Assembly (NCBI RefSeq): GCF_024700885.2
Contig: NZ_CP117016.1
Source: Escherichia coli
GTDB taxonomy: Bacteria; Pseudomonadota; Gammaproteobacteria; Enterobacterales; Enterobacteriaceae
DNA: 64,000 bases
Reading direction: 5' to 3' (one strand)
Shown: piece by piece, positions 1-64,000 of the stretch
How positions within the stretch are numbered: position 1 is the first letter of the stretch
How the letters are laid out: every line of letters begins with the position of its first letter
Notes under the pieces: model-generated
The model's input: the letters and a program-made list of their open reading frames with translations, nothing else
Databases searched by the model: none
Told to the model about the DNA's origin: nothing
Position numbers and translations under genes: made by a program

Positions 1-20
1 GACGAGCCATTGTTGGACAT
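1..20 (-). CDS. ppsA: 5' end of phosphoenolpyruvate synthase gene (partial, continues beyond window start)
   Basis: Reverse complement of 1-20 reads ATG TCC AAC AAT GGC TCG = MSNNGS, the remembered PpsA N-terminus; divergent from ppsR as in K-12. Confidence 0.6.
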
Positions 21-352
21 CGAACAATCCTTTTGTGATAAATGAACGGTTTGAGAAACACATTTCTGCGCATTTATCTTTGCATATTTAACCGGATGAA
101 AAAAACGGTGAATCGTTCAAGCAAATATATTTTTTTACTTTTTAAGACTGATCCCAGTGTTGCGCAAATCTGCTCTCTTCGACAATTTCCACATAAACCA
201 TCGGTATAAACGAAACCGTAAAAATGAAATGCTGTTTTCATAAAAAATAAAATTGAAGGTTCATTTTATAAACCAGACATAACGTTCTACGCTTCTGTGC
301 GTTTTTAATTTATGCTTTCATAGAATTATGTCTGCATCACGGGAAGAACAAA

Positions 353-1186
353 ATGGATAATGCTGTTGATCGCCACGTTTTTTATATTTCTGATGGTACG
401 GCAATAACTGCGGAGGTATTAGGACACGCAGTAATGTCACAATTTCCCGTCACTATCAGCAGCATTACGCTGCCGTTTGTCGAAAATGAGAGCCGTGCAC
501 GGGCAGTGAAGGATCAGATTGACGCAATTTATCACCAGACAGGTGTGCGCCCGCTGGTCTTCTACTCCATCGTGTTGCCGGAGATTCGCGCCATCATCTT
601 GCAAAGTGAGGGCTTTTGCCAGGATATCGTTCAGGCGCTGGTTGCCCCGCTACAACAAGAGATGAAACTGGATCCCACGCCGATTGCTCATCGTACCCAT
701 GGCCTTAACCCTAATAATCTCAATAAATATGATGCGCGCATTGCTGCGATTGATTACACCCTCGCCCACGATGATGGCATTTCGTTACGCAATCTGGACC
801 AGGCTCAGGTGATCCTGCTCGGCGTTTCTCGCTGTGGTAAAACCCCCACCAGTCTGTATCTGGCAATGCAATTTGGTATCCGCGCGGCAAACTACCCCTT
901 TATTGCCGACGATATGGATAATCTTGTGCTACCCGCGTCGCTCAAACCGCTTCAGCATAAATTGTTCGGCCTGACTATCGACCCGGAACGTCTGGCGGCG
1001 ATTCGCGAGGAACGTCGGGAGAACAGTCGCTATGCCTCGCTTCGTCAGTGCAGGATGGAAGTCGCGGAAGTGGAAGCGTTGTACCGTAAAAATCAGATCC
1101 CGTGGATTAACAGTACCAATTATTCGGTAGAAGAGATTGCCACCAAGATCCTCGATATCATGGGCCTTAGCCGCCGAATGTACTAG
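353..1186 (+). CDS. ppsR: PEP synthetase regulatory protein (bifunctional kinase/pyrophosphorylase)
   Basis: 277-aa ORF with P-loop-like GVSRCGKT; recognised PpsR/YdiA sequence and K-12 synteny. Confidence 0.9.
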
Positions 1187-1200
1187 AGAACTAGTGCATT
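1179..1200 (+). promoter_or_regulatory. Candidate TrpR operator of aroH (TGTACTAGAGAACTAGTGCATT)
   Basis: Tandem CTAG-containing half sites resembling the trp operator; overlaps the ppsR stop codon, about 140 bp upstream of aroH. Confidence 0.5.
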
Positions 1201-1342
1201 AGCTTATTTTTTTGTTATCATGCTAACCACCCGGCGAGGTGTGACACACCTCGCACTTGAAATCAGCTGCGATTGGTTTATCGTGATGCGCATCACTTCC
1301 CGGTAGTCCTGCCGTAGAAGCAACAAATTTCTGAGACTTGTA

Positions 1343-2389
1343 ATGAACAGAACTGACGAACTCCGTACTGCGCGTATTGAGAGCCTGGTAACGCCCGCCG
1401 AACTCGCGCTACGGTATCCCGTAACGCCTGGCGTCGCCACCCATGTCACCGACTCCCGCCGCAGAATTGAAAAAATACTGAATGGTGAAGATAAGCGACT
1501 GTTGGTCATTATTGGCCCCTGCTCGATCCACGATCTCACCGCTGCAATGGAGTACGCCACCCGTCTGCAGTCGCTGCGCAACCAGTACCAGTCACGGCTG
1601 GAAATCGTAATGCGCACCTATTTTGAAAAACCACGAACTGTTGTCGGCTGGAAAGGGCTAATCTCCGATCCGGATTTAAACGGCAGCTATCGGGTAAATC
1701 ACGGTCTGGAGCTGGCGCGCAAATTACTTTTACAGGTAAATGAGCTGGGCGTCCCCACCGCGACTGAGTTCCTCGATATGGTGACCGGTCAGTTTATTGC
1801 TGATTTAATCAGTTGGGGCGCGATTGGCGCACGTACTACCGAAAGTCAGATCCACCGTGAAATGGCTTCGGCACTCTCCTGTCCGGTAGGTTTTAAAAAT
1901 GGTACCGATGGCAACACGCGGATTGCTGTGGATGCTATCCGCGCAGCCCGCGCCAGCCATATGTTCCTCTCGCCAGACAAAAATGGTCAGATGACCATCT
2001 ATCAGACCAGCGGCAACCCGTATGGCCACATTATTATGCGTGGCGGCAAAAAACCGAATTATCATGCCGATGATATCGCCGCAGCCTGCGATACGCTGCA
2101 CGAGTTTGATTTACCTGAACATCTGGTGGTGGATTTCAGCCACGGTAACTGCCAGAAGCAGCACCGTCGCCAGTTAGAAGTTTGTGAGGATATTTGTCAG
2201 CAAATCCGCAATGGCTCTACGGCGATTGCTGGAATTATGGCGGAAAGTTTCCTGCGCGAAGGAACGCAAAAAATCGTCGGCGGTCAGCCGCTCACTTACG
2301 GTCAATCGATTACCGACCCGTGTCTGGGCTGGGAAGATACCGAACGCCTGGTCGAAAAACTCGCCTCTGCGGTTGATACCCGCTTCTGA
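1343..2389 (+). CDS. aroH: DAHP synthase, Trp-sensitive isozyme
   Basis: 348-aa ORF recognised as AroH; correct K-12 neighbourhood. Confidence 0.9.
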   Translation: MNRTDELRTARIESLVTPAELALRYPVTPGVATHVTDSRRRIEKILNGEDKRLLVIIGPCSIHDLTAAMEYATRLQSLRNQYQSRLEIVMRTYFEKPRTVVGWKGLISDPDLNGSYRVNHGLELARKLLLQVNELGVPTATEFLDMVTGQFIADLISWGAIGARTTESQIHREMASALSCPVGFKNGTDGNTRIAVDAIRAARASHMFLSPDKNGQMTIYQTSGNPYGHIIMRGGKKPNYHADDIAAACDTLHEFDLPEHLVVDFSHGNCQKQHRRQLEVCEDICQQIRNGSTAIAGIMAESFLREGTQKIVGGQPLTYGQSITDPCLGWEDTERLVEKLASAVDTRF

Positions 2390-2478
2390 ATGCGTGCCCA
2401 TTCCTGACGGAATGGGCATTTCTGCGCAACTTGTTGTCTTCTCAACAAATTACTGCTTGCTCTGGCCGCCATAATATT

Positions 2479-2497
2479 GATAATAAGAATCATTGTT
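2479..2497 (+). promoter_or_regulatory. Candidate Fur box upstream of ydiE
   Basis: GATAATAAGAATCATTGTT matches 15 of 19 positions of the Fur consensus GATAATGATAATCATTATC; 23 bp upstream of the ydiE ATG. Confidence 0.35.
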
Positions 2498-2519
2498 ATA
2501 TCAATTATTATTAATTTTT

Positions 2520-2711
2520 ATGCGTTATACGGATAGCAGAAAACTCACGCCTGAAACGGATGCCAATCACAAGACCGCTTCCCCGCAGCCCATCCGGCGA
2601 ATTACCAGCCAGACACTGTTAGGTCCGGATGGCAAACTGATTATCGATCATGACGGGCAAGAATATCTGCTCCGTAAAACTCAGGCTGGCAAGCTGCTGT
2701 TGACCAAGTAG
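2520..2711 (+). CDS. ydiE: HemP-like small protein
   Basis: 63-aa ORF starting MRYTDSRK; the track ORF starts 9 codons upstream at a less likely start. Confidence 0.8.
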
Positions 2712-2714
2712 CCT

Positions 2715-4190
<1,476 letters not shown>

Positions 4191-4213
4191 TTAAACACCA
4201 GCAAACAGGAGGG

Positions 4214-4927
4214 TTATCGCTGAACCAACGTCGTTATCTGATTTACAGGAACGGCAGGCCACAGACATCCCTGGAGAGCATGGAAATCAAAGGGGGTAAT
4301 CTGTGCCATTATTTCTGGCGTATCAATGCCCCCCGCGATGATGCAATTGCAACATGGGGAAATTTGCGCCTGGATCGCACGAATAAACGGTTCGAAGGAG
4401 CGATGCGTAATTTGTTGCTGAATAAAACTTTTATCCAGCATGACGCGGGTGAAAAGACCATCAAAAACCGCTTTCATTGTGCTATTGCCTGCGCCCAAAT
4501 TACCTAACACAAGGGGATACATTTGCGATAAGGACAAAAGATCGCGATTATCTTTTCCTTCATCGAGATGCGGGTAATTCTCATTAATCAACAGTTCAAT
4601 AAACGGATATTTTAATAGTTCGCCTGCGTAATTATCCCTGTCTAATAATAATGTAGCCACTTGTGGGGTTAAATTAAGCCAGGCAAAGAGTTTATGTTGA
4701 ATAAAAAAGTGTTGGCATGATTTTAGTAATTCCAACTGCTCTGAAAATAATTGCCAATGTTGCTCCTCGGTAAGTTGCGCTATAACCCGACTCGTCGGGA
4801 TACGAACCGTACCATCTTCACTGGAGAAATGGGTAATTAACTCAACGCCGACAAGGTCTTGCTGGTTATCTCTTATCGGCAGGAAATAGCAATCAGAATG
4901 ATAAAGATTCTCCAAAAAAATCTTCAT
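4214..4927 (-). CDS. ydiV: Anti-FlhDC factor, degenerate EAL-domain protein
   Basis: 237-aa ORF recognised as YdiV; K-12 synteny. Confidence 0.85.
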   Translation of the reverse strand: MKIFLENLYHSDCYFLPIRDNQQDLVGVELITHFSSEDGTVRIPTSRVIAQLTEEQHWQLFSEQLELLKSCQHFFIQHKLFAWLNLTPQVATLLLDRDNYAGELLKYPFIELLINENYPHLDEGKDNRDLLSLSQMYPLVLGNLGAGNSTMKAVFDGLFTRVMLDKSFIQQQITHRSFEPFIRAIQAQISPCCNCIIAGGIDTPEIMAQITPFDFHALQGCLWPAVPVNQITTLVQR

Positions 4928-5173
4928 GGTAACCGTCCCTCTCGAAGGATGTTTTTCAGTATCCGGCTAAAAGGGATGAGGCCATAAGACATAACAATTA
5001 CAGAAGGAGTAACTTTCATTTGTTCCATGTTAACCACTTTTTCAGGGGTCCTTTTATTAGATTATCCTGATTATAAACGAATAATCCATTTACGGAATTT
5101 TTGTCTGTAAAATACTACTGTATTCAGGAGTAAATGGACGGAGATGTATCATCGCCGTCAATTTTTCGACATA

Positions 5174-5638
5174 CTAGATTCGTCTCGCCTGCCAGAAATT
5201 TTTCTGCCAATAGACATTATCAAGTGAGGAACGCATCACTCCCTTGCTGGTAGAGGCGTGGATAAATTGGTTGTTGGTATCGTAAATACCTACATGCAAA
5301 CCATTTTGTCCGGAGCCCGTTTTGAAAAAGACCAGGTCACCAGGCAGCAACTCGTCTTTATCAATTTGCGTGCCGATAGAGGCTTGTTGTTTGGTTTCAC
5401 GGGGCAGCTGCAAATCGAAACGATCGCGCATCGTCACAACCACAAACCCCGAACAGTCCACACCGCGCCGCGTCATGCCACCATAACGATACGGCGTGCC
5501 ATGCCAGCTCTGTAGCTGGTCGTTCAAACCGGCAATAACGGTAATCGAATCAGAAAGTCTGGCATTTGGCGGCGGTGCTTTATGGTGGCTACACCCGGCC
5601 AGAAACAGTGCTGTGATCAAAATAAGGCAGAAACGCAT
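5174..5638 (-). CDS. nlpC: NlpC/P60 family lipoprotein
   Basis: 154-aa ORF with lipoprotein signal (LFLAGC) and NlpC/P60 Cys (DCSGF). Confidence 0.85.
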   Translation of the reverse strand: MRFCLILITALFLAGCSHHKAPPPNARLSDSITVIAGLNDQLQSWHGTPYRYGGMTRRGVDCSGFVVVTMRDRFDLQLPRETKQQASIGTQIDKDELLPGDLVFFKTGSGQNGLHVGIYDTNNQFIHASTSKGVMRSSLDNVYWQKNFWQARRI

Positions 5639-5715
5639 TCCGTACGGTTCCTCTGTTTTTTATTCTTGCATTAATTTAGCGTCGTAATTACCCGATTTTC
5701 AAGATACTAATGAAA

Positions 5716-6465
5716 TCAGATGGTCGAAATCAGCATTCTGTGACCTTCGATATCCAGACGGCGAAAATTCATCCCATAGGCCTGCGCCAGATTTGGCGGC
5801 GTGAGCACCTCTTCCCTGCGTCCACTGGCCAGCATTTTTCCACCTTTTAGCAACCACGCCCGATGCGCATGACGCAATGTATGGTTGAGATCGTGACTGC
5901 TCATCACAATCGCCAGTCCTTGCTGACACAGCGCGCTCAGAATTTTGTCTAATGCACTTTGTTGCGCAACATCAAGACTGTTCATCGGCTCATCAAGAAG
6001 CAGCAATTGGCCTGCGGGATTGGCTTGTGGTGTGATTTGCAGCACCACCGCAGCAAGACGTACGCGTTGCCATTCGCCGCCGGAAAGTTGATTGGTGCTA
6101 CGTCCGAGTTTGTCATCAAGAGCCAGCGCCCCTGCGACATCATTCAGTAGTTCGGTACGCGTTTTATCGTGCTGATGCAGTGTCAGGTAGTGCCAGACCA
6201 GCATTGCAAACGGCGGCGTCTGCTGTTGTGAAAGATAGGCGCGATGCAGCGCGAGTTTTGTTGCGGACCATGCTTCCAGTGGTTGCCCCGCGAACTGAAT
6301 GCTTCCCTTACCGCTGGTCATTCCGGCCATTCGCGCCAGTAAGGTACTCTTACCCGCGCCATTCGGCCCCACCAGATGCAGGATCTCCCCAGCCCGAACC
6401 TCGCCAGAAAGCGGCCCAAGGCGGGTAGATTCCGCAACATCCTGTAACTGCATCACAATAGACAT
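5716..6465 (-). CDS. btuD: Vitamin B12 ABC transporter ATPase
   Basis: 249-aa ORF with Walker [10 protein letters not shown] and ABC signature LSGGE. Confidence 0.9.
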
Positions 6466-7016
6466 TATTTCGCCAACGCCAGTTTAATGCTTTCCATCAC
6501 AATGGGATCTTCCGGCGTCATATCCGGGGAAAAACGCTGGATGACCAATCCGTCCCTGCCAACTAAAAATTTCTCAAAATTCCATAAAATATCATCAGGG
6601 TACAGCGGTGCACGACCTTTGCTGACCATACGGGCATAGAATCCGCTCTCTTCCGGCGCGACTGCGGTCGGCGCTGCGGCAATCAATTTTTGATACAGCG
6701 GATGGCGTCCTTCGCCATTAACTTCAATCTTACTGAACATCGGGAACGTCACCCCCCATGTAGTGGTGCAGTAAGTTTTAATCTCTTCATCGCTGCCCGG
6801 TTCTTGCTCCAGAAACTGGTTGCACGGGAATCCCAGCACCACAAAACCTCGATCGGCCCAGGCTTTCTGAATATTCTCCAACTGCTCATATTGCGGCGTT
6901 AAGCCACACTTTGAGGCGACATTGACAATCAACAGCACATTACCGGCGTACTTCTCCAGCGTGGTCACTTCACCGTCGATATCTTTCACTACGGTCGTCA
7001 GAATGGAATCTTGCAT
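6465..7016 (-). CDS. btuE: Glutathione peroxidase-like protein
   Basis: 183-aa ORF with GPx motifs ([16 protein letters not shown]); stop/start overlap with btuD. Confidence 0.9.
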
Positions 7017-7078
7017 CGTTTCTCCTGGGTGTGGTCAGTAAAAATCTTAGCTTTTAATCATAGACCGTCTTTTTGCGG

Positions 7079-8059
7079 CTAACGTCCTGCTTTTAACAAT
7101 AACCAGATAAACACCGGCGCACCCAACGTTGCGGTGACCACGCCAATAGGCAGCTCTGCGGCAGCTAATGCCAGGCGCGCTACAACATCAGCCAGCAGCA
7201 ATGCGCTCGCCCCTGCCAGCGCGCAGCCGGGAAGTAATACGCGATGATCGGTTAAACCACATAACCGGAGAATATGGGGGATCACCAGACCAATAAAGCC
7301 GATAGCACCCGCCAGCGCCACACTGACGCCAACCATCCAGCCGGTCGCTGCCACCAGCACATTGCGCCAGAACCACAGGGGTAAACCCAGTTGCCGCGCC
7401 GAGATCTCGCCAAGTGCTAACATATTCATCGATCTGGACTGACAACAGATCCACAACAACACGGGGATCAATGCCAGCATCAGCCAGCTTTGCCGCCAGT
7501 CTACGCCGCCAAAACCGCCCATCATCCAGTACATCAGCTGACGTAAATCAACAGAGGTGGAAAAGTAGATAGCCCACGTCATTAGTGCGCTACAGATAAT
7601 CCCTAATGCAACGCCAGCCAGCAATAACCGACTGGTCGAAAGATGACGACGGGCGAAACGTAAGAGTATTAAAGTGATGATAAGCGCGCCAGCAATCGCA
7701 CACAGCCCCAGCGCCCAGTTGGGGAGTTGCCCTTGCCCAAGCAATACCGCGGCGATAAGCCCCACGCCTGCGCCATTAGAGACGCCAAGTAGTCCAGGTT
7801 CTGCCAGAGGATTTTCAAATAACGCCTGCATTACAGCGCCGGATATAGCCAACGCCGCACCAACCAGCAATACAGCCAGCGTACGTGGCAGGCGAATTTG
7901 CCAGACGAACAGTTCGCCACGAGGAGTAAACCAGTCACCTGGCGAGATCCATTGTTCACCGGCGCAAAGGCTTAAGAGAAGCGCCAGCAGCATCAAAACT
8001 GACAGACATAATAACCAGCGAATATTTTGTCGCTGTTGTTGGCGGGCAAGTGTCAGCAT
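7079..8059 (-). CDS. btuC: Vitamin B12 ABC transporter permease
   Basis: 326-aa polytopic membrane ORF recognised as BtuC. Confidence 0.9.
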
Positions 8060-8113
8060 GGTATCCGTTCTGCTGAAGTGTCATGGCGTTGATTTTACGG
8101 TGACTCTTCGACA

Positions 8114-8141
8114 GTGAAAAGAAAAAAGGCCGCAGAGCGGC
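8114..8141. repeat. attL-side direct repeat of the prophage (copy of ihfA terminator stem)
   Basis: tgaaaagaaaaaaggccgcagagcggcc here versus tgaaagaaaaaaggccggagagcggcc at 42477-42503: one indel and one mismatch. Confidence 0.55.
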
Positions 8142-8267
8142 CATAAACACAAGTAAAAATCAATAAGTTAGATAATTATCAAAGACTTACAGACACACAA
8201 AAACACAGCCAACCACAACAAATAACAGGGATGTGGTCACTTTGTGGATCATATCGCCGCCATAAAT

Positions 8268-8708
8268 TTACTTAATAACAGTAACCACAGCCACAAGCAC
8301 GGCCATCGCAGACAGGACAATACCTGTGAGTAACCAAGTCTGATTTGCAAATGATTTCTGAAGTTCAGTACGATGCTCAGCCATCTCAACTTTCAGAGAC
8401 TGGCGTAAATCAGCCATCTCAGACTTCAGGGATTGGCGAGATTCTGCCATCTCAAGCCTCAACCCTTCGCGAATCTCCAGTACATCAGATTTGGTAGCAA
8501 AGGATTCGCTTCTTGTGGTGAGAGTAATCAGGTTGTTTTTGATTTCAGTCACATCACTTTCCAGGCAACTGACCCGCCGTTCAAGGTCGTCATTCATGCC
8601 ATCACCTCCATCATTACCACTTCCTGTTACTTGGTTGTTGGATACATTATAGGCATTCTCTTTCTTTTTTCTGAACCGCGAAATATGTGCAACATTCTCT
8701 GCCATCAC
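8268..8708 (-). CDS. Prophage cargo: coiled-coil protein with C-terminal transmembrane anchor and three 11-residue tandem repeats
   Basis: 146-aa ORF (possibly shorter from an internal Met); EMAESRQSLKS/EMADLRQSLKV/EMAEHRTELQK repeats then hydrophobic tail WLLTGIVLSAMAVLVAVVTVIK; ATGA overlap with upstream gene. Confidence 0.55.
   Translation of the reverse strand: MMAENVAHISRFRKKKENAYNVSNNQVTGSGNDGGDGMNDDLERRVSCLESDVTEIKNNLITLTTRSESFATKSDVLEIREGLRLEMAESRQSLKSEMADLRQSLKVEMAEHRTELQKSFANQTWLLTGIVLSAMAVLVAVVTVIK
8378..8476. repeat. Three tandem 33-bp repeats inside the 8268-8708 gene
   Basis: Copies at 8378-8410, 8411-8443 and 8444-8476, read directly from the sequence. Confidence 0.8.
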
Positions 8709-9067
8709 TTCTCATCACCCTGCTTGCCTACCCAGTTCATAAAGGCCCGGGCCGAGTAACGATGAACAAACCCACATCTGTTACAGGTAAGTCGGAATTC
8801 ATAGTTATGGATATTTTCCCGATCATGTCCCTCATATCCCGGATACCCAGTAAATGGACCGATGTAATCAAGCATAACAAAAGTGCCTAAATCACACTCC
8901 TCAGCAGTTTTCGGCTCAGGCCCCACCTCAACAATATTCGTCAAATACATGTACATATCCGTATCGCCACACGACAAACATTTTTCATTCGTAGACGACT
9001 CATTGAGAAAACGCGCAAAATTATCGAGCGTTGCCATTCTTTTAAGCTCATCTAAATGAAACTTCAC
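8705..9067 (-). CDS. Prophage cargo: Cys-rich hypothetical protein (CLSCGD...CNRCG)
   Basis: 120-aa ORF starting 3 nt after the int stop, same strand, so likely co-transcribed with C-int. Confidence 0.5.
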   Translation of the reverse strand: MKFHLDELKRMATLDNFARFLNESSTNEKCLSCGDTDMYMYLTNIVEVGPEPKTAEECDLGTFVMLDYIGPFTGYPGYEGHDRENIHNYEFRLTCNRCGFVHRYSARAFMNWVGKQGDEK

Positions 9068-9069
9068 TC

Positions 9070-10047
9070 TTAAGCACCTCCTAGTGGATTAAACCTCACC
9101 GCATCCTGCAGGTAATCCGGCGCAAGATGGGCATAAATCATCGTTGTCTGAATCTTTGCGTGCCCCAGAATTTTCTGGAGCGTGAGAATATTGCCACCGT
9201 TCATCATGAAATGACTGGCGAAGGTGTGGCGCAGCGCATGAACAGCCTGGCCGTCAGGAACATCAGGTGCGACCGTTTTGATGACATCGCGAACCAATGA
9301 ATAATCCAGCGTCGGAAACACCAGTTTCCCGCCCCGTTTTTTGATCTTTTCAAACAGGCTTTCAGAAATAGGAACGGTACGGTTTTTGCTGTTCTTCGTT
9401 TTTGAAAAAGTGATTCGACAATGAAGAACACGGCGCTGCTCCAGTACCGCTACCTCGCCCCATCGCGCCCCGGTCGACAGAAGGATTTCGACAGCCAGCC
9501 GTTCATCGGGATTTTCAGCCAGTGCATCCAGCAACTGAACACATTCAGACTTACTCAGATATCCCATTTCGCGCTCGTTAACCTTCATTCCTTTAAGGCC
9601 TTGAACGGGGTTATCGTTAAGAAAATGGCCGGATGAGATGAGTGCGGTAAACATCGCGCTTAACGCCCCAATCTCTCGATTTATGGTGCTGGGCTGTATC
9701 CCCTGCTCTATCCTGGACACACGTAGCTCGGTGAGCATCGTTGTATTAAGTCTATGCACGCACGGGTCATCCATTGCCTCACTCAAGCGCAGCAATTTAA
9801 GGCGCGTGTTATGCCCTGACTTCATTAGCTGGCCGTGGTATTTCCACCACAAGTCAATAAGCACTGACAGAGGACGGCGATCAATAGAGTTTCCTTTCCA
9901 CTCATTGTTATGCTGTTGCGCCAGCACCCACCGCTCATATAAAACTGCATCCGATTTCGTTTTAAATTTTTTGCGAATGCGTTTGCCTTTACGCCCCTCA
10001 GGGCGCATGTCAAGAAGATACCCTCCCGGAATTGATTTTATGCTCAT
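9070..10047 (-). CDS. int: P2-type tyrosine integrase
   Basis: Recognised similarity to P2 Int, including ...LSTGARWGE..., HALRHTFASHF and the C-terminal catalytic Tyr region; start set at MSIKS, the track ORF starts at an upstream GTG. Confidence 0.85.
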   Translation of the reverse strand: MSIKSIPGGYLLDMRPEGRKGKRIRKKFKTKSDAVLYERWVLAQQHNNEWKGNSIDRRPLSVLIDLWWKYHGQLMKSGHNTRLKLLRLSEAMDDPCVHRLNTTMLTELRVSRIEQGIQPSTINREIGALSAMFTALISSGHFLNDNPVQGLKGMKVNEREMGYLSKSECVQLLDALAENPDERLAVEILLSTGARWGEVAVLEQRRVLHCRITFSKTKNSKNRTVPISESLFEKIKKRGGKLVFPTLDYSLVRDVIKTVAPDVPDGQAVHALRHTFASHFMMNGGNILTLQKILGHAKIQTTMIYAHLAPDYLQDAVRFNPLGGA

Positions 10048-10096
10048 TCGTGAAACCCCAGCGTTACAAGACCACCATGCCCCCAGCGTTCCATGA

Positions 10097-10405
10097 TTAG
10101 CCGGGCTGTGTACCAGTCTTGCGGGGCTTTTGAGAAGACGATGTGTTTTCTGGCCCATCAGGGGAGAGAGAGGGACTGATCTGCCCAGCAGCCTCATTCG
10201 TTTTTCCTGTCATAAGCCAATTCATGTACTTAAAAAAGCGAGGGTGATTAACAATCTTGATAAGCACTTCGCCCCCTATGTTTTCAATCCGCCCCGTTTC
10301 ATAACGACGCAAAGTGCCGATAGGCACATCAATCAGGCCGCAAAATTCTTCGCGCGTTAAATCCTCTGATTCACGAATCACTCTAATTTTTTCACCGATA
10401 AGCAT
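10097..10405 (-). CDS. Immunity repressor, P2 C-like HTH protein
   Basis: About 102 aa from MLIGEKI; resembles P2 C (GxPxGTLxxYExG HTH region); divergent from the early operon. Confidence 0.75.
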   Translation of the reverse strand: MLIGEKIRVIRESEDLTREEFCGLIDVPIGTLRRYETGRIENIGGEVLIKIVNHPRFFKYMNWLMTGKTNEAAGQISPSLSPDGPENTSSSQKPRKTGTQPG

Positions 10406-10410
10406 TGACA

Positions 10411-10462
10411 GTGTTCCTATAAGTACACTAAGCTTGCGCACAAGGTGTACTTATAAGTACAC
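10411..10462. promoter_or_regulatory. Putative operator of the immunity switch: 18-bp perfect palindrome plus imperfect upstream copy
   Basis: gtgtacttataagtacac at 10445-10462 is a perfect inverted repeat; gtgttcctataagtacac at 10411-10428 is a degenerate copy; between divergent C and cox-position genes. Confidence 0.5.
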
Positions 10463-10501
10463 CAAGTCACAAACAACCACAGATAGCGCAGGTTATCACA
10501 C

Positions 10502-10780
10502 ATGGCAAAAGTCCTGAACACACACGAACAGGCAGACTTTGAGCGTTTAGCAGCGTTCTATCCCTACCGCGATGAGCATGGGTTACCAGTACTTGAAGAA
10601 AGCCTGAAAGATTACGCAAAGCGTACCAACCAAGCTGTTAACACAGTGAAAAGACAGGCTGACAGAGGTTCAATTCCCATCAACCAAGATGAAAAGAACT
10701 CAAGACGCACAGTAAATCTTTTCGCTCTTTTCCTGAAAACAATCAGGAGCGCAGAGAAATACGTGCAGATGACAAAATAA
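10502..10780 (+). CDS. First early-operon gene in the cox/apl position (putative excisionase/early regulator)
   Basis: 92-aa ORF divergent from C; assignment is positional, sequence similarity to P2 Cox not established. Confidence 0.45.
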   Translation: MAKVLNTHEQADFERLAAFYPYRDEHGLPVLEESLKDYAKRTNQAVNTVKRQADRGSIPINQDEKNSRRTVNLFALFLKTIRSAEKYVQMTK

Positions 10781-10794
10781 CGAGGTGTCATTTT

Positions 10795-11133
10795 ATGCTG
10801 AAGCAACGCCGTAATTTTCGTACCGGAACAGAACGCCACGCTAACCATTTCGCTACCAACGCATCACGCAGCAACATCCGCTACAGCCTGAGCGAGACGC
10901 ACGCAACACCTGATGGCCACACAGTAAAACAAATTGGCGAACACACCTGGCTAATTGAAAAAGCTGGAATCGTGGTTCACAGATGCCCACGCAATCCGTT
11001 TACCGGAAACCGCATTTTTGCACTAAGCAGCGGCGACAATCAGTTCGGACAGGATTTCACATTGTACGAAGCACTTCGCACGGTTGATCGTCTGCTTCGC
11101 GGGCAAAGTTTTATTAAACAGACTGATTTATAA
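10795..11133 (+). CDS. Prophage early-region hypothetical protein
   Basis: 112-aa ORF in a co-directional early gene string. Confidence 0.45.
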   Translation: MLKQRRNFRTGTERHANHFATNASRSNIRYSLSETHATPDGHTVKQIGEHTWLIEKAGIVVHRCPRNPFTGNRIFALSSGDNQFGQDFTLYEALRTVDRLLRGQSFIKQTDL

Positions 11134-11143
11134 CAGGTGCGTT

Positions 11144-11422
11144 ATGACCAAAGAGCATGCACAAGGTGTATTTATCCGTTTTATTGATTTTCGCGGTGAA
11201 CTGTTATTGCGCGCATCAGCTATTGATGGAGTTGTCCCATCAGAAAAAAATGCAGCTACTTACGTTTATCTGAACGGCACGCGCCTGACCGTAGAACTTC
11301 CGTACCAGACTGTACACGGAATCATTAGCGAAGCTGAAAAAGCGCGCCAGGCTAATGGCAATGAACCCTATATCGAAATTATTTGCATGGATTCAGAAGC
11401 TGAAATCCAGAAAGCAGATTAA
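11144..11422 (+). CDS. Prophage early-region hypothetical protein
   Basis: ORF from MTKEHAQG preceded by aggtg; the track ORF starts further upstream. Confidence 0.45.
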   Translation: MTKEHAQGVFIRFIDFRGELLLRASAIDGVVPSEKNAATYVYLNGTRLTVELPYQTVHGIISEAEKARQANGNEPYIEIICMDSEAEIQKAD

Positions 11423-11433
11423 AGGGTGTTGCA

Positions 11434-11676
11434 ATGGACAAAGAATATAAAACACTCATCAACAAAGCACTTGAGCGTTTTTATTTTCGCTTAAGTGCAT
11501 CAGGCGCTCATGCTGAACGTGCAGCCCGTGACTCATTGACTAGGGCAATCCGGAGTCTGTATGACGTGGCTTTTTACGCTGATGATCTGGATGCACTTAA
11601 CGAACTTTCCGAGCTGATCTGTGCCGCAGAATGCGGGGAGCATATTGAACCGTATAAGCTGGGGAATATTGCATGA
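11434..11676 (+). CDS. Prophage early-region hypothetical protein
   Basis: 80-aa ORF, tight spacing with neighbours. Confidence 0.45.
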   Translation: MDKEYKTLINKALERFYFRLSASGAHAERAARDSLTRAIRSLYDVAFYADDLDALNELSELICAAECGEHIEPYKLGNIA

Positions 11677-11786
11677 GTATATTTATCTCATGGCTTGTCC
11701 TGATTATTTCGGTGGTCTGCGCCATTGGGATTATGCAAATTATTCATTCAGTAAAAAAGATTGAACGCATTTTCACTGGCGAATAA
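11673..11786 (+). CDS. Small hydrophobic peptide (37 aa), translationally coupled
   Basis: ATGA overlap with the preceding stop; MSIFISWLVLIISVVCAIGIMQIIHSVKKIERIFTGE; too short for the ORF track. Confidence 0.3.
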   Translation: MSIFISWLVLIISVVCAIGIMQIIHSVKKIERIFTGE

Positions 11787-11873
11787 CAGCGCAAATAAAA
11801 ACCCTAGGTTAAATAAGAAAATGTAAAAACAATCCGCATTCGCGGAGGTATTCGCACACGCCCAGGAGGCGTA

Positions 11874-12077
11874 ATGGCAATTAAGCATTTTCCTGTCGTT
11901 CGTTTCACTTCCAGAGGACGTGAATACGAAGTCGACGAACGCCTGATTACCACAATCGACAAACACCGCTCAGAAAAGGATGCACACCACATCTATCTCA
12001 CTGACGGTACTTACTTCTGCGCCACTAATGTGGCGCGGGTGAATCTTATCCGACAGGTACAGGATCCACGCAAATGA
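11874..12077 (+). CDS. Prophage early-region hypothetical protein
   Basis: 67-aa ORF, stop/start overlap with the next ORF. Confidence 0.4.
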   Translation: MAIKHFPVVRFTSRGREYEVDERLITTIDKHRSEKDAHHIYLTDGTYFCATNVARVNLIRQVQDPRK

Positions 12078-12292
12078 GCAGGAGAAGAATCACTCGCAGA
12101 CATCACCGCACACACCTGAATTCCTCAGCAACGCTAAAGGCACTTATTCAAAGCGAGATCGGTGATTTCTTCGCGGGAGTTGGCTCACCAGGTGAACCAG
12201 AAACACCAGAAGCGATGCAGCGTGAGCTCATGATACGCATAGATAACACTTTTGATTTCTTCTACAGCATGCACGGAATTAAACAGAAATGA
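12074..12292 (+). CDS. Prophage early-region hypothetical protein
   Basis: 72-aa ORF. Confidence 0.4.
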   Translation: MSRRRITRRHHRTHLNSSATLKALIQSEIGDFFAGVGSPGEPETPEAMQRELMIRIDNTFDFFYSMHGIKQK

Positions 12293-12400
12293 ACCTCAAG
12301 CCAGCAATAACTATTCGTAGAACGCCAATTTCTGTAACCGACCGCTTCTGAGTTTTTTGGCAGGAAGCCTTCGCACATCCTTAGTAGAGAGAATTGCAGC

Positions 12401-12790
12401 ATGATTGACGCTCATGACTTCACAAGATGGGTGCGCACACAGGACACCCGTCTGGCTCCCATTCTTCGGGGATTATTTGATCTCTACATTCGTGGTCGTG
12501 ACAACAGAGCACGCACCACAAAACCGGAGAATGTGGATACCCTTTATTTCACAGTAGACGACTGCTACCGCGTGGACTTCACACCACACGGACTGGCGTT
12601 GCACTGCCTGACACCGCACGGCGAATCACTGCTGGCGTATTACGACTCCCCGGCCTCCGTATTTGCGGCAATGCTGGCGCATCGCACTGCTGGCGGGTGT
12701 GCCTCGCTGAGTGAATACACCGCTGAGTTTAACCGCCTTTCCGCCCTCTTCTCGCAGGAGTGGCAGCGCGTGACGGGATACCAGCCATGA
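12401..12790 (+). CDS. Prophage early-region hypothetical protein
   Basis: 129-aa ORF whose stop overlaps the A start (ATGA). Confidence 0.45.
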   Translation: MIDAHDFTRWVRTQDTRLAPILRGLFDLYIRGRDNRARTTKPENVDTLYFTVDDCYRVDFTPHGLALHCLTPHGESLLAYYDSPASVFAAMLAHRTAGGCASLSEYTAEFNRLSALFSQEWQRVTGYQP

Positions 12791-15627
12791 GTGAGTTTGC
12801 ATGGAGCTGGAATGAACCACGGCCAGCCATTGATCCGGCCAGATTTACGGAGCGCAGGCAGGAAACTGAAACCGACCTGCAACGCGCCATCCGTTACTAC
12901 CTTGAGGCAGACAAAAAGGCCCAAGAAGAACAGGAAGCGAAAGAGGAAGCCTTTTTCGCACAATCCGCCATGGGTAAAAAACTCATGGCATCCCTTGAGG
13001 AAGCCGGACAGCGTGAAAAGCTGGCACAAAGCATCATCAGTAAGCGCCGGGCAACAGAACAAGACCCGGTGGCCCGTGCCTTTGCCACACTGAAGGTGCT
13101 TCCCGTTTATCTGCGAGAACCCCTGAGCCGCCACCTCTCTTTCCTGCGCAAAAAACAGGAAGCCGATCGCCGGAAAGGCAAAAAGAGCTGGCAGGCGGAA
13201 CGCTATGCACGCGGAACCCTGCGCAAAATATTCGAACGTCTGGATCGCACTGACGGACGCTGGCTGACACAGGGTTATCGCTCCATTGCCGGACGCGAAC
13301 GCCTGGACGATTTGCTTTACCTGCCGCAGCTCAACAAACACCAGGTACAGACACTGGCCACCATGACGGCAGCAATGTTCAGTAGCACATTCGAAAAACT
13401 CTGCGATGGCTTTGGCGCGACCGATGGTGAGCTGACCATGGATGTAACGCTGAAGGCGTATCAGATGCTGGCCCGCATGGCGTTACATCTGCACGCCATG
13501 CCTCCACATTATGACGCACTGACAACAGATAGAGATCGGAGGAACGAACCGGACACAGAGCTGCTGCCAGGCGCAATCCTTCGCCTGACCTGTGCTGAAT
13601 GGTGGAAACGCAAACTGTGGCTATTACGTTGCGAGTGGAGAGAAGAACAACTCCGCGCCGCCTGTCTGGTTTCCAGAAAAACATCGCCCTATCTGAGCCA
13701 GGACGCGTTAAGCGAGTTTCGCGCACAGCGCGAGAAAACACGCGATTTCCTGAAAGGTTTCATGCTGGAAAACGAAGACGGGTTCACGATTGATCTCGAG
13801 ACAGTGTATTACGCGGGAGTAAGTAACCCGGTTCACCGTAAGGCAGAAATGATGGCCACCATGAAGGGGCTGGAACTTCTGGCCGAGGCCCGTGGTGACA
13901 AAGCGGTGTTTCTGACTGTCACCTGCCCGTCAAAATACCACGCCACAACAGAGAACGGTCATCCGAATCCCAAATGGAACGGGGCCACCATGCGCGACTC
14001 CAGCGATTACCTGGTTAACACGTTTTTTGCGGCGGTCCGCAAAAAACTGAACCGCGACGGTCTGCGCTGGTATGGCATCCGCACGGTGGAGCCTCACCAT
14101 GACGGCACCGTGCACTGGCATATGATGGTCTTTGCTCATCCGGAAGAAATCGACAGCATCGTGGCCATCACCCGCGATATTGCCATTCAGGAAGACCGCC
14201 ACGAGCTGGGCAATGATATTACTCCGCGCTTTAAGGTGGAGTATGTCGACGGCTCAAAAGGCACACCAACCAGCTATATCGCGACCTACATCGGAAAAAA
14301 CCTGGACAGCCGCGCCGTGGATGGCATCGACCCGAAAACGGGCAAACCACGCGTTGACCACGAAACAGGTAAATCAATGGCCGAGAGCGTGGAGCGCGCC
14401 ATCGGCTGGGCGCGCCTTCACCGGGTCCGCCAGTTCCAGTTCTTTGGCATCCCCTCCCGTCAGGTGTGGCGTGAACTGCGCCGCCTTGCCAGCCAGATGG
14501 CACGCAACCCGGAAGGCCCGCAACGGCTGAAGGATGACGCAATGGATGCGGTACTCGCTGCCGCTGATGCCGGGTGTTTTGCCTCCTACATTGAAAAACA
14601 GGGTGGCGTACTTGTTCCACGCAAGGACTACCTGATTCGCACCGCCTACGACCTCGCAGATGAGCTGAACGATTACGGCGAACAGAGCGTACAGATTTAC
14701 GGGATCTGGTCACCACTCATCGGGGAATCCTCCCGTGTGTGCACGCACCCGGATAACTGGAAGCTGGTAAGACGTAAACCGGAAGCGGAAGACAGCACCC
14801 GCGAAAATGATTTTGACCTTCAGGGCGGCCCTGCCGCCCCTTGGACTCGTGGCAATAACTGTCCCCGTGTACAGGAAACAGACAACAACGGGACAGAACA
14901 GCCGGAAGAACGGCCAGCACCGTGGCCGCAGCTCCCTGACGGCGTTGAAGTGAACGAATGGATGCATTCACTGAAACGGCACGAACGCCGGGCGCTGATG
15001 CGTTCGCTTCGTGACAAACAGGCAAAAAACAGCAGCGATGAAATGCAGAACTGGACACAGAGCCGCAAACAGCCACAGCCTTTACCTGATAACCACGAGT
15101 TACTCGCTAAAGAATGGCGGGAGTCTGCTGAATCTCTCGGCCTGCATATTGGTGAACAGCAGATGCAGCACCTGTTACGGGGCGGCAGTCTGTACGTTGA
15201 CGGCAGCATCATTGCACCGCAGGGATTTGAAATTGTACGCAAACCGGATACCCGCCCGGACAGCCGAATCACGCAGCTCTGGCAACGCCTGAGCCGTAAT
15301 CACGGCGTAAGCAGCACGGAGATCCGCCATAACCCGGTCGCCAGCTATCTGGAACAGCTGGGGGCATCAGACCCTGAAGCCGCCGCACGCCTGGCATCCA
15401 CACTTCAGCAAGACCAGAACACCATGAAAACCCCCGTTACCGTGCTTTCTGACATGCTGCGCGCCATCCGTGACGCAGAGCACGCACAGAGAATCAGTGA
15501 AACCACTGAACGCGCCCACCGCAAAGCAGACCTGCTGCGGGGTAGCCTGACCAGTGGAAACAAAAAACAGACAGAAACGGGACTCACAAATCCCGTAAAT
15601 GAGCAAAAAACGTGCCGCGATATATGA
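12787..15627 (+). CDS. A: Rolling-circle replication initiator (P2 gpA-like HUH endonuclease)
   Basis: HUH motif region TVHWHMMVFAHPEE and tyrosine motif YIATYIGKN; 946 aa, longer than I recall for P2 A. Confidence 0.8.
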   Translation: MSEFAWSWNEPRPAIDPARFTERRQETETDLQRAIRYYLEADKKAQEEQEAKEEAFFAQSAMGKKLMASLEEAGQREKLAQSIISKRRATEQDPVARAFATLKVLPVYLREPLSRHLSFLRKKQEADRRKGKKSWQAERYARGTLRKIFERLDRTDGRWLTQGYRSIAGRERLDDLLYLPQLNKHQVQTLATMTAAMFSSTFEKLCDGFGATDGELTMDVTLKAYQMLARMALHLHAMPPHYDALTTDRDRRNEPDTELLPGAILRLTCAEWWKRKLWLLRCEWREEQLRAACLVSRKTSPYLSQDALSEFRAQREKTRDFLKGFMLENEDGFTIDLETVYYAGVSNPVHRKAEMMATMKGLELLAEARGDKAVFLTVTCPSKYHATTENGHPNPKWNGATMRDSSDYLVNTFFAAVRKKLNRDGLRWYGIRTVEPHHDGTVHWHMMVFAHPEEIDSIVAITRDIAIQEDRHELGNDITPRFKVEYVDGSKGTPTSYIATYIGKNLDSRAVDGIDPKTGKPRVDHETGKSMAESVERAIGWARLHRVRQFQFFGIPSRQVWRELRRLASQMARNPEGPQRLKDDAMDAVLAAADAGCFASYIEKQGGVLVPRKDYLIRTAYDLADELNDYGEQSVQIYGIWSPLIGESSRVCTHPDNWKLVRRKPEAEDSTRENDFDLQGGPAAPWTRGNNCPRVQETDNNGTEQPEERPAPWPQLPDGVEVNEWMHSLKRHERRALMRSLRDKQAKNSSDEMQNWTQSRKQPQPLPDNHELLAKEWRESAESLGLHIGEQQMQHLLRGGSLYVDGSIIAPQGFEIVRKPDTRPDSRITQLWQRLSRNHGVSSTEIRHNPVASYLEQLGASDPEAAARLASTLQQDQNTMKTPVTVLSDMLRAIRDAEHAQRISETTERAHRKADLLRGSLTSGNKKQTETGLTNPVNEQKTCRDI

Positions 15628-15673
15628 AGCACGCACAAAACAGGCAAAAGAGGGATTTCAGAATCCCGTAAAC
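15561..15673. repeat. Two 40-bp imperfect direct repeats, each with an internal inverted repeat, spanning the A stop and parM upstream region
   Basis: 15561-15600 versus 15634-15673 share 29 of 40 positions and the core AATCCCGTAAA; acggga/tcccgt and gggatt/aatccc dyads. Confidence 0.6.
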
Positions 15674-15703
15674 GGTTAATTAATCAACATAAGGAAAATC
15701 GAC

Positions 15704-16663
15704 ATGAAAATTTGTATCGACGACGGCTCCACCAACATCAAGCTGGCATGGACTGAGAACGGCGAACGCCGCAACGCCATCAGCCCGAACAGCTTCAAGT
15801 CGGAATGGTCTGCGCCGTTCGGTGGCACGCAGCCCGCGAACTACATGCTTGATGGCGTGCGCTATGGTTTTGATCCGGTCAGCGATCGCTTTATCCAGAC
15901 GACCGACACACAATACCAGTACAGCGATGTGAATGTCATTGCCATTCATCACGCGCTGGTCAAATCAGGCATCACGCCACAGGAGGTGGATGTGGTTGTC
16001 ACCCTGCCACTGAGCGAGTATTTCGACACAAACGCACAGCCGGACATGGCCAACATCAACCGCAAAAAAGCAAACGTTATGCGCCCGGTGGAATACCAGA
16101 ACGGCGAAGCATTCACTATCCGTAATGTACGGGTTATGCCTGAATCCATTCCGGCTGGCTTTAAAGCACTGGCTGACATGAGTCCGTTTGAATCCCTGCT
16201 GATTGTGGATTTAGGTGGAACCACGCTGGATGTGGCAAAGGTTCAGGGACAACTGGCAGGTATCAGCCAGGTGTTTTGCGATCCACACGTAGGCGTTTCC
16301 CTGATGGCCGATGCAGTACTGTCGGTGATGGCCACTAACGGTATGCGTACCAGTCACCACATCGCCAATACCATTATCGAACATCGCCATGATGAAGCCT
16401 GGCTGCGCCAGCACATCCACAATGACGCGCATTACGCCAGCCTGATGGCGGTTATTCGTGAAAAGGAAGAAACACTGAAACAACGCGTGATCCGCGCGCT
16501 GGCGGGTTTTTCGGGTTACGGGCGGGTGATGGTTGTCGGTGGCGGGGCGGAGATTGTGGCACCCGCTATCCGCGAAGCCTGCGGAGTTAATGCGACTTTC
16601 ATCGCGGACGGGGTGCCACAGTTTGCTCTGGTTAATGGGCTGTACGCAATGGACAAGGAGTAA
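15704..16663 (+). CDS. ParM/StbA-like actin-family segregation ATPase
   Basis: 319 aa; IDDGSTNIKL, YSDVNVIAIHHAL, VMPESIPAG, LIVDLGGTTLD, VMVVGGGAE, LVNGLY match remembered R1 ParM blocks. Confidence 0.8.
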   Translation: MKICIDDGSTNIKLAWTENGERRNAISPNSFKSEWSAPFGGTQPANYMLDGVRYGFDPVSDRFIQTTDTQYQYSDVNVIAIHHALVKSGITPQEVDVVVTLPLSEYFDTNAQPDMANINRKKANVMRPVEYQNGEAFTIRNVRVMPESIPAGFKALADMSPFESLLIVDLGGTTLDVAKVQGQLAGISQVFCDPHVGVSLMADAVLSVMATNGMRTSHHIANTIIEHRHDEAWLRQHIHNDAHYASLMAVIREKEETLKQRVIRALAGFSGYGRVMVVGGGAEIVAPAIREACGVNATFIADGVPQFALVNGLYAMDKE

Positions 16664-16667
16664 ACCA

Positions 16668-16979
16668 ATGACGACACCAACCAGGCGGATAAGTTTCTAT
16701 CTGAAGCCTGCGGCCGTCAAGAACGAAAGCGAAGCATGCGCCTGGCTGGACAGCCTTACACCGGAAGCCCGCAAAAGCGGCCAACGCGTGGCTTTTCTGG
16801 CCGGGCTGGCACTTCTGAAAATGAATCCGGCAGAGGCTTACCGACTGGCTGCATGGGCTGACGATGAGGCGTTATCAGTGACACAAACCAGGACAGAACG
16901 CCCCCTGTCACAGCCAGTACCAACCGCACAGATAACCAGTCAGATGGCCGGAAATATCAGGGCGTTATTTCCTGAATAA
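16668..16979 (+). CDS. ParR/StbB-like centromere-binding adaptor
   Basis: RRISFYLKP...AFLAGLAL...IRALFP resembles R1 ParR; immediately downstream of parM-like gene. Confidence 0.65.
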   Translation: MTTPTRRISFYLKPAAVKNESEACAWLDSLTPEARKSGQRVAFLAGLALLKMNPAEAYRLAAWADDEALSVTQTRTERPLSQPVPTAQITSQMAGNIRALFPE

Positions 16980-17042
16980 CACAACGTCAGGGCGAGTTCG
17001 CCCTGATCTCCATCTCAGAACATAAACAAGAAGAGCGACTTA

Positions 17043-17426
17043 ATGAGCAAAATCAACTATCAGGCATTACGTGAACGTTATTCACCTGCACCAGTACCAA
17101 AATGCCCTATTTGCTGCGAAGAAATGTCAATTCAGCGAATATCTGGAGCACAGGTTGTTTATGGCTGCTCCGGTTATGGTGATGATGGAGATTTCAAAAT
17201 TGGTCGAACTCTTGCCGACGAACATTATGAAAAATCACGCGTAACAGTGTTGGATGTCGGGGATCCTGAAGTATTGGCGCTACTTGATTGGCTGGAAACC
17301 AAAGACAACCGAATCGCTGAACTGGAAAAAATCGCCACTGACTATGCACTTAAATTCCAGAAAGCACAGGACGCATTAAAGTACGCCGCTTTGCTGCATA
17401 GCAGGTCAGCGCAGCTACAAGACTAA
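17043..17426 (+). CDS. Hypothetical protein with CPICC motif and C-terminal coiled coil
   Basis: 127-aa ORF in the variable region between A and cos. Confidence 0.45.
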   Translation: MSKINYQALRERYSPAPVPKCPICCEEMSIQRISGAQVVYGCSGYGDDGDFKIGRTLADEHYEKSRVTVLDVGDPEVLALLDWLETKDNRIAELEKIATDYALKFQKAQDALKYAALLHSRSAQLQD

Positions 17427-17516
17427 CTTAAAGCGGAAGATTAATACATGGTGAGTCGGGGTAATTTGTTTTTATCCCGACAAATAAACAAAAAAGTGGA
17501 CTATCTCTGTAGTATC

Positions 17517-18047
17517 TTATTCAGCATCGTCTCGTGCAGTCTGTGCATACGTCACAACAACGCCCAATGCATTAGTTTTCTTTTCAACATAGATAATATT
17601 GTCATATTCATAGTTACCATACGGATAGCAAATAAGAATATTTTTATGCAGATCGGGATCATCAACAAACGCTCCGGAACAGCTTCTTGAACTACCGGAT
17701 GTATACTCATACGGTGCAACATATGATGATGTTACTCCTGGTAAAAAATAAGTCACCATCATAAGAGGGATAATCAGGAATATCCCTGTAAGAATGCAAG
17801 AGCCAGCATAAACCTTCAGGTATTCCGACAGTCCTTTCCAGCCACTTTGCTTCACTACCCCCCTCTTCACCAGAAACAAGGAGAAGAAAAAGGACATACC
17901 CATACTACATAAGATGTAATAATTGGATATACGCGAATTAAGATATGTAATCCTGTAGATATCTGCCCTCCACCAGTAAAAGAGGAAAATAATCCCTAGC
18001 ACTGAAACAGTCATGCAAATCAAATAAGGATATGAATCTTTCTTCAT
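17517..18047 (-). CDS. Low-GC prophage cargo: small integral membrane protein
   Basis: 176 aa with 3-4 predicted TM helices, about 25-30% GC, in the P2 tin/old-equivalent position. Confidence 0.55.
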   Translation of the reverse strand: MKKDSYPYLICMTVSVLGIIFLFYWWRADIYRITYLNSRISNYYILCSMGMSFFFSLFLVKRGVVKQSGWKGLSEYLKVYAGSCILTGIFLIIPLMMVTYFLPGVTSSYVAPYEYTSGSSRSCSGAFVDDPDLHKNILICYPYGNYEYDNIIYVEKKTNALGVVVTYAQTARDDAE

Positions 18048-18049
18048 GT

Positions 18050-18577
18050 CTTGCGCTCATTAAAATTTCCCTGCTACGAACAAATTTACCATCCGTTTTT
18101 TGCGCAGAAAACAGCACGATGCACACTGCACGATAGTGCACAAATTTGCACAATTTTTTTGAACGACTTTTTACCCTTCCGGCCCGCATGGCGGCTGGAT
18201 CCGTCAAGGATCCGTGCGTGCACAAAAAAACGCGTTTTTTCTGCGCGCAGGTGACGGGGGAACAGCCCGCGTTTCAGGGGGTAAATAGTATTCCCTGAGC
18301 GATGTCGCAGCGACATAACAGAATGGCCATATTTCTCACGCTGAGCGTGAAAAAGATGTGAGGGCTTTTGATTTGATGGGGTGAAAGGTAAGGCCGTCAA
18401 AATCGAACTGAGGCGGTGAGAACATGCAGTCAGCGCGGTGGGATTGCGTAAGAGTCTGACCGTCGATGATGGTAATAAACAGGAAAGCGTCGTGAAATTA
18501 TCTGATTGATACAGGAGCTGGAGAGTCGGGGCATAAATTTTTTATGCCCCGGCGAAGCAGCGGACAAGCGAAGCGCG
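18050..18577. other. Non-coding region expected to contain the cos site and packaging signals
   Basis: By position immediately upstream of portal Q; contains TGCAC repeats (18120-18151), ggatccgt direct repeats and palindromes; exact cos ends not identified. Confidence 0.35.
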
Positions 18578-19624
18578 TCAGGATGTGGGCTGGGTGTCTA
18601 ACAGTGCGTAAGGGTTAAAGCGAATCACCTCTTCGCCAAGCCAGTCATTGATGTGCTTCATGGCCTCCATGACGGGCATCAGCTCGTTAATTGCGTAAAC
18701 CCGCGCGGCCTTCTCCACATCACCAAACGCACTTTTTTCGCCTGGCATCGCCCCCATCAGTTGCGGCGGAACGCGGTGCGCAGCCAGCACATCATCACGG
18801 GATGCCACCTTAACATTCATGAACTCATCCTTTGCGGTGATCTGCTGGAACGGCAAAATTTGCACCCCCTCTTTGCCACCGTTGGGCGCATGAATGAGCA
18901 CGTTTTTAAACGCACCACCACCACGTGCACCCTGTAGCGTTTCTTTCAGGGAGTCCATGCTTTCGCGGTTTACCTGCGCTGCACCGATGTAGATGATGCA
19001 CCCGGCGTGGGATCCGTTGTCGTAATACAGTTTTCTGAACATGTCCGCCGAATGAGACAGGCTGGCCGAGAGTAATGCGCCGAGATATTCCGGCATGCCG
19101 TAGATTTCCTGGTTAATGTCAGGATTCATCAGGTGGCACACTTTGCCAGGGCGAAACTGAAACGCGTCCTTGCCATCCTGCACATACCACCATGATTCAA
19201 GATCGCTTCCGCGTCGCATGTATTTCGCCAGGGCGTGCCGTAATTTAAGCGGTTCGCCGAGCATATTGCTTCGAAGCTCAAGGAATGCGTTACCGAACAC
19301 AAACCAGTCCAGCGCCAGCGCCGAGAAATCCTGCCGGGAAAGCAACGGGTGCGGGATGTAGCAACCGAGTAATACATTGCGCTTAAAGTAAAGCGCAGAC
19401 TGATGCCAGGACGTTTGCCGGGCAGCTCTTGCCAGACCGTACCAGTCCACCGGGGTTTCATACCACCGCCCGTTATCAGCACAGTACATATTGTCCAGCA
19501 GGTCATGCCCGGTCAGGCGATAAGGACCATCAAATGTGAATGCACTGAGCGATGATTCTTTCCTGAGCGCATCAGCGAGATCAATGCGTGAACTCATGCG
19601 CACTTTTTTATTTTTTCTACTCAT
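18578..19624 (-). CDS. Q: Portal protein (P2 gpQ-like)
   Basis: 348-aa ORF recognised as P2-type portal; adjacent and co-oriented with terminase. Confidence 0.85.
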   Translation of the reverse strand: MSRKNKKVRMSSRIDLADALRKESSLSAFTFDGPYRLTGHDLLDNMYCADNGRWYETPVDWYGLARAARQTSWHQSALYFKRNVLLGCYIPHPLLSRQDFSALALDWFVFGNAFLELRSNMLGEPLKLRHALAKYMRRGSDLESWWYVQDGKDAFQFRPGKVCHLMNPDINQEIYGMPEYLGALLSASLSHSADMFRKLYYDNGSHAGCIIYIGAAQVNRESMDSLKETLQGARGGGAFKNVLIHAPNGGKEGVQILPFQQITAKDEFMNVKVASRDDVLAAHRVPPQLMGAMPGEKSAFGDVEKAARVYAINELMPVMEAMKHINDWLGEEVIRFNPYALLDTQPTS

Positions 19625-21375
19625 CAGAACTCCATAACCGTGAAACGCTCGTTTTCTCCTTCGCCGCCAATTGGTTCGTTAATGACAGCAAGCATGGTTG
19701 CCCACGCAAGGTCGCCGTGGCTGATCCCCCTCGCGCGGTCCGTTTCGTAAGTGATAAAGCCGCCCGGTGTTTTCACCTTACGCACGGCGTTAAAGGCCGC
19801 GACCAGCTCGCGTTCGGCGCGATCGTATTCCCACCGCCCGGCACGCATTATTTGCAGCATTTTCAGTACCAGCGACCGTTTTGATGACAGCGTGAAGGTG
19901 TACGGAATAGCGGCAGGGAAAAACCGTTTCACTATCTGATAAACAGCCTCCCCGTTCCCGCCCGTCACATCAATGCCGATGTGTTCCACGTTGTAGCGAC
20001 ACGTGAACTCTTCAATGACTCTGGCCTGTTCTTCAAACTCCAGCCCCTGAACGCGTCGCGTCTCCACCGTTCGAAAACGGCCACCAGGAACAGACGGAGG
20101 AACCACCACGGACACAGCGCCGCTGTCGCCGTTGCCACTGCTGCCGTTTGCGTCATACCCAATCCATACCGGACGATTCCCCATCGGGCGGGGAGCAAAA
20201 GGTTTCCAGTCTTTCCAGTCGTCGTATCCGTCAACACCGCAGCCAATCAGGATATTCAGGTTAAATGCCGATTCCCCTTCGCGGACAAACTCACACATAT
20301 AGAGATTGAGGAACTCGTCTTCGGTGTTTTCATCACGAATTTCGTCGATATCGGTGTGTTCCCAGCCGTGATTAACCACATCTTCCAGCGTGACAATTTG
20401 CCGCCACGTCCGGTCAGGGCAGATAAGCCCGTTATGCAGCGTTTTCCAGTCCACAGAAAAACGCTGGCGTTTATGCGTGGCCTTTTTCTCGTTCCAGCGG
20501 TCGCCGTTCCAGTAGGCGTATGCCTCGTGCGTTTCGGTGGATGGCGTGGAGAAGTAGGTGCGCCGCAGTCCGCTGAGGGTTGCCATAGCGCCAGCCACCT
20601 TGCGCAGTTCAGCAAAGCGACTGACCCAGAAAAATTCATCAAAATAAAAATTGCCCGTATAGGACTGTGCCGACGCAGCAGAAGTGCCGAGAAAATGCAG
20701 CTCTGCGCCGTTGGAGAGGATGATTTTATCGCCCCCTTTCAGCTCCACATCAACTTCAGCCGCGGCCTTCTGAATAATGCTTTTAAACTGGAACGCCTGA
20801 CGACGCGACGCAGACAAAAAAATCTGGTTACGCTGGTAAGGTTGCGCCACATCGTCACGCAGCGCCATCAGCAGCGCTTCCTGTGCAAAATACCAGGTCG
20901 CCCCAATCTGTCGGGATTTCAGGATCATCCTGTTACGTATCCCTGCTTCCCTGCAAAGGGTCAGGGAGTCAAACCAGCCCCGCTGATGCCACTCCAGCCT
21001 GCTGATGATTTTTTCCCGCAGTGCGGCAATCTGTTCCGGCGTGAAATGATTTTTAAGCTTTTTCGCCCGGCCTTTCTTTCCTGTGGCCGTCGCATCCGGC
21101 TGGCCATCATGCAGTTTTTTAAGCTGCCGGGTCAGCAGGTCTATTTCCTTGAAGTCACCACCTGTTTTATTCTGTTTTTCAGTGAGCTGGATGAGGCGCG
21201 CATCGATGGACTGCGTGACACGCTGCACGGGTGGCGTTTCATCCCACTGGTCGCGTTTTTTCCACGCATAAATCGTGTTCGGGTTTATTCCCATCAGACG
21301 TGATATTTCTGCGGGCGGATAACCCTGCCAGTAAAGTTGCCGCGCACGCTGGCGCACAAAAGCGTCCTGAATCAT
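19624..21375 (-). CDS. P: Terminase large (ATPase) subunit (P2 gpP-like)
   Basis: 583-aa ORF recognised as P2-type terminase ATPase; stop overlaps Q start. Confidence 0.85.
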   Translation of the reverse strand: MIQDAFVRQRARQLYWQGYPPAEISRLMGINPNTIYAWKKRDQWDETPPVQRVTQSIDARLIQLTEKQNKTGGDFKEIDLLTRQLKKLHDGQPDATATGKKGRAKKLKNHFTPEQIAALREKIISRLEWHQRGWFDSLTLCREAGIRNRMILKSRQIGATWYFAQEALLMALRDDVAQPYQRNQIFLSASRRQAFQFKSIIQKAAAEVDVELKGGDKIILSNGAELHFLGTSAASAQSYTGNFYFDEFFWVSRFAELRKVAGAMATLSGLRRTYFSTPSTETHEAYAYWNGDRWNEKKATHKRQRFSVDWKTLHNGLICPDRTWRQIVTLEDVVNHGWEHTDIDEIRDENTEDEFLNLYMCEFVREGESAFNLNILIGCGVDGYDDWKDWKPFAPRPMGNRPVWIGYDANGSSGNGDSGAVSVVVPPSVPGGRFRTVETRRVQGLEFEEQARVIEEFTCRYNVEHIGIDVTGGNGEAVYQIVKRFFPAAIPYTFTLSSKRSLVLKMLQIMRAGRWEYDRAERELVAAFNAVRKVKTPGGFITYETDRARGISHGDLAWATMLAVINEPIGGEGENERFTVMEF

Positions 21376-21529
21376 TGCTCCCCCTGAGTAATTACAGGAA
21401 GATTACCCGCGCGCGAAACTGTTCTCCTTAACCCCCTGTTCTGGCCGTTTTCTTACAACAAAAGCCCTTTGTATCAGCCTGTTACGCTTTGCCATCATGA
21501 CTGAAGAACCAGTCAGAGGGGCAAAAACT

Positions 21530-22366
21530 ATGGCTAATGAAAAAAAGACATCCCGCAAAAAGTTTCGCGTGGCTGTCTCCGGTGTAACGGCAGACGGGCG
21601 CGAAATCAACGGCGACATGCTGAAAGCTGCCGCCACCAGTTATAACCCGTCCGTTTATGGTGCACGTGTGAATATTGAGCACATCCTGTCACCACTCCCC
21701 GGTAGCGAGTTTTCCGCTATGGGCGATGTTGTGGGGTTGAGCACCGAAGACATAACCGATGGCCCGCTGGCAGGCCGCACGGCACTGTATGCCGAAATTG
21801 AGCCGACCGCTCGCATGATGTCCCTGCTTAACGATGGTAAAAAAATTTACTCCAGTATTGAGCTGGAACCACAGTCAACCATCACGGGAGGCCCTTACCT
21901 GCGCGGGCTGGCAATGACCGACACCCCTGCCAGCCTGGGCACGGAACGTCTGGCCTTTGCGGCACAACAACGTATGCAACTGATGACATTCAACTGTCAG
22001 CAGGGAGACGTGGCGATGTTTACCGCCGCTATGGAGTCAGAACTTATCGAACTCACCGAACAACGTCAGGAAGAAGGCACCCAGTGGTTTAACCGCGTTA
22101 TGGGGATTATTGGCCGTGGCCGCAAAGCGGATGACGCCAGTTTCTCCCGTATTCAGGAAGCGGTGGAAGGTGTCGCAACGTCACAGGCCGACATTATCGA
22201 CCGTTTTAATGCGCTGGAAACCCGCCATCAGCAGGACAGCCAGAAAATCACTTTACTGACCACAGAGCTGACAGCACTGAAGGAAAAACTGCGCACGCAG
22301 GACGGCGATCCGCAGAACCGGTTCACCGCAACGGGCGCAGCCTCCGATCAACTGGCTGACTTCTGA
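21530..22366 (+). CDS. O: Capsid scaffolding protein (P2 gpO-like)
   Basis: Start at MANEKK with RBS cagagggg; FRVAVSG..DGREI..YG.R.N.EH resembles P2 O N-terminus. Confidence 0.8.
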   Translation: MANEKKTSRKKFRVAVSGVTADGREINGDMLKAAATSYNPSVYGARVNIEHILSPLPGSEFSAMGDVVGLSTEDITDGPLAGRTALYAEIEPTARMMSLLNDGKKIYSSIELEPQSTITGGPYLRGLAMTDTPASLGTERLAFAAQQRMQLMTFNCQQGDVAMFTAAMESELIELTEQRQEEGTQWFNRVMGIIGRGRKADDASFSRIQEAVEGVATSQADIIDRFNALETRHQQDSQKITLLTTELTALKEKLRTQDGDPQNRFTATGAASDQLADF

Positions 22367-22389
22367 TAAGACAAAGGAGCAAATTTTTT

Positions 22390-23442
22390 ATGAATCTGGT
22401 GATGTCAGATATTACCCGCAACAAGCTGGGTTGCTATATGGCGCAGCAGGCGTCGCTTAACAACATCCCGGTATCTGCACTGGTATCGCGATTTACCGTG
22501 GAACCCTCGGTGCAGCAGCGTTTTGAAAACGCAGTAAAGGAGAGCACTGAATTTACAAAAAAAATTAACGTGTTCGGTGTGACCGACCAGAAAGGCGAAA
22601 AAATCCTCCTGGACACCACCGGGCCGATTGCGCGCACGAATACCAGTTATGACGGCACAAAACGCCGTAACCCGAATAACGTGGTTGATCTGAAAAACCG
22701 CAAATATCAGTGCGAACAGGTGAACTACGACACGTTTATTTCGTATCCGCAGCTTGATGCCTGGGCGGCACACCCTGATTTTCAGTCACGCGTCAGCACA
22801 CAGATTGCCCGGCAGGTGGCGCTTGACCGCATCATGATCGGTTTCAACGGCACGTCTCACGCAGATGAGTCCAACTTCAGCACCAACAAGCTGCTTCAGG
22901 ACGTTAACGTGGGATGGCTGGAGCACATCAGAACCGACGCCAGCGAGCGCGTAATGAATGACGTGACGCTGACCTCCCGCAACATGGACAACACCGTGGC
23001 GCACGCGGGTAAGTATGCGAACGCTGATGCACTGGTACAGGACGCGCGCTCATCCCTGCTGGATGAATGGCACAAGGAAGCTGACGACCTCGTGGTGATT
23101 ATGGGGCGCAACCTGTTTAACTCGCTGCGTCTGCCCGTGCTGAACAGCATCAGCGGCCAGAATCCCAATGCGGAATTACTTGCCGGACAGCTCATCCTGT
23201 CATCGCGCGCCATTGGCGGACTGGATGTATTCCTTGCGCCGTTCTTCCCGGATTCAACGATGCTGATCACCTCGTTCAACAACCTGTCGATTTACTGGCA
23301 GAAAGGAACAATGCGTCGCCTGATGAAAGACGAGCCGGAATACAACCGCATCGCCACCTACCAGTCCATCAATGACGCTTATGTCGTTGAAGACTATGGC
23401 AAGTGCGCGATGGTCACTGGCCTGAAGTTCGCCGACAGCTAA
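22390..23442 (+). CDS. N: Major capsid protein (P2 gpN-like)
   Basis: 350 aa; FTVEPSV, MIGFNG, VGWL, LSIYW, YVVEDYG blocks match remembered P2 N. Confidence 0.85.
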   Translation: MNLVMSDITRNKLGCYMAQQASLNNIPVSALVSRFTVEPSVQQRFENAVKESTEFTKKINVFGVTDQKGEKILLDTTGPIARTNTSYDGTKRRNPNNVVDLKNRKYQCEQVNYDTFISYPQLDAWAAHPDFQSRVSTQIARQVALDRIMIGFNGTSHADESNFSTNKLLQDVNVGWLEHIRTDASERVMNDVTLTSRNMDNTVAHAGKYANADALVQDARSSLLDEWHKEADDLVVIMGRNLFNSLRLPVLNSISGQNPNAELLAGQLILSSRAIGGLDVFLAPFFPDSTMLITSFNNLSIYWQKGTMRRLMKDEPEYNRIATYQSINDAYVVEDYGKCAMVTGLKFADS

Positions 23443-23487
23443 TCAACTCACGGCGGGCATCATGCCCGCCTGTAACGGAGAGAAAAA

Positions 23488-24288
23488 ATGATTACTCCTG
23501 CACAGCAACACTGGCAGAACGTGATGGCACAGCGCGCAGGCCGGGCGAATGAAGGCGTGGACCACGCCGCGCGTACCGCGCATGAAGAGGTGCTGTATCG
23601 TCTGCGTCTGGCACAGGCCCGACTTAAGGGCGTACAGGCCAGAAGCGCGAAAGCCGCCATCAAAAAAGAGTTGTTGCCGGACTTTTCCGGCTGGATTGAG
23701 GGAACGCTGGAGGCTGACGGCGGGCAGCAGGATGAAGTGATTGCCACGCTGATGGTGTGGGCAATTGACTGCGGCGATCTTCCGCTGGCGCTGCGTATTG
23801 GTGCGTATGTGGTCCGTCACAACCTCATCATGCCGGATAACTTTGGCCGTACTGCTGCCACGGTACTGACCGAAGAAATCTGCAACCCGGTACTGACGCA
23901 GGCCGGGACGGATGCCGACGCGGATTTGTCCGCCTTTATCGAACCACTGGACACACTTTGGGAAATTGTCGCCAACCAGGATATGCCGGACGAAGTGCGC
24001 GCCAAATTATGCAAGGCGTGCGCCTTTGCCCGCCGTAGCCTGAGCGATGCGGACAGCATGGCCTCATCACTGAAGCTGCTGCGCGAAGCGATGCACCTGA
24101 ACCCGAACGCAGGTGTGAAACGCGAGATTGCAACCCTTTCCCGCGCTCTGAAAAAAGCCGATTCCGCAGCCGCACCAGAAGATGCCAGCACACCGCAGGC
24201 GCAGAACGAAAGCAGCAAAAGTAAAAAGACAACGCGGAAGCCTGCAACACGAAAAACCACCGCGACGCAGAAGGCGAAGCGCGGTTAA
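23488..24288 (+). CDS. M: Terminase small/endonuclease subunit (P2 gpM-like)
   Basis: 266-aa ORF in the P2 M position with basic C-terminal tail. Confidence 0.75.
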   Translation: MITPAQQHWQNVMAQRAGRANEGVDHAARTAHEEVLYRLRLAQARLKGVQARSAKAAIKKELLPDFSGWIEGTLEADGGQQDEVIATLMVWAIDCGDLPLALRIGAYVVRHNLIMPDNFGRTAATVLTEEICNPVLTQAGTDADADLSAFIEPLDTLWEIVANQDMPDEVRAKLCKACAFARRSLSDADSMASSLKLLREAMHLNPNAGVKREIATLSRALKKADSAAAPEDASTPQAQNESSKSKKTTRKPATRKTTATQKAKRG

Positions 24289-24389
24289 CGACTGACCCCG
24301 TCAGCGGGCGGCGTGCGCGGTGTTCCGGTTTGACTCCGTGACCGTTTACACCGCGCACCCACCGCCCGATTTTTTCAGGAGTGAACCCC

Positions 24390-24884
24390 ATGAGTATGGT
24401 TGCCAGAACCAACCCCGGCCCCGCAGAGGACGACATCACCGATACCGATGATGGTGATACCCGTATTTCAGCGGGTGCATTCTGGCCGGATATTGTGCTG
24501 CGTGAGCTGCGTCTGGCGGTACGACTGCCGGGGCGCGTGACCACCTCCCGCCTGCTGCATACCGCCACCGGGGCCGTGGCACACGTTACCCGCGAGCTGG
24601 AAGCGTGGCAGCAGGAACAGCAGGCGGCTGGCCATCAGACGCTGGCCGATGTTCCGGCACCCGTAATTAACGGAGAAAGCGTCAATCTCTGGCGCTGGCG
24701 CAATGCTGTTTATACCGCCACACGCGCCCTGATTCTGGAGCGTTACCGCGATGCGGACACAACGGACAAGGGCGACCGCCGGGCGGACGCACTGGATATA
24801 CAGACATCGGATTTGTGGCGCGATGTGAGCTGGGCCATCTCTGACATTCTGTGCCGCCCGCGAATCTTTGCGGAGTTGTGCTGA
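24390..24884 (+). CDS. L: Head completion/stabilisation protein (P2 gpL-like)
   Basis: ATG at 24390 preceded by aggag; the track ORF starts at GTG 24381. Confidence 0.7.
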   Translation: MSMVARTNPGPAEDDITDTDDGDTRISAGAFWPDIVLRELRLAVRLPGRVTTSRLLHTATGAVAHVTRELEAWQQEQQAAGHQTLADVPAPVINGESVNLWRWRNAVYTATRALILERYRDADTTDKGDRRADALDIQTSDLWRDVSWAISDILCRPRIFAELC

Positions 24885-25084
24885 TGAAAGTGAAGGCACT
24901 GGAAGGCGACACCGTGGATTCGCTCTGTTTCCGGTACTACGGCACGACGCAGGGCGTCACCGAAAAGGTGCTGGATGCCAACCCCGGACTCTGTCAGCAG
25001 GTATTTCTGGACGCCGGGCAGGAAGTGGAGATGCCGGAGCCGGAGAAGAAGAAACGAGAAATGATTCAGTTGTGGGGGGAGTAG
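24884..25084 (+). CDS. X: Tail protein X-like small protein
   Basis: 66-aa ORF MKVKALEGDTVDSLCFRYYG, ATG overlapping the L stop (TGATG). Confidence 0.65.
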   Translation: MKVKALEGDTVDSLCFRYYGTTQGVTEKVLDANPGLCQQVFLDAGQEVEMPEPEKKKREMIQLWGE

Positions 25085-25086
25085 CA

Positions 25087-25410
25087 GTGAGCACCATTCA
25101 AACAGGGATCACAGAGCAGGTTATTGCATGGCTCTTTGACCACCTGCCAACGGTGTATGCAGTAGGCGCGGCGGTCAGCATTTCCGCGCTGATGAGTCTT
25201 TATGACGGACGAACACTGGTTCAGACCGTAACGGGATCGCTGGCGTGCGGCGTTCTTGCCATGGCCGTGGCCGGGTCGTTGCGCTTCTTCGGTTTTCCTG
25301 AAGATGCCGTGACGTTTATCGGCGCATCAATCGGTTTTATGGGGGCAGAGAAAGCACGCGACAAGGTTATTGCGGCCTTTAATCGCAGGGTGAAGGAGAA
25401 GGACGAATGA
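25087..25410 (+). CDS. Putative holin
   Basis: GTG start after strong RBS ggggggag; two hydrophobic segments and a charged C-terminus; directly upstream of endolysin. Confidence 0.6.
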   Translation: MSTIQTGITEQVIAWLFDHLPTVYAVGAAVSISALMSLYDGRTLVQTVTGSLACGVLAMAVAGSLRFFGFPEDAVTFIGASIGFMGAEKARDKVIAAFNRRVKEKDE

Positions 25411-25799
25411 GCAACACATTTAAATTCAGCAGCCGGAGCGAAAAGAATTTGCAGGGCGTAAATCCTGATCTGGTGAAAGTGACCCGACGGGCACTGGAAA
25501 TTTCGGAAGTGGATTTTGGTATCACCGAAGGGTTGCGCAGCCGTTACCGCCAGAAGCAACTTGTGGCCACAGGTAAGAGCCAGACCATGAACAGCCGCCA
25601 CCTTACGGGACATGCCGTGGATGTTGTGGCTTATATCGGCAGCCAGGTGTCATGGGAATGGCCGCTGTACGAAAAAATCGCAGCCGCATTCAGACAGGCC
25701 AGCCGGGAACTGAATATTCCGGTGGAATGGGGCGGCGACTGGAAGACCCTGAAAGACGGACCGCATTTTCAGTTACCACACGGAGCCTATCCGGCATGA
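25407..25799 (+). CDS. Endolysin, peptidase M15 (L-alanyl-D-glutamate peptidase) type
   Basis: 130 aa with SRHLTGHAVD zinc-binding motif; sits where P2 has lysozyme K. Confidence 0.75.
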   Translation: MSNTFKFSSRSEKNLQGVNPDLVKVTRRALEISEVDFGITEGLRSRYRQKQLVATGKSQTMNSRHLTGHAVDVVAYIGSQVSWEWPLYEKIAAAFRQASRELNIPVEWGGDWKTLKDGPHFQLPHGAYPA

Positions 25800-26203
25800 A
25801 GCTCTGGCCAACGCTTGGCGTCGCTTTCCTTCTGATTGTCGGATGGGGAACATCCATGCGTCTGTCATGGTCGCTGGGCCGGGAGAACGCCAGAAACGAA
25901 GCGCAGGCCAGCACCCTGAAACGTACCGCCGACACCCTGAATATCATCAGCGCCGGGGTACAGGATATGCAGCAGGTGCTGGCGCAACTCCGCGTGGAAA
26001 ATCAGCAACGCAATCAGGACGGAGAGGCAAGACGTGAACAGCTACGCAACGATATTGCAAAAGATGAATGCGCCCACGCTTTGCCTGACGCTCGTTTTAC
26101 TGACAGGCTGCGCAGGCACGCAGAACGCGCTACGGCCAGCGCCGTCAGTCCGGCTTATACCGCAGACGCTGACCATACCGGTAACGCCTCCCCCCTTCCC
26201 TGA
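25796..26203 (+). CDS. i-spanin (LysB/Rz-like)
   Basis: N-terminal TM segment then coiled coil; ATGA overlap with endolysin. Confidence 0.65.
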   Translation: MKLWPTLGVAFLLIVGWGTSMRLSWSLGRENARNEAQASTLKRTADTLNIISAGVQDMQQVLAQLRVENQQRNQDGEARREQLRNDIAKDECAHALPDARFTDRLRRHAERATASAVSPAYTADADHTGNASPLP

Positions 26204-26354
26204 CACTCCCACATGGGGAAATCTCGGTATATGGGGCGACCGCCTTCTGGATGCACTGGAAACCTGTAACGCGGATAAACGGGCCATTGAATTACTGGAA
26301 CAGCGCAGGCTGCAACGACTGAACAACGAGGACAACAACCATGCTGAAAACTGA
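26064..26354 (+). CDS. o-spanin lipoprotein (LysC/Rz1-like), overlapping LysB in another frame
   Basis: MNAPTLCLTLVLLTGC lipobox and Pro-rich mature region; overlapping spanin architecture. Confidence 0.65.
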   Translation: MNAPTLCLTLVLLTGCAGTQNALRPAPSVRLIPQTLTIPVTPPPFPDTPTWGNLGIWGDRLLDALETCNADKRAIELLEQRRLQRLNNEDNNHAEN

Positions 26355-26808
26355 TTCCCTGCGTGAAGCCATGACCCGTTCATGCCGATGGTGTCAGGCC
26401 AACCCGGAAAAATTCACCATTTTCGTGGAGAGCGGCAACATTGAAACGACCGGAGAAACGCCCTCGTTTGTTTACCGCTATCAGATGGTGATGTTTGTCA
26501 TGGATTACGCCGGGGAGCTGGACGACCTCACGTTGCCGCTACTGGCGTGGTTATCCGAAAATCAGCCACAGTTGTTGCTCAATCCGGAGCGTAATCAGGA
26601 CATCAAATTTTCCGCCGTTATCAATGACGATGACAGCGCCGATCTCCTGTTTACGCTCCCCCTGCGGGAACGCGTTCGCATTACGCGCAACAGTCAGGGC
26701 ACACCGCAGGCAGAACACCTGCCGGAGCCAAAACCCCGTCTGCCCTCTTCCGAAGGCGACTGGTCACATGTATTCCAGGATGTGACGTGGGGTGAAAGCG
26801 ATGGATAA
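26341..26808 (+). CDS. R: Tail completion protein (P2 gpR-like)
   Basis: 155-aa ORF in the conserved position. Confidence 0.7.
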   Translation: MLKTDSLREAMTRSCRWCQANPEKFTIFVESGNIETTGETPSFVYRYQMVMFVMDYAGELDDLTLPLLAWLSENQPQLLLNPERNQDIKFSAVINDDDSADLLFTLPLRERVRITRNSQGTPQAEHLPEPKPRLPSSEGDWSHVFQDVTWGESDG

Positions 26809-27436
26809 GGCATTCACCCGTGTGGATGAAACCTTTGAGGCCATCCGCGACAGCCTGAATCAGCAGGCCATCAATAACATCGCCAGAAAGCTGGCACAGG
26901 ATTTACGCCGCGCCCAGCAGGCACGTATCCGGTCACAGAAAGCGCCGGACGGGACCGCGTGGACACCTCGCAGACGCCGCGTAACCCGGATACAGGAGCG
27001 CATTCGCTTTATCTGGAATAACGAAGCACGCACGCTGAAAAACTGGCATCACGACACGGGGAAATACGGGCGAACCATTACCGGGTGGGATGAGGATAAA
27101 AACAATATCCGCACGTTTTACCGGGATGACATCGACCGTTTTCTGGAAATACGCACCCGGCGCATCAACCAGGACAGCACAAAGCGCGTCCCCATGTTCG
27201 TAAAACTGCGCACCGCCCGCTACCTGAAAGCCCGTGCAGATGCTTCCGGTGTGACGGTGGGTTACAGCGGCGTGGCCGCACGTATTGCACGCGTTCATCA
27301 GTTCGGTGAGCGCGATCAGGTTGCGCCGGGCATTTTCACCGATTACTCGGTACGTGAGCTGCTGGGTATCAGCCTGGCAGATGAACGCCTGATTTATAAC
27401 ACGGTGCTGGGCCGGATTGCGGAGGCTGTACGGTGA
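26801..27436 (+). CDS. S: Tail completion/virion morphogenesis protein (P2 gpS-like)
   Basis: ATG 26801 with RBS; a GTG at 26792 is an alternative start. Confidence 0.7.
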   Translation: MDKAFTRVDETFEAIRDSLNQQAINNIARKLAQDLRRAQQARIRSQKAPDGTAWTPRRRRVTRIQERIRFIWNNEARTLKNWHHDTGKYGRTITGWDEDKNNIRTFYRDDIDRFLEIRTRRINQDSTKRVPMFVKLRTARYLKARADASGVTVGYSGVAARIARVHQFGERDQVAPGIFTDYSVRELLGISLADERLIYNTVLGRIAEAVR

Positions 27437-28014
27437 GCGCAGAACTCATGCGACTGCTGAGCAACATCATCCGCACCGGGATCATCTCTGAAGTTGATGA
27501 GGAATCCTGGTGCGTGCGCGTTCGCAGCGGCGAACTGGAAACAGGCTGGTTGCGCTGGAACACCACGCGCGCGGGAGCCTTCAATGTGTGGCTGCCGCCA
27601 TCACCAGGCGAACAGGTGGTAATTGCCTGCATTGGCGGCAACCCGGAAACCGCCATGATAATTGGCAGCCTGTGGAGTGATGCCATTCCGGCCCCCGGCA
27701 AAAGCCTGAAAGAAATCGTGGTCAGCGCGCCGGATGGCGCGGTGTTCCGCTACGACGCGGCCGCAGGCGCACTGAGCGCCAGCGGCATGAAAACAGCCAC
27801 CCTGCAGGCATCCGTCAGCGTGACACTGGATACGCCCGTCGTGGAATGCACAGACCTTCTGAGAACGGCGACGCTTGACGTCACAAAAGGGGGAAAGATG
27901 AGCGGCAATATCACGCACAGCGGCGGCAATTTCACCTCAAACGGCATCACAGTGCATACGCATAAACACGGTGGCGTTAAAGGTGGCAGCGATTCGACAG
28001 GAGGCCCGCAGTGA
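27433..28014 (+). CDS. V: Baseplate spike protein (P2 gpV-like)
   Basis: 193-aa ORF from GTG; glycine-rich C-terminus; P2 V-like. Confidence 0.8.
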   Translation: MSAELMRLLSNIIRTGIISEVDEESWCVRVRSGELETGWLRWNTTRAGAFNVWLPPSPGEQVVIACIGGNPETAMIIGSLWSDAIPAPGKSLKEIVVSAPDGAVFRYDAAAGALSASGMKTATLQASVSVTLDTPVVECTDLLRTATLDVTKGGKMSGNITHSGGNFTSNGITVHTHKHGGVKGGSDSTGGPQ

Positions 28015-28361
28015 CAACCCGCTATACAGGAATGAACCCGGACGGAACGGGAAACCTGAACGATATGGAGCACCTGAAACAGTCAGTCAAGGACATCCTG
28101 ACCACCCCGCTGGCAAGCCGGGTTATGCGACGGGAATATGGCAGCCTTGTGCCTGATTTGATAGACGAACCCATGAATAACACCACGCGTCTGCAATGCA
28201 TGAGTGCTGCCGTGATTGCGCTGACACGATGGGAACCCCGCATTGCCCTGGATGCCATCGACGTTGTCTGGAAGGCAGGAGGCCGCGCCGGGGTGACGCT
28301 GTCGGGCACTGTCATGCAGACCATGCAGAATGTTGAATTAACCATCACGCTGAGGGAGTAA
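28011..28361 (+). CDS. W: Baseplate protein (P2 gpW-like)
   Basis: 116-aa ORF from GTG with RBS aggagg. Confidence 0.75.
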   Translation: MTTRYTGMNPDGTGNLNDMEHLKQSVKDILTTPLASRVMRREYGSLVPDLIDEPMNNTTRLQCMSAAVIALTRWEPRIALDAIDVVWKAGGRAGVTLSGTVMQTMQNVELTITLRE

Positions 28362-28364
28362 ATC

Positions 28365-29261
28365 ATGCCTGCCGTTGACCTTTCACAGTTACCGGAACCC
28401 GCCATCATCGCGGAGCCTGACTTTGAGGCAATTCTGGCTGACACAAAGGCCATGATGATTGCGTCCTATCCCGCCGAACAGCGTGAAGCCGTTTCCGCCG
28501 CGCTGGAGCTGGAATCGGAACCCCTTAACGTTATCGCTCAAACCATGTCGTTTCGTGAAATGCTGTTACGCCAGCGGGTCAATGAGGGTGCACGCGCCTG
28601 CATGCTAAGCCACAGCGCCGGGACAGACCTGGACAACCTCGCGGGCAATATGAACACAAAGCGCCTGGTTATCACTCCGGCAACGGATACCACCGACGCA
28701 GTGATGGAAAGTGACACCTCGCTGAGACTACGGGCGCAACGGGCATATGACGGTCTGAGTGTTGCTGGCCCGTCAGGTGCATACGAGTATTTTGCACGCA
28801 GCGCCAGCGGTCTGGTACGCGATGCGCGGGCCATCAGCCCGTCTCCGGCCAACGTGACGGTTTCCATCCTGTCCACTGAGGGCGACGGCACAGCAACGGA
28901 GGCGTTGCTTAATACCGTTCGCGCCGTTCTGAATGCAGAGCATACCCGCCCGGTGGCCGACCGCCTGACCGTACAGAGTGCCAGAATCGTGACATGGCGG
29001 CTGAATGCAAAACTGTACTTTTACCCCGGCCCGGAATCCGAACCTATTCTGGCCGCGGCGGAATCGTCATTCAGGAAGTGGCTGGCTGAACAGGGGCTTA
29101 TCGGTCAGGACGTGGCGTTGTCCGCCATTGCTGCCGCACTTCATGTACACGGCGTGCAACGCGTGGAGATAATCGAACCCACACAGAATATGGCCATCAG
29201 CGACATACAGGCGGCGCGCTGTGAGTCATTCACCATCAGCGAAGGTGGGCGTAATGAGTAA
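28365..29261 (+). CDS. J: Baseplate wedge protein (P2 gpJ-like)
   Basis: 298-aa ORF in the conserved position. Confidence 0.8.
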   Translation: MPAVDLSQLPEPAIIAEPDFEAILADTKAMMIASYPAEQREAVSAALELESEPLNVIAQTMSFREMLLRQRVNEGARACMLSHSAGTDLDNLAGNMNTKRLVITPATDTTDAVMESDTSLRLRAQRAYDGLSVAGPSGAYEYFARSASGLVRDARAISPSPANVTVSILSTEGDGTATEALLNTVRAVLNAEHTRPVADRLTVQSARIVTWRLNAKLYFYPGPESEPILAAAESSFRKWLAEQGLIGQDVALSAIAAALHVHGVQRVEIIEPTQNMAISDIQAARCESFTISEGGRNE

Positions 29262-29784
29262 TTCACTGTTACCGCCATCAGCCAGCAGTTTCATGCGTCG
29301 TGCCGAAGCTGTCGGAACGCGCATTACAGACATCCCGGTAGACCTCAACACGCTGTGGTCGCCGGACACCTGCCCGGTGCACCTGCTGCCTTATCTCGCC
29401 TGGGCATTTTCCGTTGACCGCTGGGATCGCAACTGGCCGGAAGAGACAAAGCGACAGGTGATTCGTGATGCATGGCTGATACACCGACACAAGGGAACCA
29501 TCAGCGCACTGCGCCGGGCCATTGAGCCGCTGGGATACCTCATTCGTGTGTCTGAGTGGTGGGAGTTCGGCGGAGAACCGGGAACATTTACCGTTGAAGT
29601 GGGCACGCTGGACAGTGGCGTGACGGAGGAAATGTATCTGGAAATGGAGCGGTTGATTGCTGATGCCCGCCCGGTCAGCCGCCACATGACAGGGCTGAAT
29701 ATCATTCAGGAGATCCCGGGAGATATTTTCGCGGCGGCAGCAACTTACGACGGTGAAGTCATTACCATTTATCCGGACGATTAA
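29254..29784 (+). CDS. I: Baseplate protein (P2 gpI-like)
   Basis: ATG overlapping J stop; a GTG at 29221 is the track start. Confidence 0.75.
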
Positions 29785-29786
29785 GC

Positions 29787-31976
29787 ATGAGTACCACAAC
29801 ACGTAAATTTAAAACCGTTATCACCGATACGGGTGCCAAAAAATTAGCTCAGGCAGCCGCGCCAGATGGTAAGCTTGTCCGCCTGACTCATATGGCCGTG
29901 GGCGACGGTGGCGGTACATTGCCCACACCAGACAGTAAGCAGACCCGTCTGGTGCATGAGGTGTGGCGACATACTGTTAATCGCGTCTTCCTGGACGCAA
30001 CACATCAGAACCGCATTATTGCGGAGCTGGTTATTCCTCCTGAAACGGGCGGATTCTGGATCCGGGAAATTGGTGTATTTGATGAGCACGGCGATTTGAT
30101 CGCGGTTGGCAATACAGCCGAAAGTTACAAGCCAACCGTTGCCGAAGGGTCAGGACGTGCACAAACATTTCGCACCATTCTGACCGTCTCCAGCACTGCC
30201 ACTGTGGCGCTTACCGTGGATAACACCATGGTTATGGCCACAGTGGATTACGTGAATGACAAACTGAAAGAACATGAACAGTCACGACGTCACCCGGACG
30301 CCTCGCTGACCGCAAAAGGCTTTGTTCAACTCAGTAGCGCCACCAACAGCACGTCTGAAGCACTGGCCGCAACGCCGAAAGCGGTCAAGGCAGCCTATGA
30401 CCTTGCTAACGGGAAATATACCGCACAGGACGCCACTATAGCGCGAAAAGGCCTTGTTCAGCTCAGTAGCGCCACCAACAGCGATTCTGAAACGCTGGCG
30501 GCAACACCAAAGGCGGTAAAGGCAGCATATGACCTTGCTAACGGGAAATATACCGCACAGGACGCTACCACAGCGCGAAAAGGTCTTGTCCAGCTCAGTA
30601 GTGCGACCAACAGCACATCCGAAATGCTGGCGGCAACACCAAAGGCGGTAAAGGCAGCATATGACCTTGCTAACGGGAAATATACCGCACAGGACGCTAC
30701 GACAGCACAAAAAGGAATTGTCCAGCTCAGTAGTGCAACCAACAGCGCATCTGAAACGCTTGCTGCGACATCGAAAGCAGTGAAAGCAGCTAATGACAAT
30801 GCGAATGGTCGGGTACCTTCTGCCCGTAAGGTGAATGGTAAGGCGCTTTCAGCGGATATAACACTGACACCGAAAGATATTGGTACGCTTAACTCAACAA
30901 CTATGTCATTCAGCGGTGGTGCTGGTTGGTTCAAATTAGCAACGGTAACCATGCCGCAGGCGAGTTCTGTTGTTTCAATTACGTTGATTGGTGGGGCTGG
31001 ATATAACGTCGGTTCACCTCAACAGGCAGGTATATCTGAACTTGTTTTGCGTGCAGGTAATGGTAATCCGAAGGGGATTACTGGTGCTTTATGGCAGCGC
31101 ACATCGGCAGGGTTTACAAATTTTGCCTGGGTCAATACATCTGGTGATACTTACGATATTTACGTTGCAATCGGAAATTATGCGACTGGTGTAAATATTC
31201 AATGGGATTATACCAGTAATGCCAGCGTAACGATTCATACGTCACCTGCATATTCTGCTAATAAGCCGGAAGGGTTAACGGACGGTACAGTTTATTCACT
31301 CTATACGCCATCAGAGCAGTTTTATCCGCCTGGCGCACCAATCCCGTGGCCATCGGATACCGTTCCGTCTGGTTATGCCCTGATGCAGGGGCAGACTTTT
31401 GACAAATCTGCCTACCCGAAACTTGCAGTCGCTTATCCGTCAGGCGTGATCCCTGATATGCGTGGCTGGACGATTAAGGGCAAGCCCGCCAGTGGTCGTG
31501 CCGTATTGTCTCAGGAACAGGACGGCATTAAATCGCACACCCACAGCGCCAGCGCATCCAGTACGGATTTGGGTACGAAAACCACATCTTCGTTTGATTA
31601 CGGCACTAAATCAACGAATAACACGGGTGCACATACCCACAATGTATCTGGTACTGCAAATAGTGCTGGCGCACATACTCATACCGTTCCATTAAGGAGA
31701 CCAAACAGTGGAGGTATGAATTTCGACTGGCTTGATGGTGCATCAAGTGGCACGGTGGTGGGGAATGGAACTGTGCCTTCTTCTGGCGCACATACCCACT
31801 CAGTATCAGGTACCGCTACAAGTGCTGGGGCACATGCACACACTGTTGGTATTGGCGCTCATACGCACTCTGTTGCGATTGGTTCACATGGACACACCAT
31901 CACCGTTAACGCTGCTGGTAACGCGGAAAACACCGTTAAAAACATCGCATTTAATTATATTGTGAGGCTTGCATAA
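29787..31976 (+). CDS. H: Tail fibre protein (P2 gpH-like) with internal tandem repeats and His-rich C-terminal domain
   Basis: 729 aa; four 44-aa repeats ([15 protein letters not shown]...[15 protein letters not shown]) and C-terminal GAHTH(S/T)V repeats. Confidence 0.85.
30315..30800 (+). repeat. Four tandem 132-bp repeats within tail fibre gene H
   Basis: Units begin at 30315, 30447, 30579 and 30711; the fourth diverges in its second half. Confidence 0.8.
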
Positions 31977-32593
31977 TGGCATTCAGAATGAGTGAACAAT
32001 CACGTACTGTAAAAATTTATAACCTGCTGGCCGGAACTAATGAGTTTATTGGTGAAGGTGACGCATATATTCCACCTCATACAGGGCTGCCAGCTAATTC
32101 TACAGATATCGCCCCACCGGAAATTCCTGCTGGCTTTGTGGCAGTTTTTAACAGTGAAAATGAATCGTGGAATATTGTTGAAGACCATCGTGGTAAAACG
32201 GTCTATGACGTGGCATCGGGGGACGCGTTGTTTATTTCTGAGCCCGGACCGCTACCAGAGAATGTCACCTGGTTGTCGCCAGCAGGGGAGTATCAGAAGT
32301 GGGACGGCGTATCCTGGGTGAAGGATGAGGAAGCAGAAAAACTGTTTCGGATACGGGAAGCGGAAGAGAAAAAGGCAAGGTTGATCCAGGAAGCAACAGA
32401 TAACATCGCAATTCTGCAGGATGCAGTTAATCTTGAAATAGCAACAAACGAGGAAAATTCACAACTGGATTCCTGGAGAAAATACAGAGTATTAGTGAGT
32501 AGAATTGACACCAGTACAGCTCCGGATATCGTATGGCCAGAGCTGATGAATCAGGGTTATGTGCGGGAGGACGAGCAGATAACTTCAGACTGA
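31976..32593 (+). CDS. G: Tail fibre assembly chaperone (P2 gpG-like)
   Basis: 205-aa ORF starting on the H stop (TAATG). Confidence 0.8.
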
Positions 32594-33120
32594 AATTTAG
32601 TGATGAATGTTGAATCATCAGGAATATCATGCAATACCAATGCATGAGCACCTATTGTGACATTGTTTCCTATACGCACTTTGCCACCAAGAATGGTGGC
32701 ATTACAACCAATGGTCACATTATGTCCTATAACAATATCCATATCATTAAAATCACCACGCAGCCCAATAGTTACCCCTGGTTTTATTGAACAATTTTCA
32801 CCGATTGTTACTTTGTGACCGATAACAACACTGTTGAGATAAGAAATATCAAAGCCTTTCCCTATATTTACAGTTAAAGGGACTGTTACATTATATTTAT
32901 CAAGAATGAAACGTTCTATTTTCCCCGCAATCTTCCGACAGTATCCGCCTTTATCAAAAAGGTACTTGGCTATGCGCCACCAAAATAAATAACGAACTCT
33001 TCTATGTTTTATTGCGCGAACAATTGCCTTTCGCCAGGAGAAAGGACGCTCGCTACCGATTACTTCATAGTGAATACAATCTTTAAGTTCATTAATATTC
33101 ATATCTCTATTATTCAGCAT
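32557..33120 (-). CDS. Low-GC cargo: hexapeptide-repeat (left-handed beta-helix) acetyltransferase
   Basis: 187 aa with repeated [LIV]GxxxxIG hexapeptides; about 30% GC; between G and the tail module. Confidence 0.7.
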
Positions 33121-33290
33121 AAGATAATCATGTGACCAATTATTGTAATAATTTTAATGGTATGTTTCTACTGGCTATCCAGCGCGCCTGATGTCCAGTA
33201 ACAAATCGTTAACACTAGTGCAATCAAATGGTGAGTGTTAAGACTGGCCACTTATTACCAGGTATGAGGGTATGAGTGGCCAGCATTAAA

Positions 33291-33785
33291 TCAGAACAGC
33301 CCTTTAACTGAACTGGCCGCGCTGTTAAGGGATGATGTCACTTTATCTTTGAAGCCGGACAGCATATCGCTGAACGATGAGGATTGCAGGCGCTCCCGCA
33401 AATCCTCATCACAGCGTTCAAGGGTCAGTGAAAATTCTATCTTTTTCGCCTTACCGTAGCGATCAAACTCGGAACGGGTCGTATTCGTTTCGGTCAGGAC
33501 ATACATGCCGTAAATCTGCCCGACGCCATCAATCAGAGGCCAGGGGCGTCCTGTATACGCCTGCGTGGTCAGCAGCGACAGCGACACTTCGCCACCTGTA
33601 ATTTCAGGATAAAGCACACCAGAAAGAACGATGCGATCATCACCTGCACCGATATACTGCCAGCTTGCTGAACGGTTAACGCGTTCATTTTTCACATGCC
33701 GCCAGCTTTTGTTTTGCTGTAACTGCTGATGCGGCAGCGTGCGCAGCTCAAAAACAAACATGCCGTAGATCATCATCATGGCCAT
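33291..33785 (-). CDS. U: Tail protein (P2 gpU-like)
   Basis: 164-aa ORF downstream of tape measure on the same strand. Confidence 0.7.
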   Translation of the reverse strand: MAMMMIYGMFVFELRTLPHQQLQQNKSWRHVKNERVNRSASWQYIGAGDDRIVLSGVLYPEITGGEVSLSLLTTQAYTGRPWPLIDGVGQIYGMYVLTETNTTRSEFDRYGKAKKIEFSLTLERCDEDLRERLQSSSFSDMLSGFKDKVTSSLNSAASSVKGLF

Positions 33786-33791
33786 GACTCC

Positions 33792-36608
33792 TCAATCTTT
33801 ATCGTAAAAACTGCCACGCCCGGCACGGGCGCGCCGTTCCATTTCTGCCCTGACCATTTCACCGACCAGTTTCGCCAGTTCGCGGGGATTCTGCGTAACA
33901 ACGTTATGCAGATGAACATGAATTTCACCACCAAATCCGGAGGCAACAGGCTCCCGGTTACGGAAAGTTACAGGAACTGATGCCACTGGAGATCGTATGG
34001 CCTCCGCCACCGGGCGGGAGCTGGCCGCAACAACAGGGACCAGCGCCGGAGGCAGCGGAGCCGGGACCACGGGTGTGATATTAATTGCGGGGGCAGGCTT
34101 ACTGACCTGCGCAATCTTCCGCTCCTGCCACTCCCCACGAACAGCAAGTGCGCGGGGCAGGTTCTTAAAGACAATATCGCCGGGGCCAATGCGTTTTTTC
34201 GTCTCATCAACCAGCTTACCTGTGTTATCAGCAATTTTGCTGAGTCTGCGTAGCGTCCCGGTATTGCTGTCTGTGAGCGGTTTGTTGTCTTTGGGTTTAT
34301 CACCTCCGGTGCCATTGCCATTTTCCACAGGCTTCGGCGGATTGATTTTCGCCAGGTCACCCTGAAGCAAGGCAACCTTGTCCTGAAGAATGGCCGCACG
34401 CTGTGCGTCTTCGATTTTCTTGCGCGCCCTTTCCGCTTCATCCGGAAGGACGCCAAGTTTTTCAAGTATCCACGCCAGCGTATCCAGTAGCATTTTTGCA
34501 GGTGTCAGAACAAGCTGTAACGCACCGCCAAGAACGTTACCGAATATCTCGCCAGCACTGGTACATTTATCCAGCGTTTCCTTGCTGGACTCCATCGGTG
34601 ACAGCAGCGATTTAAACCAGTTAAACACCTGGCTGATCCCGCTTCCGATTGCGTCAAAAACAGGACCAAACCGTTCAAAGGTTTCGCGCAACGGGGTCAG
34701 CCTTTCCATAATCCCGCTGAACACCCCGGCAAAAAATGCCCTGATGGGATCCCAGTATTTCCAGATAAGAACGGCAGCTCCGGCAAGCGCAGCCACGATA
34801 AGACCAACCGGACTGAACAGCGCCCCGATAGCGCCTCCCAGTAAAGAAACGGAACCCGTCACCATTCCCCACAGCGCAGGCAACACCCTGACGACATTCA
34901 TTGACCGGGTAAGAATGTCGAAACCAAGACGCAGGGTGGCCAGCTTCCCGTAAAGCACCCCAATAACCAGCGACAACGAGCCAATCGTTGCAGTCATTGC
35001 CAGCAACGCACCGCCTGCTATCAGTAGTTGGCGCGTCAGTACCGGATGGGCCTGCGCCAGCGAGGTGATTTTTTCAAGCACCCGCGTGAGCCACTGCGTG
35101 ACAGAACGCAGCGGACCGTCAACCAGATCACTGATGCGAATACGAAGACCTTCCCATGCGCTGTCGAGATTTTTCAGGTCCCCATCAAGATTATCGGCCA
35201 TTACTTTTGCGACGCGATCGGCCTCTCCCCTTGCCCCCTGCAATTCTCTGGTCAGTTTTTGCAGCTCTCCTGAACCAGCCGCCGCAACAAGCGTCTGCAA
35301 ACCAACGAACGCCTCTTCTCCGGCGATGTCCTTGAAGAAGGAAACCTGGTCCACCTGTCCGTATTTTTGTGTCGCCTTATAGAGATCAAGCAGCACATCC
35401 TCCATCGGGCGCATTTTGCCTCTGGCGTCAGCAACTGACACCCCCAGCTCTTTCAGTGCATCAGCCGCAGCTTTTGGCGGTGATGCAAGGCGGGACAGAC
35501 TTGCGCGCATGGCCGTACCAGCATCGCTTCCGCGAAGACCATTATTGGCAAGCATCCCGGCCATGGCCGCCGCTTCTTCAAGACTGATACCAAGTTTTGC
35601 GGCAACCGGACCGGTATACTTCATGGTTTCGCCCAGCGCGCGTAAATCAGTATTGGTCCGGGTGAATGTTGCTGTCAGTGTATCGCCAACCCGGTCCATT
35701 TGATCGGCTGTCAGGTTGAACTGTGTGAGGATATTGGAGCCTATATCAGCCGTCTCGCCGAGTTCGACGCCACCTGCCAGCGCCATATTAAGAACACCGG
35801 GCAATGCGGCCTGAATGGCCTGCGGAGTAAAACCAGCCATTGCCAGAAAGCTCTGCCCACTGGCGGCATCACTCGCAGTAAACTGTGTTTCAGAGCCAAG
35901 TTTTAACGCCTGCTCACGCAGCGCCTTAAACTGCGGGCTGTTTTTGTCGATTCGCGTCAGTGCCTGAACGCGGGACATCTCTTTGCCGAACCCGATCGCA
36001 GGCTGCAAAAAACGCCCGGCAGCATAGCCGCCCGCCGCTGCCGCACCAATTGCCAGCGCACCACCTGTTTTCAGTTTTCCCGCTGTTTCCTGCGCGCGCG
36101 AATACCGCTCACGCGCCCGCGTTACACGCGCAAGCGCCTGCCGTTCGCGTTCAAGCTGGTTGTTGTACTGTTCGGTGCGTCTGATGGCCTGCTGGATGGT
36201 GTTATCGCTGCCTGTCAGGGAAATGCCGTGGCGTTTCAGCTCTCCGCCAAGTTCCCGCATTTTCTGAATTTCCCGTGTGCGCGATTCATTCAGGCGTTCA
36301 AGCCGGGTGCTTAACTGCTGCATCAGCTTTTGTTGTTTTTCGCTGAGCACTGTACCCGTGCGTTGTAACTGATTAAGGGCGTTAAGCTGGCGTCGTGCTT
36401 TCACGATGCCCGCATCCGCTTTACTGACAGCGTCACGGGCGCGCTCAAATGAACGCGCCTGACGCTCGAGATTTTTGATCGCCCCCTGCGTTCGCTGGAT
36501 GGAGTCACCAAACTGCCCCATCAGGCGGCGGGCGTTTTCGGCAGGCCGGGTCAGCCTGTCAACGGCGCTGAAAGCGACCCGGATATCAAGAGTCTTCATT
36601 GTCTGCAT
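33792..36608 (-). CDS. T: Tail tape measure protein (P2 gpT-like)
   Basis: About 940 aa, long coiled-coil N-terminal half, Gly/Ala-rich membrane-like segments; start could be 36608, 36599 or GTG 36635. Confidence 0.8.
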   Translation of the reverse strand: MQTMKTLDIRVAFSAVDRLTRPAENARRLMGQFGDSIQRTQGAIKNLERQARSFERARDAVSKADAGIVKARRQLNALNQLQRTGTVLSEKQQKLMQQLSTRLERLNESRTREIQKMRELGGELKRHGISLTGSDNTIQQAIRRTEQYNNQLERERQALARVTRARERYSRAQETAGKLKTGGALAIGAAAAGGYAAGRFLQPAIGFGKEMSRVQALTRIDKNSPQFKALREQALKLGSETQFTASDAASGQSFLAMAGFTPQAIQAALPGVLNMALAGGVELGETADIGSNILTQFNLTADQMDRVGDTLTATFTRTNTDLRALGETMKYTGPVAAKLGISLEEAAAMAGMLANNGLRGSDAGTAMRASLSRLASPPKAAADALKELGVSVADARGKMRPMEDVLLDLYKATQKYGQVDQVSFFKDIAGEEAFVGLQTLVAAAGSGELQKLTRELQGARGEADRVAKVMADNLDGDLKNLDSAWEGLRIRISDLVDGPLRSVTQWLTRVLEKITSLAQAHPVLTRQLLIAGGALLAMTATIGSLSLVIGVLYGKLATLRLGFDILTRSMNVVRVLPALWGMVTGSVSLLGGAIGALFSPVGLIVAALAGAAVLIWKYWDPIRAFFAGVFSGIMERLTPLRETFERFGPVFDAIGSGISQVFNWFKSLLSPMESSKETLDKCTSAGEIFGNVLGGALQLVLTPAKMLLDTLAWILEKLGVLPDEAERARKKIEDAQRAAILQDKVALLQGDLAKINPPKPVENGNGTGGDKPKDNKPLTDSNTGTLRRLSKIADNTGKLVDETKKRIGPGDIVFKNLPRALAVRGEWQERKIAQVSKPAPAINITPVVPAPLPPALVPVVAASSRPVAEAIRSPVASVPVTFRNREPVASGFGGEIHVHLHNVVTQNPRELAKLVGEMVRAEMERRARAGRGSFYDKD

Positions 36609-37124
36609 TCCCGCTGCGAAGTGCCGCCCGCTCACGCCAGCTAACCACTTCGCCGGGCGTCATCATGAAGATTTCGGCGGGCGACCAGTTAAAAATGGCG
36701 GCGATATCTGCCACCAGATCTTCGATGTGCTCAAAGCACACCAGCGTGATTACGCTGCCGTCTCCTGCACGCTCTTCGCGCCAGAGTCTGGCTCGCTCAT
36801 AAAATTTACAGCCACAGCGCACAACTGAATAAAATCGCGTGACGACATTTTTTTAATCATCACTTCATCCAGTCGTGGCGAGGTCACGCGAGGCAACAGC
36901 GTGAACATGGTATCCGCTTTCAGATTCAGCACATCAGACAGCGACAGACCACGCAGGGATCCAGCCTGTTCAATAGCCCCGGTGATCTCCACATACGTGA
37001 TTTTTTCGCCACCACGCTCAATTGGTCGGGTCAGTTTTACGCCACGTTCGACAGCCATATCCTCACCTGCCGTCACATCATCCACCACGGTGTTATTCCG
37101 GGTTTCAGTATCGATGTCTTTCAT
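36586..37124 (-). CDS. Tail assembly chaperone E+E' fusion by programmed -1 ribosomal frameshift
   Basis: Slippery heptamer A_AAT_TTT on the minus strand (36807-36801) in E frame; -1 frame continues ...KFYERARLW... to a stop at 36586. Confidence 0.6.
36750..37124 (-). CDS. E: Tail assembly chaperone (P2 gpE-like)
   Basis: 124-aa ORF between tail tube and tape measure. Confidence 0.7.
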   Translation of the reverse strand: MKDIDTETRNNTVVDDVTAGEDMAVERGVKLTRPIERGGEKITYVEITGAIEQAGSLRGLSLSDVLNLKADTMFTLLPRVTSPRLDEVMIKKMSSRDFIQLCAVAVNFMSEPDSGAKSVQETAA

Positions 37125-37179
37125 CAGTTTTCTCCTTTTCAGTCAGAGGCGACGCACTGCGTCGCCTGCATATTACTTA

Positions 37180-37692
37180 TCAGCCAAGCCCGAGCGCGGA
37201 ACGGATACGGTCAGGCAAAATGTCCTTGCCGTCCTTCCGGTAGATGTGGTTCAACAGGTCGATTTCCCACAGCGGGCGATCGTTAACGCTCAGCTTGTAG
37301 TAGGTGTTTTTGACAGCGTAAGTGTGTGATGTGGCTTCGCCCTGTTTGGCTTCCCCCATATCAATTTCCGTCACACGTCCGCGCATCTCGATTTCATACA
37401 GATCGCTTTCTGCATCGGTGTAGTATTCACCCGCAAAACGCAGCAGCGTGCCGTCAATCGTGCCGCCATATTTAAGGAACAGCGCACGAACAGCTCCCCC
37501 CATAACAAAACTCGCATCAAGCGCGGAGTCGTCCAGACCGAGATCAATACTTACCGCCCCCATCATGCCACCACCACGATAGCTGTCGGTTTTGCGCGTC
37601 AGTTTGGGCGGCGTGACGGATGTCACTTTACCCACTTCGTTTTCACCATCCACAAACAACGTAAAAAAGCGAAGATGTTTTGGTACAGCCAT
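37180..37692 (-). CDS. FII: Tail tube protein (P2 gpFII-like)
   Basis: 170-aa ORF directly downstream of sheath gene. Confidence 0.8.
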   Translation of the reverse strand: MAVPKHLRFFTLFVDGENEVGKVTSVTPPKLTRKTDSYRGGGMMGAVSIDLGLDDSALDASFVMGGAVRALFLKYGGTIDGTLLRFAGEYYTDAESDLYEIEMRGRVTEIDMGEAKQGEATSHTYAVKNTYYKLSVNDRPLWEIDLLNHIYRKDGKDILPDRIRSALGLG

Positions 37693-38876
37693 CAGGCACC
37701 TCCCAGCACCGCAAATGCGGGACCAAAGAATTCATCAGTAAACGTCTGGTAAAGCTCCATGTCTTCCAGTGGCGGAACGGGCGTATATTTGTAGCGAATA
37801 CGCACACGTCCCTGACGTAAATTCGTGGTGCCGTTATCCACCACGTCATACCAGCACTCCGCGCCAATCAGTTTCCCGGCAGTAACCAGCGAATCCAGTT
37901 TTGCCCTGATGGCACTGATAACATCCTTCACGTTCGCAGGCGTCAGTGGACTGTCGATAGTTTCAAACTGCGCTTCCGCAATTGAATCAGCCAGCACCTG
38001 TGCGGTTCGGGTATACACCTCAAAGATGTAGGCGTTCGTTTCCGGTGTGCGGTTGCCCCAGAAGCGGAACCCATTGCGACGAATAATGGTCGTGATTTCT
38101 TTGTTGTTGAGGCTGTTGGCATCGCTGTCTTCGGCCTGCAACGACCAGAACACATGCCTCGACATCCCCAGCACATTTTTAACCGGAACGTTGGACAGTG
38201 ATTTGTGCCACCCCTGCTCATGGTCAATGTACGCACGAAGGCCGCACGCATAGGCAGGCGCGGGGAACGTTTCGTTTTTGCCACTTTTCGGGTTGTAGGC
38301 GATGAAGTCCGGCCATAAGAGCATCACCTCACGTTCGTTGAATTTCTGGCGGTAGGTAATCGCCTCAGCCATCGTGTTACAGCCGTGACATGAGGCATAC
38401 ACAAACGCGCGCAGTTTACCTGCAATCACGCACAGGGATTTTGTTACAGCCTCCGTGTCCAGCTCCGGCGCGGCCAGAATACGCGGACGGTATCCGATGC
38501 TTTCATCCTGCTCTGCAACAAGCAGCGCATACATCCCCGTATAGCTGCCGTCATCCTCAGAACCACCGATAACCAGTTGATCCTGCGTCTTTCCGTCTTC
38601 TTCTTTGTGTTCAGCCACGCGAACGACAATCACCTTTGTGCTCACCTGGTCTGCGATGGCCTTAAGCGCACGATAAAGCGTCCCCGTTGTCCCGCATTTT
38701 CCCAGCACGTCATTGACGCGGGTCAGCAGTGTGGGCTTGTTCAGCGGGAACAGCTTCGCGTCCGCATCATCCGCCGTTGCCACGATACCGATAACGCTGG
38801 AATCAACATCGTTAATCGCTGTTACCAGGTCGGTATTTTCCGTAACACGGGCACCATGAAAACGAGTTTCACTCAT
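37692..38876 (-). CDS. FI: Contractile tail sheath protein (P2 gpFI-like)
   Basis: 394 aa; LIRR(N/D)GFRFWGNRT and YTPVPPLE blocks match remembered P2 FI. Confidence 0.85.
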   Translation of the reverse strand: MSETRFHGARVTENTDLVTAINDVDSSVIGIVATADDADAKLFPLNKPTLLTRVNDVLGKCGTTGTLYRALKAIADQVSTKVIVVRVAEHKEEDGKTQDQLVIGGSEDDGSYTGMYALLVAEQDESIGYRPRILAAPELDTEAVTKSLCVIAGKLRAFVYASCHGCNTMAEAITYRQKFNEREVMLLWPDFIAYNPKSGKNETFPAPAYACGLRAYIDHEQGWHKSLSNVPVKNVLGMSRHVFWSLQAEDSDANSLNNKEITTIIRRNGFRFWGNRTPETNAYIFEVYTRTAQVLADSIAEAQFETIDSPLTPANVKDVISAIRAKLDSLVTAGKLIGAECWYDVVDNGTTNLRQGRVRIRYKYTPVPPLEDMELYQTFTDEFFGPAFAVLGGA

Positions 38877-39033
38877 AGCTTCAGCCCCTTGTATCCGTTA
38901 AATGATTCGGCAACAATCATCACCCACCACGCGCGTAATCTCACCCCTGCGCCGTTCTCCCACCACGGCGACAACAAAAAGCAGTAACCCCCTCCGCACG
39001 CACATGCGACCATGCCGCACAGGGAGGGAACAG

Positions 39034-40131
39034 ATGACCGACACCACCATGCAATTGCTCAGTCAGGGCACAGACCCCGTGAAAATGCCGGATTTTGATA
39101 TTCTCGCGGAGGGTAAAACGCTGTCAGGCGTGACAGAGCGCCTGATGAGCCTGTCACTGACCGACAACCGGGGATTTGAGGCGGACCAGCTCACCATCAC
39201 GCTGGATGATGCAGATGGTCAGTTGCAGCTACCGCCACGGGGCGCGCGCCTGACGGTTCTCATTGGCTGGAAAGGAGAACCGCTGACAGAAAAAGGCACT
39301 TACATTGTTGATGAAATCGCTCACGAAGGACCGCCGGACAGGCTGACTGTTTCAGCCAGAAGCGCAGATTTTCGGGATGAATTTAACGTTAAACGTGAGG
39401 TGTCCTGGCATGATGTGACCGTTGAGCGTGTGGTATCCGCCATCGCTCATCGGTACGGTCTGAAACCGCAAATCAGCGAAATGCTGATGGATATCGAAAT
39501 CGACCACGCCGACCAGACCGAAGAAAGCGACATGTCCTTTCTTACGCGCATGGCGGAAATGCTGGGCGCAATCACCACGGTAAAAAGCGGTAATCTGTTA
39601 TTCATTATGCCAGGCGGTGGCGTGAACGCACAGGGCCAGCCGTTGCCATCGTTCGCCATCACGCGCAGCAGTGGCGATCGCCATCAGTTCCGCATTGCTG
39701 ACCGCGAAGCGTATACGGGGGTACGCGCTTACTGGCTTGATCTTAATTACGGGAAAAAGAAAAAAGTCAGCGTGAAACGCCGTAAACCGAAAATGGAGAA
39801 AAGCAGTAGCCGTGAAGGCGACTATATGGAAGGTGCGGAAGGCAACGTGTTTGTGTTACGCAAGACTTATCAGAACGAACAGGCAGCAAGACGCGCTGCG
39901 GCGGCAAAGTGGCAGCAGCTACAACGCGGAGCCGCATCATTCTCCATCACACTGGCACGTGGACGCGCAGAACTCTACCCCGAAATGCATGGCACGGTAA
40001 CAGGATTTAAAAGCGAGATTGATAATCAGGACTGGATTATTGCAAAAGCCGAGCACACCATTGATAACAGCGGTTATACCACGCAGCTTGAACTTGAAAC
40101 AAAAATCCCTGAATGGATTGCGCAGACCTAA
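39034..40131 (+). CDS. D: Late control/tail protein D (P2 gpD-like)
   Basis: Start at MTDTTMQ with RBS agggaggg; the track ORF begins far upstream at a non-ATG. Confidence 0.75.
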   Translation: MTDTTMQLLSQGTDPVKMPDFDILAEGKTLSGVTERLMSLSLTDNRGFEADQLTITLDDADGQLQLPPRGARLTVLIGWKGEPLTEKGTYIVDEIAHEGPPDRLTVSARSADFRDEFNVKREVSWHDVTVERVVSAIAHRYGLKPQISEMLMDIEIDHADQTEESDMSFLTRMAEMLGAITTVKSGNLLFIMPGGGVNAQGQPLPSFAITRSSGDRHQFRIADREAYTGVRAYWLDLNYGKKKKVSVKRRKPKMEKSSSREGDYMEGAEGNVFVLRKTYQNEQAARRAAAAKWQQLQRGAASFSITLARGRAELYPEMHGTVTGFKSEIDNQDWIIAKAEHTIDNSGYTTQLELETKIPEWIAQT

Positions 40132-40146
40132 ATGGTGGGAAGATAC

Positions 40147-40185
40147 GGCACAGAGCCAACATAATATACCTGTTTGCTCTGTGCC
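40147..40185. other. Stem-loop (10-bp stem ggcacagagc/gctctgtgcc) between convergent D and the low-GC orphan
   Basis: Inverted repeat read from sequence; no clear U-tract, so terminator function is uncertain. Confidence 0.35.
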
Positions 40186-40261
40186 CGAAATAGGCATCAT
40201 AAACCTAACGATGAATTGATATGCAAGATTATAAAAAATCCGCTGACATTATTTCTCATCG

Positions 40262-64000: not shown

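Follow-up and report, generated by a model that had tools for sequence, protein, structure and literature searches.

An M15-type endolysin and overlapped spanins form the lysis cassette of a P88-like, P2-family prophage in Escherichia coli

Here, we describe a four-gene lysis cassette at positions 25087-26354 of the window, i.e., the whole stretch of 64,000 nucleotides of E. coli DNA that was analysed. The cassette encodes a holin, an M15 endolysin, an i-spanin, and an o-spanin. The prophage that carries it is located in the E. coli chromosome between btuC and ihfA/pheT, and the entire 64-kb window matches E. coli E-1246 with 100% identity. Around the cassette lies a full P2-like gene set from the integrase to ogr. 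Head-completion, X, R, S, and baseplate genes of the phage flank the four genes, with tail gene X as the upstream neighbour (gpX, PF05489, 8e-21) and tail-completion gene R as the downstream neighbour (gpR, PF06891, 3e-40). In Pfam, PHROG, and PDB searches, all four products match lysis families far above chance, and in the alignment of relatives the variable sites in each gene are biased to codon position 3. A sequence-only reading had proposed a lysis cassette with an M15 peptidase endolysin and spanins, in which a GTG-initiated holin candidate precedes a 130-aa protein of the L-alanyl-D-glutamate peptidase type carrying the motif SRHLTGHAVD, followed by an Rz-like i-spanin. Each of these functional calls is supported by independent family searches, as detailed below gene by gene.

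The first gene (25087..25410, plus strand) encodes a 107-aa holin of the lambda S family (class I type). Its GTG start codon at 25087 is preceded by the Shine-Dalgarno sequence GGGGGGAG at 25074-25081, 5 nt upstream; this GTG is also used by PGAP and in the P88 RefSeq record, and it is kept in 53 of 53 relatives. The protein matches Pfam PF05106 Phage_holin_3_1 (E=1.1e-19, 71.1 bits with a cut-off of 23.8) and PHROG 126 holin/anti-holin (1.7e-35), while the score on the stricter equivalog TIGR01594 holin_lambda, 54.5 bits, is marginally under the cut-off of 55.05. Identity to lambda S itself is 23% over 60 aa (E=3e-5). The holin contains two strong hydrophobic segments (approximately residues 19-39 and 43-65), a weak third one (approximately residues 67-87) that includes E72/D73, and a charged C-terminal tail (residues 88-107); its variable sites at codon positions 1/2/3 number 4/6/23. 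A lambda-type dual start is absent from the gene: the GTG is single, the N terminus MSTIQTG contains neither Lys nor Arg, and there is no second start nearby, the next Met being residue 36, which has no Shine-Dalgarno sequence. A dual start is typical of lambda and is not a defining feature of the Pfam Phage_holin_3_1 family. The cassette also contains no lysA-like antiholin.

The second gene (25407..25799, plus strand) encodes a 130-aa protein that is predicted to be a single-domain LAS/M15C zinc L-alanyl-D-glutamate endopeptidase. It matches Pfam PF13539 Peptidase_M15_4 (8.1e-12, 46 bits with a cut-off of 25) and PHROG 465 endolysin (5.1e-77), and no NCBIfam model was above threshold. Among solved structures, the best matches are 23ri (2.1e-48), ChiX (5opz, 2.5e-48), and LysECD7 (8q2g, 2.7e-46), with weaker matches to the T5 L-alanyl-D-glutamate peptidase (2mxz, 8.8e-23) and Ply500 (2vo9, 3.6e-7). 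The peptide SRHLTGHAVD (residues 63-72, 25593..25622) corresponds to the LAS signature SxHxxGxAxD and includes two Zn ligands, His65 and Asp72; the catalytic set further comprises Arg44 (25536-25538), Asp117 (25755-25757), and His120 (25764-25766). Thus, all five catalytic residues are conserved, i.e., the His-x6-Asp and C-terminal His that bind Zn, the catalytic acid, and the substrate Arg. In a gapless alignment, R44/H65/D72/D117/H120 correspond to R47/H68/D75/D120/H123 of ChiX, and H65/D72/H120 also match H62/D69/H117 of LysECD7. In ChiX, the aligned residues are the Zn ligands and the catalytic Asp, the D120A substitution abolishes activity, and muropeptide HPLC identified the protein as an L-Ala-D-Glu endopeptidase (PMC5778951). 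Over approximately 125 aa, the endolysin has 62% identity to ChiX, the assayed protein, and 63% identity to the deposited structure 23ri; on this basis, we infer that it would cleave the L-Ala-D-Glu bond. No signal, SAR, or other hydrophobic segment was found in the endolysin, and it is therefore regarded as holin-dependent.

The third gene (25796..26203, plus strand) encodes a 135-aa i-spanin with an N-terminal transmembrane anchor at approximately residues 4-21 and a long periplasmic helix. This call is supported by the match to PHROG 214 Rz-like spanin (1.1e-41), by topology, and by position. No curated Pfam or NCBIfam threshold was reached, and there was no match to PF03245 (Phage_lysis); the score on Pfam DUF2570, 20.6 bits, is below the cut-off of 26.6, yet the RefSeq name is still DUF2570 domain-containing protein. 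Similarity to lambda Rz is weak (E=0.003). The hydrophobic N terminus comprises approximately residues 3-21, and a single-sequence AlphaFold model predicts helices at residues 4-94 (pLDDT >90 for residues 31-90) and 99-116 and a non-helical tail of low confidence (pLDDT 53-59). The protein has a single periplasmic Cys residue, C92, and the variable sites in the non-overlapped part of its gene number 9/10/31 at codon positions 1/2/3.

The fourth gene lies in the +1 frame of the i-spanin gene and encodes an o-spanin of the LysC family (26034 or 26064..26354, plus strand). Candidate starts are GTG 26034, TTG 26055, and ATG 26064. The GTG has a Shine-Dalgarno sequence, GGAGAGG at 26021-26027, with a 6-nt spacer; judged by this sequence, which is better than that of ATG 26064, GTG 26034 would serve at least as well as a start. 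Positions 26097..26111 encode the lipobox LLTGC, with the codon of the predicted lipidation Cys at 26109-26111; the position given for it previously, 26064, is that of the ATG only. The segment LVLLTG/CA fits the PROSITE-style lipobox pattern and has Ala, not Asp, at position +2. The predicted mature lipoprotein consists of 81 aa with this Ala at +2, nine Pro residues, and one Cys residue besides the lipidated one. Both spanins, therefore, contain a periplasmic Cys (C92 in the i-spanin, the second Cys in the o-spanin) that is available for predicted intermolecular disulfides. The o-spanin matches Pfam PF23793 LysC (5.9e-13, 49 bits with a cut-off of 27), a model on which P2 LysC itself scores 64.9 bits, and the profile aligns from residue 12, i.e., before the lipobox Cys. 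It also matches PHROG 3001 and 456 Rz-like spanin, of which PHROG 3001 (70 aa) covers residues 32-96 only; no NCBIfam model was above threshold for either spanin. By BLASTP, the o-spanin is 31% identical to P2 LysC (E=6e-5), and the lipobox Cys stands opposite a Cys of the P2 protein. Of 80 IMG/VR relatives, 76 retain an intact ORF, and the signal-lipobox peptide ending in LVLLTGC is present in every one of the 78 relatives with a recovered N terminus.

The stop codon of the o-spanin gene at 26354 is located 151 nt beyond that of the i-spanin gene at 26203, and the o-spanin gene is therefore overlapped and not embedded. In the classification of Summer 2007 and Kongari 2018, an overlapped o-spanin gene has its start within the i-spanin gene, in another frame, and its stop downstream of that gene (PMC6139136); the two genes have this two-component arrangement and not the embedded one of the lambda Rz/Rz1 type. 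Of the earlier description of an embedded, out-of-frame lipoprotein o-spanin, the +1 frame and the lipoprotein nature are borne out by the lipobox and the LysC match, while "embedded" has to be replaced by "overlapped". The dual-coding stretch (26034..26203, plus strand) encodes the C-terminal tail of the i-spanin in one frame and the signal peptide, lipobox, and Pro-rich region of the o-spanin in the other. Variable sites are least dense in the overlap (18 of 140 positions in the analysed part, 26064-26203, versus 50 of 268 in the i-spanin-only part and 45 of 137 in the o-spanin-only part), and within it hardly any variation, one site, falls where codon position 2 of the i-spanin frame coincides with position 1 of the o-spanin frame. 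Both reading frames are constrained within the spanin overlap.

The holin/endolysin (25407-25410) and endolysin/i-spanin (25796-25799) junctions are ATGA overlaps, and the L/X junction upstream is a TGATG overlap at 24882-24886. The sequence-only reading had extended this pattern to every junction; it does not apply to X/holin, where TAG-CA-GTG leaves a 2-nt gap, or to o-spanin/R, where the overlap is 14 nt (ATG 26341, TGA 26352-26354). A search of the P/O intergenic region, upstream of the operon, revealed no exact P2-type late-promoter site, TGT-N12-ACA, and the closest candidate in this region has a 15-nt spacer; late, Ogr-dependent expression of the cassette is, therefore, an assumption. 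A promoter and terminator consensus scan of 21000-29000 returned fewer sites than shuffled controls, the scan of the same interval revealed nothing equivalent to the attenuator located within lysC of P2, and an Rfam search of the cassette found nothing. Minus-strand ORFs at 25221-25613, 25690-25947, and 26042-26383 and a plus-strand ORF at 25843-26037 have no PHROG match and are considered spurious; the four plus-strand genes fit the substitution pattern, and these alternative ORFs were therefore rejected.

Over the whole 2.1 kb, the locus has 98-99% DNA identity to P88 and the other Xuanwuvirus phages P884B11, 500465-2, 503458, 520873, Chuche, and PhiR44_2. The order X, holin, M15 endolysin, DUF2570 protein (i-spanin), o-spanin (where its gene is annotated or not), R is common to the Xuanwuvirus phages, and the differences are point substitutions only. 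For practical purposes, the cassette is the same element as that of P88 and its relatives; in the Chuche record, the holin is started at an internal ATG, unlike at GTG 25087 here. P88 is mitomycin-inducible and yields infective phage (PMC5285337). The articles on P88 (PMC5285337) and on the diversity of P2-like viruses contained nothing specific about the lysis genes. Cassette DNA is present in approximately 1100 of 5426 complete E. coli genomes. In the Citrobacter phage Shae_phiSM and at the IMG/VR locus L086, a gene for a GH108 muramidase with a PG_binding_3 domain replaces the M15 gene, while the holin and spanin flanks are otherwise approximately 95-97% identical to the cassette. This swap inside near-identical flanks marks the slot as the endolysin slot, and it illustrates neatly the natural exchange of endolysin modules among sister phages.

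Altogether, we estimate at approximately 95% the probability that 25087-26354 is the canonical holin-endolysin-spanin cassette of a P88-like (Xuanwuvirus, Peduoviridae) prophage of the P2 family. As such, the cassette is already known: it belongs to described phages, and RefSeq names all four genes. It is a textbook lysis module of a prophage type that is among the most common in E. coli, and structures and assays of its enzyme family already exist. The specificity of the enzyme could nevertheless be read differently, because PF13539 carries the title "D-alanyl-D-alanine carboxypeptidase" and the Zn site is common to all LAS enzymes, so that the motif alone leaves specificity unfixed. A VanY/VanX-like role of the 130-aa protein, as a D-Ala-D-Ala carboxypeptidase or dipeptidase instead of an L-Ala-D-Glu endolysin, is, however, very unlikely given that its closest solved relatives (62-63% identity, E ~1e-48) include an assayed L-Ala-D-Glu endopeptidase, ChiX (PMC5778951), that LysECD7 and the T5 L-alanyl-D-glutamate peptidase are also among the matches, that PHROG 465 is an endolysin family, and that a GH108 muramidase occupies the slot in sister phages.

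The long +1 lipobox ORF might likewise be questioned as a gene, leaving a short LysC only or no o-spanin. RefSeq/PGAP places lysC at 26157-26354, i.e., 65 aa from an ATA start without signal peptide or lipobox, the o-spanin CDS is missing from both phage feature tables examined (P88 RefSeq and Chuche), and the PHROG 3001 match is restricted to residues 32-96. However, the codon at 26157 is ATA, which is not a recognised start codon, in 53 of 53 relatives, and a product without a signal peptide would not reach the outer membrane. Moreover, the Pfam LysC alignment from residue 12, the pairing of the lipobox Cys with a Cys of P2 LysC, the conserved signal-lipobox peptide, and the intact ORF in 76 of 80 relatives all argue for the long form, making the short one, or the lack of an o-spanin, highly improbable. 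Annotation is documented to overlook o-spanin genes or to misplace their starts, with 196 and 64 such cases, respectively, in 528 systems (PMC6139136), and we regard the truncated RefSeq lysC in P88-type prophages as another case of this known annotation problem. A further reading regards the whole cassette as a system for protein release that has been domesticated and is non-lytic or semi-lytic, i.e., a type 10 secretion system like Serratia chiWXYZ. The parts list is indeed that of chiWXYZ, with a single-start holin of the lambda S family, an endopeptidase 62% identical to ChiX, an outer membrane lipoprotein, and a spanin-like protein anchored in the inner membrane, and type 10 secretion systems are considered descendants of phage lysis cassettes (PMC13284979). 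Yet the cassette, placed between gpX and gpR and with overlapping start and stop codons, is part of the late morphogenesis operon of an entire P2-like prophage, and the same DNA occurs in free, inducible phages, whereas chiWXYZ has no adjacent phage genes and is located next to its chitinase cargo; no cargo gene lies near the cassette. Domestication is, thus, extremely unlikely here. Less directly, the Xuanwuvirus-type combination of a single-start holin without a known antiholin and a ChiX-like endopeptidase might represent the phage stock of enterobacterial, chiWXYZ-like type 10 secretion, and a subpopulation of lysogens might express the cassette and release host or prophage products not only at burst; we consider this proposal an improbable one.

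Under the preferred reading, that of a canonical phage lysis cassette, and drawing on what is known of these protein families, we suggest the following scenario. The cassette would be made late in infection from within the tightly packed late operon of head and tail genes. The lambda-S-type holin would then build up in the inner membrane and open large holes at a programmed time. Through these holes, the soluble, signal-less 130-aa zinc endopeptidase would enter the periplasm and cut the L-Ala-D-Glu bond of the peptidoglycan stem peptide. The inner membrane i-spanin and the outer membrane lipoprotein o-spanin are expected to form a periplasm-spanning complex that would be freed upon destruction of the wall and would disrupt the outer membrane, presumably by fusion with the inner membrane.

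In P2, Y-K-lysA-lysB-lysC occupies the same slot of the late operon between X and R. The P2 spanins have the same overlapped +1 architecture, and P2 LysC is homologous to the o-spanin described here. However, the P2 holin Y belongs to Phage_holin_3_2 and the holin here to Phage_holin_3_1, lysA is absent here, and no homology was detected when the holin, endolysin, and i-spanin were tested against P2 Y, K, and LysB. The earlier contrast with P2, which has lysozyme K where the M15 protein is found here, agrees with these comparisons: P2 K is of the lambda R type (55% identical to lambda R) and has no relation to the M15 protein. In comparison with P2, the holin, endolysin, and i-spanin appear from their sequences to be non-homologous replacements, with the o-spanin (LysC) as the only homologous component. 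The cassette shares with lambda S-R-Rz-Rz1 the order holin, endolysin, spanins and a holin of the same Pfam family and length (107 aa). By contrast, lambda S has a Met-Lys-Met dual start that the holin here lacks, the lambda endolysin is a transglycosylase and not a peptidase, and the lambda o-spanin is embedded and of the Rz1 family, whereas the o-spanin here is overlapped and of the LysC family.

ChiX (5OPZ), LysECD7 (8Q2G), EndoT5 (2MXZ), and Ply500 (2VO9) belong to the same LAS/M15C enzyme class as the endolysin, which shares with its LAS relatives a size of approximately 130 aa, the Zn ligands, and the catalytic Asp and Arg; its identity to ChiX and 23ri extends through its entire single domain. 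Ply500 has an extra cell-wall-binding domain, unlike the single-domain endolysin here. ChiX operates in a chromosomal secretion system, whereas T5 and ECD7 are lytic phages. The type 10 secretion locus chiWXYZ of Serratia marcescens is built from the same types of component, four in all, among them the single-start, lambda-type holin ChiW and a closely related endopeptidase, a likeness that is based on sequence for the endolysin and ChiX and on description for ChiW, ChiY, and ChiZ. The spanin-like genes of chiWXYZ are individually dispensable for secretion. While chiWXYZ is located outside a prophage and beside chitinase genes, the cassette described here lies within the virion genes of an inducible phage type.

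Four close-packed ORFs on the + strand fill positions 25087-26354 of the window, and our analysis supports the sequence-only reading of them as a lysis cassette; the observation itself is confirmed save for three details, i.e., the embedding of the o-spanin, the position of its lipobox and the coupling of every junction. The cassette is already known: phages described before carry this same element, and RefSeq has a name for each of its four genes. The window matches the E. coli E-1246 chromosome at 100% identity, and a complete P2-like prophage spans ~8.2 kb to ~42 kb of it, between btuC and the ihfA/pheT region. In this prophage, genes for integrase, replication endonuclease, portal, terminase, scaffold, capsid, gpM, gpL and gpX lead up to the cassette, while those for gpR, gpS, baseplate, fibres, sheath/tube, tape measure, gpD and ogr lie 3' of it. 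Escherichia phage P88 and further Xuanwuvirus members share 98-99% identity with the 2.1 kb around the cassette; P88 is a P2-like phage that is mitomycin-inducible and infects new hosts (PMC5285337). Among 5426 complete E. coli genomes, ~1100 carry the same 1.4 kb. Alternative ORFs on both strands of the cassette region gave no family match.

ORF 1 (25087-25410, +; 107 aa), put forward as a GTG-initiated holin, begins at GTG 25087 with its Shine-Dalgarno, GGGGGGAG, 5 nt 5' of the start codon, and has hits to Pfam Phage_holin_3_1 (lambda S family; E=1e-19) and PHROG 126 (2e-35). It equals lambda S107 in length, aligns with it weakly, and has two clear hydrophobic segments, a third weaker one and a highly charged C-terminal tail. 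Because the holin has a single start and no Lys or Arg at its N-terminus, the dual-start antiholin device of lambda is absent; the cassette also has no lysA-like gene. In the record of phage Chuche, an internal ATG, Met36, serves as the holin start (L002 1893-2111, window 25192-25410); this model loses the first transmembrane segment, and no Shine-Dalgarno lies 5' of the Met36 ATG.

ORF 2 (25407-25799, +; 130 aa) is a single-domain LAS/M15C peptidase, with matches to Pfam Peptidase_M15_4 (8e-12) and the PHROG 465 endolysins (5e-77), and carries the expected SRHLTGHAVD motif at residues 63-72. In a PDB search, it matched ChiX (5OPZ; 2.5e-48, 62% identity), 23ri (63% identity), LysECD7 (8Q2G; 2.7e-46), the T5 L-alanyl-D-glutamate peptidase (2MXZ; 9e-23) and Ply500. 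In a gapless alignment, R44, H65, D72, D117 and H120 fall on R47, H68, D75, D120 and H123 of ChiX, which include three Zn ligands and an Asp; the D120A substitution abolishes ChiX activity, and muropeptide analysis identified ChiX as an L-Ala-D-Glu endopeptidase (PMC5778951). The LysECD7 ligands H62, D69 and H117 likewise match. No hydrophobic segment was found in the endolysin, which is therefore cytoplasmic and dependent on a hole-forming holin. The gene recurs in unrelated phages (9NA, Sasha, phiP27, ST64T, etc.) at 70-75% DNA identity. In two sister prophages, Citrobacter phage Shae_phiSM (L005 1466-2011) and an IMG/VR locus (L086 1459-2004), a 181-aa GH108 muramidase with PG_binding_3 replaces the M15 peptidase, while the flanking holin and spanin genes are ~95-97% identical. 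This clean swap and the recurrence of the endolysin gene are ordinary module shuffling.

ORF 3 (25796-26203, +; 135 aa) is the anticipated Rz-like i-spanin, matching PHROG 214 (1e-41) and, below threshold only, Pfam DUF2570. It has a membrane anchor at the N-terminus and one periplasmic Cys; a single-sequence AlphaFold model gives one long confident helix (residues 4-94); its second helix is short, and the tail is non-helical and of low confidence. ORF 4, in the +1 frame of ORF 3, can start at GTG 26034, TTG 26055 or ATG 26064 and ends at 26354 (+). It matches Pfam LysC (6e-13) and is 31% identical to P2 LysC with the lipobox Cys aligned. The mature o-spanin would comprise 81 aa, proline-rich and with one further Cys, and Ala at +2 predicts sorting to the outer membrane. 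The out-of-frame lipoprotein of the sequence-only reading stands, as does its LLTGC lipobox, which is encoded at 26097-26111; position 26064, given for it in that reading, is an ATG codon instead. The gene is not embedded: because it extends 151 nt beyond the ORF 3 stop, its architecture is overlapped as defined by Kongari et al., with P2 as an example (PMC6139136). ATGA overlaps couple holin to endolysin and endolysin to i-spanin; however, the gpX/holin junction is TAG-CA-GTG without overlap, and the o-spanin/gpR junction is a 14-nt overlap with neither ATGA nor TGATG. In relatives L074-L079 and L082-L085, the C-terminal ~20 residues of the o-spanin differ (103 aa, ending ...AELDKRIAELTHQTGVTQ; ~2239-2550), and the DNA between o-spanin and gpR is also different.

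The RefSeq/PGAP lysC (26157-26354, +; 65 aa) has ATA as its first codon and leaves out the signal peptide and lipobox, and the P88 RefSeq and Chuche records have no CDS at the o-spanin; therefore, the longer model proposed from sequence is better than the public annotation. PHROG 3001 (70 aa) appears to have been built from truncated lysC models. Among the possible starts, ATG 26064 has no recognisable Shine-Dalgarno. We infer that GTG 26034 is the favoured start, because the consensus GGAGAGG lies 6 nt upstream at ideal spacing, as in P2 lysC, and because this start adds a Lys to the signal n-region, aligned with Arg2 of P2 LysC.

Conservation was assessed in 53 gapless relatives (50 distinct sequences) drawn from 80 IMG/VR loci. 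Variable sites at codon positions 1/2/3 number 4/6/23 in the holin, 8/7/32 in the endolysin and 9/10/31 in the non-overlapped part of the i-spanin. The dual-coding stretch is least variable (18/140 sites vs 50/268 and 45/137 in the flanking parts), with only one variable site at i-spanin position 2/o-spanin position 1. All start codons are invariant among the aligned relatives, the signal-lipobox peptide is conserved, and 76 of the 80 loci retain an intact o-spanin ORF.

While identities, residues, membrane signals, architecture and conservation come directly from these data, the steps of lysis are modelled on the protein families. The holin would trigger late and permeabilise the inner membrane; the endopeptidase would then reach the periplasm and cleave L-Ala-D-Glu bonds; and the i-spanin/o-spanin complex, released from the murein mesh, would disrupt the outer membrane.

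Several other features of the window were observed. A 384-aa ORF (40262-41416, -) between the gpD-like gene and ogr has a GC content of 0.31-0.37 vs ~0.55 in its flanks, has no match in Pfam, PHROG, PADLOC or PDB, and occurs in only 19/5426 complete E. coli genomes vs 1100 for the lysis cassette; it resembles the variable cargo of a prophage hotspot and may be a defence gene or moron. Within the integrated prophage, a ParM/StbA actin-like segregation ATPase and a Plasmid_stab_B partner (15704-16979, +) lie downstream of the replication endonuclease, and ead/Ea22-like and frameshifted hypothetical pseudogene fragments (17043-18092) lie between these partition genes and the portal gene. Two ORFs beside the integrase (8268-9067, -) match only PHROGs of unknown function. 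A hexapeptide-repeat acyltransferase (32557-33102, -), on the opposite strand right after the tail-fibre assembly gene, is likely a moron and possibly a surface-polysaccharide acetyltransferase. In host DNA outside the prophage, Rfam Phe_leader, the pheST attenuator, scores 74 bits (46275-46399, -). The gpS-like virion morphogenesis protein (26801-27436, +) has 211-214 aa vs 150 aa in P2, and its best-scoring Pfam Phage_tail_S stretch covers residues 124-206 only. Its gene overlaps gpV directly, whereas P2 has a terminator/orf30/PV promoter interval.

P2 carries Y-K-lysA-lysB-lysC in exactly the slot held by the cassette here. The claim that an M15 peptidase takes the place of P2 lysozyme K proved correct: K is 55% identical to lambda R and not homologous to the M15C peptidase. 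Likewise, the P2 holin Y (Phage_holin_3_2) and i-spanin LysB are not homologous to the Phage_holin_3_1 holin and PHROG 214 i-spanin, and P2 has the antiholin-like lysA, which this prophage lacks. By contrast, the LysC-family o-spanins are homologous. Serratia has a type 10 secretion system, chiWXYZ, with the same parts list; however, chiWXYZ lies outside any prophage, beside its cargo, while the cassette described here sits among virion genes.

Follow-up and report, generated by a model that had tools for sequence, protein, structure and literature searches.

We asked what kind of tail fibre is encoded by an open reading frame that combines a tandem repeat array with a histidine-rich C-terminus, and which of these two parts would be the one that changes with the host. 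The gene lies in a stretch of Escherichia coli DNA of 64,000 nucleotides, here called the window, and had been taken, from the letters of the DNA, for a tail fibre gene H. That it is the H of a P2-like prophage was borne out by a P2 gpH-type N-terminus in the encoded protein (Pfam PF12571, 180 bits against a cutoff of 23), as well as by the gene order J-I-H-tfa. By Pfam, Baseplate_J (28365–29261) and Tail_P2_I (29221–29784) are followed by H and then by Caudo_TAP, placing H in a P2-like late operon behind the baseplate genes J and I and before a fibre assembly gene, and the RefSeq prophage matching the window carries P2-family capsid, portal, terminase and ogr genes. Gene H is 100% identical over 2190 bp to its counterparts in E. 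coli E-1246, MLI114 and 98208, and it is already known as an ordinary, catalogued P2-like prophage fibre gene, all components of which belong to described families. The features discussed below are as follows.

29787–31976, plus strand: gene H, 729-aa tail fibre of the P2-like prophage (open reading frame with ATG start; RefSeq WP_127904466.1, 'phage tail protein')
29802–30245, plus strand: N-terminal baseplate-attachment domain, aa 6–153 (Pfam PF12571 Phage_tail_fib, E=2.8e-53)
30303–30830, plus strand: shaft array, four 44-aa Phage_fiber_2 units, aa 173–348 (Tandem Repeats Finder, Pfam, unit HMM)
30840–31310, plus strand: middle domain, aa ~352–508, predicted all-beta at low confidence
31317–31532, plus strand: collar, first part, aa 511–582, corresponding to T4 gp37 D10 residues 811–881 (PF07484 Collar, E=2.5e-11; 85% identical to T4 gp37; limits from PMC6957217)
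31533–31682, plus strand: needle stem, descending strand, aa 583–632, HxH 1–3 (72% identical to T4 gp37 882–931)
31683–31772, plus strand: tip subdomain, aa 633–662, presumed receptor-binding cassette (11% identity to T4 gp37 932–959)
31773–31922, plus strand: needle stem, ascending strand, aa 663–712, HxH 4–7 (64% identical to T4 gp37 960–1009)
31923–31973, plus strand: collar, second part, aa 713–729, corresponding to T4 gp37 1010–1026 (16/17 residues, 94%, identical to T4)
31976–32593, plus strand: Tfa, tail fibre assembly chaperone, 205 aa (PF02413 Caudo_TAP, E=1.6e-39)

The Pfam architecture of H comprised PF12571, which was common to 73 of 150 diverse representatives, four PF03406 units, PF07484 and PF03335. 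The middle domain had no Pfam match, a phmmer comparison of the N-terminal and middle domains with PDB sequences gave no match, and NCBIfam held no model matching H or Tfa. An AF2 monomer of aa 165–510 reached an overall pLDDT of 43, with the middle domain modelled as beta strands at pLDDT 50–70, and Foldseek against the PDB returned weak matches only (6TGF with E=3e-4 and TM 0.29; the Pa193 and E217 fibres at ~1e-2). At the DNA level the middle domain was 92% identical to the S fibre of the P1-like phage JL22, and its GC content was 43–48% versus 52–55% upstream.

The repeat array had originally been described as four near-identical 132-bp units beginning at 30315, 30447, 30579 and 30711 on the plus strand. 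Their number, period and positions stood up to analysis, with a KG motif at aa 177, 221, 265 and 309 marking those nucleotides and a custom unit HMM delimiting the units as aa 173–216, 217–260, 261–304 and 305–348, but the near-identity applied to units 1–3 only. These agreed pairwise at 110–120 of 132 nucleotides (83–91%) and 40–41 of 44 residues, whereas the diverged unit 4 shared 78–83 of 132 nucleotides (59–63%) and 27–28 of 44 residues with them, mainly in its first 27 residues. Exact in-register runs amounted to 75 nt between units 2 and 3 and to 38 nt between units 1 and 2 as well as 1 and 3. Tandem Repeats Finder reported the array at 30314–30760 (period 132, 3.4 copies, 89% matches, score 670), a repeat search gave 231-nt copies at 132-nt spacing, and Pfam assigned four stretches to the ~42-residue repeat PF03406 Phage_fiber_2 (E=1.9e-78, 258 bits against a cutoff of 22). 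A degenerate pattern for the AATPKAVK core occurred four times in the 64-kb window, every time in the H array, with 0 occurrences expected.

What structure the repeats adopt can be proposed with some reserve. As the AF2 monomer failed on them, giving helices at a pLDDT below 45, their reading as a helical, coiled-coil-like shaft depends on a low-confidence model together with the analogy to the way the proximal domain of lambda Stf has been modelled. In Ur-lambda Stf a proximal coiled-coil domain spans residues 102–393 and is followed by a hinge (PMC12617516). The unit HMM placed a single Phage_fiber_2 unit at aa 358–394 of this protein, closing the coiled-coil domain just before the hinge, which supports a helical shaft for the units of H. 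Engineered lambda–P2 fibres have P2 H, starting with residue 251, attached to lambda Stf R393 (PMC11338833), and by the same unit HMM placement this fusion point falls where the Phage_fiber_2 unit ends. Lambda Stf thus resembles H in having Phage_fiber_2 at the proximal rod end, though as one unit versus four, and it differs in its N-terminal anchor, which is unrelated to that of H, being part of a siphophage collar. Such a unit is also found in the Mu tail fibre S (PDB 5YVQ, 8JU3), aa 99–155 of which align with aa 291–347 of H (E=9e-9), but Mu S has another distal receptor-binding domain and chaperone type, and no HxH needle match. P2 gpH shares the N-terminal domain and Phage_fiber_2 (77% nucleotide identity over gene nt 19–1016), has four units according to the P2 record that was used, and occupies the same late-operon position, whereas its homology with H ends at the repeat end, its last 260 residues contain 0 HxH and no needle, and P2 gpG is only 19–38% identical to the Tfa found here.

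For the C-terminus, at least six HxH motifs reminiscent of T4 fibre tips had been claimed. We counted seven, at aa 584, 616, 630, 669, 683, 692 and 701 and thereby within the last 146 residues, six of them matching the pattern (G/S)(A/S)HxH, and the likeness to T4 went further than suggested. The C-terminal 231 residues (aa 499–729) share homology with the T4 gp37 tip solved by crystallography (D10–D11, PDB 2XGF; phmmer E=1.2e-86, 66% identity over 229 aa, no frameshift), for which domain limits and seven irons have been described (PMC6957217). All seven HxH align with the iron-binding HxH of T4, comprising 14/14 needle histidines: H584/586, H616/618 and H630/632 of HxH 1–3 pair with T4 H883, H915 and H929, and H669/671, H683/685, H692/694 and H701/703 of HxH 4–7 with T4 H966, H980, H989 and H998. 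A PF03335 match, a 14-residue His-box repeat, was found at aa 611–624 (27.6 bits, cutoff 20). Across 14 needles carrying 12 different tips, the HxH histidines were invariant or at least 90% conserved; in HxH 5–7 both His were invariant, as was the first one of HxH 4, the second being at least 90% conserved; exactly seven HxH, the modal number, were present in 42 of 65 representative needles. By analogy with T4 gp37, H would probably form an intertwined trimeric, six-stranded needle in which each of the three chains contributes seven HxH to the coordination of seven metal (iron) ions lined up on the axis. The poor AF2 score of aa 499–729 (pLDDT 44, pTM 0.14) is to be expected when an intertwined metal-bound trimer is modelled as a monomer. 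Next to these likenesses to T4, which extend to the same C-terminal strand and a homologous chaperone gene directly downstream, there are clear differences: the tip subdomain of H exceeds that of T4 by two residues at an identity of 11%, its needle sits on a 729-aa P2-type fibre rather than on the 1026-aa gp37 with gp34–36, and its chaperone, a Tfa of the lambda type, has just 28% identity with gp38 (E=3e-19). The lambda-type needle of HK629 differs in another way, having eight HxH, an additional SFDYGTK repeat and another tip.

The tfa start overlaps the stop codon of H, and the encoded protein is 81% identical to the lambda-type Tfa of HK629 and 99% to that of phage 613R2, its C-terminal 55 residues co-varying with tip type. 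A Tfa/gp38-like gene directly 3' of the fibre gene is a hallmark of the T4/lambda RBP family, to which Ur-lambda Stf (orf401 + orf314) with Tfa belongs (Magaziner & Salmond 2022, PMC9659904), and H shows every feature listed for that family, namely homology of the last ~215 residues, sequence divergence with its focus in the specificity region, and a gp38/Tfa-like gene as the next one downstream.

The divergence is concentrated in the tip, with 11% identity to T4 at aa 633–662 versus 64–94% elsewhere, and among the 14 needles the tip subdomain cannot be aligned at all. E. coli H alleles carry at least 10 alternative tip cassettes on the same scaffold and repeat shaft. Comparisons with E. coli strain 165, LSU61, JL22, HK629 and T4 placed the breakpoints at two His boxes, homology stopping at gene nt 1824–1856 (His box 2) and resuming at 2034–2059 (His box 5); with P88 and P2, homology extends no further than the repeats, being lost within the array or where it closes. 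A model of recombination at His boxes was reportedly put forward by Tetart et al. in 1998. In the T4 tip the receptor-binding region has been mapped by mutation (PMC6957217), and by homology with that mapping the receptor-contacting part of H is presumably aa 633–662 and not the repeats. The T4-mapped residues are not conserved in the H tip, and since this subdomain is only 11% identical, the receptor itself is not transferable from T4; OmpC or LPS core are candidates by analogy with T4 and Ur-lambda.

Repeat number had been predicted to vary between H alleles, and allele comparison indeed revealed 2 to 5 units. The alleles of 641, 685, 729 and 773 aa (2, 3, 4 and 5 units) are 100% identical outside the array, and those with a variant copy number show unequal-crossover junctions: in the 5-unit allele the additional unit is a chimera of units 2 and 3 (124 and 128 of 132 nt), and the sequenced 3-unit allele, one of two different ones found, has its junction at the start of unit 3/unit 4. 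Length series also occurred with other tips (715/759/803, 659/747 and 719/763 aa), and relatives sharing the P2-H N-terminal domain have 0 to 6 units, with up to 12 among all representatives. Four units nevertheless prevailed strongly, in 53/55 complete genomes and about 592/615 contigs (~96%; hand count), whereas 2-, 3- and 5-unit alleles were rare (about 4% of contigs, 2/55 complete genomes). A literature search on tandem-repeat copy number in fibres found no pertinent paper.

Considering these results together, we favour, at a probability of about 90%, a reading of H as a mosaic and presumably trimeric fibre of five modules, with shaft units, an iron needle, Tfa-aided folding and tip swapping. 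The P2-type N-terminus (module 1, aa 1–165) would fix the fibre to the baseplate beside gpI and gpJ, the four repeat units (module 2, aa 173–348) would form a proximal rod with a length set by their number, and a beta-rich knob (module 3, aa ~352–508) would follow. The collar (module 4, aa 511–582 and 713–729) would have the long antiparallel needle (module 5, aa 583–712) inserted into it, with residues 633–662 forming a receptor-binding tip at the needle turn, and folding of collar and needle would need the Tfa encoded just downstream. DNA identity among the units may permit unequal homologous recombination that adds or removes whole 132-bp units, and the conserved repeat sequence may double as a junction at which differing distal modules were joined. 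Host specificity would shift mainly through exchange of the segment between His boxes, for which the repeated GGNGCNCAYACNCAY codons would supply homology.

Several other explanations were weighed against this reading. The array also gives rise to opposite-strand open reading frames at 30282–30710 (142 aa) and 30458–30952 (164 aa), which had been called spurious from the outset. Their lengths of 142 and 164 codons would be the argument for true overlapping genes, yet they sit entirely within the repeat array and are themselves repetitive, neither gave a Pfam match above threshold, RefSeq annotates no gene there, and most substitutions between units are synonymous in the plus-strand frame of H (9:4, 16:4, 7:3), so that they are best read as spurious; we rejected them as genes, the chance of their being real appearing negligible. 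To read the histidine-rich C-terminus as a remnant that has decayed or lost its function, or else as a metal-binding tail of generic low complexity, in place of a folded gp37-type needle, is likewise very improbable, if slightly less so. Such a remnant could account for the monomer prediction without a confident fold, and two database alleles (690 and 676 aa) are indeed tipless owing to deletions between His boxes, but it is at odds with the full-domain match to 2XGF without frameshift, the aligned histidines, the collar strand 94% identical to T4, the intact cognate Tfa downstream, and the conservation of the allele at 98.8% or higher in 17 finished genomes from various hosts and countries.

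Two further alternatives concern the repeat number. That alleles with other than four units are assembly artefacts, arising by collapse or mis-joining of the 132-bp repeat in short-read drafts while the true number is always four, would fit the 75-nt exact run between units 2 and 3, the location of most variant alleles on draft contigs of 160–700 kb, and the exact length of 2190 bp, hence four units, of this tip allele in 18 complete E. coli genomes. These independently finished genomes at the same time show that the four units are not an assembly artefact, contrary to the collapse originally suspected for this locus. The notion that every variant number is artefactual is nonetheless improbable, with three units in the finished genomes STEC1585 and STEC2018-607, a 3-unit allele on a 3.42-Mb contig, hundreds of draft contigs in which the 4-unit allele is assembled correctly, and the 5-unit allele (on three contigs) expanded by a clean in-frame chimera of a kind that collapse does not yield. 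Whether repeat number itself sets host range, with the 44-aa units tuning fibre length to the depth of O-antigen or capsule, is a different matter, and the 2- to 5-unit alleles on an otherwise identical protein, the length series with other tips and the wide range of unit numbers among relatives would all agree with it. The strongly modal four units, and the location of the hypervariability in the tip cassette, counterpart of the receptor region mapped in T4, make this unlikely as well. We consider the tip cassette flanked by the His boxes the more plausible switch of host range, with repeat number looking secondary in this respect.

Gene H, when read as such a mosaic fibre, opens no new question, and serves as a clean worked example in which both classic routes of fibre evolution occur within one prophage gene: a repeat shaft gains or loses whole units, and cassettes are exchanged at conserved His-box motifs, with breakpoints directly readable from public genomes. 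A modest practical use may lie in the repeat end and the His boxes as natural splice points for re-targeting P2 or lambda particles, the natural tip cassettes, at least 10 on one scaffold, providing a ready library.

We finally considered the region downstream of tfa. An invertible segment with alternative tips, as in Mu, P1 and P88, the last of which has inverted fibre and assembly genes, was rejected, the window having an acetyltransferase gene followed by gpU instead. This acetyltransferase is a 187-aa hexapeptide enzyme; on the same prophage backbone, a second tip type is accompanied by a 190-aa acetyltransferase, only 37% identical, and a third by a family-9 glycosyltransferase. It is conceivable, though doubtful, that tip cassette, Tfa C-terminus and the sugar-modifying gene after tfa are inherited as a matched 'bind-and-mask' unit, a suggestion based on these three tip types and simple adjacency. 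If so, the enzyme could modify the glycan recognised by the tip (LPS core or O-antigen), whereby lysogens would be shielded from superinfection and released virions kept from sticking to debris. Literature searches on P2-like acetyltransferase morons and on Escherichia phage vB_EcoM-613R2 found no pertinent paper. Phage 613R2, which is otherwise different, does have the same acetyltransferase alongside the same tip, and its Stf-Tfa-acetyltransferase segment is 96% identical in nucleotides from the collar start to the acetyltransferase (gene nt 1539–3334), with one residue differing in aa 633–662, although its 948-aa fibre has another N-terminus and shaft with only two Phage_fiber_2 units.

The tail fibre gene H is a single open reading frame in a P2-like prophage, preceded by Baseplate_J- and Tail_P2_I-domain genes and followed by a Caudo_TAP gene (Pfam):

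29787–31976, plus strand, tail fibre gene H, single ORF of 729 codons
31976–32593, assembly chaperone Tfa, 205 aa, Caudo_TAP protein (Pfam)
32557–33120, minus strand, hexapeptide-repeat acetyltransferase, 187 aa, PF00132

The H DNA was a 100% match to genes annotated 'phage tail protein' in finished E. coli genomes such as E-1246, where the gene is carried by a 33-kb P2-like prophage adjoining ihfA/pheT and having integrase, P2-family capsid, portal, terminase, baseplate V/W/J/I, sheath, tube, tape measure and ogr genes. The E-1246 copy differed from the prophage in the window at two positions, and the exact H protein was already present in RefSeq; every part of H is a member of a described family.

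The last 231 residues of H matched the crystallised tip of T4 gp37 (2XGF, E = 1.2e-86), with 66% identity between H and gp37 in tblastn. With domain limits taken from Islam et al. 2019 (PMC6957217), the two proteins aligned as follows.

Correspondence of T4 gp37 with H, by domain (gp37 residues; H residues; identity).
Collar D10, first part; 811–881; 511–582; 85%
Stem, descending; 882–931; 583–632; 72%
Tip; 932–959; 633–662; 11%
Stem, ascending; 960–1009; 663–712; 64%
Collar D10, second part; 1010–1026; 713–729; 94%

The original prediction had counted at least six GAHTH-type motifs; the histidine-rich repetition was confirmed, with the number corrected to seven HxH motifs, pairing one-to-one with T4 H883, H915, H929, H966, H980, H989 and H998. 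Along the gp37 needle seven iron atoms are coordinated by histidines from three chains (PMC6957217). In an alignment of 14 needles with 12 different tips, both histidines of HxH 1, 5, 6 and 7 and the first of HxH 4 were invariant, conservation was at least 90% for the HxH 3 histidines and the second of HxH 4, and HxH 2 was found in 11, with the interval from HxH 3 to HxH 4 unalignable throughout. Exactly seven HxH were present in 42 of 65 representative needles, and the Pfam His-box repeat PF03335 matched H residues 611–624. Since the motifs are conserved across needles and Pfam models the His box, conservation in homologues, the absence of which had been named as evidence against the proposal, instead favours it, and a T4-like, putatively metal-binding C-terminus is strongly supported by the gp37 homology (2XGF, seven aligned HxH).

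Module boundaries were drawn from pairwise blastn, with positions given in nucleotides of the H gene. Phage 613R2 was 96% identical from nt 1539 (collar start) through the acetyltransferase gene. For E. coli strain 165, O157 LSU61, P1-like JL22, lambda-like HK629 and T4, homology was lost at nt 1824–1856 (His box 2) and regained at nt 2034–2059 (His box 5), and for P88 and P2 it ended at nt 869 and about 1020, positions inside the repeat array or at its end. On one scaffold, the 120 closest proteins carried ten or more different tip cassettes, with needles having 5, 6 or 7 HxH. Two homologues, P0086 (690 aa) and P0095 (676 aa), had no tip; the 39 and 53 aa that they lack correspond exactly to the distances, 117 nt and 159 nt, between His-box direct repeats (window 31649/31766 and 31626/31785), and represent either real recombinational deletion or assembly error (contigs of 41 and 4.8 kb). 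His boxes were reportedly described by Tetart et al. in 1998 as recombination points swapping adhesin specificity, which the breakpoints, cassettes and deletions fit. That idea places the host-range determinant in residues ~619–677 and not in the shaft repeats. The suggestion that repeat number drives host range was not supported by the observations made here. The middle domain of H (residues ~352–508), shared with JL22 from nt 1092, gave no match in Pfam or PDB sequence searches and was 92% identical in nucleotides to part of the JL22 S fibre; it is a separately mobile module. Its GC content is lower, at 43–48% (window 30840–31310, plus strand).

Tfa was 99% identical to that of phage 613R2, 81% to the lambda-type Tfa of HK629 and 28% to T4 gp38 (E = 3e-19). 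Its first 100 residues were ~90% identical throughout lambda-type Tfas, whereas its last 55 were 100% identical only where the tip was the same and otherwise 38–47%. The H needle and Tfa belong to the needle–chaperone family found in >200 phages (Magaziner & Salmond 2022, PMC9659904). Nothing lies between H and tfa in the window, whereas a gene for a 300-aa 'macro domain-containing protein' is inserted there in the sister prophage of E. coli O157:H7 LSU61 (L002 4657–5559).

The acetyltransferase gene is convergent with tfa, overlapping it by 37 nt, and has a GC content of 37% versus 55–61% for the baseplate genes; its best NCBIfam matches, none reaching the cutoff, were of EpsC, CysE and WcaB types. 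Corresponding genes follow tfa in the related loci compared:

L005 4241–4804
L011 4666–5142
L002 6190–6762
L012 5270–5842
L003 5306–6484
L014 5438–6616

Among the three tip types compared, the sugar-modifying gene in this slot changed with the tip: the acetyltransferase above with the tip of the window, one just 37% identical to it with a second tip, a family-9 glycosyltransferase with a third, and in 613R2 the same acetyltransferase together with the same tip. JL22, the fibre of which has its middle domain and collar in common with H, encodes a serine acetyltransferase at the same position. The acetyltransferase may be a receptor-masking moron.

The shaft array was located by Tandem Repeats Finder at 30314–30760 (period 132, 3.4 copies, 89% matches), by Pfam as four Phage_fiber_2 stretches, and by a purpose-built unit HMM at residues 173–216, 217–260, 261–304 and 305–348, the predicted unit starts (30315, 30447, 30579 and 30711) being exact. 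The description of four near-identical units holds for units 1–3 (110–120/132 nt and 40–41/44 aa mutual identity), but unit 4 has diverged (just 78–83/132 nt and 27–28/44 aa). Differences among units 1–3 were mostly synonymous (synonymous to other, 9:4, 16:4 and 7:3), which places the peptide under purifying selection in the H frame. Two long antisense ORFs over the repeats gave no family match in a Pfam search and are best read, as had been supposed, as by-products of the repeats.

Eighteen finished E. coli genomes each had one ungapped 2190-bp match to this allele (at least 98.8% identity in 17, 95.7% in one), none matching a three- or five-unit allele without a gap. A query with only the two array flanks found 55 finished genomes, 53 with a spacing of 528 bp (four units) and two, STEC1585 and STEC2018-607, with 396 bp (three units). 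Outside the array, the 641-, 685-, 729- and 773-aa alleles of the protein collection were 100% identical, and contigs summed by hand numbered ~592 with four units, 15 with three, five with two and three with five. Units 2 and 3 share an exact in-register run of 75 nt, and units 1/2 and 1/3 runs of 38 nt, lengths that suffice for RecA-dependent exchange. The extra unit of the five-unit allele is a unit 2/unit 3 chimera (124 and 128 of 132 nt), in a sequenced three-unit allele, from a 3.42-Mb contig, the junction coincides with the unit-3/unit-4 start, and of two distinct three-unit alleles one lacks unit 2 and the other unit 3; together these argue for real unequal crossover and not assembly error, although some variants found just in drafts could still be artefacts. 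Unit-number polymorphism is thus real but rare. Among 150 diverse representatives, some of them fragments, unit number ranged from 0 to 12; the 73 that have the N-terminal domain of P2 H had 0 (4), 1 (21), 2 (29), 3 (12), 4 (4), 5 (1) or 6 (2) units. The distant relatives P0142 (846 aa) and P0139 (778 aa) have 11–12 Phage_fiber_2-like units at alternating 44- and 56-residue spacing, shafts far longer than the four units of H.

In Ur-lambda Stf the proximal coiled-coil domain spans 102–393, directly followed by a hinge (PMC12617516), and the unit HMM placed its sole Phage_fiber_2 unit at residues 358–394, closing that domain just ahead of the hinge. Engineered lambda–P2 fibres pass from lambda Stf to P2 H (residue 251 onwards) at Stf R393 (PMC11338833), and R393 is, by unit-HMM placement, the end of the lambda unit. 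An AF2 monomer model gave helical H units, with pLDDT below 45. From these three observations we infer that the four units would form the proximal rod of the fibre, with unit number setting rod length, and that they may also serve as a conserved junction at which modules are exchanged.

At window ~15704–16979 and ~42075–42215, by correspondence with the RefSeq annotation of the near-identical E-1246 prophage, there are ParM-type plasmid segregation genes, which follow the replication endonuclease gene, and, at the ihfA-proximal prophage end, a gene for a Hok/Gef toxin. The gpU, tape measure, gpE, tube and sheath genes (~33291–38876, minus strand) are convergent with the H–tfa operon. In P2 itself the gpU-to-sheath block and H share one direction; the minus-strand arrangement was also seen in the related loci L012–L015 and seems to be characteristic of this prophage lineage.

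What the first reader, a model, noticed from the sequence alone, without database searches (positions are those of the whole stretch)
32557..33120. Low-GC hexapeptide-repeat acetyltransferase at the tail-fibre/tail-module junction
A 187-aa left-handed beta-helix acetyltransferase gene of about 30% GC lies convergent with tail-fibre chaperone G, overlapping its 3' end by 37 nt, at the position where P2 carries Z/fun. A cytoplasmic acetyltransferase in a phage may modify a sugar-nucleotide or surface polysaccharide precursor (lysogenic conversion or receptor masking), or inactivate a small molecule.
Basis: partly seen in the sequence, partly recalled or inferred. Interest (0 to 1): 0.5.

Follow-up and report, generated by a model that had tools for sequence, protein, structure and literature searches.

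The report
Phage-carried acetyltransferase-like gene beside tail fibre
A real, well-conserved accessory gene of an E. coli P2-like prophage encodes a beta-helix acetyltransferase-like protein that travels between unrelated phages together with the tail-fibre tip and its chaperone, is mislabelled "serine acetyltransferase", and in this version has lost the usual catalytic residues, so its function is still unknown.

Summary
The ORF is real: 32557..33120 (-), 187 aa, probably 181 aa from the ATG at 33102. It converges on the tail-fibre chaperone gene G with a 37-nt overlap. GC is 37.2% (GC3 29.8%), not about 30%. It lies in the variable accessory-gene ("moron") slot after G of a P2-like E. coli prophage whose FI-U tail operon is inverted.

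The protein has a CysE-like left-handed beta-helix fold and belongs to PHROG 2154 (function unknown). It is not a serine acetyltransferase. It falls far below every curated NCBIfam cut-off, and the CysE catalytic and serine-binding residues are all replaced (D143, D157, H158, R192, H193 become T79, S93, Y94, M127, D128). This Tyr-type state is confined to one small clade; 48 of 48 other phage relatives keep Asp/Glu plus His. Purifying selection is still strong (dN/dS 0.04-0.10).

A 2-kb block (fibre tip, tfa, this gene) is 95-96% identical in a P1-like and another phage-plasmid; an 86.5%-identical copy sits in a lambdoid remnant. In 16 of 33 family clusters the gene sits tail-to-tail with a tfa.

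The most likely role is an accessory gene expressed in the lysogen that alters an envelope glycan precursor, but no substrate is shown. It is a new variant of a known kind (compare NeaT, Z/fun, NeuO). Interest is moderate.

The parts
32557..33120 (-). ORF for the beta-helix acetyltransferase-like protein. The longest form is 187 aa; the probable start is the ATG at 33102 (181 aa). In ORF numbering, T79, S93, Y94, M127 and D128 replace CysE D143, D157, H158, R192 and H193.
31976..32593 (+). Tail-fibre assembly chaperone (P2 G / Tfa). Its last 37 nt overlap the 3' end of the acetyltransferase-like gene. Its 5' two-thirds are 85-90% identical to tfaR/tfaQ of K-12; its 3' part is specific to this cassette.
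32557..32593 (.). 37-nt tail-to-tail overlap of the two convergent ORFs. In other family clusters the two genes end within a few tens of bases of each other: annotated gaps are 15-43 nt in four loci, and HMM-aligned ends lie 15-75 nt apart.
31325..33381 (.). Mobile host-range block: the C-terminal ~217 codons of fibre gene H, then tfa, then the acetyltransferase-like gene and its upstream region, plus 90 nt of the U 3' end. It is 95.6-96.0% identical in phage vB_EcoM-613R2 and phage-plasmid pECO-b75. A shorter stretch (31344..33190) is 95.5% identical in a P1-like plasmid.
29787..31976 (+). Tail fibre gene (P2 H-like, 729 aa), with three tandem ~132-nt repeats and His-rich GxHxH motifs near the tip.
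33121..33285 (-). AT-rich (39% GC) upstream region that moves with the gene. Homology to sister prophages resumes exactly at 33286.
33142..33170 (-). Best sigma-70-like promoter candidate (TAGAAA-17-TACAAT), 22 nt upstream of the first ATG. It is a consensus match only.
33238..33289 (-). Hairpin just after the U stop codon (10-bp GC-rich stem, no U-run). It may act as a partial terminator separating the tail operon from the cargo gene.
33291..33785 (-). Tail gene U (PHROG 76), the last gene of the inverted FI-U tail operon and the right-hand border of the variable slot.

Best explanation
The gene is a self-contained accessory ('moron') gene of temperate phages. It is inherited as part of a mobile fibre-tip, Tfa-chaperone and beta-helix-protein block.

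The product is a soluble, probably trimeric, acyl-CoA-binding left-handed beta-helix protein of the CysE/WcaB/EpsC branch. It is not a serine acetyltransferase.

Inferred steps: it is transcribed from its own AT-rich promoter, antisense to the late fibre genes, in the lysogen. It acts at the cytoplasmic face on a sugar-nucleotide or lipid-linked precursor of an envelope glycan (LPS, O-antigen, ECA or capsule). This changes the cell surface, giving receptor masking, superinfection exclusion or serotype and fitness conversion. Phage NeuO does this for the K1 capsule, and the unrelated acyltransferase NeaT appears to act similarly from the same P2 slot.

The allele in this window belongs to a derived clade in which the Asp/His general-base dyad is replaced by Thr/Tyr. 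Its chemistry must therefore differ: another base, an amine acceptor that needs no base, or binding without transfer.

Shown here: fold, family, loss of the dyad, purifying selection, cassette mobility and linkage to tfa. Inferred: expression in the lysogen, substrate class and phenotype.
For: Fold and family:
- Pfam Hexapep.
- Best NCBIfam resemblance is to EpsC, CysE and WcaB.
- AlphaFold pLDDT is 93, and Foldseek top hits are CysE structures with TM about 0.7.
- Full-length PHROG 2154 match.
- The columns of the C-terminal beta-helix coils are (nearly) invariant in both Tyr- and His-type proteins; by analogy with CysE, whose CoA contacts lie in these coils, the acyl-CoA site is probably kept (inference).

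The gene is functional: dN/dS is 0.04-0.10 against copies in three other replicons.

Accessory-gene character:
- GC is 37% against about 50% nearby.
- The upstream region moves with the gene and carries promoter-like sites.
- Orientation is opposite to the fibre genes in every context seen.

Linkage to the host-range module:
- The same 2-kb block is 95-96% identical in P2-like, P1-like and pECO-b75-type replicons, and an 86.5%-identical fibre'-tfa-gene copy lies in a lambdoid remnant.
- 16 of 33 family clusters (90% identity) have a convergent tfa within 120 nt.
- Others abut what look, from their N-terminal sequences, like fibre genes or an invertase-like gene.
- Gene clusters and tfa clusters agree almost perfectly (ARI 0.998).
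- A sister prophage carries a 38%-identical His-type allele in the same slot.

Precedents:
- NeaT, a low-GC acyltransferase opposite to the tail genes at P2 moron position 2, with envelope and virulence phenotypes (PMC3573123).
- NeuO of prophage CUS-3 (PMC3046976; PMC13001214).

Localisation: the N-terminal domain is basic (pI 10), and the protein has no strongly hydrophobic (membrane-spanning) stretch, consistent with a soluble or peripheral cytoplasmic protein.
Against: - No substrate, expression data or phenotype exist, and the literature calls the function unknown (PMC9603915; PMC6456863).
- This allele lacks the catalytic His and Asp that its relatives keep.
- All scores against polysaccharide acetyltransferase models are far below cut-off.
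- Linkage may be mere adjacency. This gene cluster is found with five different fibre-tip clusters (ARI for gene against tip is only 0.68). A 92%-similar proximal tip segment and an 84%-similar tfa in JL22 sit beside a 37%-identical allele.
- The gene occurs in many unrelated E. coli strains, so any target would have to be a common structure, not one O-type.
- Relatives on IncI/K plasmids, and chromosomal copies in other genera, have no fibre context.
Confidence: 0.45

Rival explanations
1. The Tyr-type protein is a pseudo-enzyme. It keeps the trimeric beta-helix and ligand pockets but no longer transfers acyl groups. It would act by binding or sequestering a sugar-nucleotide, acyl-CoA or host enzyme, for example by blocking a step of envelope glycan synthesis.
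For: - Both dyad residues are replaced together: Thr, Lys or Val with Tyr in every clade member, against Asp/Glu with His in 48 of 48 other phage relatives.
- His is present in most of the 247 relatives compared (about 9 in 10); outside this clade, five relatives have Asn and one has Tyr at that column.
- Strong purifying selection shows that a function is retained.
Against: - The columns of the C-terminal beta-helix coils (by analogy with CysE, the acyl-CoA-contacting region) stay invariant, which is expected for an enzyme.
- From general knowledge of QdtC- and WlbB-type N-acetyltransferases, some beta-helix acyltransferases work without a protein base.
- There is no known precedent in this branch.
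Confidence: 0.2
2. The gene is an anti-phage defence or counter-defence gene unrelated to surface glycans. It would acetylate an intracellular phage or host target, and sit here because this is a defence and accessory-gene hotspot.
For: - Relatives occupy both variable P2 hotspots, including the int-proximal one next to an abortive-infection gene in ESSI2_ev040.
- Another relative sits beside hicAB in phiNP, and others on IncI/K plasmids near toxin-antitoxin genes.
- P2 hotspots are known reservoirs of defence systems (PMC9122126).
Against: - No PADLOC family matches.
- The two P2-hotspot papers do not mention it.
- The strongest recurring neighbour is tfa or the fibre gene, not defence genes.
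Confidence: 0.15
3. The gene has a late or virion-related role. It would be expressed by read-through from the FI-U tail operon and modify the fibre, Tfa or receptors on lysing cells, so that progeny are not lost on debris.
For: - In this window the gene is co-directional with U and 170 nt downstream of it. Only a hairpin without a U-run lies between them.
- There is near-perfect co-inheritance with tfa.
- In S. thermophilus phage 9871 a relative lies within the late strand, after the last structural gene.
Against: - In pECO-b75, the P1-like plasmid, yong2 and the lambdoid remnant the gene is not downstream of any late operon and is antisense to the fibre genes.
- Protein acetylation by beta-helix enzymes is not established.
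Confidence: 0.1
4. The gene is a true serine O-acetyltransferase, an auxiliary metabolic gene that boosts cysteine synthesis, as database names say.
For: - GenBank and PGAP name it 'serine acetyltransferase'.
- CysE structures are the nearest solved relatives.
Against: - TIGR01172 scores 70.5 bits against a cut-off of 210.65, and PRK11132 scores 44 against 397.
- CysE D143, D157, H158, R192 and H193 are T, S, Y, M and D here.
- There is no SATase N-terminal Pfam domain.
- The C-terminus is not CysE-like.
Confidence: 0.03
5. The gene is a xenobiotic or antibiotic acetyltransferase of the Vat or CatB type.
For: Weak local matches to Vat and CatB models and structures over one or two beta-helix coils.
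Against: - Scores are 22-27 bits against cut-offs of 300-475.
- The matches cover only about 40 residues.
- The genomic context is the phage fibre module.
Confidence: 0.02

Closest known systems
NeaT of the CFT073 P2-like prophage phi-b0847 (PMC3573123)
   Same: Same slot: P2 'moron position 2', directly after G. Also a single low-GC gene opposite to the fibre genes, an acyltransferase by prediction, spread among unrelated tailed phages with high allelic variance, and with an unknown biochemical target.
   Different: NeaT is an integral-membrane Acyl_transf_3 (PF01757) protein. This one is a soluble left-handed beta-helix protein with no homology to NeaT. NeaT has virulence and surface phenotypes; none are known here.
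NeuO, polysialic acid O-acetyltransferase of prophage CUS-3 (PMC3046976)
   Same: A prophage-borne beta-helix acyltransferase-family protein that acts in the cytoplasm. NeuO-mediated capsule O-acetylation enhances phage resistance (PMC13001214).
   Different: NeuO belongs to the MAT/GAT/NodL branch, with a catalytic His and Trp, and has phase-variable 5' heptanucleotide repeats. This protein is CysE-like, has Tyr at the His position, and has no 5' repeats.
CysE serine O-acetyltransferase
   Same: The nearest solved fold: a helical N-domain plus beta-helix (Foldseek TM about 0.7, 20-33% identity).
   Different: About 90 residues shorter at the N-terminus. The catalytic dyad and all serine-binding residues are replaced. 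Scores are far below family cut-offs. It is not a member.
WcaB / EpsC-type short polysaccharide O-acetyltransferases
   Same: Similar size (about 160-190 aa), the same branch of the superfamily, and the best NCBIfam resemblance. The low GC is typical of surface-polysaccharide genes.
   Different: Scores reach only about half (EpsC) or a third (WcaB) of the cut-offs or less. The gene is not in a polysaccharide gene cluster. The conserved His is lost in this allele.
P2 Z/fun and the invertible fibre segments of Mu, P1 and the ST131 sister prophage
   Same: They occupy the same variable position after the fibre chaperone gene. In the P1-like phage JL22 a relative lies next to cin, between the alternative fibre/chaperone pair (S, U) and tfa, in what corresponds to P1's invertible C segment (the segment itself is not annotated).
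   Different: No sequence similarity. No invertase and no gix/cix-like site were found here.

Membership tests
Left-handed beta-helix (hexapeptide) acyltransferase superfamily | Hexapeptide repeats detectable by profile | tested here: met
   PF00132 matches twice, at E 4.4e-6 and 1.8e-5.
Left-handed beta-helix (hexapeptide) acyltransferase superfamily | Beta-helix fold | tested here: met
   AlphaFold pLDDT is 93 and pTM 0.87. Foldseek to CysE structures gives E 4e-8 and TM about 0.7.
Left-handed beta-helix (hexapeptide) acyltransferase superfamily | Catalytic histidine at the active site | tested here: not met
   Y94 aligns with CysE H158. Most of the 247 relatives (about 9 in 10) have His at that column.
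Left-handed beta-helix (hexapeptide) acyltransferase superfamily | Homotrimer with acyl-CoA bound at subunit interfaces | not testable with these tools
   Only a monomer model could be made. The columns of the C-terminal beta-helix coils (by analogy with CysE, the CoA-contacting region) are conserved.
Serine O-acetyltransferase (CysE) | Score above the curated family cut-off | tested here: not met
   TIGR01172 scores 70.5 against 210.65. NF008349 scores 44.2 against 397.
Serine O-acetyltransferase (CysE) | Asp143/His158 dyad and serine-binding Asp157, Arg192, His193 | tested here: not met
   The aligned residues are T79, Y94, S93, M127 and D128 (numbering checked).
Serine O-acetyltransferase (CysE) | SATase N-terminal domain | tested here: not met
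   No such Pfam hit. The protein is 187 aa, against about 270 aa for CysE.
WcaB / EpsC polysaccharide O-acetyltransferases | Score above the curated cut-off | tested here: not met
   EpsC scores 80.7 against 150. WcaB scores 62.2 against 196 and 59.8 against 194.65.
WcaB / EpsC polysaccharide O-acetyltransferases | Located in a polysaccharide biosynthesis cluster | tested here: not met
   The neighbours are phage fibre and tail genes.
NeuO / OatWY / MAT-GAT branch | Closest profile similarity; catalytic His and Trp; phase-variable 5' repeats (NeuO) | tested here: not met
   LacA and MAT models score 30-32 bits against cut-offs of 314-347. There are no tandem repeats in or upstream of the 5' end.
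PHROG 2154 (phage protein family, unknown function) | Full-length profile match | tested here: met
   E 4e-79, covering residues 5-186 against profile positions 2-184 of 185.
P2 'moron position 2' cargo (Z/fun, NeaT) | Non-essential foreign gene directly after fibre chaperone gene G, variable among related prophages | tested here: met
   Low GC. Sister prophages hold a different allele or an invertible fibre segment between the same borders. The slot is defined in PMC3573123.
P2 'moron position 2' cargo (Z/fun, NeaT) | Expressed in the lysogen from its own promoter | not testable with these tools
   Only consensus promoter-like sites at 33142..33170 and 33109..33138.
Known anti-phage defence systems (PADLOC) | Match to a defence-system protein model | tested here: not met
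   No families at E up to 0.1.
Xenobiotic acetyltransferases (Vat, CatB) | Score above the curated cut-off | tested here: not met
   Scores are 22-27.5 bits against cut-offs of 300-475.

The most novel reading that the evidence does not exclude
The Tyr-type clade is a re-wired or non-catalytic beta-helix protein that has become a functional partner of the tail-fibre and chaperone host-range cassette. For example, it could modify or block synthesis of the LPS or ECA structure that such fibres use, so that fibre specificity and self-exclusion are inherited as one unit across P2-, P1-, lambda- and pECO-b75-type phages. The His-type and Tyr-type alleles would then represent different target chemistries.
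Probability: 0.2. Interest if true: 0.65.

Novelty: new variant of a known kind. Interest (0 to 1): 0.42.

Why it matters
About 3% of complete E. coli genomes (184 of 5,426) carry this gene, and relatives sit on P1-like phage-plasmids and IncI/K plasmids. Databases nevertheless call it "serine acetyltransferase", and papers list its role as unknown.

If it alters the cell surface, it would be a second, structurally unrelated acyltransferase class at the P2 accessory-gene slot, next to NeaT. It would affect phage susceptibility, serology or virulence of lysogens.

Its co-transfer with fibre tip and chaperone matters for predicting host range and superinfection exclusion, and for engineering phage tail fibres. 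The paired loss of the Asp/His dyad under strong purifying selection is a clean test case for how beta-helix acyltransferases change or lose chemistry.

Tried and rejected
- PADLOC gave no defence-family hit.
- A gix/cix/hix-like inversion core (AAACCNNGGTTT, one mismatch allowed) gave no site in the prophage. There is therefore no sign that the slot is still invertible here.
- NeuO-like phase-variable repeats are absent.
- Rfam gave only a sub-threshold IS009 match inside tfa, most likely tfa-derived DNA.
- Serine acetyltransferase and Vat/CatB identities are rejected on cut-offs and residues.
- I tested whether the gene allele tracks the fibre-tip type. It tracks tfa almost perfectly (ARI 0.998) but the fibre tip only loosely (ARI 0.68, with five tip clusters for this allele). 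A matched fibre and receptor-modifier pair is therefore not demonstrated.
- Searches of the paper library for the protein accessions and the PHROG id found nothing.
- The two P2-hotspot papers do not mention acetyltransferases.
- I first suspected that gene D was truncated by the tail-operon inversion. The long ORF matches PHROG 52 over 364 residues, so D is intact and the RefSeq start is simply late.
- No clear intrinsic terminator was found for either convergent gene.

Full report
**What is there.** The window is E. coli DNA, 100% identical to strain E-1246. ORF 32557..33120 (-) encodes 187 aa. It converges on ORF 31976..32593 (+), which is a tail-fibre assembly chaperone: PHROG 105 at E 7e-94, and so named in RefSeq. 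The two reading frames overlap by 37 nt.

GC of the ORF is 37.2% (third positions 29.8%). The window is 50.4% and flanking phage genes are 46-58%.

RefSeq starts the gene at the second ATG (33102, 181 aa). The more distant full-length homologues also start there. I use ORF numbering (187 aa) below.

**What the protein is.**
- Pfam finds two hexapeptide repeats.
- NCBIfam ranks EpsC (80.7 bits, cut-off 150), CysE (70.5 against 210.65) and WcaB (62 against 196) first. All are far below their cut-offs. WbbJ, NeuD, LacA, Mat, Vat and CatB score lower still.
- The nearest solved sequences and folds are CysE serine acetyltransferases.
- AlphaFold gives a confident model (pLDDT 93): four N-terminal helices followed by the beta-helix.
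- The N-domain is basic (pI 10) and there is no strongly hydrophobic (membrane-spanning) stretch.
- PHROGs holds the family as phrog_2154, function unknown, with a full-length match at E 4e-79.
- PADLOC has nothing.

**Not a serine acetyltransferase, and the catalytic dyad is gone.** In the HMMER alignment to Salmonella CysE, the stretch VDIHPAAKIGRGIMLDH aligns with [17 protein letters not shown]. The spacing fits the published numbering (D143 to H158, 15 residues; T79 to Y94, 15 residues).
- CysE D143, D157 and H158 correspond to T79, S93 and Y94.
- R192 and H193 correspond to M127 and D128.

Among 89 family members from phage, plasmid and viral contigs, the two dyad positions co-vary perfectly: 41 are Thr+Tyr and 48 are Asp/Glu+His. 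More distant Tyr-type members have Lys or Val at the first position.

I also compared 247 relatives, including the 150 best representatives from 1.84 billion clustered proteins. Most (about 9 in 10) have His at that column. Non-His states are the window's clade (all Tyr), five Asn variants and one unrelated Tyr. Only five representatives reach E 1e-30 or better, so the enterobacterial phage clade is narrow.

**The gene is nevertheless under strong constraint.** Against the copies in phage vB_EcoM-613R2, plasmid pECO-b75 and a P1-like plasmid, there are 14-33 synonymous but only 2-10 non-synonymous differences (dN/dS 0.04-0.10). Synonymous divergence of this gene (0.12-0.33) is several times that of the adjacent tfa (0.04-0.06). 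This points to recombination inside the block.

**Setting in the window.** The prophage is P2-like, with capsid, lysis and baseplate genes V, W, J, I, H, G in P2 order on the plus strand. FI-FII-E-E'-T-U lies on the minus strand (33291..38876). D and ogr are again on the plus strand. D is complete, matching PHROG 52 over 364 residues. The gene therefore lies between the 3' ends of G and U.

In P2 terms this is "moron position 2", between G and FI, as defined in PMC3573123; Z/fun lies there by established knowledge of P2.

Two sister prophages share the backbone up to the variable part of H and again from exactly 33286, five bases past the U stop.
- One (strain 03_3469) has a 38%-identical His-type allele of the same family in the slot.
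- The other (an ST131 strain) has a second tfa, a fibre fragment and a recombinase. This is an invertible fibre segment.

**A mobile block.** Window 31325..33381 comprises the last ~217 codons of H, G, this gene, its upstream region and 90 nt of the U 3' end. It is 95.6-96.0% identical in vB_EcoM-613R2 and in the 47.5-kb phage-plasmid pECO-b75, where it abuts repA. The stretch 31344..33190 is 95.5% identical in a 96.6-kb P1-like plasmid. The U fragment shows that the block came from a P2-like phage with this arrangement.

A lambdoid remnant at the lambda attachment site (between ybhC and ybhB/bioA) keeps only int, xis, a truncated fibre gene, tfa and an intact copy of the gene at 86.5% identity.

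The near-identical DNA is in 184 of 5,426 complete E. coli genomes, at 159 chromosomal and 60 plasmid places.

**Family-wide context.**
- In IMG/VR, 170 stretches encode relatives. The 80 fetched loci, together with nine phage and plasmid loci fetched earlier (89 sequences in all), fall into 33 clusters at 90% identity.
- In 16 clusters a tfa lies tail-to-tail within 120 nt. This holds at 36-52% protein identity and also in Hafnia phage yong2 and Citrobacter phiNP.
- Others face what look, from their N-terminal sequences, like fibre genes (L059, L080), or lie next to an invertase-like gene and tfa genes (L053).
- In the P1-like phage JL22 the gene lies next to cin, between U and tfa, in what corresponds to P1's invertible C segment.
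- Gene clusters and tfa clusters coincide (ARI 0.998). The window's cluster, however, occurs with five fibre-tip clusters (ARI 0.68).
- Other relatives sit after int in P2-like ESSI2 phages, one of them beside an Abi gene.
- Others lie at a prophage edge in E. coli or near repA and yacAB on IncI/K plasmids.
- In other Enterobacterales they occur as solitary chromosomal genes with no tfa-like gene within 5 kb. One genome has three tandem copies.
- In S. thermophilus 987-type phages a distant relative follows the last structural gene.

**Literature.** The JL22 paper states that the reason for the gene is unknown (PMC9603915). The C. rodentium prophage paper lists it as a "fitness" gene (PMC6456863). 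The two P2-hotspot studies do not mention it.

The closest precedent is NeaT (PMC3573123). It is a 30%-GC acyltransferase of the unrelated membrane family PF01757, in the same slot and orientation in CFT073. It is needed for bacteraemia and changes surface behaviour. NeuO is the best-studied prophage beta-helix acetyltransferase, but it belongs to another branch, with a catalytic His and Trp and phase-variable repeats (PMC3046976). No such repeats occur here.

**How it most likely works.** The following points are shown: the fold, the family, the replaced dyad, the constraint, the block transfer and the tfa linkage. The rest is inference.
- The AT-rich upstream region moves with the gene and has promoter-like sites.
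- A hairpin without a U-run follows U.
- In most other replicons the gene is not downstream of a late operon.

I therefore favour an accessory gene expressed in the lysogen that acts on a cytoplasmic precursor of an envelope glycan and changes the surface (confidence 0.45). For this allele the chemistry is either altered or absent.

The rivals are a non-catalytic binder (0.2), a defence or counter-defence role (0.15), a late or virion-related role (0.1), a true serine acetyltransferase (0.03) and a xenobiotic acetyltransferase (0.02).

**Verdict.** This is a new variant of a known kind: acyltransferase cargo at the P2 accessory-gene slot and phage fibre module. It has two added points of interest, namely co-transfer with fibre tip and chaperone across four phage types, and a selected clade lacking the catalytic dyad. 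Interest is moderate (0.42).

Noticed in passing
window 33291..38876 (-), compared with 28365..32593 (+) and 38902..41884 (+): The tail operon FI-FII-E-E'-T-U is inverted relative to P2, while V, W, J, I, H, G and D, ogr keep P2 orientation. The same arrangement occurs in sister prophages, including one in an ST131 strain that carries a recombinase (invertase) gene next to U. The inversion may trace back to such an invertase.
   Followed up: partly
window 40262..41422 (-): A 386-aa ORF between D and ogr has no PHROG or PADLOC match. It is another cargo gene of unknown function at a third variable position of this prophage.
   Followed up: partly
window 32319..32517 (+): A full-length but sub-threshold Rfam match to IS009 (RF02111; 80.8 bits against a gathering score of 117, E 6e-18) lies inside the 3' half of the tfa gene. 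The Rfam 'sRNA candidate' probably derives from tfa-like prophage DNA.
   Followed up: no
window 38902..40131 (+); RefSeq CDS at 39343..40131: RefSeq annotates gene D as a 262-aa 'VgrG/Pvc8 family' protein. The ORF from 39034 matches the D-type tail protein PHROG 52 over 364 residues, so the annotated start looks too late.
   Followed up: yes
window 30271..30806 (+), inside fibre gene H: Three tandem ~132-nt repeats encode the unit '[39 protein letters not shown]'. Copy number seems to differ between related fibres.
   Followed up: no
window 31976..33120, compared with L002, L007 and L008: Synonymous divergence of the acetyltransferase-like gene (dS 0.12-0.33) is 3-9 times that of the adjacent tfa (0.04-0.06) in the same replicon pairs. 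This suggests recombination breakpoints between the two genes.
   Followed up: partly
L175 6001..7697 (Enterobacteriaceae bacterium BIT-l23 chromosome): Three tandem beta-helix (Hexapep) genes, the first 49% identical to the window protein, lie in a chromosomal region with no phage-related Pfam families among the called genes within 6 kb.
   Followed up: no
L009 4014..4601 (IncI-gamma/K1 plasmid p15648-2), and many IncI/K plasmids: A 37%-identical His-type relative is widespread on conjugative IncI/K plasmids, near repA and the yacAB toxin-antitoxin genes. These plasmids' thin-pilus adhesins also target LPS, which may or may not be a coincidence.
   Followed up: no
L001 3305..4580 (window about 15704..16979): ParM and partition genes lie in the early region of the prophage. 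This is the plasmid-partition cargo reported for about a quarter of P2-like phages (PMC9122126).
   Followed up: no

Follow-up and report, generated by a model that had tools for sequence, protein, structure and literature searches.

The tail sheath, tail tube, E/E', tape measure and U genes of phage P2 lie in one operon with D, and the prophage described here raises the question of how the same block came to stand on the opposite strand to both G and D, whether this order is peculiar to the locus, and how D would be transcribed once severed from the genes that precede it in P2. The window analysed is a 64,000-nt stretch of an E. coli chromosome. It contains a 34-kb prophage at approximately 8118–42503, inserted in the btuC–ihfA interval. 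The prophage is bounded by a probable attL (8118–8142), a 25-nt direct repeat on the btuC side with btuC just beyond it, and a probable attR (42479–42503) that adjoins ihfA (42521–42820). The two repeats are 96% identical with a spacing of 34361 nt, and the integrase gene (~9070–10047) lies on the prophage side of attL. The virion gene set of the P2 family is complete according to PHROG, RefSeq and a tblastn map, with the order Q P | O N M L X, lysis, R S V W J I H G, FI FII E T U D and ogr. Nucleotide identity to the named phages P88 and 500465-2 is 94–96% over the 6.8-kb tail block from U to D (33286–40120) and 98–99% at the FI/D junction, and the Q, P, N, V and J products share 96–100% amino acid identity with those of P88. 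Judged by these regional and per-gene identities, as distinct from a genus-level whole-genome identity, the prophage is a P88-like peduovirus of the Xuanwuvirus/Gemsvirus group (Peduoviridae).

Gene order of the tail region

The first-pass annotation had placed FI, FII, E/E', T and U on the minus strand, from 38876 down to 33291, between G and D on the plus strand. This layout is the same in the ORF listing, in the PHROG assignments and in what RefSeq annotates on the chromosome of E. coli MLI114, which is identical. The annotation had also stated that FI-FII-E-T-U-D are co-directional in P2, and the P2 reference record agrees, with FI-FII-E-E'-T-U-D read in the same direction as V–G. The baseplate and tail fibre genes V, W, J, I, H and G occupy 27448–32593 on the plus strand (ORFs, PHROG and RefSeq). 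They are followed by a minus-strand cargo gene encoding a hexapeptide-repeat acetyltransferase (32557–33120, RefSeq start 33102; PHROG 2154), which sits at the convergent G/U junction, as reported in the earlier annotation, and shares 37 nt with the 3' end of G. NCBIfam models of serine and sugar O-acetyltransferases match this product, every one of them under its cut-off, and DNA of the acetyltransferase region is shared with phage vB_EcoM-613R2. The slot between G and the tail block is filled differently among relatives, with the acetyltransferase here, an invertible fibre segment and its invertase in P88, and Z/fun in P2.

Directly downstream of the U stop codon, an inverted repeat on the minus strand (33238–33289) is predicted to form a stable hairpin, with a folding energy of −28.7 kcal/mol (z = −2.7) for the RNA of 33190–33300. 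It is possibly the end of the FI–U transcript, although a U-rich tail is absent. The gene next to it encodes a gpU-like tail protein (33291–33785, minus strand; PHROG 76, E = 5e-75) with 46.5% amino acid identity to U of P2 and 99% to U of P88. It is preceded by the gpT tape measure gene (33792–36599, minus strand, with the RefSeq start at 36599 and the ORF open to 36635; PHROG 28). The E gene (37124–36750) and its E+E' −1 frameshift product (36586–37124, minus strand; PHROG 103) carry a slippery heptamer A_AAT_TTT at 36807–36801, and the reconstructed −1 fusion is open, 178 amino acids long and ends at 36586. The tail block looks functional, its heptamer yielding an open E+E' fusion. The tail tube gene FII (37180–37692, minus strand) is annotated by RefSeq as 'phage major tail tube protein', and its PHROG label 'head closure' was rejected as a mislabel of the FII family. 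The block ends with the tail sheath gene FI (37692–38876, minus strand; PHROG 23, E = 1e-125), whose product has 45% amino acid identity to FI of P2 and 68–75% to FI of other phages with the inverted order.

The D gene (39034–40131, plus strand; PHROG 52, E = 6e-166) encodes late control protein D, a VgrG-like baseplate hub with 49% amino acid identity to D of P2. Its start was set at the ATG at 39034, which is preceded by a GGAGGG Shine-Dalgarno sequence and aligns with the D starts of diverged relatives. An in-frame ATG at 38902 was rejected as an unconserved upstream extension. Between D and ogr lies an orphan cargo gene of low GC content (40262–41422, minus strand; GC 0.35–0.40) with no match in PHROGs, NCBIfam, PADLOC or Pfam. 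The following gene encodes a late activator (41624–41884, plus strand) annotated by RefSeq as 'ogr/Delta-like zinc finger family protein'. It scores 44 bits (E = 2e-11) against NCBIfam PRK09678, where the cut-off is 116, and by this measure it is a member of the family and not an equivalog. Its N-terminal CxxC and distal CxxxxC motifs align with those of P2 Ogr, to which it has 36.5% amino acid identity.

Compared with the P2 F operon (pF: FI FII E E' T U D, then ogr), the prophage keeps all the genes and their internal order, the E/E' frameshift, a dyad (here in a putative late promoter) upstream of FI and an Ogr-type activator gene downstream of D. It differs in that the seven genes of P2 form one rightward operon in line with V–G, whereas here FI–U is flipped and D is a separate unit, and amino acid identity between the two is merely 33–49%. 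P88 and 500465-2 have the same V-to-ogr gene order and strands as the prophage but differ from it in their invertible G'H' fibre segment and DNA invertase, in place of the acetyltransferase, and in their tail-fibre H/G alleles. In P88, ogr directly follows D without the orphan gene.

Distribution of the inverted order

The first-pass annotation was right that the block runs the other way in P2, but the order is not unusual, as P88 and other reference P2-like genomes share it. Such genomes were what the annotation had named as grounds for refutation, and to that extent its own condition is partly borne out. U-T-E-FII-FI runs opposite to D in P88 (Xuanwuvirus), 500465-2 (Gemsvirus) and phiT5282H (Novemvirus), and also in 3LV2017 (Reginaelenavirus), ST16-OXA48phi5.4 (Reipivirus), Serratia phage KSP20 and Citrobacter phage phiSM. 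V–G is opposite to the block wherever it is recorded; the KSP20 record is a 6-kb fragment that does not include V–G, and phiSM was placed by DNA match only. The split arrangement is found in approximately 44–49 of 521 phage records and an adjacent U-D pair in 403, which include distant Burkholderia, Ralstonia, Pseudomonas and Vibrio phages. Since adjacent U-D both dominates the records and reaches these distant phages, the P2 order is ancestral. The Felsduovirus SEN8 (Fels-2-like) offers a picture of the un-inverted state. Like P88, it has a fibre invertible segment and an invertase in the same slot with the tail block next to them, but its order is H-G-(G'H')-invertase-FI...U-D, in the P2 orientation and unlike the prophage, as opposed to H-G-(G'H')-invertase-U...FI-D in P88.

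Among 5426 complete E. coli genomes, 1108 (~20%) carry the divergent FI/D junction. A synthetic query for the un-inverted U-D junction was matched in none of the 1414 E. coli genomes that carry these genes. The inverted layout is the normal, fixed order of a large and already sequenced P2-related group, a trait of the lineage and not an anomaly of the locus, and it is already known in the sense that public genomes of P88 and its relatives display it. It is also compatible with a viable phage, P88 and phiSM both being active (PMC5285337, PMC6456863).

The FI/D intergenic region

With D starting at 39034, the divergent FI/D intergenic region noted in the first-pass annotation spans 38877–39033 (157 nt), and it is a putative bidirectional late promoter. 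Its length (153–157 nt) and internal layout are kept in five diverged lineages. The annotation had found no Ogr-type element here, which holds for an exact TGT-N12-ACA but not for the variant TCT-N12-ACA (TCTCCCACCACGGCGACA) at 38956–38973 (centre 38964.5), which has one mismatch to that pattern and was missed because its left half-site is degenerate. At the homologous position the Klebsiella and Serratia relatives 3LV2017 and KSP20 carry a perfect TGT-N12-ACA; four of the six lineages have TCT in place of TGT as the left half-site. Within the alignment of the region no invariant run is longer than ACAACAA (38971–38977), and the P88 dyad differs from that of the prophage by one spacer base. 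A dyad occupies the aligned position in every FI/D region, and each P/O region likewise contains exactly one; the sole additional match to the dyad pattern is a degenerate one in the FI/D region of ST16. Taken alone, the pattern TST-N12-ACAAC is not enriched across the window (5 found versus 3.9 expected).

Across the lineages, the dyad centre lies 82.5–88.5 nt from the FI ATG and 68.5–71.5 nt from the D ATG. On both sides −10-like hexamers are located 35–41 nt outward of the dyad edge. In the prophage both stand 35–40 nt from that edge. The hexamer for FI is GATGAT (38916–38921, minus strand), which predicts a transcription start near 38909, and in all five lineages the offset of this element (GATGAT, GATTAT or GAATAT) agrees to within 1 nt. 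The hexamer for D is GACCAT (39008–39013, plus strand), with a predicted start near 39020, and GACCAT, AACCAT, AATCAT and GATCCT occur at equal offset across the lineages. A CGCGCGCG-type block stands ahead of the D-side hexamer in the four relatives and is degenerate here (CCGCACGCAC).

The other divergent late-promoter region of the prophage, between P and O (21376–21529), has a single dyad at 21440–21457, whose centre is separated from the P ATG by 73.5 nt and from the O ATG by 81.5 nt, and it carries the same TCT-N12-ACA variant. Both resemble the PP/PO region of P2, where one dyad in a divergent region of 150–175 nt has −10-like elements equally spaced on both sides. The P2 record gives one activator site for pP and pO, centred 55.5 nt from each annotated start, and the annotated P2 sites are imperfect as well (TGT-N12-CCA). 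The differences are that the design would serve twice in this prophage, at P/O and at FI/D, that the left half-site is TCT and not TGT, and that starts and binding have been mapped experimentally in P2, whereas those given here are predictions. From this likeness, the FI/D region most likely acts as another late promoter that fires in both directions, on the plan of PP/PO.

Origin of the inversion

The reading that best accounts for these observations, to which we assign a probability of about 0.8, is that a single ancestral inversion of the F promoter together with FI–U was followed by fixation, and that the dyad now between FI and D most likely drives both. The F late promoter and the FI-FII-E/E'-T-U segment would have been flipped once in the common ancestor of the sub-lineage, D and ogr would have kept their place, and the flipped order would then have become fixed and non-switchable. 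The flip would have left the Ogr-type dyad between FI and D, with both genes driven divergently in the manner of the P2 P/O site. The Ogr-like zinc-finger protein (41624–41884) would bind TCT-N12-ACA and switch on transcription of FI-FII-E/E'-T-U to the left and of D to the right, where the unit in relatives would be D-ogr. A single origin is suggested by the finding that phages with the inverted order are nearer to the window than P2-type phages for each virion gene compared, with amino acid identities at Q, P, FI, U and D of 62–78% versus 44–53%, these being pairwise values among a handful of genomes as opposed to a rooted tree. The recombination event itself has left no trace that was found.

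The first-pass annotation had named an assembly artefact, in this case a 5.6-kb block mis-oriented in this genome, as what could undo its observation. The difference from P2 is the sole point in favour of this, and the artefact is refuted, with a negligible chance of being correct, by a 100%-identical arrangement in another closed genome, by several more at >99.5%, and by the junction in the 1108 complete genomes and in phages of five host genera that were sequenced independently. Nearly as implausible is a programmed invertible segment in which the block flips by site-specific recombination of the Gin/Cin/Hin type, as in the tail fibres of relatives. A DNA invertase gene does adjoin the U end of the block in P88 and 500465-2, and FI in SEN8, but the invertase of P88 and 500465-2 serves the tail-fibre segment, and no invertase gene lies in or beside the tail region of the window. 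The inverted repeats that the annotation had proposed to look for at the block boundaries are absent from both the window and P88, and the P88 block ends have no crossover-like site, the best 26-mer match being at or below the level of shuffled sequence. The count of 1108 inverted against 0 of 1414 in the P2 orientation also speaks against switching. Because boundary repeats and an alternative orientation are both lacking, the inversion is old and fixed. It is also unlikely, if less so, that an FI–U module from another phage was inserted backwards instead of being flipped in place. Peduovirus genomes are mosaic and the adjacent fibre/acetyltransferase region clearly has a different history. 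However, FI, FII and U share 42–51% amino acid identity with P2-type phages, about as much as the flanking D, Q, P and J (44–54%), and within the inverted clade the two sets are again about equally diverged, at 61–75% for FI, FII and U and 68–78% for D, Q and P. The GC content shows no break at the block.

The transcription of D allows a further alternative, in which the dyad is an inverted PF that serves the FI operon alone and D has an unrelated promoter, sigma-70 or other. This would fit the D-side hexamers GACCAT and AACCAT, which match the −10 consensus poorly, and the conserved block of the D side, CGCGCGCGCATG-AACCAT; a simple sigma-70 scan of the FI/D intergenic region found no promoter-like site in either direction. 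It is nevertheless rather improbable, as the spacing from dyad to D ATG is kept within 3 nt in five lineages at ~70% mean column identity over the alignment, the geometry mirrors that of PP/PO, and D is a late structural protein that needs late expression. For the shared promoter, we lean by a narrow margin towards a specific course of events, in which the F late promoter, active in one direction before the inversion, became a further bidirectional promoter dependent on Ogr through the symmetry of the dyad, with a new D-ward core promoter at mirror distance. D (D-ogr in most relatives) would thereby lose its coupling to the genes for sheath, tube and tape measure, and the TCT half-site would be functional for this Ogr-like branch. 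The literature searched contained no description of an inversion-derived bidirectional Ogr promoter.

Implications

The flipped tail block is ordinary within its phage group. For many of the E. coli 'P2-like' prophages P2 is the wrong genome to judge synteny by, since ~20% of complete genomes have the P88-type order, and a strict search for TGT-N12-ACA misses the late promoters of this lineage. If the FI/D region is indeed a bidirectional promoter, a palindromic activator site would have let an operon survive an inversion that severed its last gene, which would refine the well-understood control of P2 late genes and add no new principle to it.

Locus and gene layout

The window is part of an E. 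coli chromosome and contains a 34-kb prophage that is inserted between btuC and ihfA and bounded by 25-nt direct repeats (8118-8142 and 42479-42503). A 20-kb query (25000-45000) is 100% identical to E. coli MLI114. The gene layout was derived from a six-frame ORF list, PHROG assignments and the MLI114 RefSeq annotation, with all three in agreement. The genes V, W, J, I, H and G lie on the plus strand (27448-32593) and are followed by a minus-strand gene encoding a hexapeptide-repeat acetyltransferase (32557-33120), which is convergent with G and shares 37 nt with its 3' end. Also on the minus strand are U (33291-33785), T (33792-36599), E/E' (36586-37124), FII (37180-37692) and FI (37692-38876). 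This block is intact, and a -1 slippery heptamer, A_AAT_TTT (36807-36801), leads into an open E+E' fusion. The plus-strand gene D ends at 40131 and most likely starts at the ATG at 39034, as judged from a GGAGGG Shine-Dalgarno sequence and from alignment with the region where D begins in diverged relatives; an alternative in-frame ATG at 38902 is not conserved. This start sets the divergent FI/D intergenic region at 38877-39033, the interval proposed in the first-pass annotation. The inversion of FI through U with respect to V-G and D described there is borne out by the layout, and the P2 order given there is accurate: in the annotated P2 reference, a single rightward operon comprises FI, FII, E, E', T, U and D and runs in the same direction as V-G.

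Public annotation is inconsistent at 39034-40131 of the window, at 18882-19139 of the phage P88 record (L001) and, in records of other relatives, at 6578-6623 (L005), 36637-36763 (L011) and 3783-4058 (L007). The PGAP annotation of MLI114 shortens D (39343-40131) and adds a pseudo fragment on the other strand. D is over-extended upstream in the annotations of 500465-2 and KSP20, FI is over-extended across the promoter region in those of phiT5282H and ST16-OXA48phi5.4, and the ogr gene is unannotated in RefSeq P88.

Distribution and origin of the inverted order

The U-to-D tail block exhibits 94-96% identity to 500465-2 (Gemsvirus), Citrobacter phage phiSM, P884B11 and P88 (Xuanwuvirus), all with the same strand layout as the window. 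A 1157-nt junction probe running from the 5' part of FI across the intergenic region into the 5' part of D matched 13 phage records end to end. At 67-72% identity, with both flanks likewise divergent, it also matched Enterobacter phage phiT5282H (Novemvirus), Serratia phage KSP20, Klebsiella phages 3LV2017 (Reginaelenavirus) and ST16-OXA48phi5.4 (Reipivirus), and approximately 30 further Klebsiella prophage-derived records. Among 5426 complete E. coli genomes, 1108 carry the divergent FI/D junction. The block is inverted relative to P2, as the first-pass annotation held, yet this orientation is standard within a common clade; the inverted order is ordinary for the lineage and common to at least five named genera. 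With a U+D fusion protein as query, 521 phage records were matched, and U and D are adjacent on one strand in 403 of these and located separately in about 49. The P2 gene order is ancestral, since U-D adjacency extends to distant Burkholderia, Ralstonia, Pseudomonas, Vibrio and Mannheimia phages.

The genes were compared one by one with the window on a local tblastn map, using P2, SEN8 and ST13-OXA48phi12.1 as the P2-type set. For every virion gene tested, including those outside the block, the phages with the inverted order are nearer to the window than the P2-type phages. Amino acid identities are 68-69% versus 47-51% for Q, 68-78% versus 44-46% for P, 68-75% versus 45-49% for FI, 62-74% versus 46-51% for U and 69-73% versus 49-53% for D. 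A foreign tail module inserted backwards could also give the inverted order, but the identity pattern is the same inside and outside the block, which argues against it. The comparison fits a single inversion in a common ancestor. SEN8 (Felsduovirus) provides an un-inverted counterpart of P88, with the order H-G-(G'H')-invertase-FI...U-D where P88 has H-G-(G'H')-invertase-U...FI-D.

The inverted order is not an assembly artefact, and a switchable orientation was rejected: when the un-inverted U-D junction was reconstructed from the sequence of the window and used as a query, none of the 1414 E. coli genomes with these genes contained it. Inverted repeats at the block boundaries, proposed earlier as a check, are absent both from the window (33121-33290 versus 38877-39033) and from the block ends of P88, and they were dropped as a trace of recombination. 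An invertase-mediated origin was also rejected, as the crossover-site arms of the P88 tail-fibre segment match the P88 block ends no better than random. P88 and phiSM are active phages (PMC5285337, PMC6456863), so the inverted order is functional.

Cargo slots and convergent junction

The slot that holds the acetyltransferase gene is variable, being occupied by Z/fun in P2 and by the invertible G'H' segment and an invertase in P88. Serine and sugar O-acetyltransferase models match the gene product, all below cut-off, and phage vB_EcoM-613R2 carries the H-G-acetyltransferase cassette at 97% identity. Within the tail-fibre gene H (30314-30808), a 132-nt unit occurs three times in tandem with 81-89% identity. 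The invertase and U stops of P88 flank a near-perfect hairpin (L001 11961-12002) that has runs of T on each strand and is likely a bidirectional terminator at the convergent junction. The window has a different hairpin (33238-33289), which lacks U-rich tails.

Between D and ogr, a minus-strand orphan gene of 386 aa (40262-41422, GC about 0.35-0.40) has no match in PHROGs, NCBIfam, PADLOC or Pfam. In P88 and most relatives, no more than about 50 nt separate D from ogr, which makes this site a cargo slot; a different gene occupies it in 500465-2. A Hok/Gef family toxin gene (42075-42215), also present in P88 and 500465-2, follows ogr just within the right prophage end. Between the replication endonuclease and portal genes, ParM and a partition-protein gene (15704-16979) occupy the old/tin hotspot of P2, in keeping with the partition system that PMC9122126 reports at this hotspot in about a quarter of P2-like phages. 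Beyond the prophage, a low-GC stretch carries the type III effector gene espL1 (50213-52111).

FI/D and P/O intergenic regions

The exact pattern for an Ogr-type activator site, TGT-N12-ACA, has 10 matches in the window versus 16.6 expected and none in the late intergenic regions of the prophage. The first-pass annotation, which found no obvious Ogr-type element between FI and D, was correct for this exact pattern but missed a degenerate dyad. The motif was relaxed to T[G/C]T-N12-ACA by comparing the FI/D and P/O regions of relatives. This form occurs once per FI/D region, at an aligned position, across the lineages compared, and exactly once in each P/O region; beyond these, only the FI/D region of ST16 has a further match, which is degenerate. 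In the window, the FI/D dyad is TCTCCCACCACGGCGACA (38956-38973) and the P/O dyad is TCTGGCCGTTTTCTTACA (21440-21457). The aligned FI/D site is a perfect TGT-N12-ACA in phages 3LV2017 and KSP20. In a five-lineage FI/D alignment (mean column identity 70%), no invariant run between the FI and D start codons is longer than ACAACAA, which consists of the right half-site and its extension.

The distances between the dyad centres and the flanking ATGs are tightly conserved: in FI/D regions they are 82.5-88.5 nt on the FI side and 68.5-71.5 nt on the D side, and in P/O regions 71.5-75.5 nt on the P side and 81.5-85.5 nt on the O side. In all lineages, -10-like hexamers are located 35-41 nt outward of both dyad edges: GATGAT, GATTAT or GAATAT on the FI side, GACCAT, AACCAT, AATCAT or GATCCT on the D side, TAATCT on the P side, and CATCAT in three lineages or GATGAT in ST16 on the O side. 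In the P2 record, pP and pO share a single annotated activator site, whose dyad centre (3071.5) is 55.5 nt from each mapped start (3016 and 3127). By analogy, and from position and conservation, we infer a second bidirectional, Ogr-dependent promoter in the FI/D region, with predicted starts near 38909 and 39020. Its activator would be the 86-aa Ogr/Delta-like zinc-finger protein encoded at 41624-41884. A simple sigma-70 scan of the FI/D intergenic region detected nothing promoter-like, as expected for activator-dependent promoters.

The extended motif TST-N12-ACAAC alone is not enriched in the window (5 matches versus 3.9 expected), and an extra match inside gene O (21949), unconserved in relatives, was taken as chance. 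The D-side promoter half was also considered as a duplicate of the P-, O- or FI-side half, and this was rejected (anchored identities 0.20-0.53, with no consistent excess). Upstream of V no Ogr-type dyad was found, and S and V abut (27436-27448), so transcription of V-G may continue from the O operon. P2 differs in having orf30 and a separate pV promoter before V.

Relation to prior knowledge

The inverted gene order has been public since deposition of the KSP20 fragment and the P88 genome, and the inversion itself is already known and ordinary in this lineage. The P88 paper says of P88 and other P2-like phages that they have 'similar functional modules', and no more. Discussion of the inversion or its promoter was not found in the literature searched, which included the P88, phiSM and P2-hotspot papers. 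The additions made here are the degenerate Ogr-type dyad and the case for a shared promoter at FI/D in the style of PP/PO.

What the first reader, a model, noticed from the sequence alone, without database searches (positions are those of the whole stretch)
36586..37124. Programmed -1 frameshift site for the tail chaperone E/E' pair
The E ORF contains the heptamer A_AAT_TTT (minus strand, 36807-36801) in the X_XXY_YYZ arrangement, 17 codons before its stop. Shifting -1 there continues into the overlapping ORF (…KFYERARLW…) ending at 36586, just upstream of tape measure T. This matches the conserved chaperone frameshift seen upstream of tape-measure genes in tailed phages.
Basis: partly seen in the sequence, partly recalled or inferred. 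Interest (0 to 1): 0.4.

Follow-up and report, generated by a model that had tools for sequence, protein, structure and literature searches.

The report
Tail-chaperone frameshift site, P2-like prophage
This is the well-known programmed -1 ribosomal frameshift that P2-like phages use to make a longer version (E+E') of a tail-assembly protein; here an E. coli prophage uses the slippery sequence A_AAT_TTT, one codon upstream of phage P2's T_TTT_TTG, which this lineage has lost.

Summary
AAATTTT lies at 36807-36801 (minus strand) in the A_AAT_TTT phase of gene E (37124-36750), 17 codons before the E stop. It is the only canonical X_XXY_YYZ heptamer in the 35-codon overlap with the -1 ORF that ends at 36586.

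The window holds a Xuanwuvirus (P88/PhiSM-like, Peduoviridae) prophage. Its gene order on the minus strand is sheath, tube, E, E', tape measure, U.

The predicted 179-aa fusion aligns collinearly with the experimentally proven P2 gpE+E' (E = 1e-28). The frame junction falls in the same alignment column.

Across 18 diverged lineages, protein conservation switches from frame 0 to frame -1 exactly at this Phe codon. All 61 distinct related loci carry a canonical heptamer at this position.

The family's usual T_TTT_TTG is destroyed here by a T-to-A change at 36800. Only A_AAT_TTT, one codon 5', remains. In published E. coli assays that heptamer is strongly stimulatable (0.07% alone, 11% with a pseudoknot).

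PhiSM, with an identical site, is a viable phage. Public records wrongly call E' as a separate GTG-initiated gene.

A lineage-specific 3' hairpin is a candidate stimulator but is not statistically supported.

This is an ordinary member of a known recoding class with a small slip-site swap. Nothing was tested experimentally.

The parts
37132..37137 (-). Shine-Dalgarno sequence (AAGGAG) of gene E
   Evidence: Duplex with the anti-SD is -8.7 kcal/mol, 6 nt before the ATG. The operon background mean is -3.1.
36750..37124 (-). Gene E (124 aa), the tail assembly chaperone and frame-0 product
   Evidence: ORF. It shares 35% identity with P2 gpE, E = 3e-15. It matches PHROG 103 'tail protein' at 1e-36. 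The Pfam Phage_TAC_7 hit is weak, 20.5 bits against a cut-off of 25.
36801..36807 (-). Slippery heptamer A_AAT_TTT, the proposed site of tandem -1 slippage (tRNA-Asn AAU to AAA, tRNA-Phe UUU to UUU)
   Evidence: It is the only canonical XXXYYYZ in the overlap. It is invariant in all 79 E'-selected IMG/VR loci in which the site could be read. It sits at the column homologous to the P2 site. Conservation switches frame here. In E. coli, AAAUUUU shifts 0.07% alone, 0.36% with IS911 stimulators and 11.4% with the IS3 pseudoknot.
36798..36804 (-). Relic of the family's P2-type heptamer: T_TTT_ATG here, T_TTT_TTG in P2, P88 and most relatives. The inactivating T-to-A change is at 36800.
36586..36801 (-). 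E' coding part in the -1 frame (71 codons plus stop). Base 36801 is read twice. The full E+E' is join(37124..36801, 36801..36586), 179 aa.
   Evidence: Translation. The fusion is collinear with P2 gpE+E', E = 1e-28. The -1-frame peptide Y/F-E-R-x-G-L-W-x-x-E-R-x-G-D-G is conserved immediately after the site.
36607..36714 (-). Conserved E' core (Pfam PF06528, Phage_P2_GpE)
   Evidence: 46.7 bits against a cut-off of 23, E = 2e-12.
36757..36792 (-). Candidate 3' stimulatory hairpin (13 bp, irregular, about -16.7 kcal/mol) starting 8 nt after the heptamer. It is lineage-specific and unproven.
   Evidence: Folds. It is fixed in the ATG-type lineage and absent (0.0 kcal/mol) in the P88 type and in L026. 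It ranks in the top 4% of operon windows but only the top 15% of GC-matched windows.
36739..36741 (-). GTG used by RefSeq/PGAP as the start of a separate 51-aa 'GpE family phage tail protein'. Judged an annotation artefact.
   Evidence: Annotation. No SD is present: -3.2 kcal/mol, equal to background. The conserved -1-frame peptide extends 16-17 codons upstream of it.
36848..36854 (-). A7 run (T_AAA_AAA phase) at the 5' edge of the open -1 frame. Considered as an alternative slip site and rejected.
   Evidence: In P88-type relatives a -1-frame TGA lies between this run and the heptamer.
33792..36599 (-). Tape measure gene T. Its ATG at 36599 overlaps the end of E' by 14 nt.
   Evidence: Pfam PhageMin_Tail, 1e-56. 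PGAP start.
37180..37692 (-). Tail tube gene (FII), immediately upstream of E
   Evidence: Pfam Phage_tube, 5e-46.

Best explanation
Ribosomes translating gene E of this Xuanwuvirus (P88/PhiSM-like) prophage mostly terminate at 36750 and give the 124-aa chaperone E.

A minority slip back one nucleotide on A_AAU_UUU (36807-36801). At that moment tRNA-Asn is in the P site and tRNA-Phe in the A site. The two tRNAs re-pair to AAA_UUU and translation continues in the -1 frame to 36586. The product is a 179-aa E+E' protein reading ...AVAVNF|YERARLW....

By analogy with P2 gpE/gpE+E' and lambda gpG/gpGT, the two proteins act at a fixed ratio as tail assembly chaperones around the tape-measure protein.

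What is shown: the gene arrangement, the homology, the site position and the frame switch in conservation.

What is inferred: the actual slippage, its efficiency, tandem rather than single-tRNA slippage, and any role of the 3' hairpin.
For: - Site and frames verified.
- E' carries the Phage_P2_GpE domain.
- E and the fusion are homologous to and collinear with P2 gpE and gpE+E'. The junction falls in the same column. The P2 record annotates the -1 frameshift there.
- P2 uses TTTTTTG to make the 91-aa E and the 142-aa E+E' (PMC3091744).
- All 61 distinct overlaps found with an E'-anchored, heptamer-blind scan have a canonical heptamer at the homologous position, 15-18 codons before the E stop.
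- Lineages lacking T_TTT_TTN always keep the overlapping upstream heptamer: A_AAT_TTT in 7 distinct overlaps and C_CCT_TTC in 15.
- In 18 lineage representatives, frame 0 is better conserved upstream of the Phe codon in 150 of 153 pairs. Frame -1 is better conserved downstream in 139 of 153 pairs.
- In L252 a -1-frame TAA sits immediately before the Phe codon and no start codon follows it.
- There is no SD in front of any -1-frame start codon.
- AAAUUUU is strongly stimulatable in E. coli and strongly avoided in this phase in E. coli genes, z = -9.1.
- PhiSM has an identical E/E' overlap and is a fully functional plaque-forming phage (PMC6456863).
- The same 65-nt site region is present in 598 of 5426 complete E. 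coli genomes.
Against: - There is no experimental evidence for this phage.
- Without a stimulator, AAAUUUU shifted only 0.07% in the E. coli reporter, which is near background.
- No upstream SD-like stimulator was found.
- The only candidate 3' structure is not significant against GC-matched windows. It is absent from one ATG-type contig, L026.
- A canonical heptamer would occur by chance in about 13% of overlaps of this length.
- Invariance of the heptamer within the window's own lineage carries little weight, because those sequences are more than 87% identical.
Confidence: 0.85

Rival explanations
1. The shift happens one step later by single-tRNA slippage. Peptidyl-tRNA-Phe in the P site slips on U_UUU (36804-36801) while the A-site AUG is still empty, and TAT is then read. 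This would be what remains of the ancestral T_TTT_TTG site. The protein product is identical to that of tandem slippage.
For: T_TTT_ATG occupies exactly the position of the family's T_TTT_TTG. The product ...NF|YER... is the same, so sequence alone cannot separate the two routes.
Against: Tetramer motifs alone are barely shifty in E. coli: U_UUA gives 0.15-0.2% even with a pseudoknot. AAAUUUU with a pseudoknot reaches 11.4%, against 0.8% for U_UUU alone. In both lineages that lost T_TTT_TTN, the wobble base of the preceding Val codon is kept so that the upstream heptamer stays canonical: GTA-AAT and GTC-CCT. That retention is unexplained if only U_UUU mattered.
Confidence: 0.08
2. E' is an independent small gene. 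A 51-aa protein initiates at GTG 36741, as annotated in RefSeq/PGAP and in several phage records, and there is no frameshift.
For: Public annotation. The GTG is conserved in P88.
Against: - No SD precedes the GTG: -3.2 kcal/mol, equal to background.
- The -1-frame peptide is conserved for 16-17 codons upstream of that GTG, more strongly than frame 0.
- WIN-versus-P88 substitutions upstream of the GTG fall mainly at -1-frame wobble positions, 8 of 15.
- Annotated E' starts differ between relatives.
- In P2 the reading frame is annotated as a -1 extension of E (PMC3091744).
Confidence: 0.04
3. Slippage occurs at the A7 run (36854-36848). It would be either ribosomal, on T_AAA_AAA, or transcriptional, by insertion of one A. 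The fusion would then switch frame 16 codons earlier.
For: In the window lineage the -1 frame is open from exactly this run. AAA codons and A-runs are slip-prone, and AAAAAAA is strongly avoided in E. coli genes.
Against: - In the P88-type sister lineage, and in 10 of 18 lineages, a -1-frame stop lies between this region and the Phe codon.
- The T_AAA_AAA phase is not canonical.
- This route would replace the conserved C-terminal segment of E (DFIQLCAVAVNF, aligned to P2 DLVALAGKVVGF) with unrelated sequence.
- Frame 0 is the conserved frame there in 150 of 153 pairs.
Confidence: 0.02
4. The site is dead. Loss of T_TTT_TTG inactivated E+E' synthesis and this prophage lineage makes no functional E'.
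For: The family's usual heptamer is destroyed. Unstimulated AAAUUUU is weak.
Against: - PhiSM, with the identical overlap, forms plaques at about 10^9 PFU/ml.
- Both ORFs are intact and the site is fixed in 72 of 72 window-type viral contigs read, and in 598 complete E. coli genomes.
- An independent lineage (Reipivirus-like, C_CCT_TTC) made the same kind of switch.
Confidence: 0.02

Closest known systems
Bacteriophage P2 gpE / gpE+E' programmed -1 frameshift (Christie et al. 2002, J Bacteriol 184:6522; annotated in AF063097)
   Same: The gene position is the same: between tube FII and tape measure T. Both halves are homologous (35% and 33% identity, E = 3e-15 and 1e-28). The -1 direction is the same. 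The junction falls in the same alignment column. E' overlaps the start of T. E' has no start or SD of its own.
   Different: - Heptamer: A_AAT_TTT instead of T_TTT_TTG, displaced one codon 5'. The P2-type heptamer is mutated to T_TTT_ATG.
- Distance to the E stop: 17 codons instead of 7.
- E has a 22-residue N-terminal extension, and the linker before the E' core is 12 residues longer.
- The sheath-to-U block is inverted relative to gene D.
- The 10% efficiency and essentiality reported for P2 are recalled from that paper's abstract, which could not be opened here.
Phage P88 / Gemsvirus 500465-2 / Chuche (closest diverged relatives, about 86% nt identity)
   Same: Same E/E' architecture, same A_AAT_TTT at the same position, and the same 17-codon distance to the E stop.
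   Different: These phages have AAATTTTTTG, two overlapping canonical heptamers (A_AAT_TTT plus T_TTT_TTG). They lack the 3' hairpin: 0.0 against -16.7 kcal/mol. Their -1 frame is closed by a TGA upstream, which gives a shorter overlap.
Lambda gpG/gpGT and the general tail-assembly-chaperone frameshift of tailed phages (Levin 1993; Xu, Hendrix & Duda 2004)
   Same: Two overlapping ORFs lie between the major tail and tape-measure genes. The longer product is made by a low-frequency -1 shift near the end of the first ORF. The chaperone role is described in PMC5009743.
   Different: No sequence similarity is expected; per the P2 literature this is recalled, not tested here. This is a contractile-tail phage. 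The slippery sequence differs.
Reipivirus-like Klebsiella prophages (Kp4846-1 type)
   Same: This is an independent lineage that also lost T_TTT_TTG (it now reads TTC TTG). It also retains only the upstream overlapping heptamer, C_CCT_TTC.
   Different: The heptamer is different. CCCUUUC is the best U-type motif in E. coli, 23% with a pseudoknot. There is no comparable hairpin at 5-9 nt.

Membership tests
P2-type gpE / gpE+E' tail chaperone pair made by programmed -1 frameshift | Two overlapping ORFs located between the tail tube (FII) and tape-measure (T) genes | tested here: met
   Tube 37692-37180, E 37124-36750, -1 ORF to 36586, T from 36599.
P2-type gpE / gpE+E' tail chaperone pair made by programmed -1 frameshift | Upstream ORF homologous to P2 gpE | tested here: met
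   BLASTP 35% identity over 89 aa, E = 3e-15. PHROG 103 at 1e-36. Pfam Phage_TAC_7 scores only 20.5 bits, below the cut-off of 25.
P2-type gpE / gpE+E' tail chaperone pair made by programmed -1 frameshift | Downstream ORF in the -1 frame carrying the Phage_P2_GpE (E') domain | tested here: met
   PF06528 at 46.7 bits against a cut-off of 23. The frame relation was verified.
P2-type gpE / gpE+E' tail chaperone pair made by programmed -1 frameshift | E' has no translation initiation signal of its own, and the conserved -1-frame peptide begins at the slip site | tested here: met
   No SD before GTG 36741 or GTG 36822. The frame switch in conservation falls at the Phe codon in 18 lineages. L252 has a stop immediately before the Phe codon and no start codon after it.
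P2-type gpE / gpE+E' tail chaperone pair made by programmed -1 frameshift | Canonical slippery heptamer in the overlap at the position homologous to the P2 site | tested here: met
   A_AAT_TTT at 36807-36801 overlaps the column of P2's T_TTT_TTG by 4 nt. 61 of 61 distinct relatives have a canonical heptamer there.
P2-type gpE / gpE+E' tail chaperone pair made by programmed -1 frameshift | The specific P2 heptamer T_TTT_TTG | tested here: not met
   The window has T_TTT_ATG, with an A at 36800. This feature is typical of the family but not universal: 22 of 61 distinct relatives also lack T_TTT_TTN.
P2-type gpE / gpE+E' tail chaperone pair made by programmed -1 frameshift | The fusion protein is actually produced and is required for tail assembly | not testable with these tools
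   Indirect evidence only: PhiSM, with the identical site, is viable.
Stimulated bacterial -1 PRF signals (dnaX / IS911 / IS3 type) | SD-like sequence 6-17 nt upstream of the heptamer | tested here: not met
   The best anti-SD duplex in the 25 nt upstream is -1.5 kcal/mol.
Stimulated bacterial -1 PRF signals (dnaX / IS911 / IS3 type) | Stable hairpin or pseudoknot 5-9 nt downstream, conserved among relatives | tested here: inconclusive
   The hairpin at 36792-36757 scores -16.7 kcal/mol with an 8-nt spacer. The 101-nt fold has z = -2.7 and the 61-nt fold z = -1.3. It is absent in the sister lineage and in L026. 15% of GC-matched windows fold as well. No family-wide structure exists. No Rfam hit falls at the site.

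The most novel reading that the evidence does not exclude
The two overlapping heptamers in A_AAU_UUU_UUG are interchangeable slip sites that turn over during evolution. L252 keeps only the 3' one, the window lineage and the Reipivirus-like lineage keep only the 5' one, and P88 keeps both. The window lineage made itself dependent on A_AAU_UUU, which is near background when unstimulated in E. coli, and co-acquired a 3' hairpin (36792-36757) that restores a workable E:E+E' ratio. This would be a natural example of compensatory co-evolution between a slip site and its stimulator.
Probability: 0.2. Interest if true: 0.4.

Novelty: new member of a known kind. Interest (0 to 1): 0.22.

Why it matters
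The biology is textbook. Tailed phages set the ratio of two tail-assembly chaperones through a programmed -1 frameshift, and P2's E/E+E' is a proven case. What this analysis adds is practical and modest.

1. **Annotation.** In about 1,400 complete E. coli genomes (598 window-type, 820 P88-type), E' of this prophage family appears to be mis-annotated as a free-standing GTG-initiated 51-aa gene. The true 179-aa product is missing. This rests on the annotated records inspected, not on every genome.

2. **Slip-site variation.** The slip site is not fixed in the family. Two overlapping heptamers substitute for one another, so frameshift predictors that look only for the P2 TTTTTTG would miss this lineage.

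3. **Experimental system.** The ATG-type and TTG-type sister lineages, together with the viable phage PhiSM, offer a convenient natural system. It could be used to measure how heptamer identity and a 3' hairpin set frameshift efficiency in E. coli.

Tried and rejected
- Rfam scan of the whole window: the only hit is the Phe leader at 46275-46399, with nothing at the site.
- NCBIfam scan of the fusion: no family.
- PDB sequence search of the fusion: no meaningful hit.
- Family-wide conserved 3' structure: none. Most relatives have z-scores near 0, in line with the reported absence of a structure in P2 (PMC3091744).
- Upstream SD-like stimulator: none.
- A7 run as slip site: rejected.
- Independent E' initiation: rejected.
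- My first IMG/VR scan was anchored on GTAAATTTT. It therefore could not test conservation of the heptamer. I replaced it with two E'-anchored scans.
- The original P2 paper (PMC135442) is not held. P2 facts are taken from PMC3091744, from the AF063097 annotation, and, where marked, from memory.
- Literature searches found no earlier description of A_AAT_TTT as the slip site in Xuanwuvirus, P88 or PhiSM. Absence from this library is not proof of absence.
- No structure prediction was run. It would not bear on whether the shift occurs.
Full report
**1. Observation**

On the minus strand the sequence reads ...GCT GTA AAT TTT ATG AGC.... AAATTTT occupies 36807-36801.

Gene E runs from ATG 37124 to TAA 36752-36750 (124 aa). 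In that frame the heptamer is phased A_AAT_TTT, and the TTT codon is followed by 16 sense codons and then the stop.

The -1 frame is open from a TAA at 36855-36853 to a TGA at 36588-36586 and reads ...KFYERARLW....

Of the 35 in-frame heptamer positions in that overlap, only this one is a canonical X_XXY_YYZ. Slipping there gives a 179-aa protein: 108 residues of E plus 71 of E'.

The one exception is that E' overlaps the tape-measure start (ATG 36599) by 14 nt rather than ending upstream of it.

A canonical in-frame heptamer is expected by chance in about 13.6% of overlaps of this length, based on 78 canonical sites among 20,117 positions in this window's long ORFs. The motif alone proves nothing.

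**2. What the locus is**

Pfam identifies the following genes, all on the minus strand:
- tail sheath (38876-37692)
- tube FII (37692-37180)
- a tape-measure protein (from 36599)
- gpU (33785-33291)

The -1 ORF carries the Phage_P2_GpE domain, at 46.7 bits against a cut-off of 23.

The DNA is 98.5% identical to Xuanwuvirus P884B11 and 98.4% identical to Citrobacter phage PhiSM. It is about 86% identical to phage P88 and 100% identical to a prophage in E. coli MLI114.

E is 35% identical to P2 gpE (E = 3e-15). The predicted fusion aligns end to end with P2 gpE+E' (E = 1e-28). The frame junction...VNF|Y... against ...VGFL|V..., falls in the same column.

The P2 record annotates a -1 frameshift at that spot. 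P2 is reported to shift on TTTTTTG to give the 91-aa E and the 142-aa E+E' (PMC3091744).

**3. The slip site is not the family's usual one**

I surveyed 18 annotated Peduoviridae. T_TTT_TTG, or T_TTT_TTT/C, sits at the homologous position in 14 of them.

The closest diverged relatives (P88, 500465-2, Chuche) read GTA AAT TTT TTG. That sequence contains two overlapping canonical heptamers.

The window and PhiSM read GTA AAT TTT ATG. A T-to-A change at 36800 destroys the P2-type heptamer and leaves only A_AAT_TTT one codon 5'.

I then ran a heptamer-blind scan of IMG/VR anchored on the E' core. It returned 61 distinct overlap regions, and every one had a canonical heptamer 15-18 codons before the E stop:

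| Site type | Distinct overlaps |
|---|---|
| TTTTTTG only | 22 |
| CCCTTTC only | 15 |
| CCCTTTT + TTTTTTG | 8 |
| AAATTTT only | 7 |
| AAATTTT + TTTTTTG | 6 |
| TTTTTTC | 2 |
| TTTTTTA | 1 |

At least two independent lineages have therefore lost T_TTT_TTN: the window type and the Reipivirus-like C_CCT_TTC type. Both keep the wobble base of the preceding Val codon that makes the upstream heptamer canonical.

Conversely, L252 reads GTT AAT TTT TTG and retains only the downstream heptamer.

In an E'-anchored sample of close relatives, the site could be read in 79 of 80 loci. It was AAATTTTATG in all 72 window-type loci and AAATTTTTTG in all 7 P88-type loci.

**4. Evidence that the -1 frame is really entered here**

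In 18 lineage representatives, the 17 codons before the conserved Phe codon are better conserved in frame 0. Mean identity is 0.48 against 0.29, and frame 0 wins in 150 of 153 pairs.

The 16-17 codons after it are better conserved in frame -1. Mean identity is 0.51 against 0.37, frame -1 wins in 139 of 153 pairs, and the motif is G-x-W-x-x-E-R-x-G-D-G.

Ten of the 18 lineages have -1-frame stops within the 17 upstream codons. In L252 a TAA immediately precedes the Phe codon and no start codon follows it. There the conserved peptide can only be reached by a frameshift.

In the WIN-versus-P88 comparison, substitutions fall at frame-0 wobble positions before the site (32 of 57). After the site they fall at -1-frame wobble positions: 8 of 15 upstream of the PGAP GTG and 6 of 9 in E' proper. 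The counts after the site are small.

The GTG at 36741, which RefSeq uses to start a separate 51-aa 'GpE family phage tail protein', has no Shine-Dalgarno sequence. Its anti-SD duplex is -3.2 kcal/mol, equal to the background mean of -3.1. For comparison, E scores -8.7 and the tube gene -11.5.

**5. Is A_AAU_UUU a plausible slip site in E. coli?**

These are the measured -1 frameshift efficiencies from Sharma et al. 2014, Table S3:

| Heptamer | No stimulator | IS911 stimulators | IS3 pseudoknot | z-score in E. coli genes (this phase) |
|---|---|---|---|---|
| AAAUUUU | 0.070% | 0.355% | 11.4% | -9.1 |
| UUUUUUG (P2 type) | 0.118% | 0.247% | 0.765% | 0.14 |

The same paper singles out R_RR.U_UU.Y motifs as frameshift-prone. 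So the remaining heptamer is at least as capable as the lost one, but it is strongly context-dependent.

**6. Stimulators**

No SD-like element precedes the site. No Rfam family matches at the site. No 3' structure is conserved across the family, as reported for P2.

The window lineage does have a 13-bp irregular hairpin at 36792-36757. It scores about -16.7 kcal/mol and starts 8 nt after the heptamer.

- The hairpin is fixed in ATG-type sequences and retained in the 88%-identical L035 (-15.7 kcal/mol).
- It is absent (0.0 kcal/mol) in the TTG-type sister lineage.
- It is also absent in L026, which combines ATG with the P88-like background.

Statistically it is unconvincing. The 101-nt fold has z = -2.7 and the 61-nt fold z = -1.3. 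It ranks in the top 4% of all operon windows but only the top 15% of GC-matched windows. I report it as a candidate only.

**7. Viability**

PhiSM has an E/E' overlap identical to the window's. It was isolated as a 'fully functional temperate phage' that plaques on E. coli K-12 at about 10^9 PFU/ml (PMC6456863). I assume that record OR565851 is that phage. Loss of the P2-type heptamer is therefore compatible with tail assembly.

The 65-nt region around the site occurs in 598 of 5426 complete E. coli genomes, with 525 records at 99% identity or more. The P88-type version occurs in 820.

**8. Rivals**

- **Single-tRNA slippage on U_UUU_A.** This would give the same protein and cannot be excluded from sequence. 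It is disfavoured by the tetramer data and by retention of the XXX base.
- **Independent initiation of E'.** Disfavoured, as set out in section 4.
- **The A7 run at 36854-36848.** It is out of canonical phase, is separated from the site by a -1 stop in the sister lineage, and would overwrite a conserved part of E.
- **A dead site.** Contradicted by PhiSM and by the fixation of intact ORFs.

**9. Comparison and novelty**

This is a member of the P2 gpE/gpE+E' class, which itself belongs to the lambda G/GT-type tail-chaperone frameshift class. All sequence-testable defining features are met except the specific TTTTTTG heptamer, and that heptamer is not universal in the family.

I found no earlier description of the A_AAT_TTT site in Xuanwuvirus. 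None of the annotated records I inspected for this prophage group (E. coli MLI114, P88, PhiSM, Chuche) marks a slippage.

The finding is ordinary biology with a small evolutionary twist: slip-site turnover between two overlapping heptamers. It also implies a widespread annotation error. Nothing here was tested experimentally.

Noticed in passing
window 33291-38876 (minus strand) versus 38902-40131 and 21497-32593 (plus strand): The sheath-tube-E-E'-T-U block is inverted relative to the head, baseplate and fibre genes and to gene D (Phage_GPD, plus strand). D diverges from the sheath gene. In P2 the order FI-FII-E-T-U-D is collinear. The 409-aa D ORF probably starts later than 38902, since its N-terminal 45 residues look non-coding. 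RefSeq calls only a 262-aa 'VgrG/Pvc8 family' protein there, plus a pseudogene fragment.
   Followed up: partly
window 32557-33120 (minus strand): A 187-aa hexapeptide-repeat acyltransferase gene (Pfam Hexapep, 1e-12) sits between the tail-fibre assembly gene (31976-32593, which it overlaps by 37 nt) and gpU. It is a likely cargo or lysogenic-conversion gene, for example an O-antigen acetyltransferase.
   Followed up: no
window 15704-16663 (plus strand), next to gpA 12760-15627: A full-length ParM/StbA actin-like plasmid-segregation protein (Pfam StbA_N, 2e-82) is encoded just after the P2-type replication gene A of an integrated prophage.
   Followed up: no
window 46275-46399 (minus strand); 42825-46222: A Phe leader (Rfam RF01859, 74 bits) lies upstream of two long ORFs at 45227-46222 and 42825-45212. 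From their position I take these to be pheS and pheT, though no protein scan was run on them. That would mark the chromosomal flank and place the prophage's right end between about 40.2 and 42.8 kb. The 386-aa ORF at 40262-41422 has no Pfam hit.
   Followed up: no
L026 (= L234; IMGVR_UViG_2534681835_000034): This single contig carries the ATG-type site (AAATTTTATG) in an otherwise P88-like E/E' background that lacks the 3' hairpin. It is either an independent T-to-A change or a recombinant, and it is the one counter-example to coupling between site type and hairpin.
   Followed up: partly
L003 (OR565851.1, Citrobacter phage Shae_phiSM) 1-1059: The 394-aa orthologue of the tail sheath gene is annotated there as 'late control gene D protein', and E' is not annotated at all. 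The PhiSM paper describes long non-contractile tails by electron microscopy, although the genome encodes sheath and tube.
   Followed up: no
L016 (Mannheimia phage vB_MhM_2256AP1) 688-697: This distant Peduoviridae member has replaced the T-rich site altogether with G_GGA_AAG / A_AAG_GGC, 5-6 codons before the E stop. Its record notes an AGGGAAAG slippery sequence.
   Followed up: no
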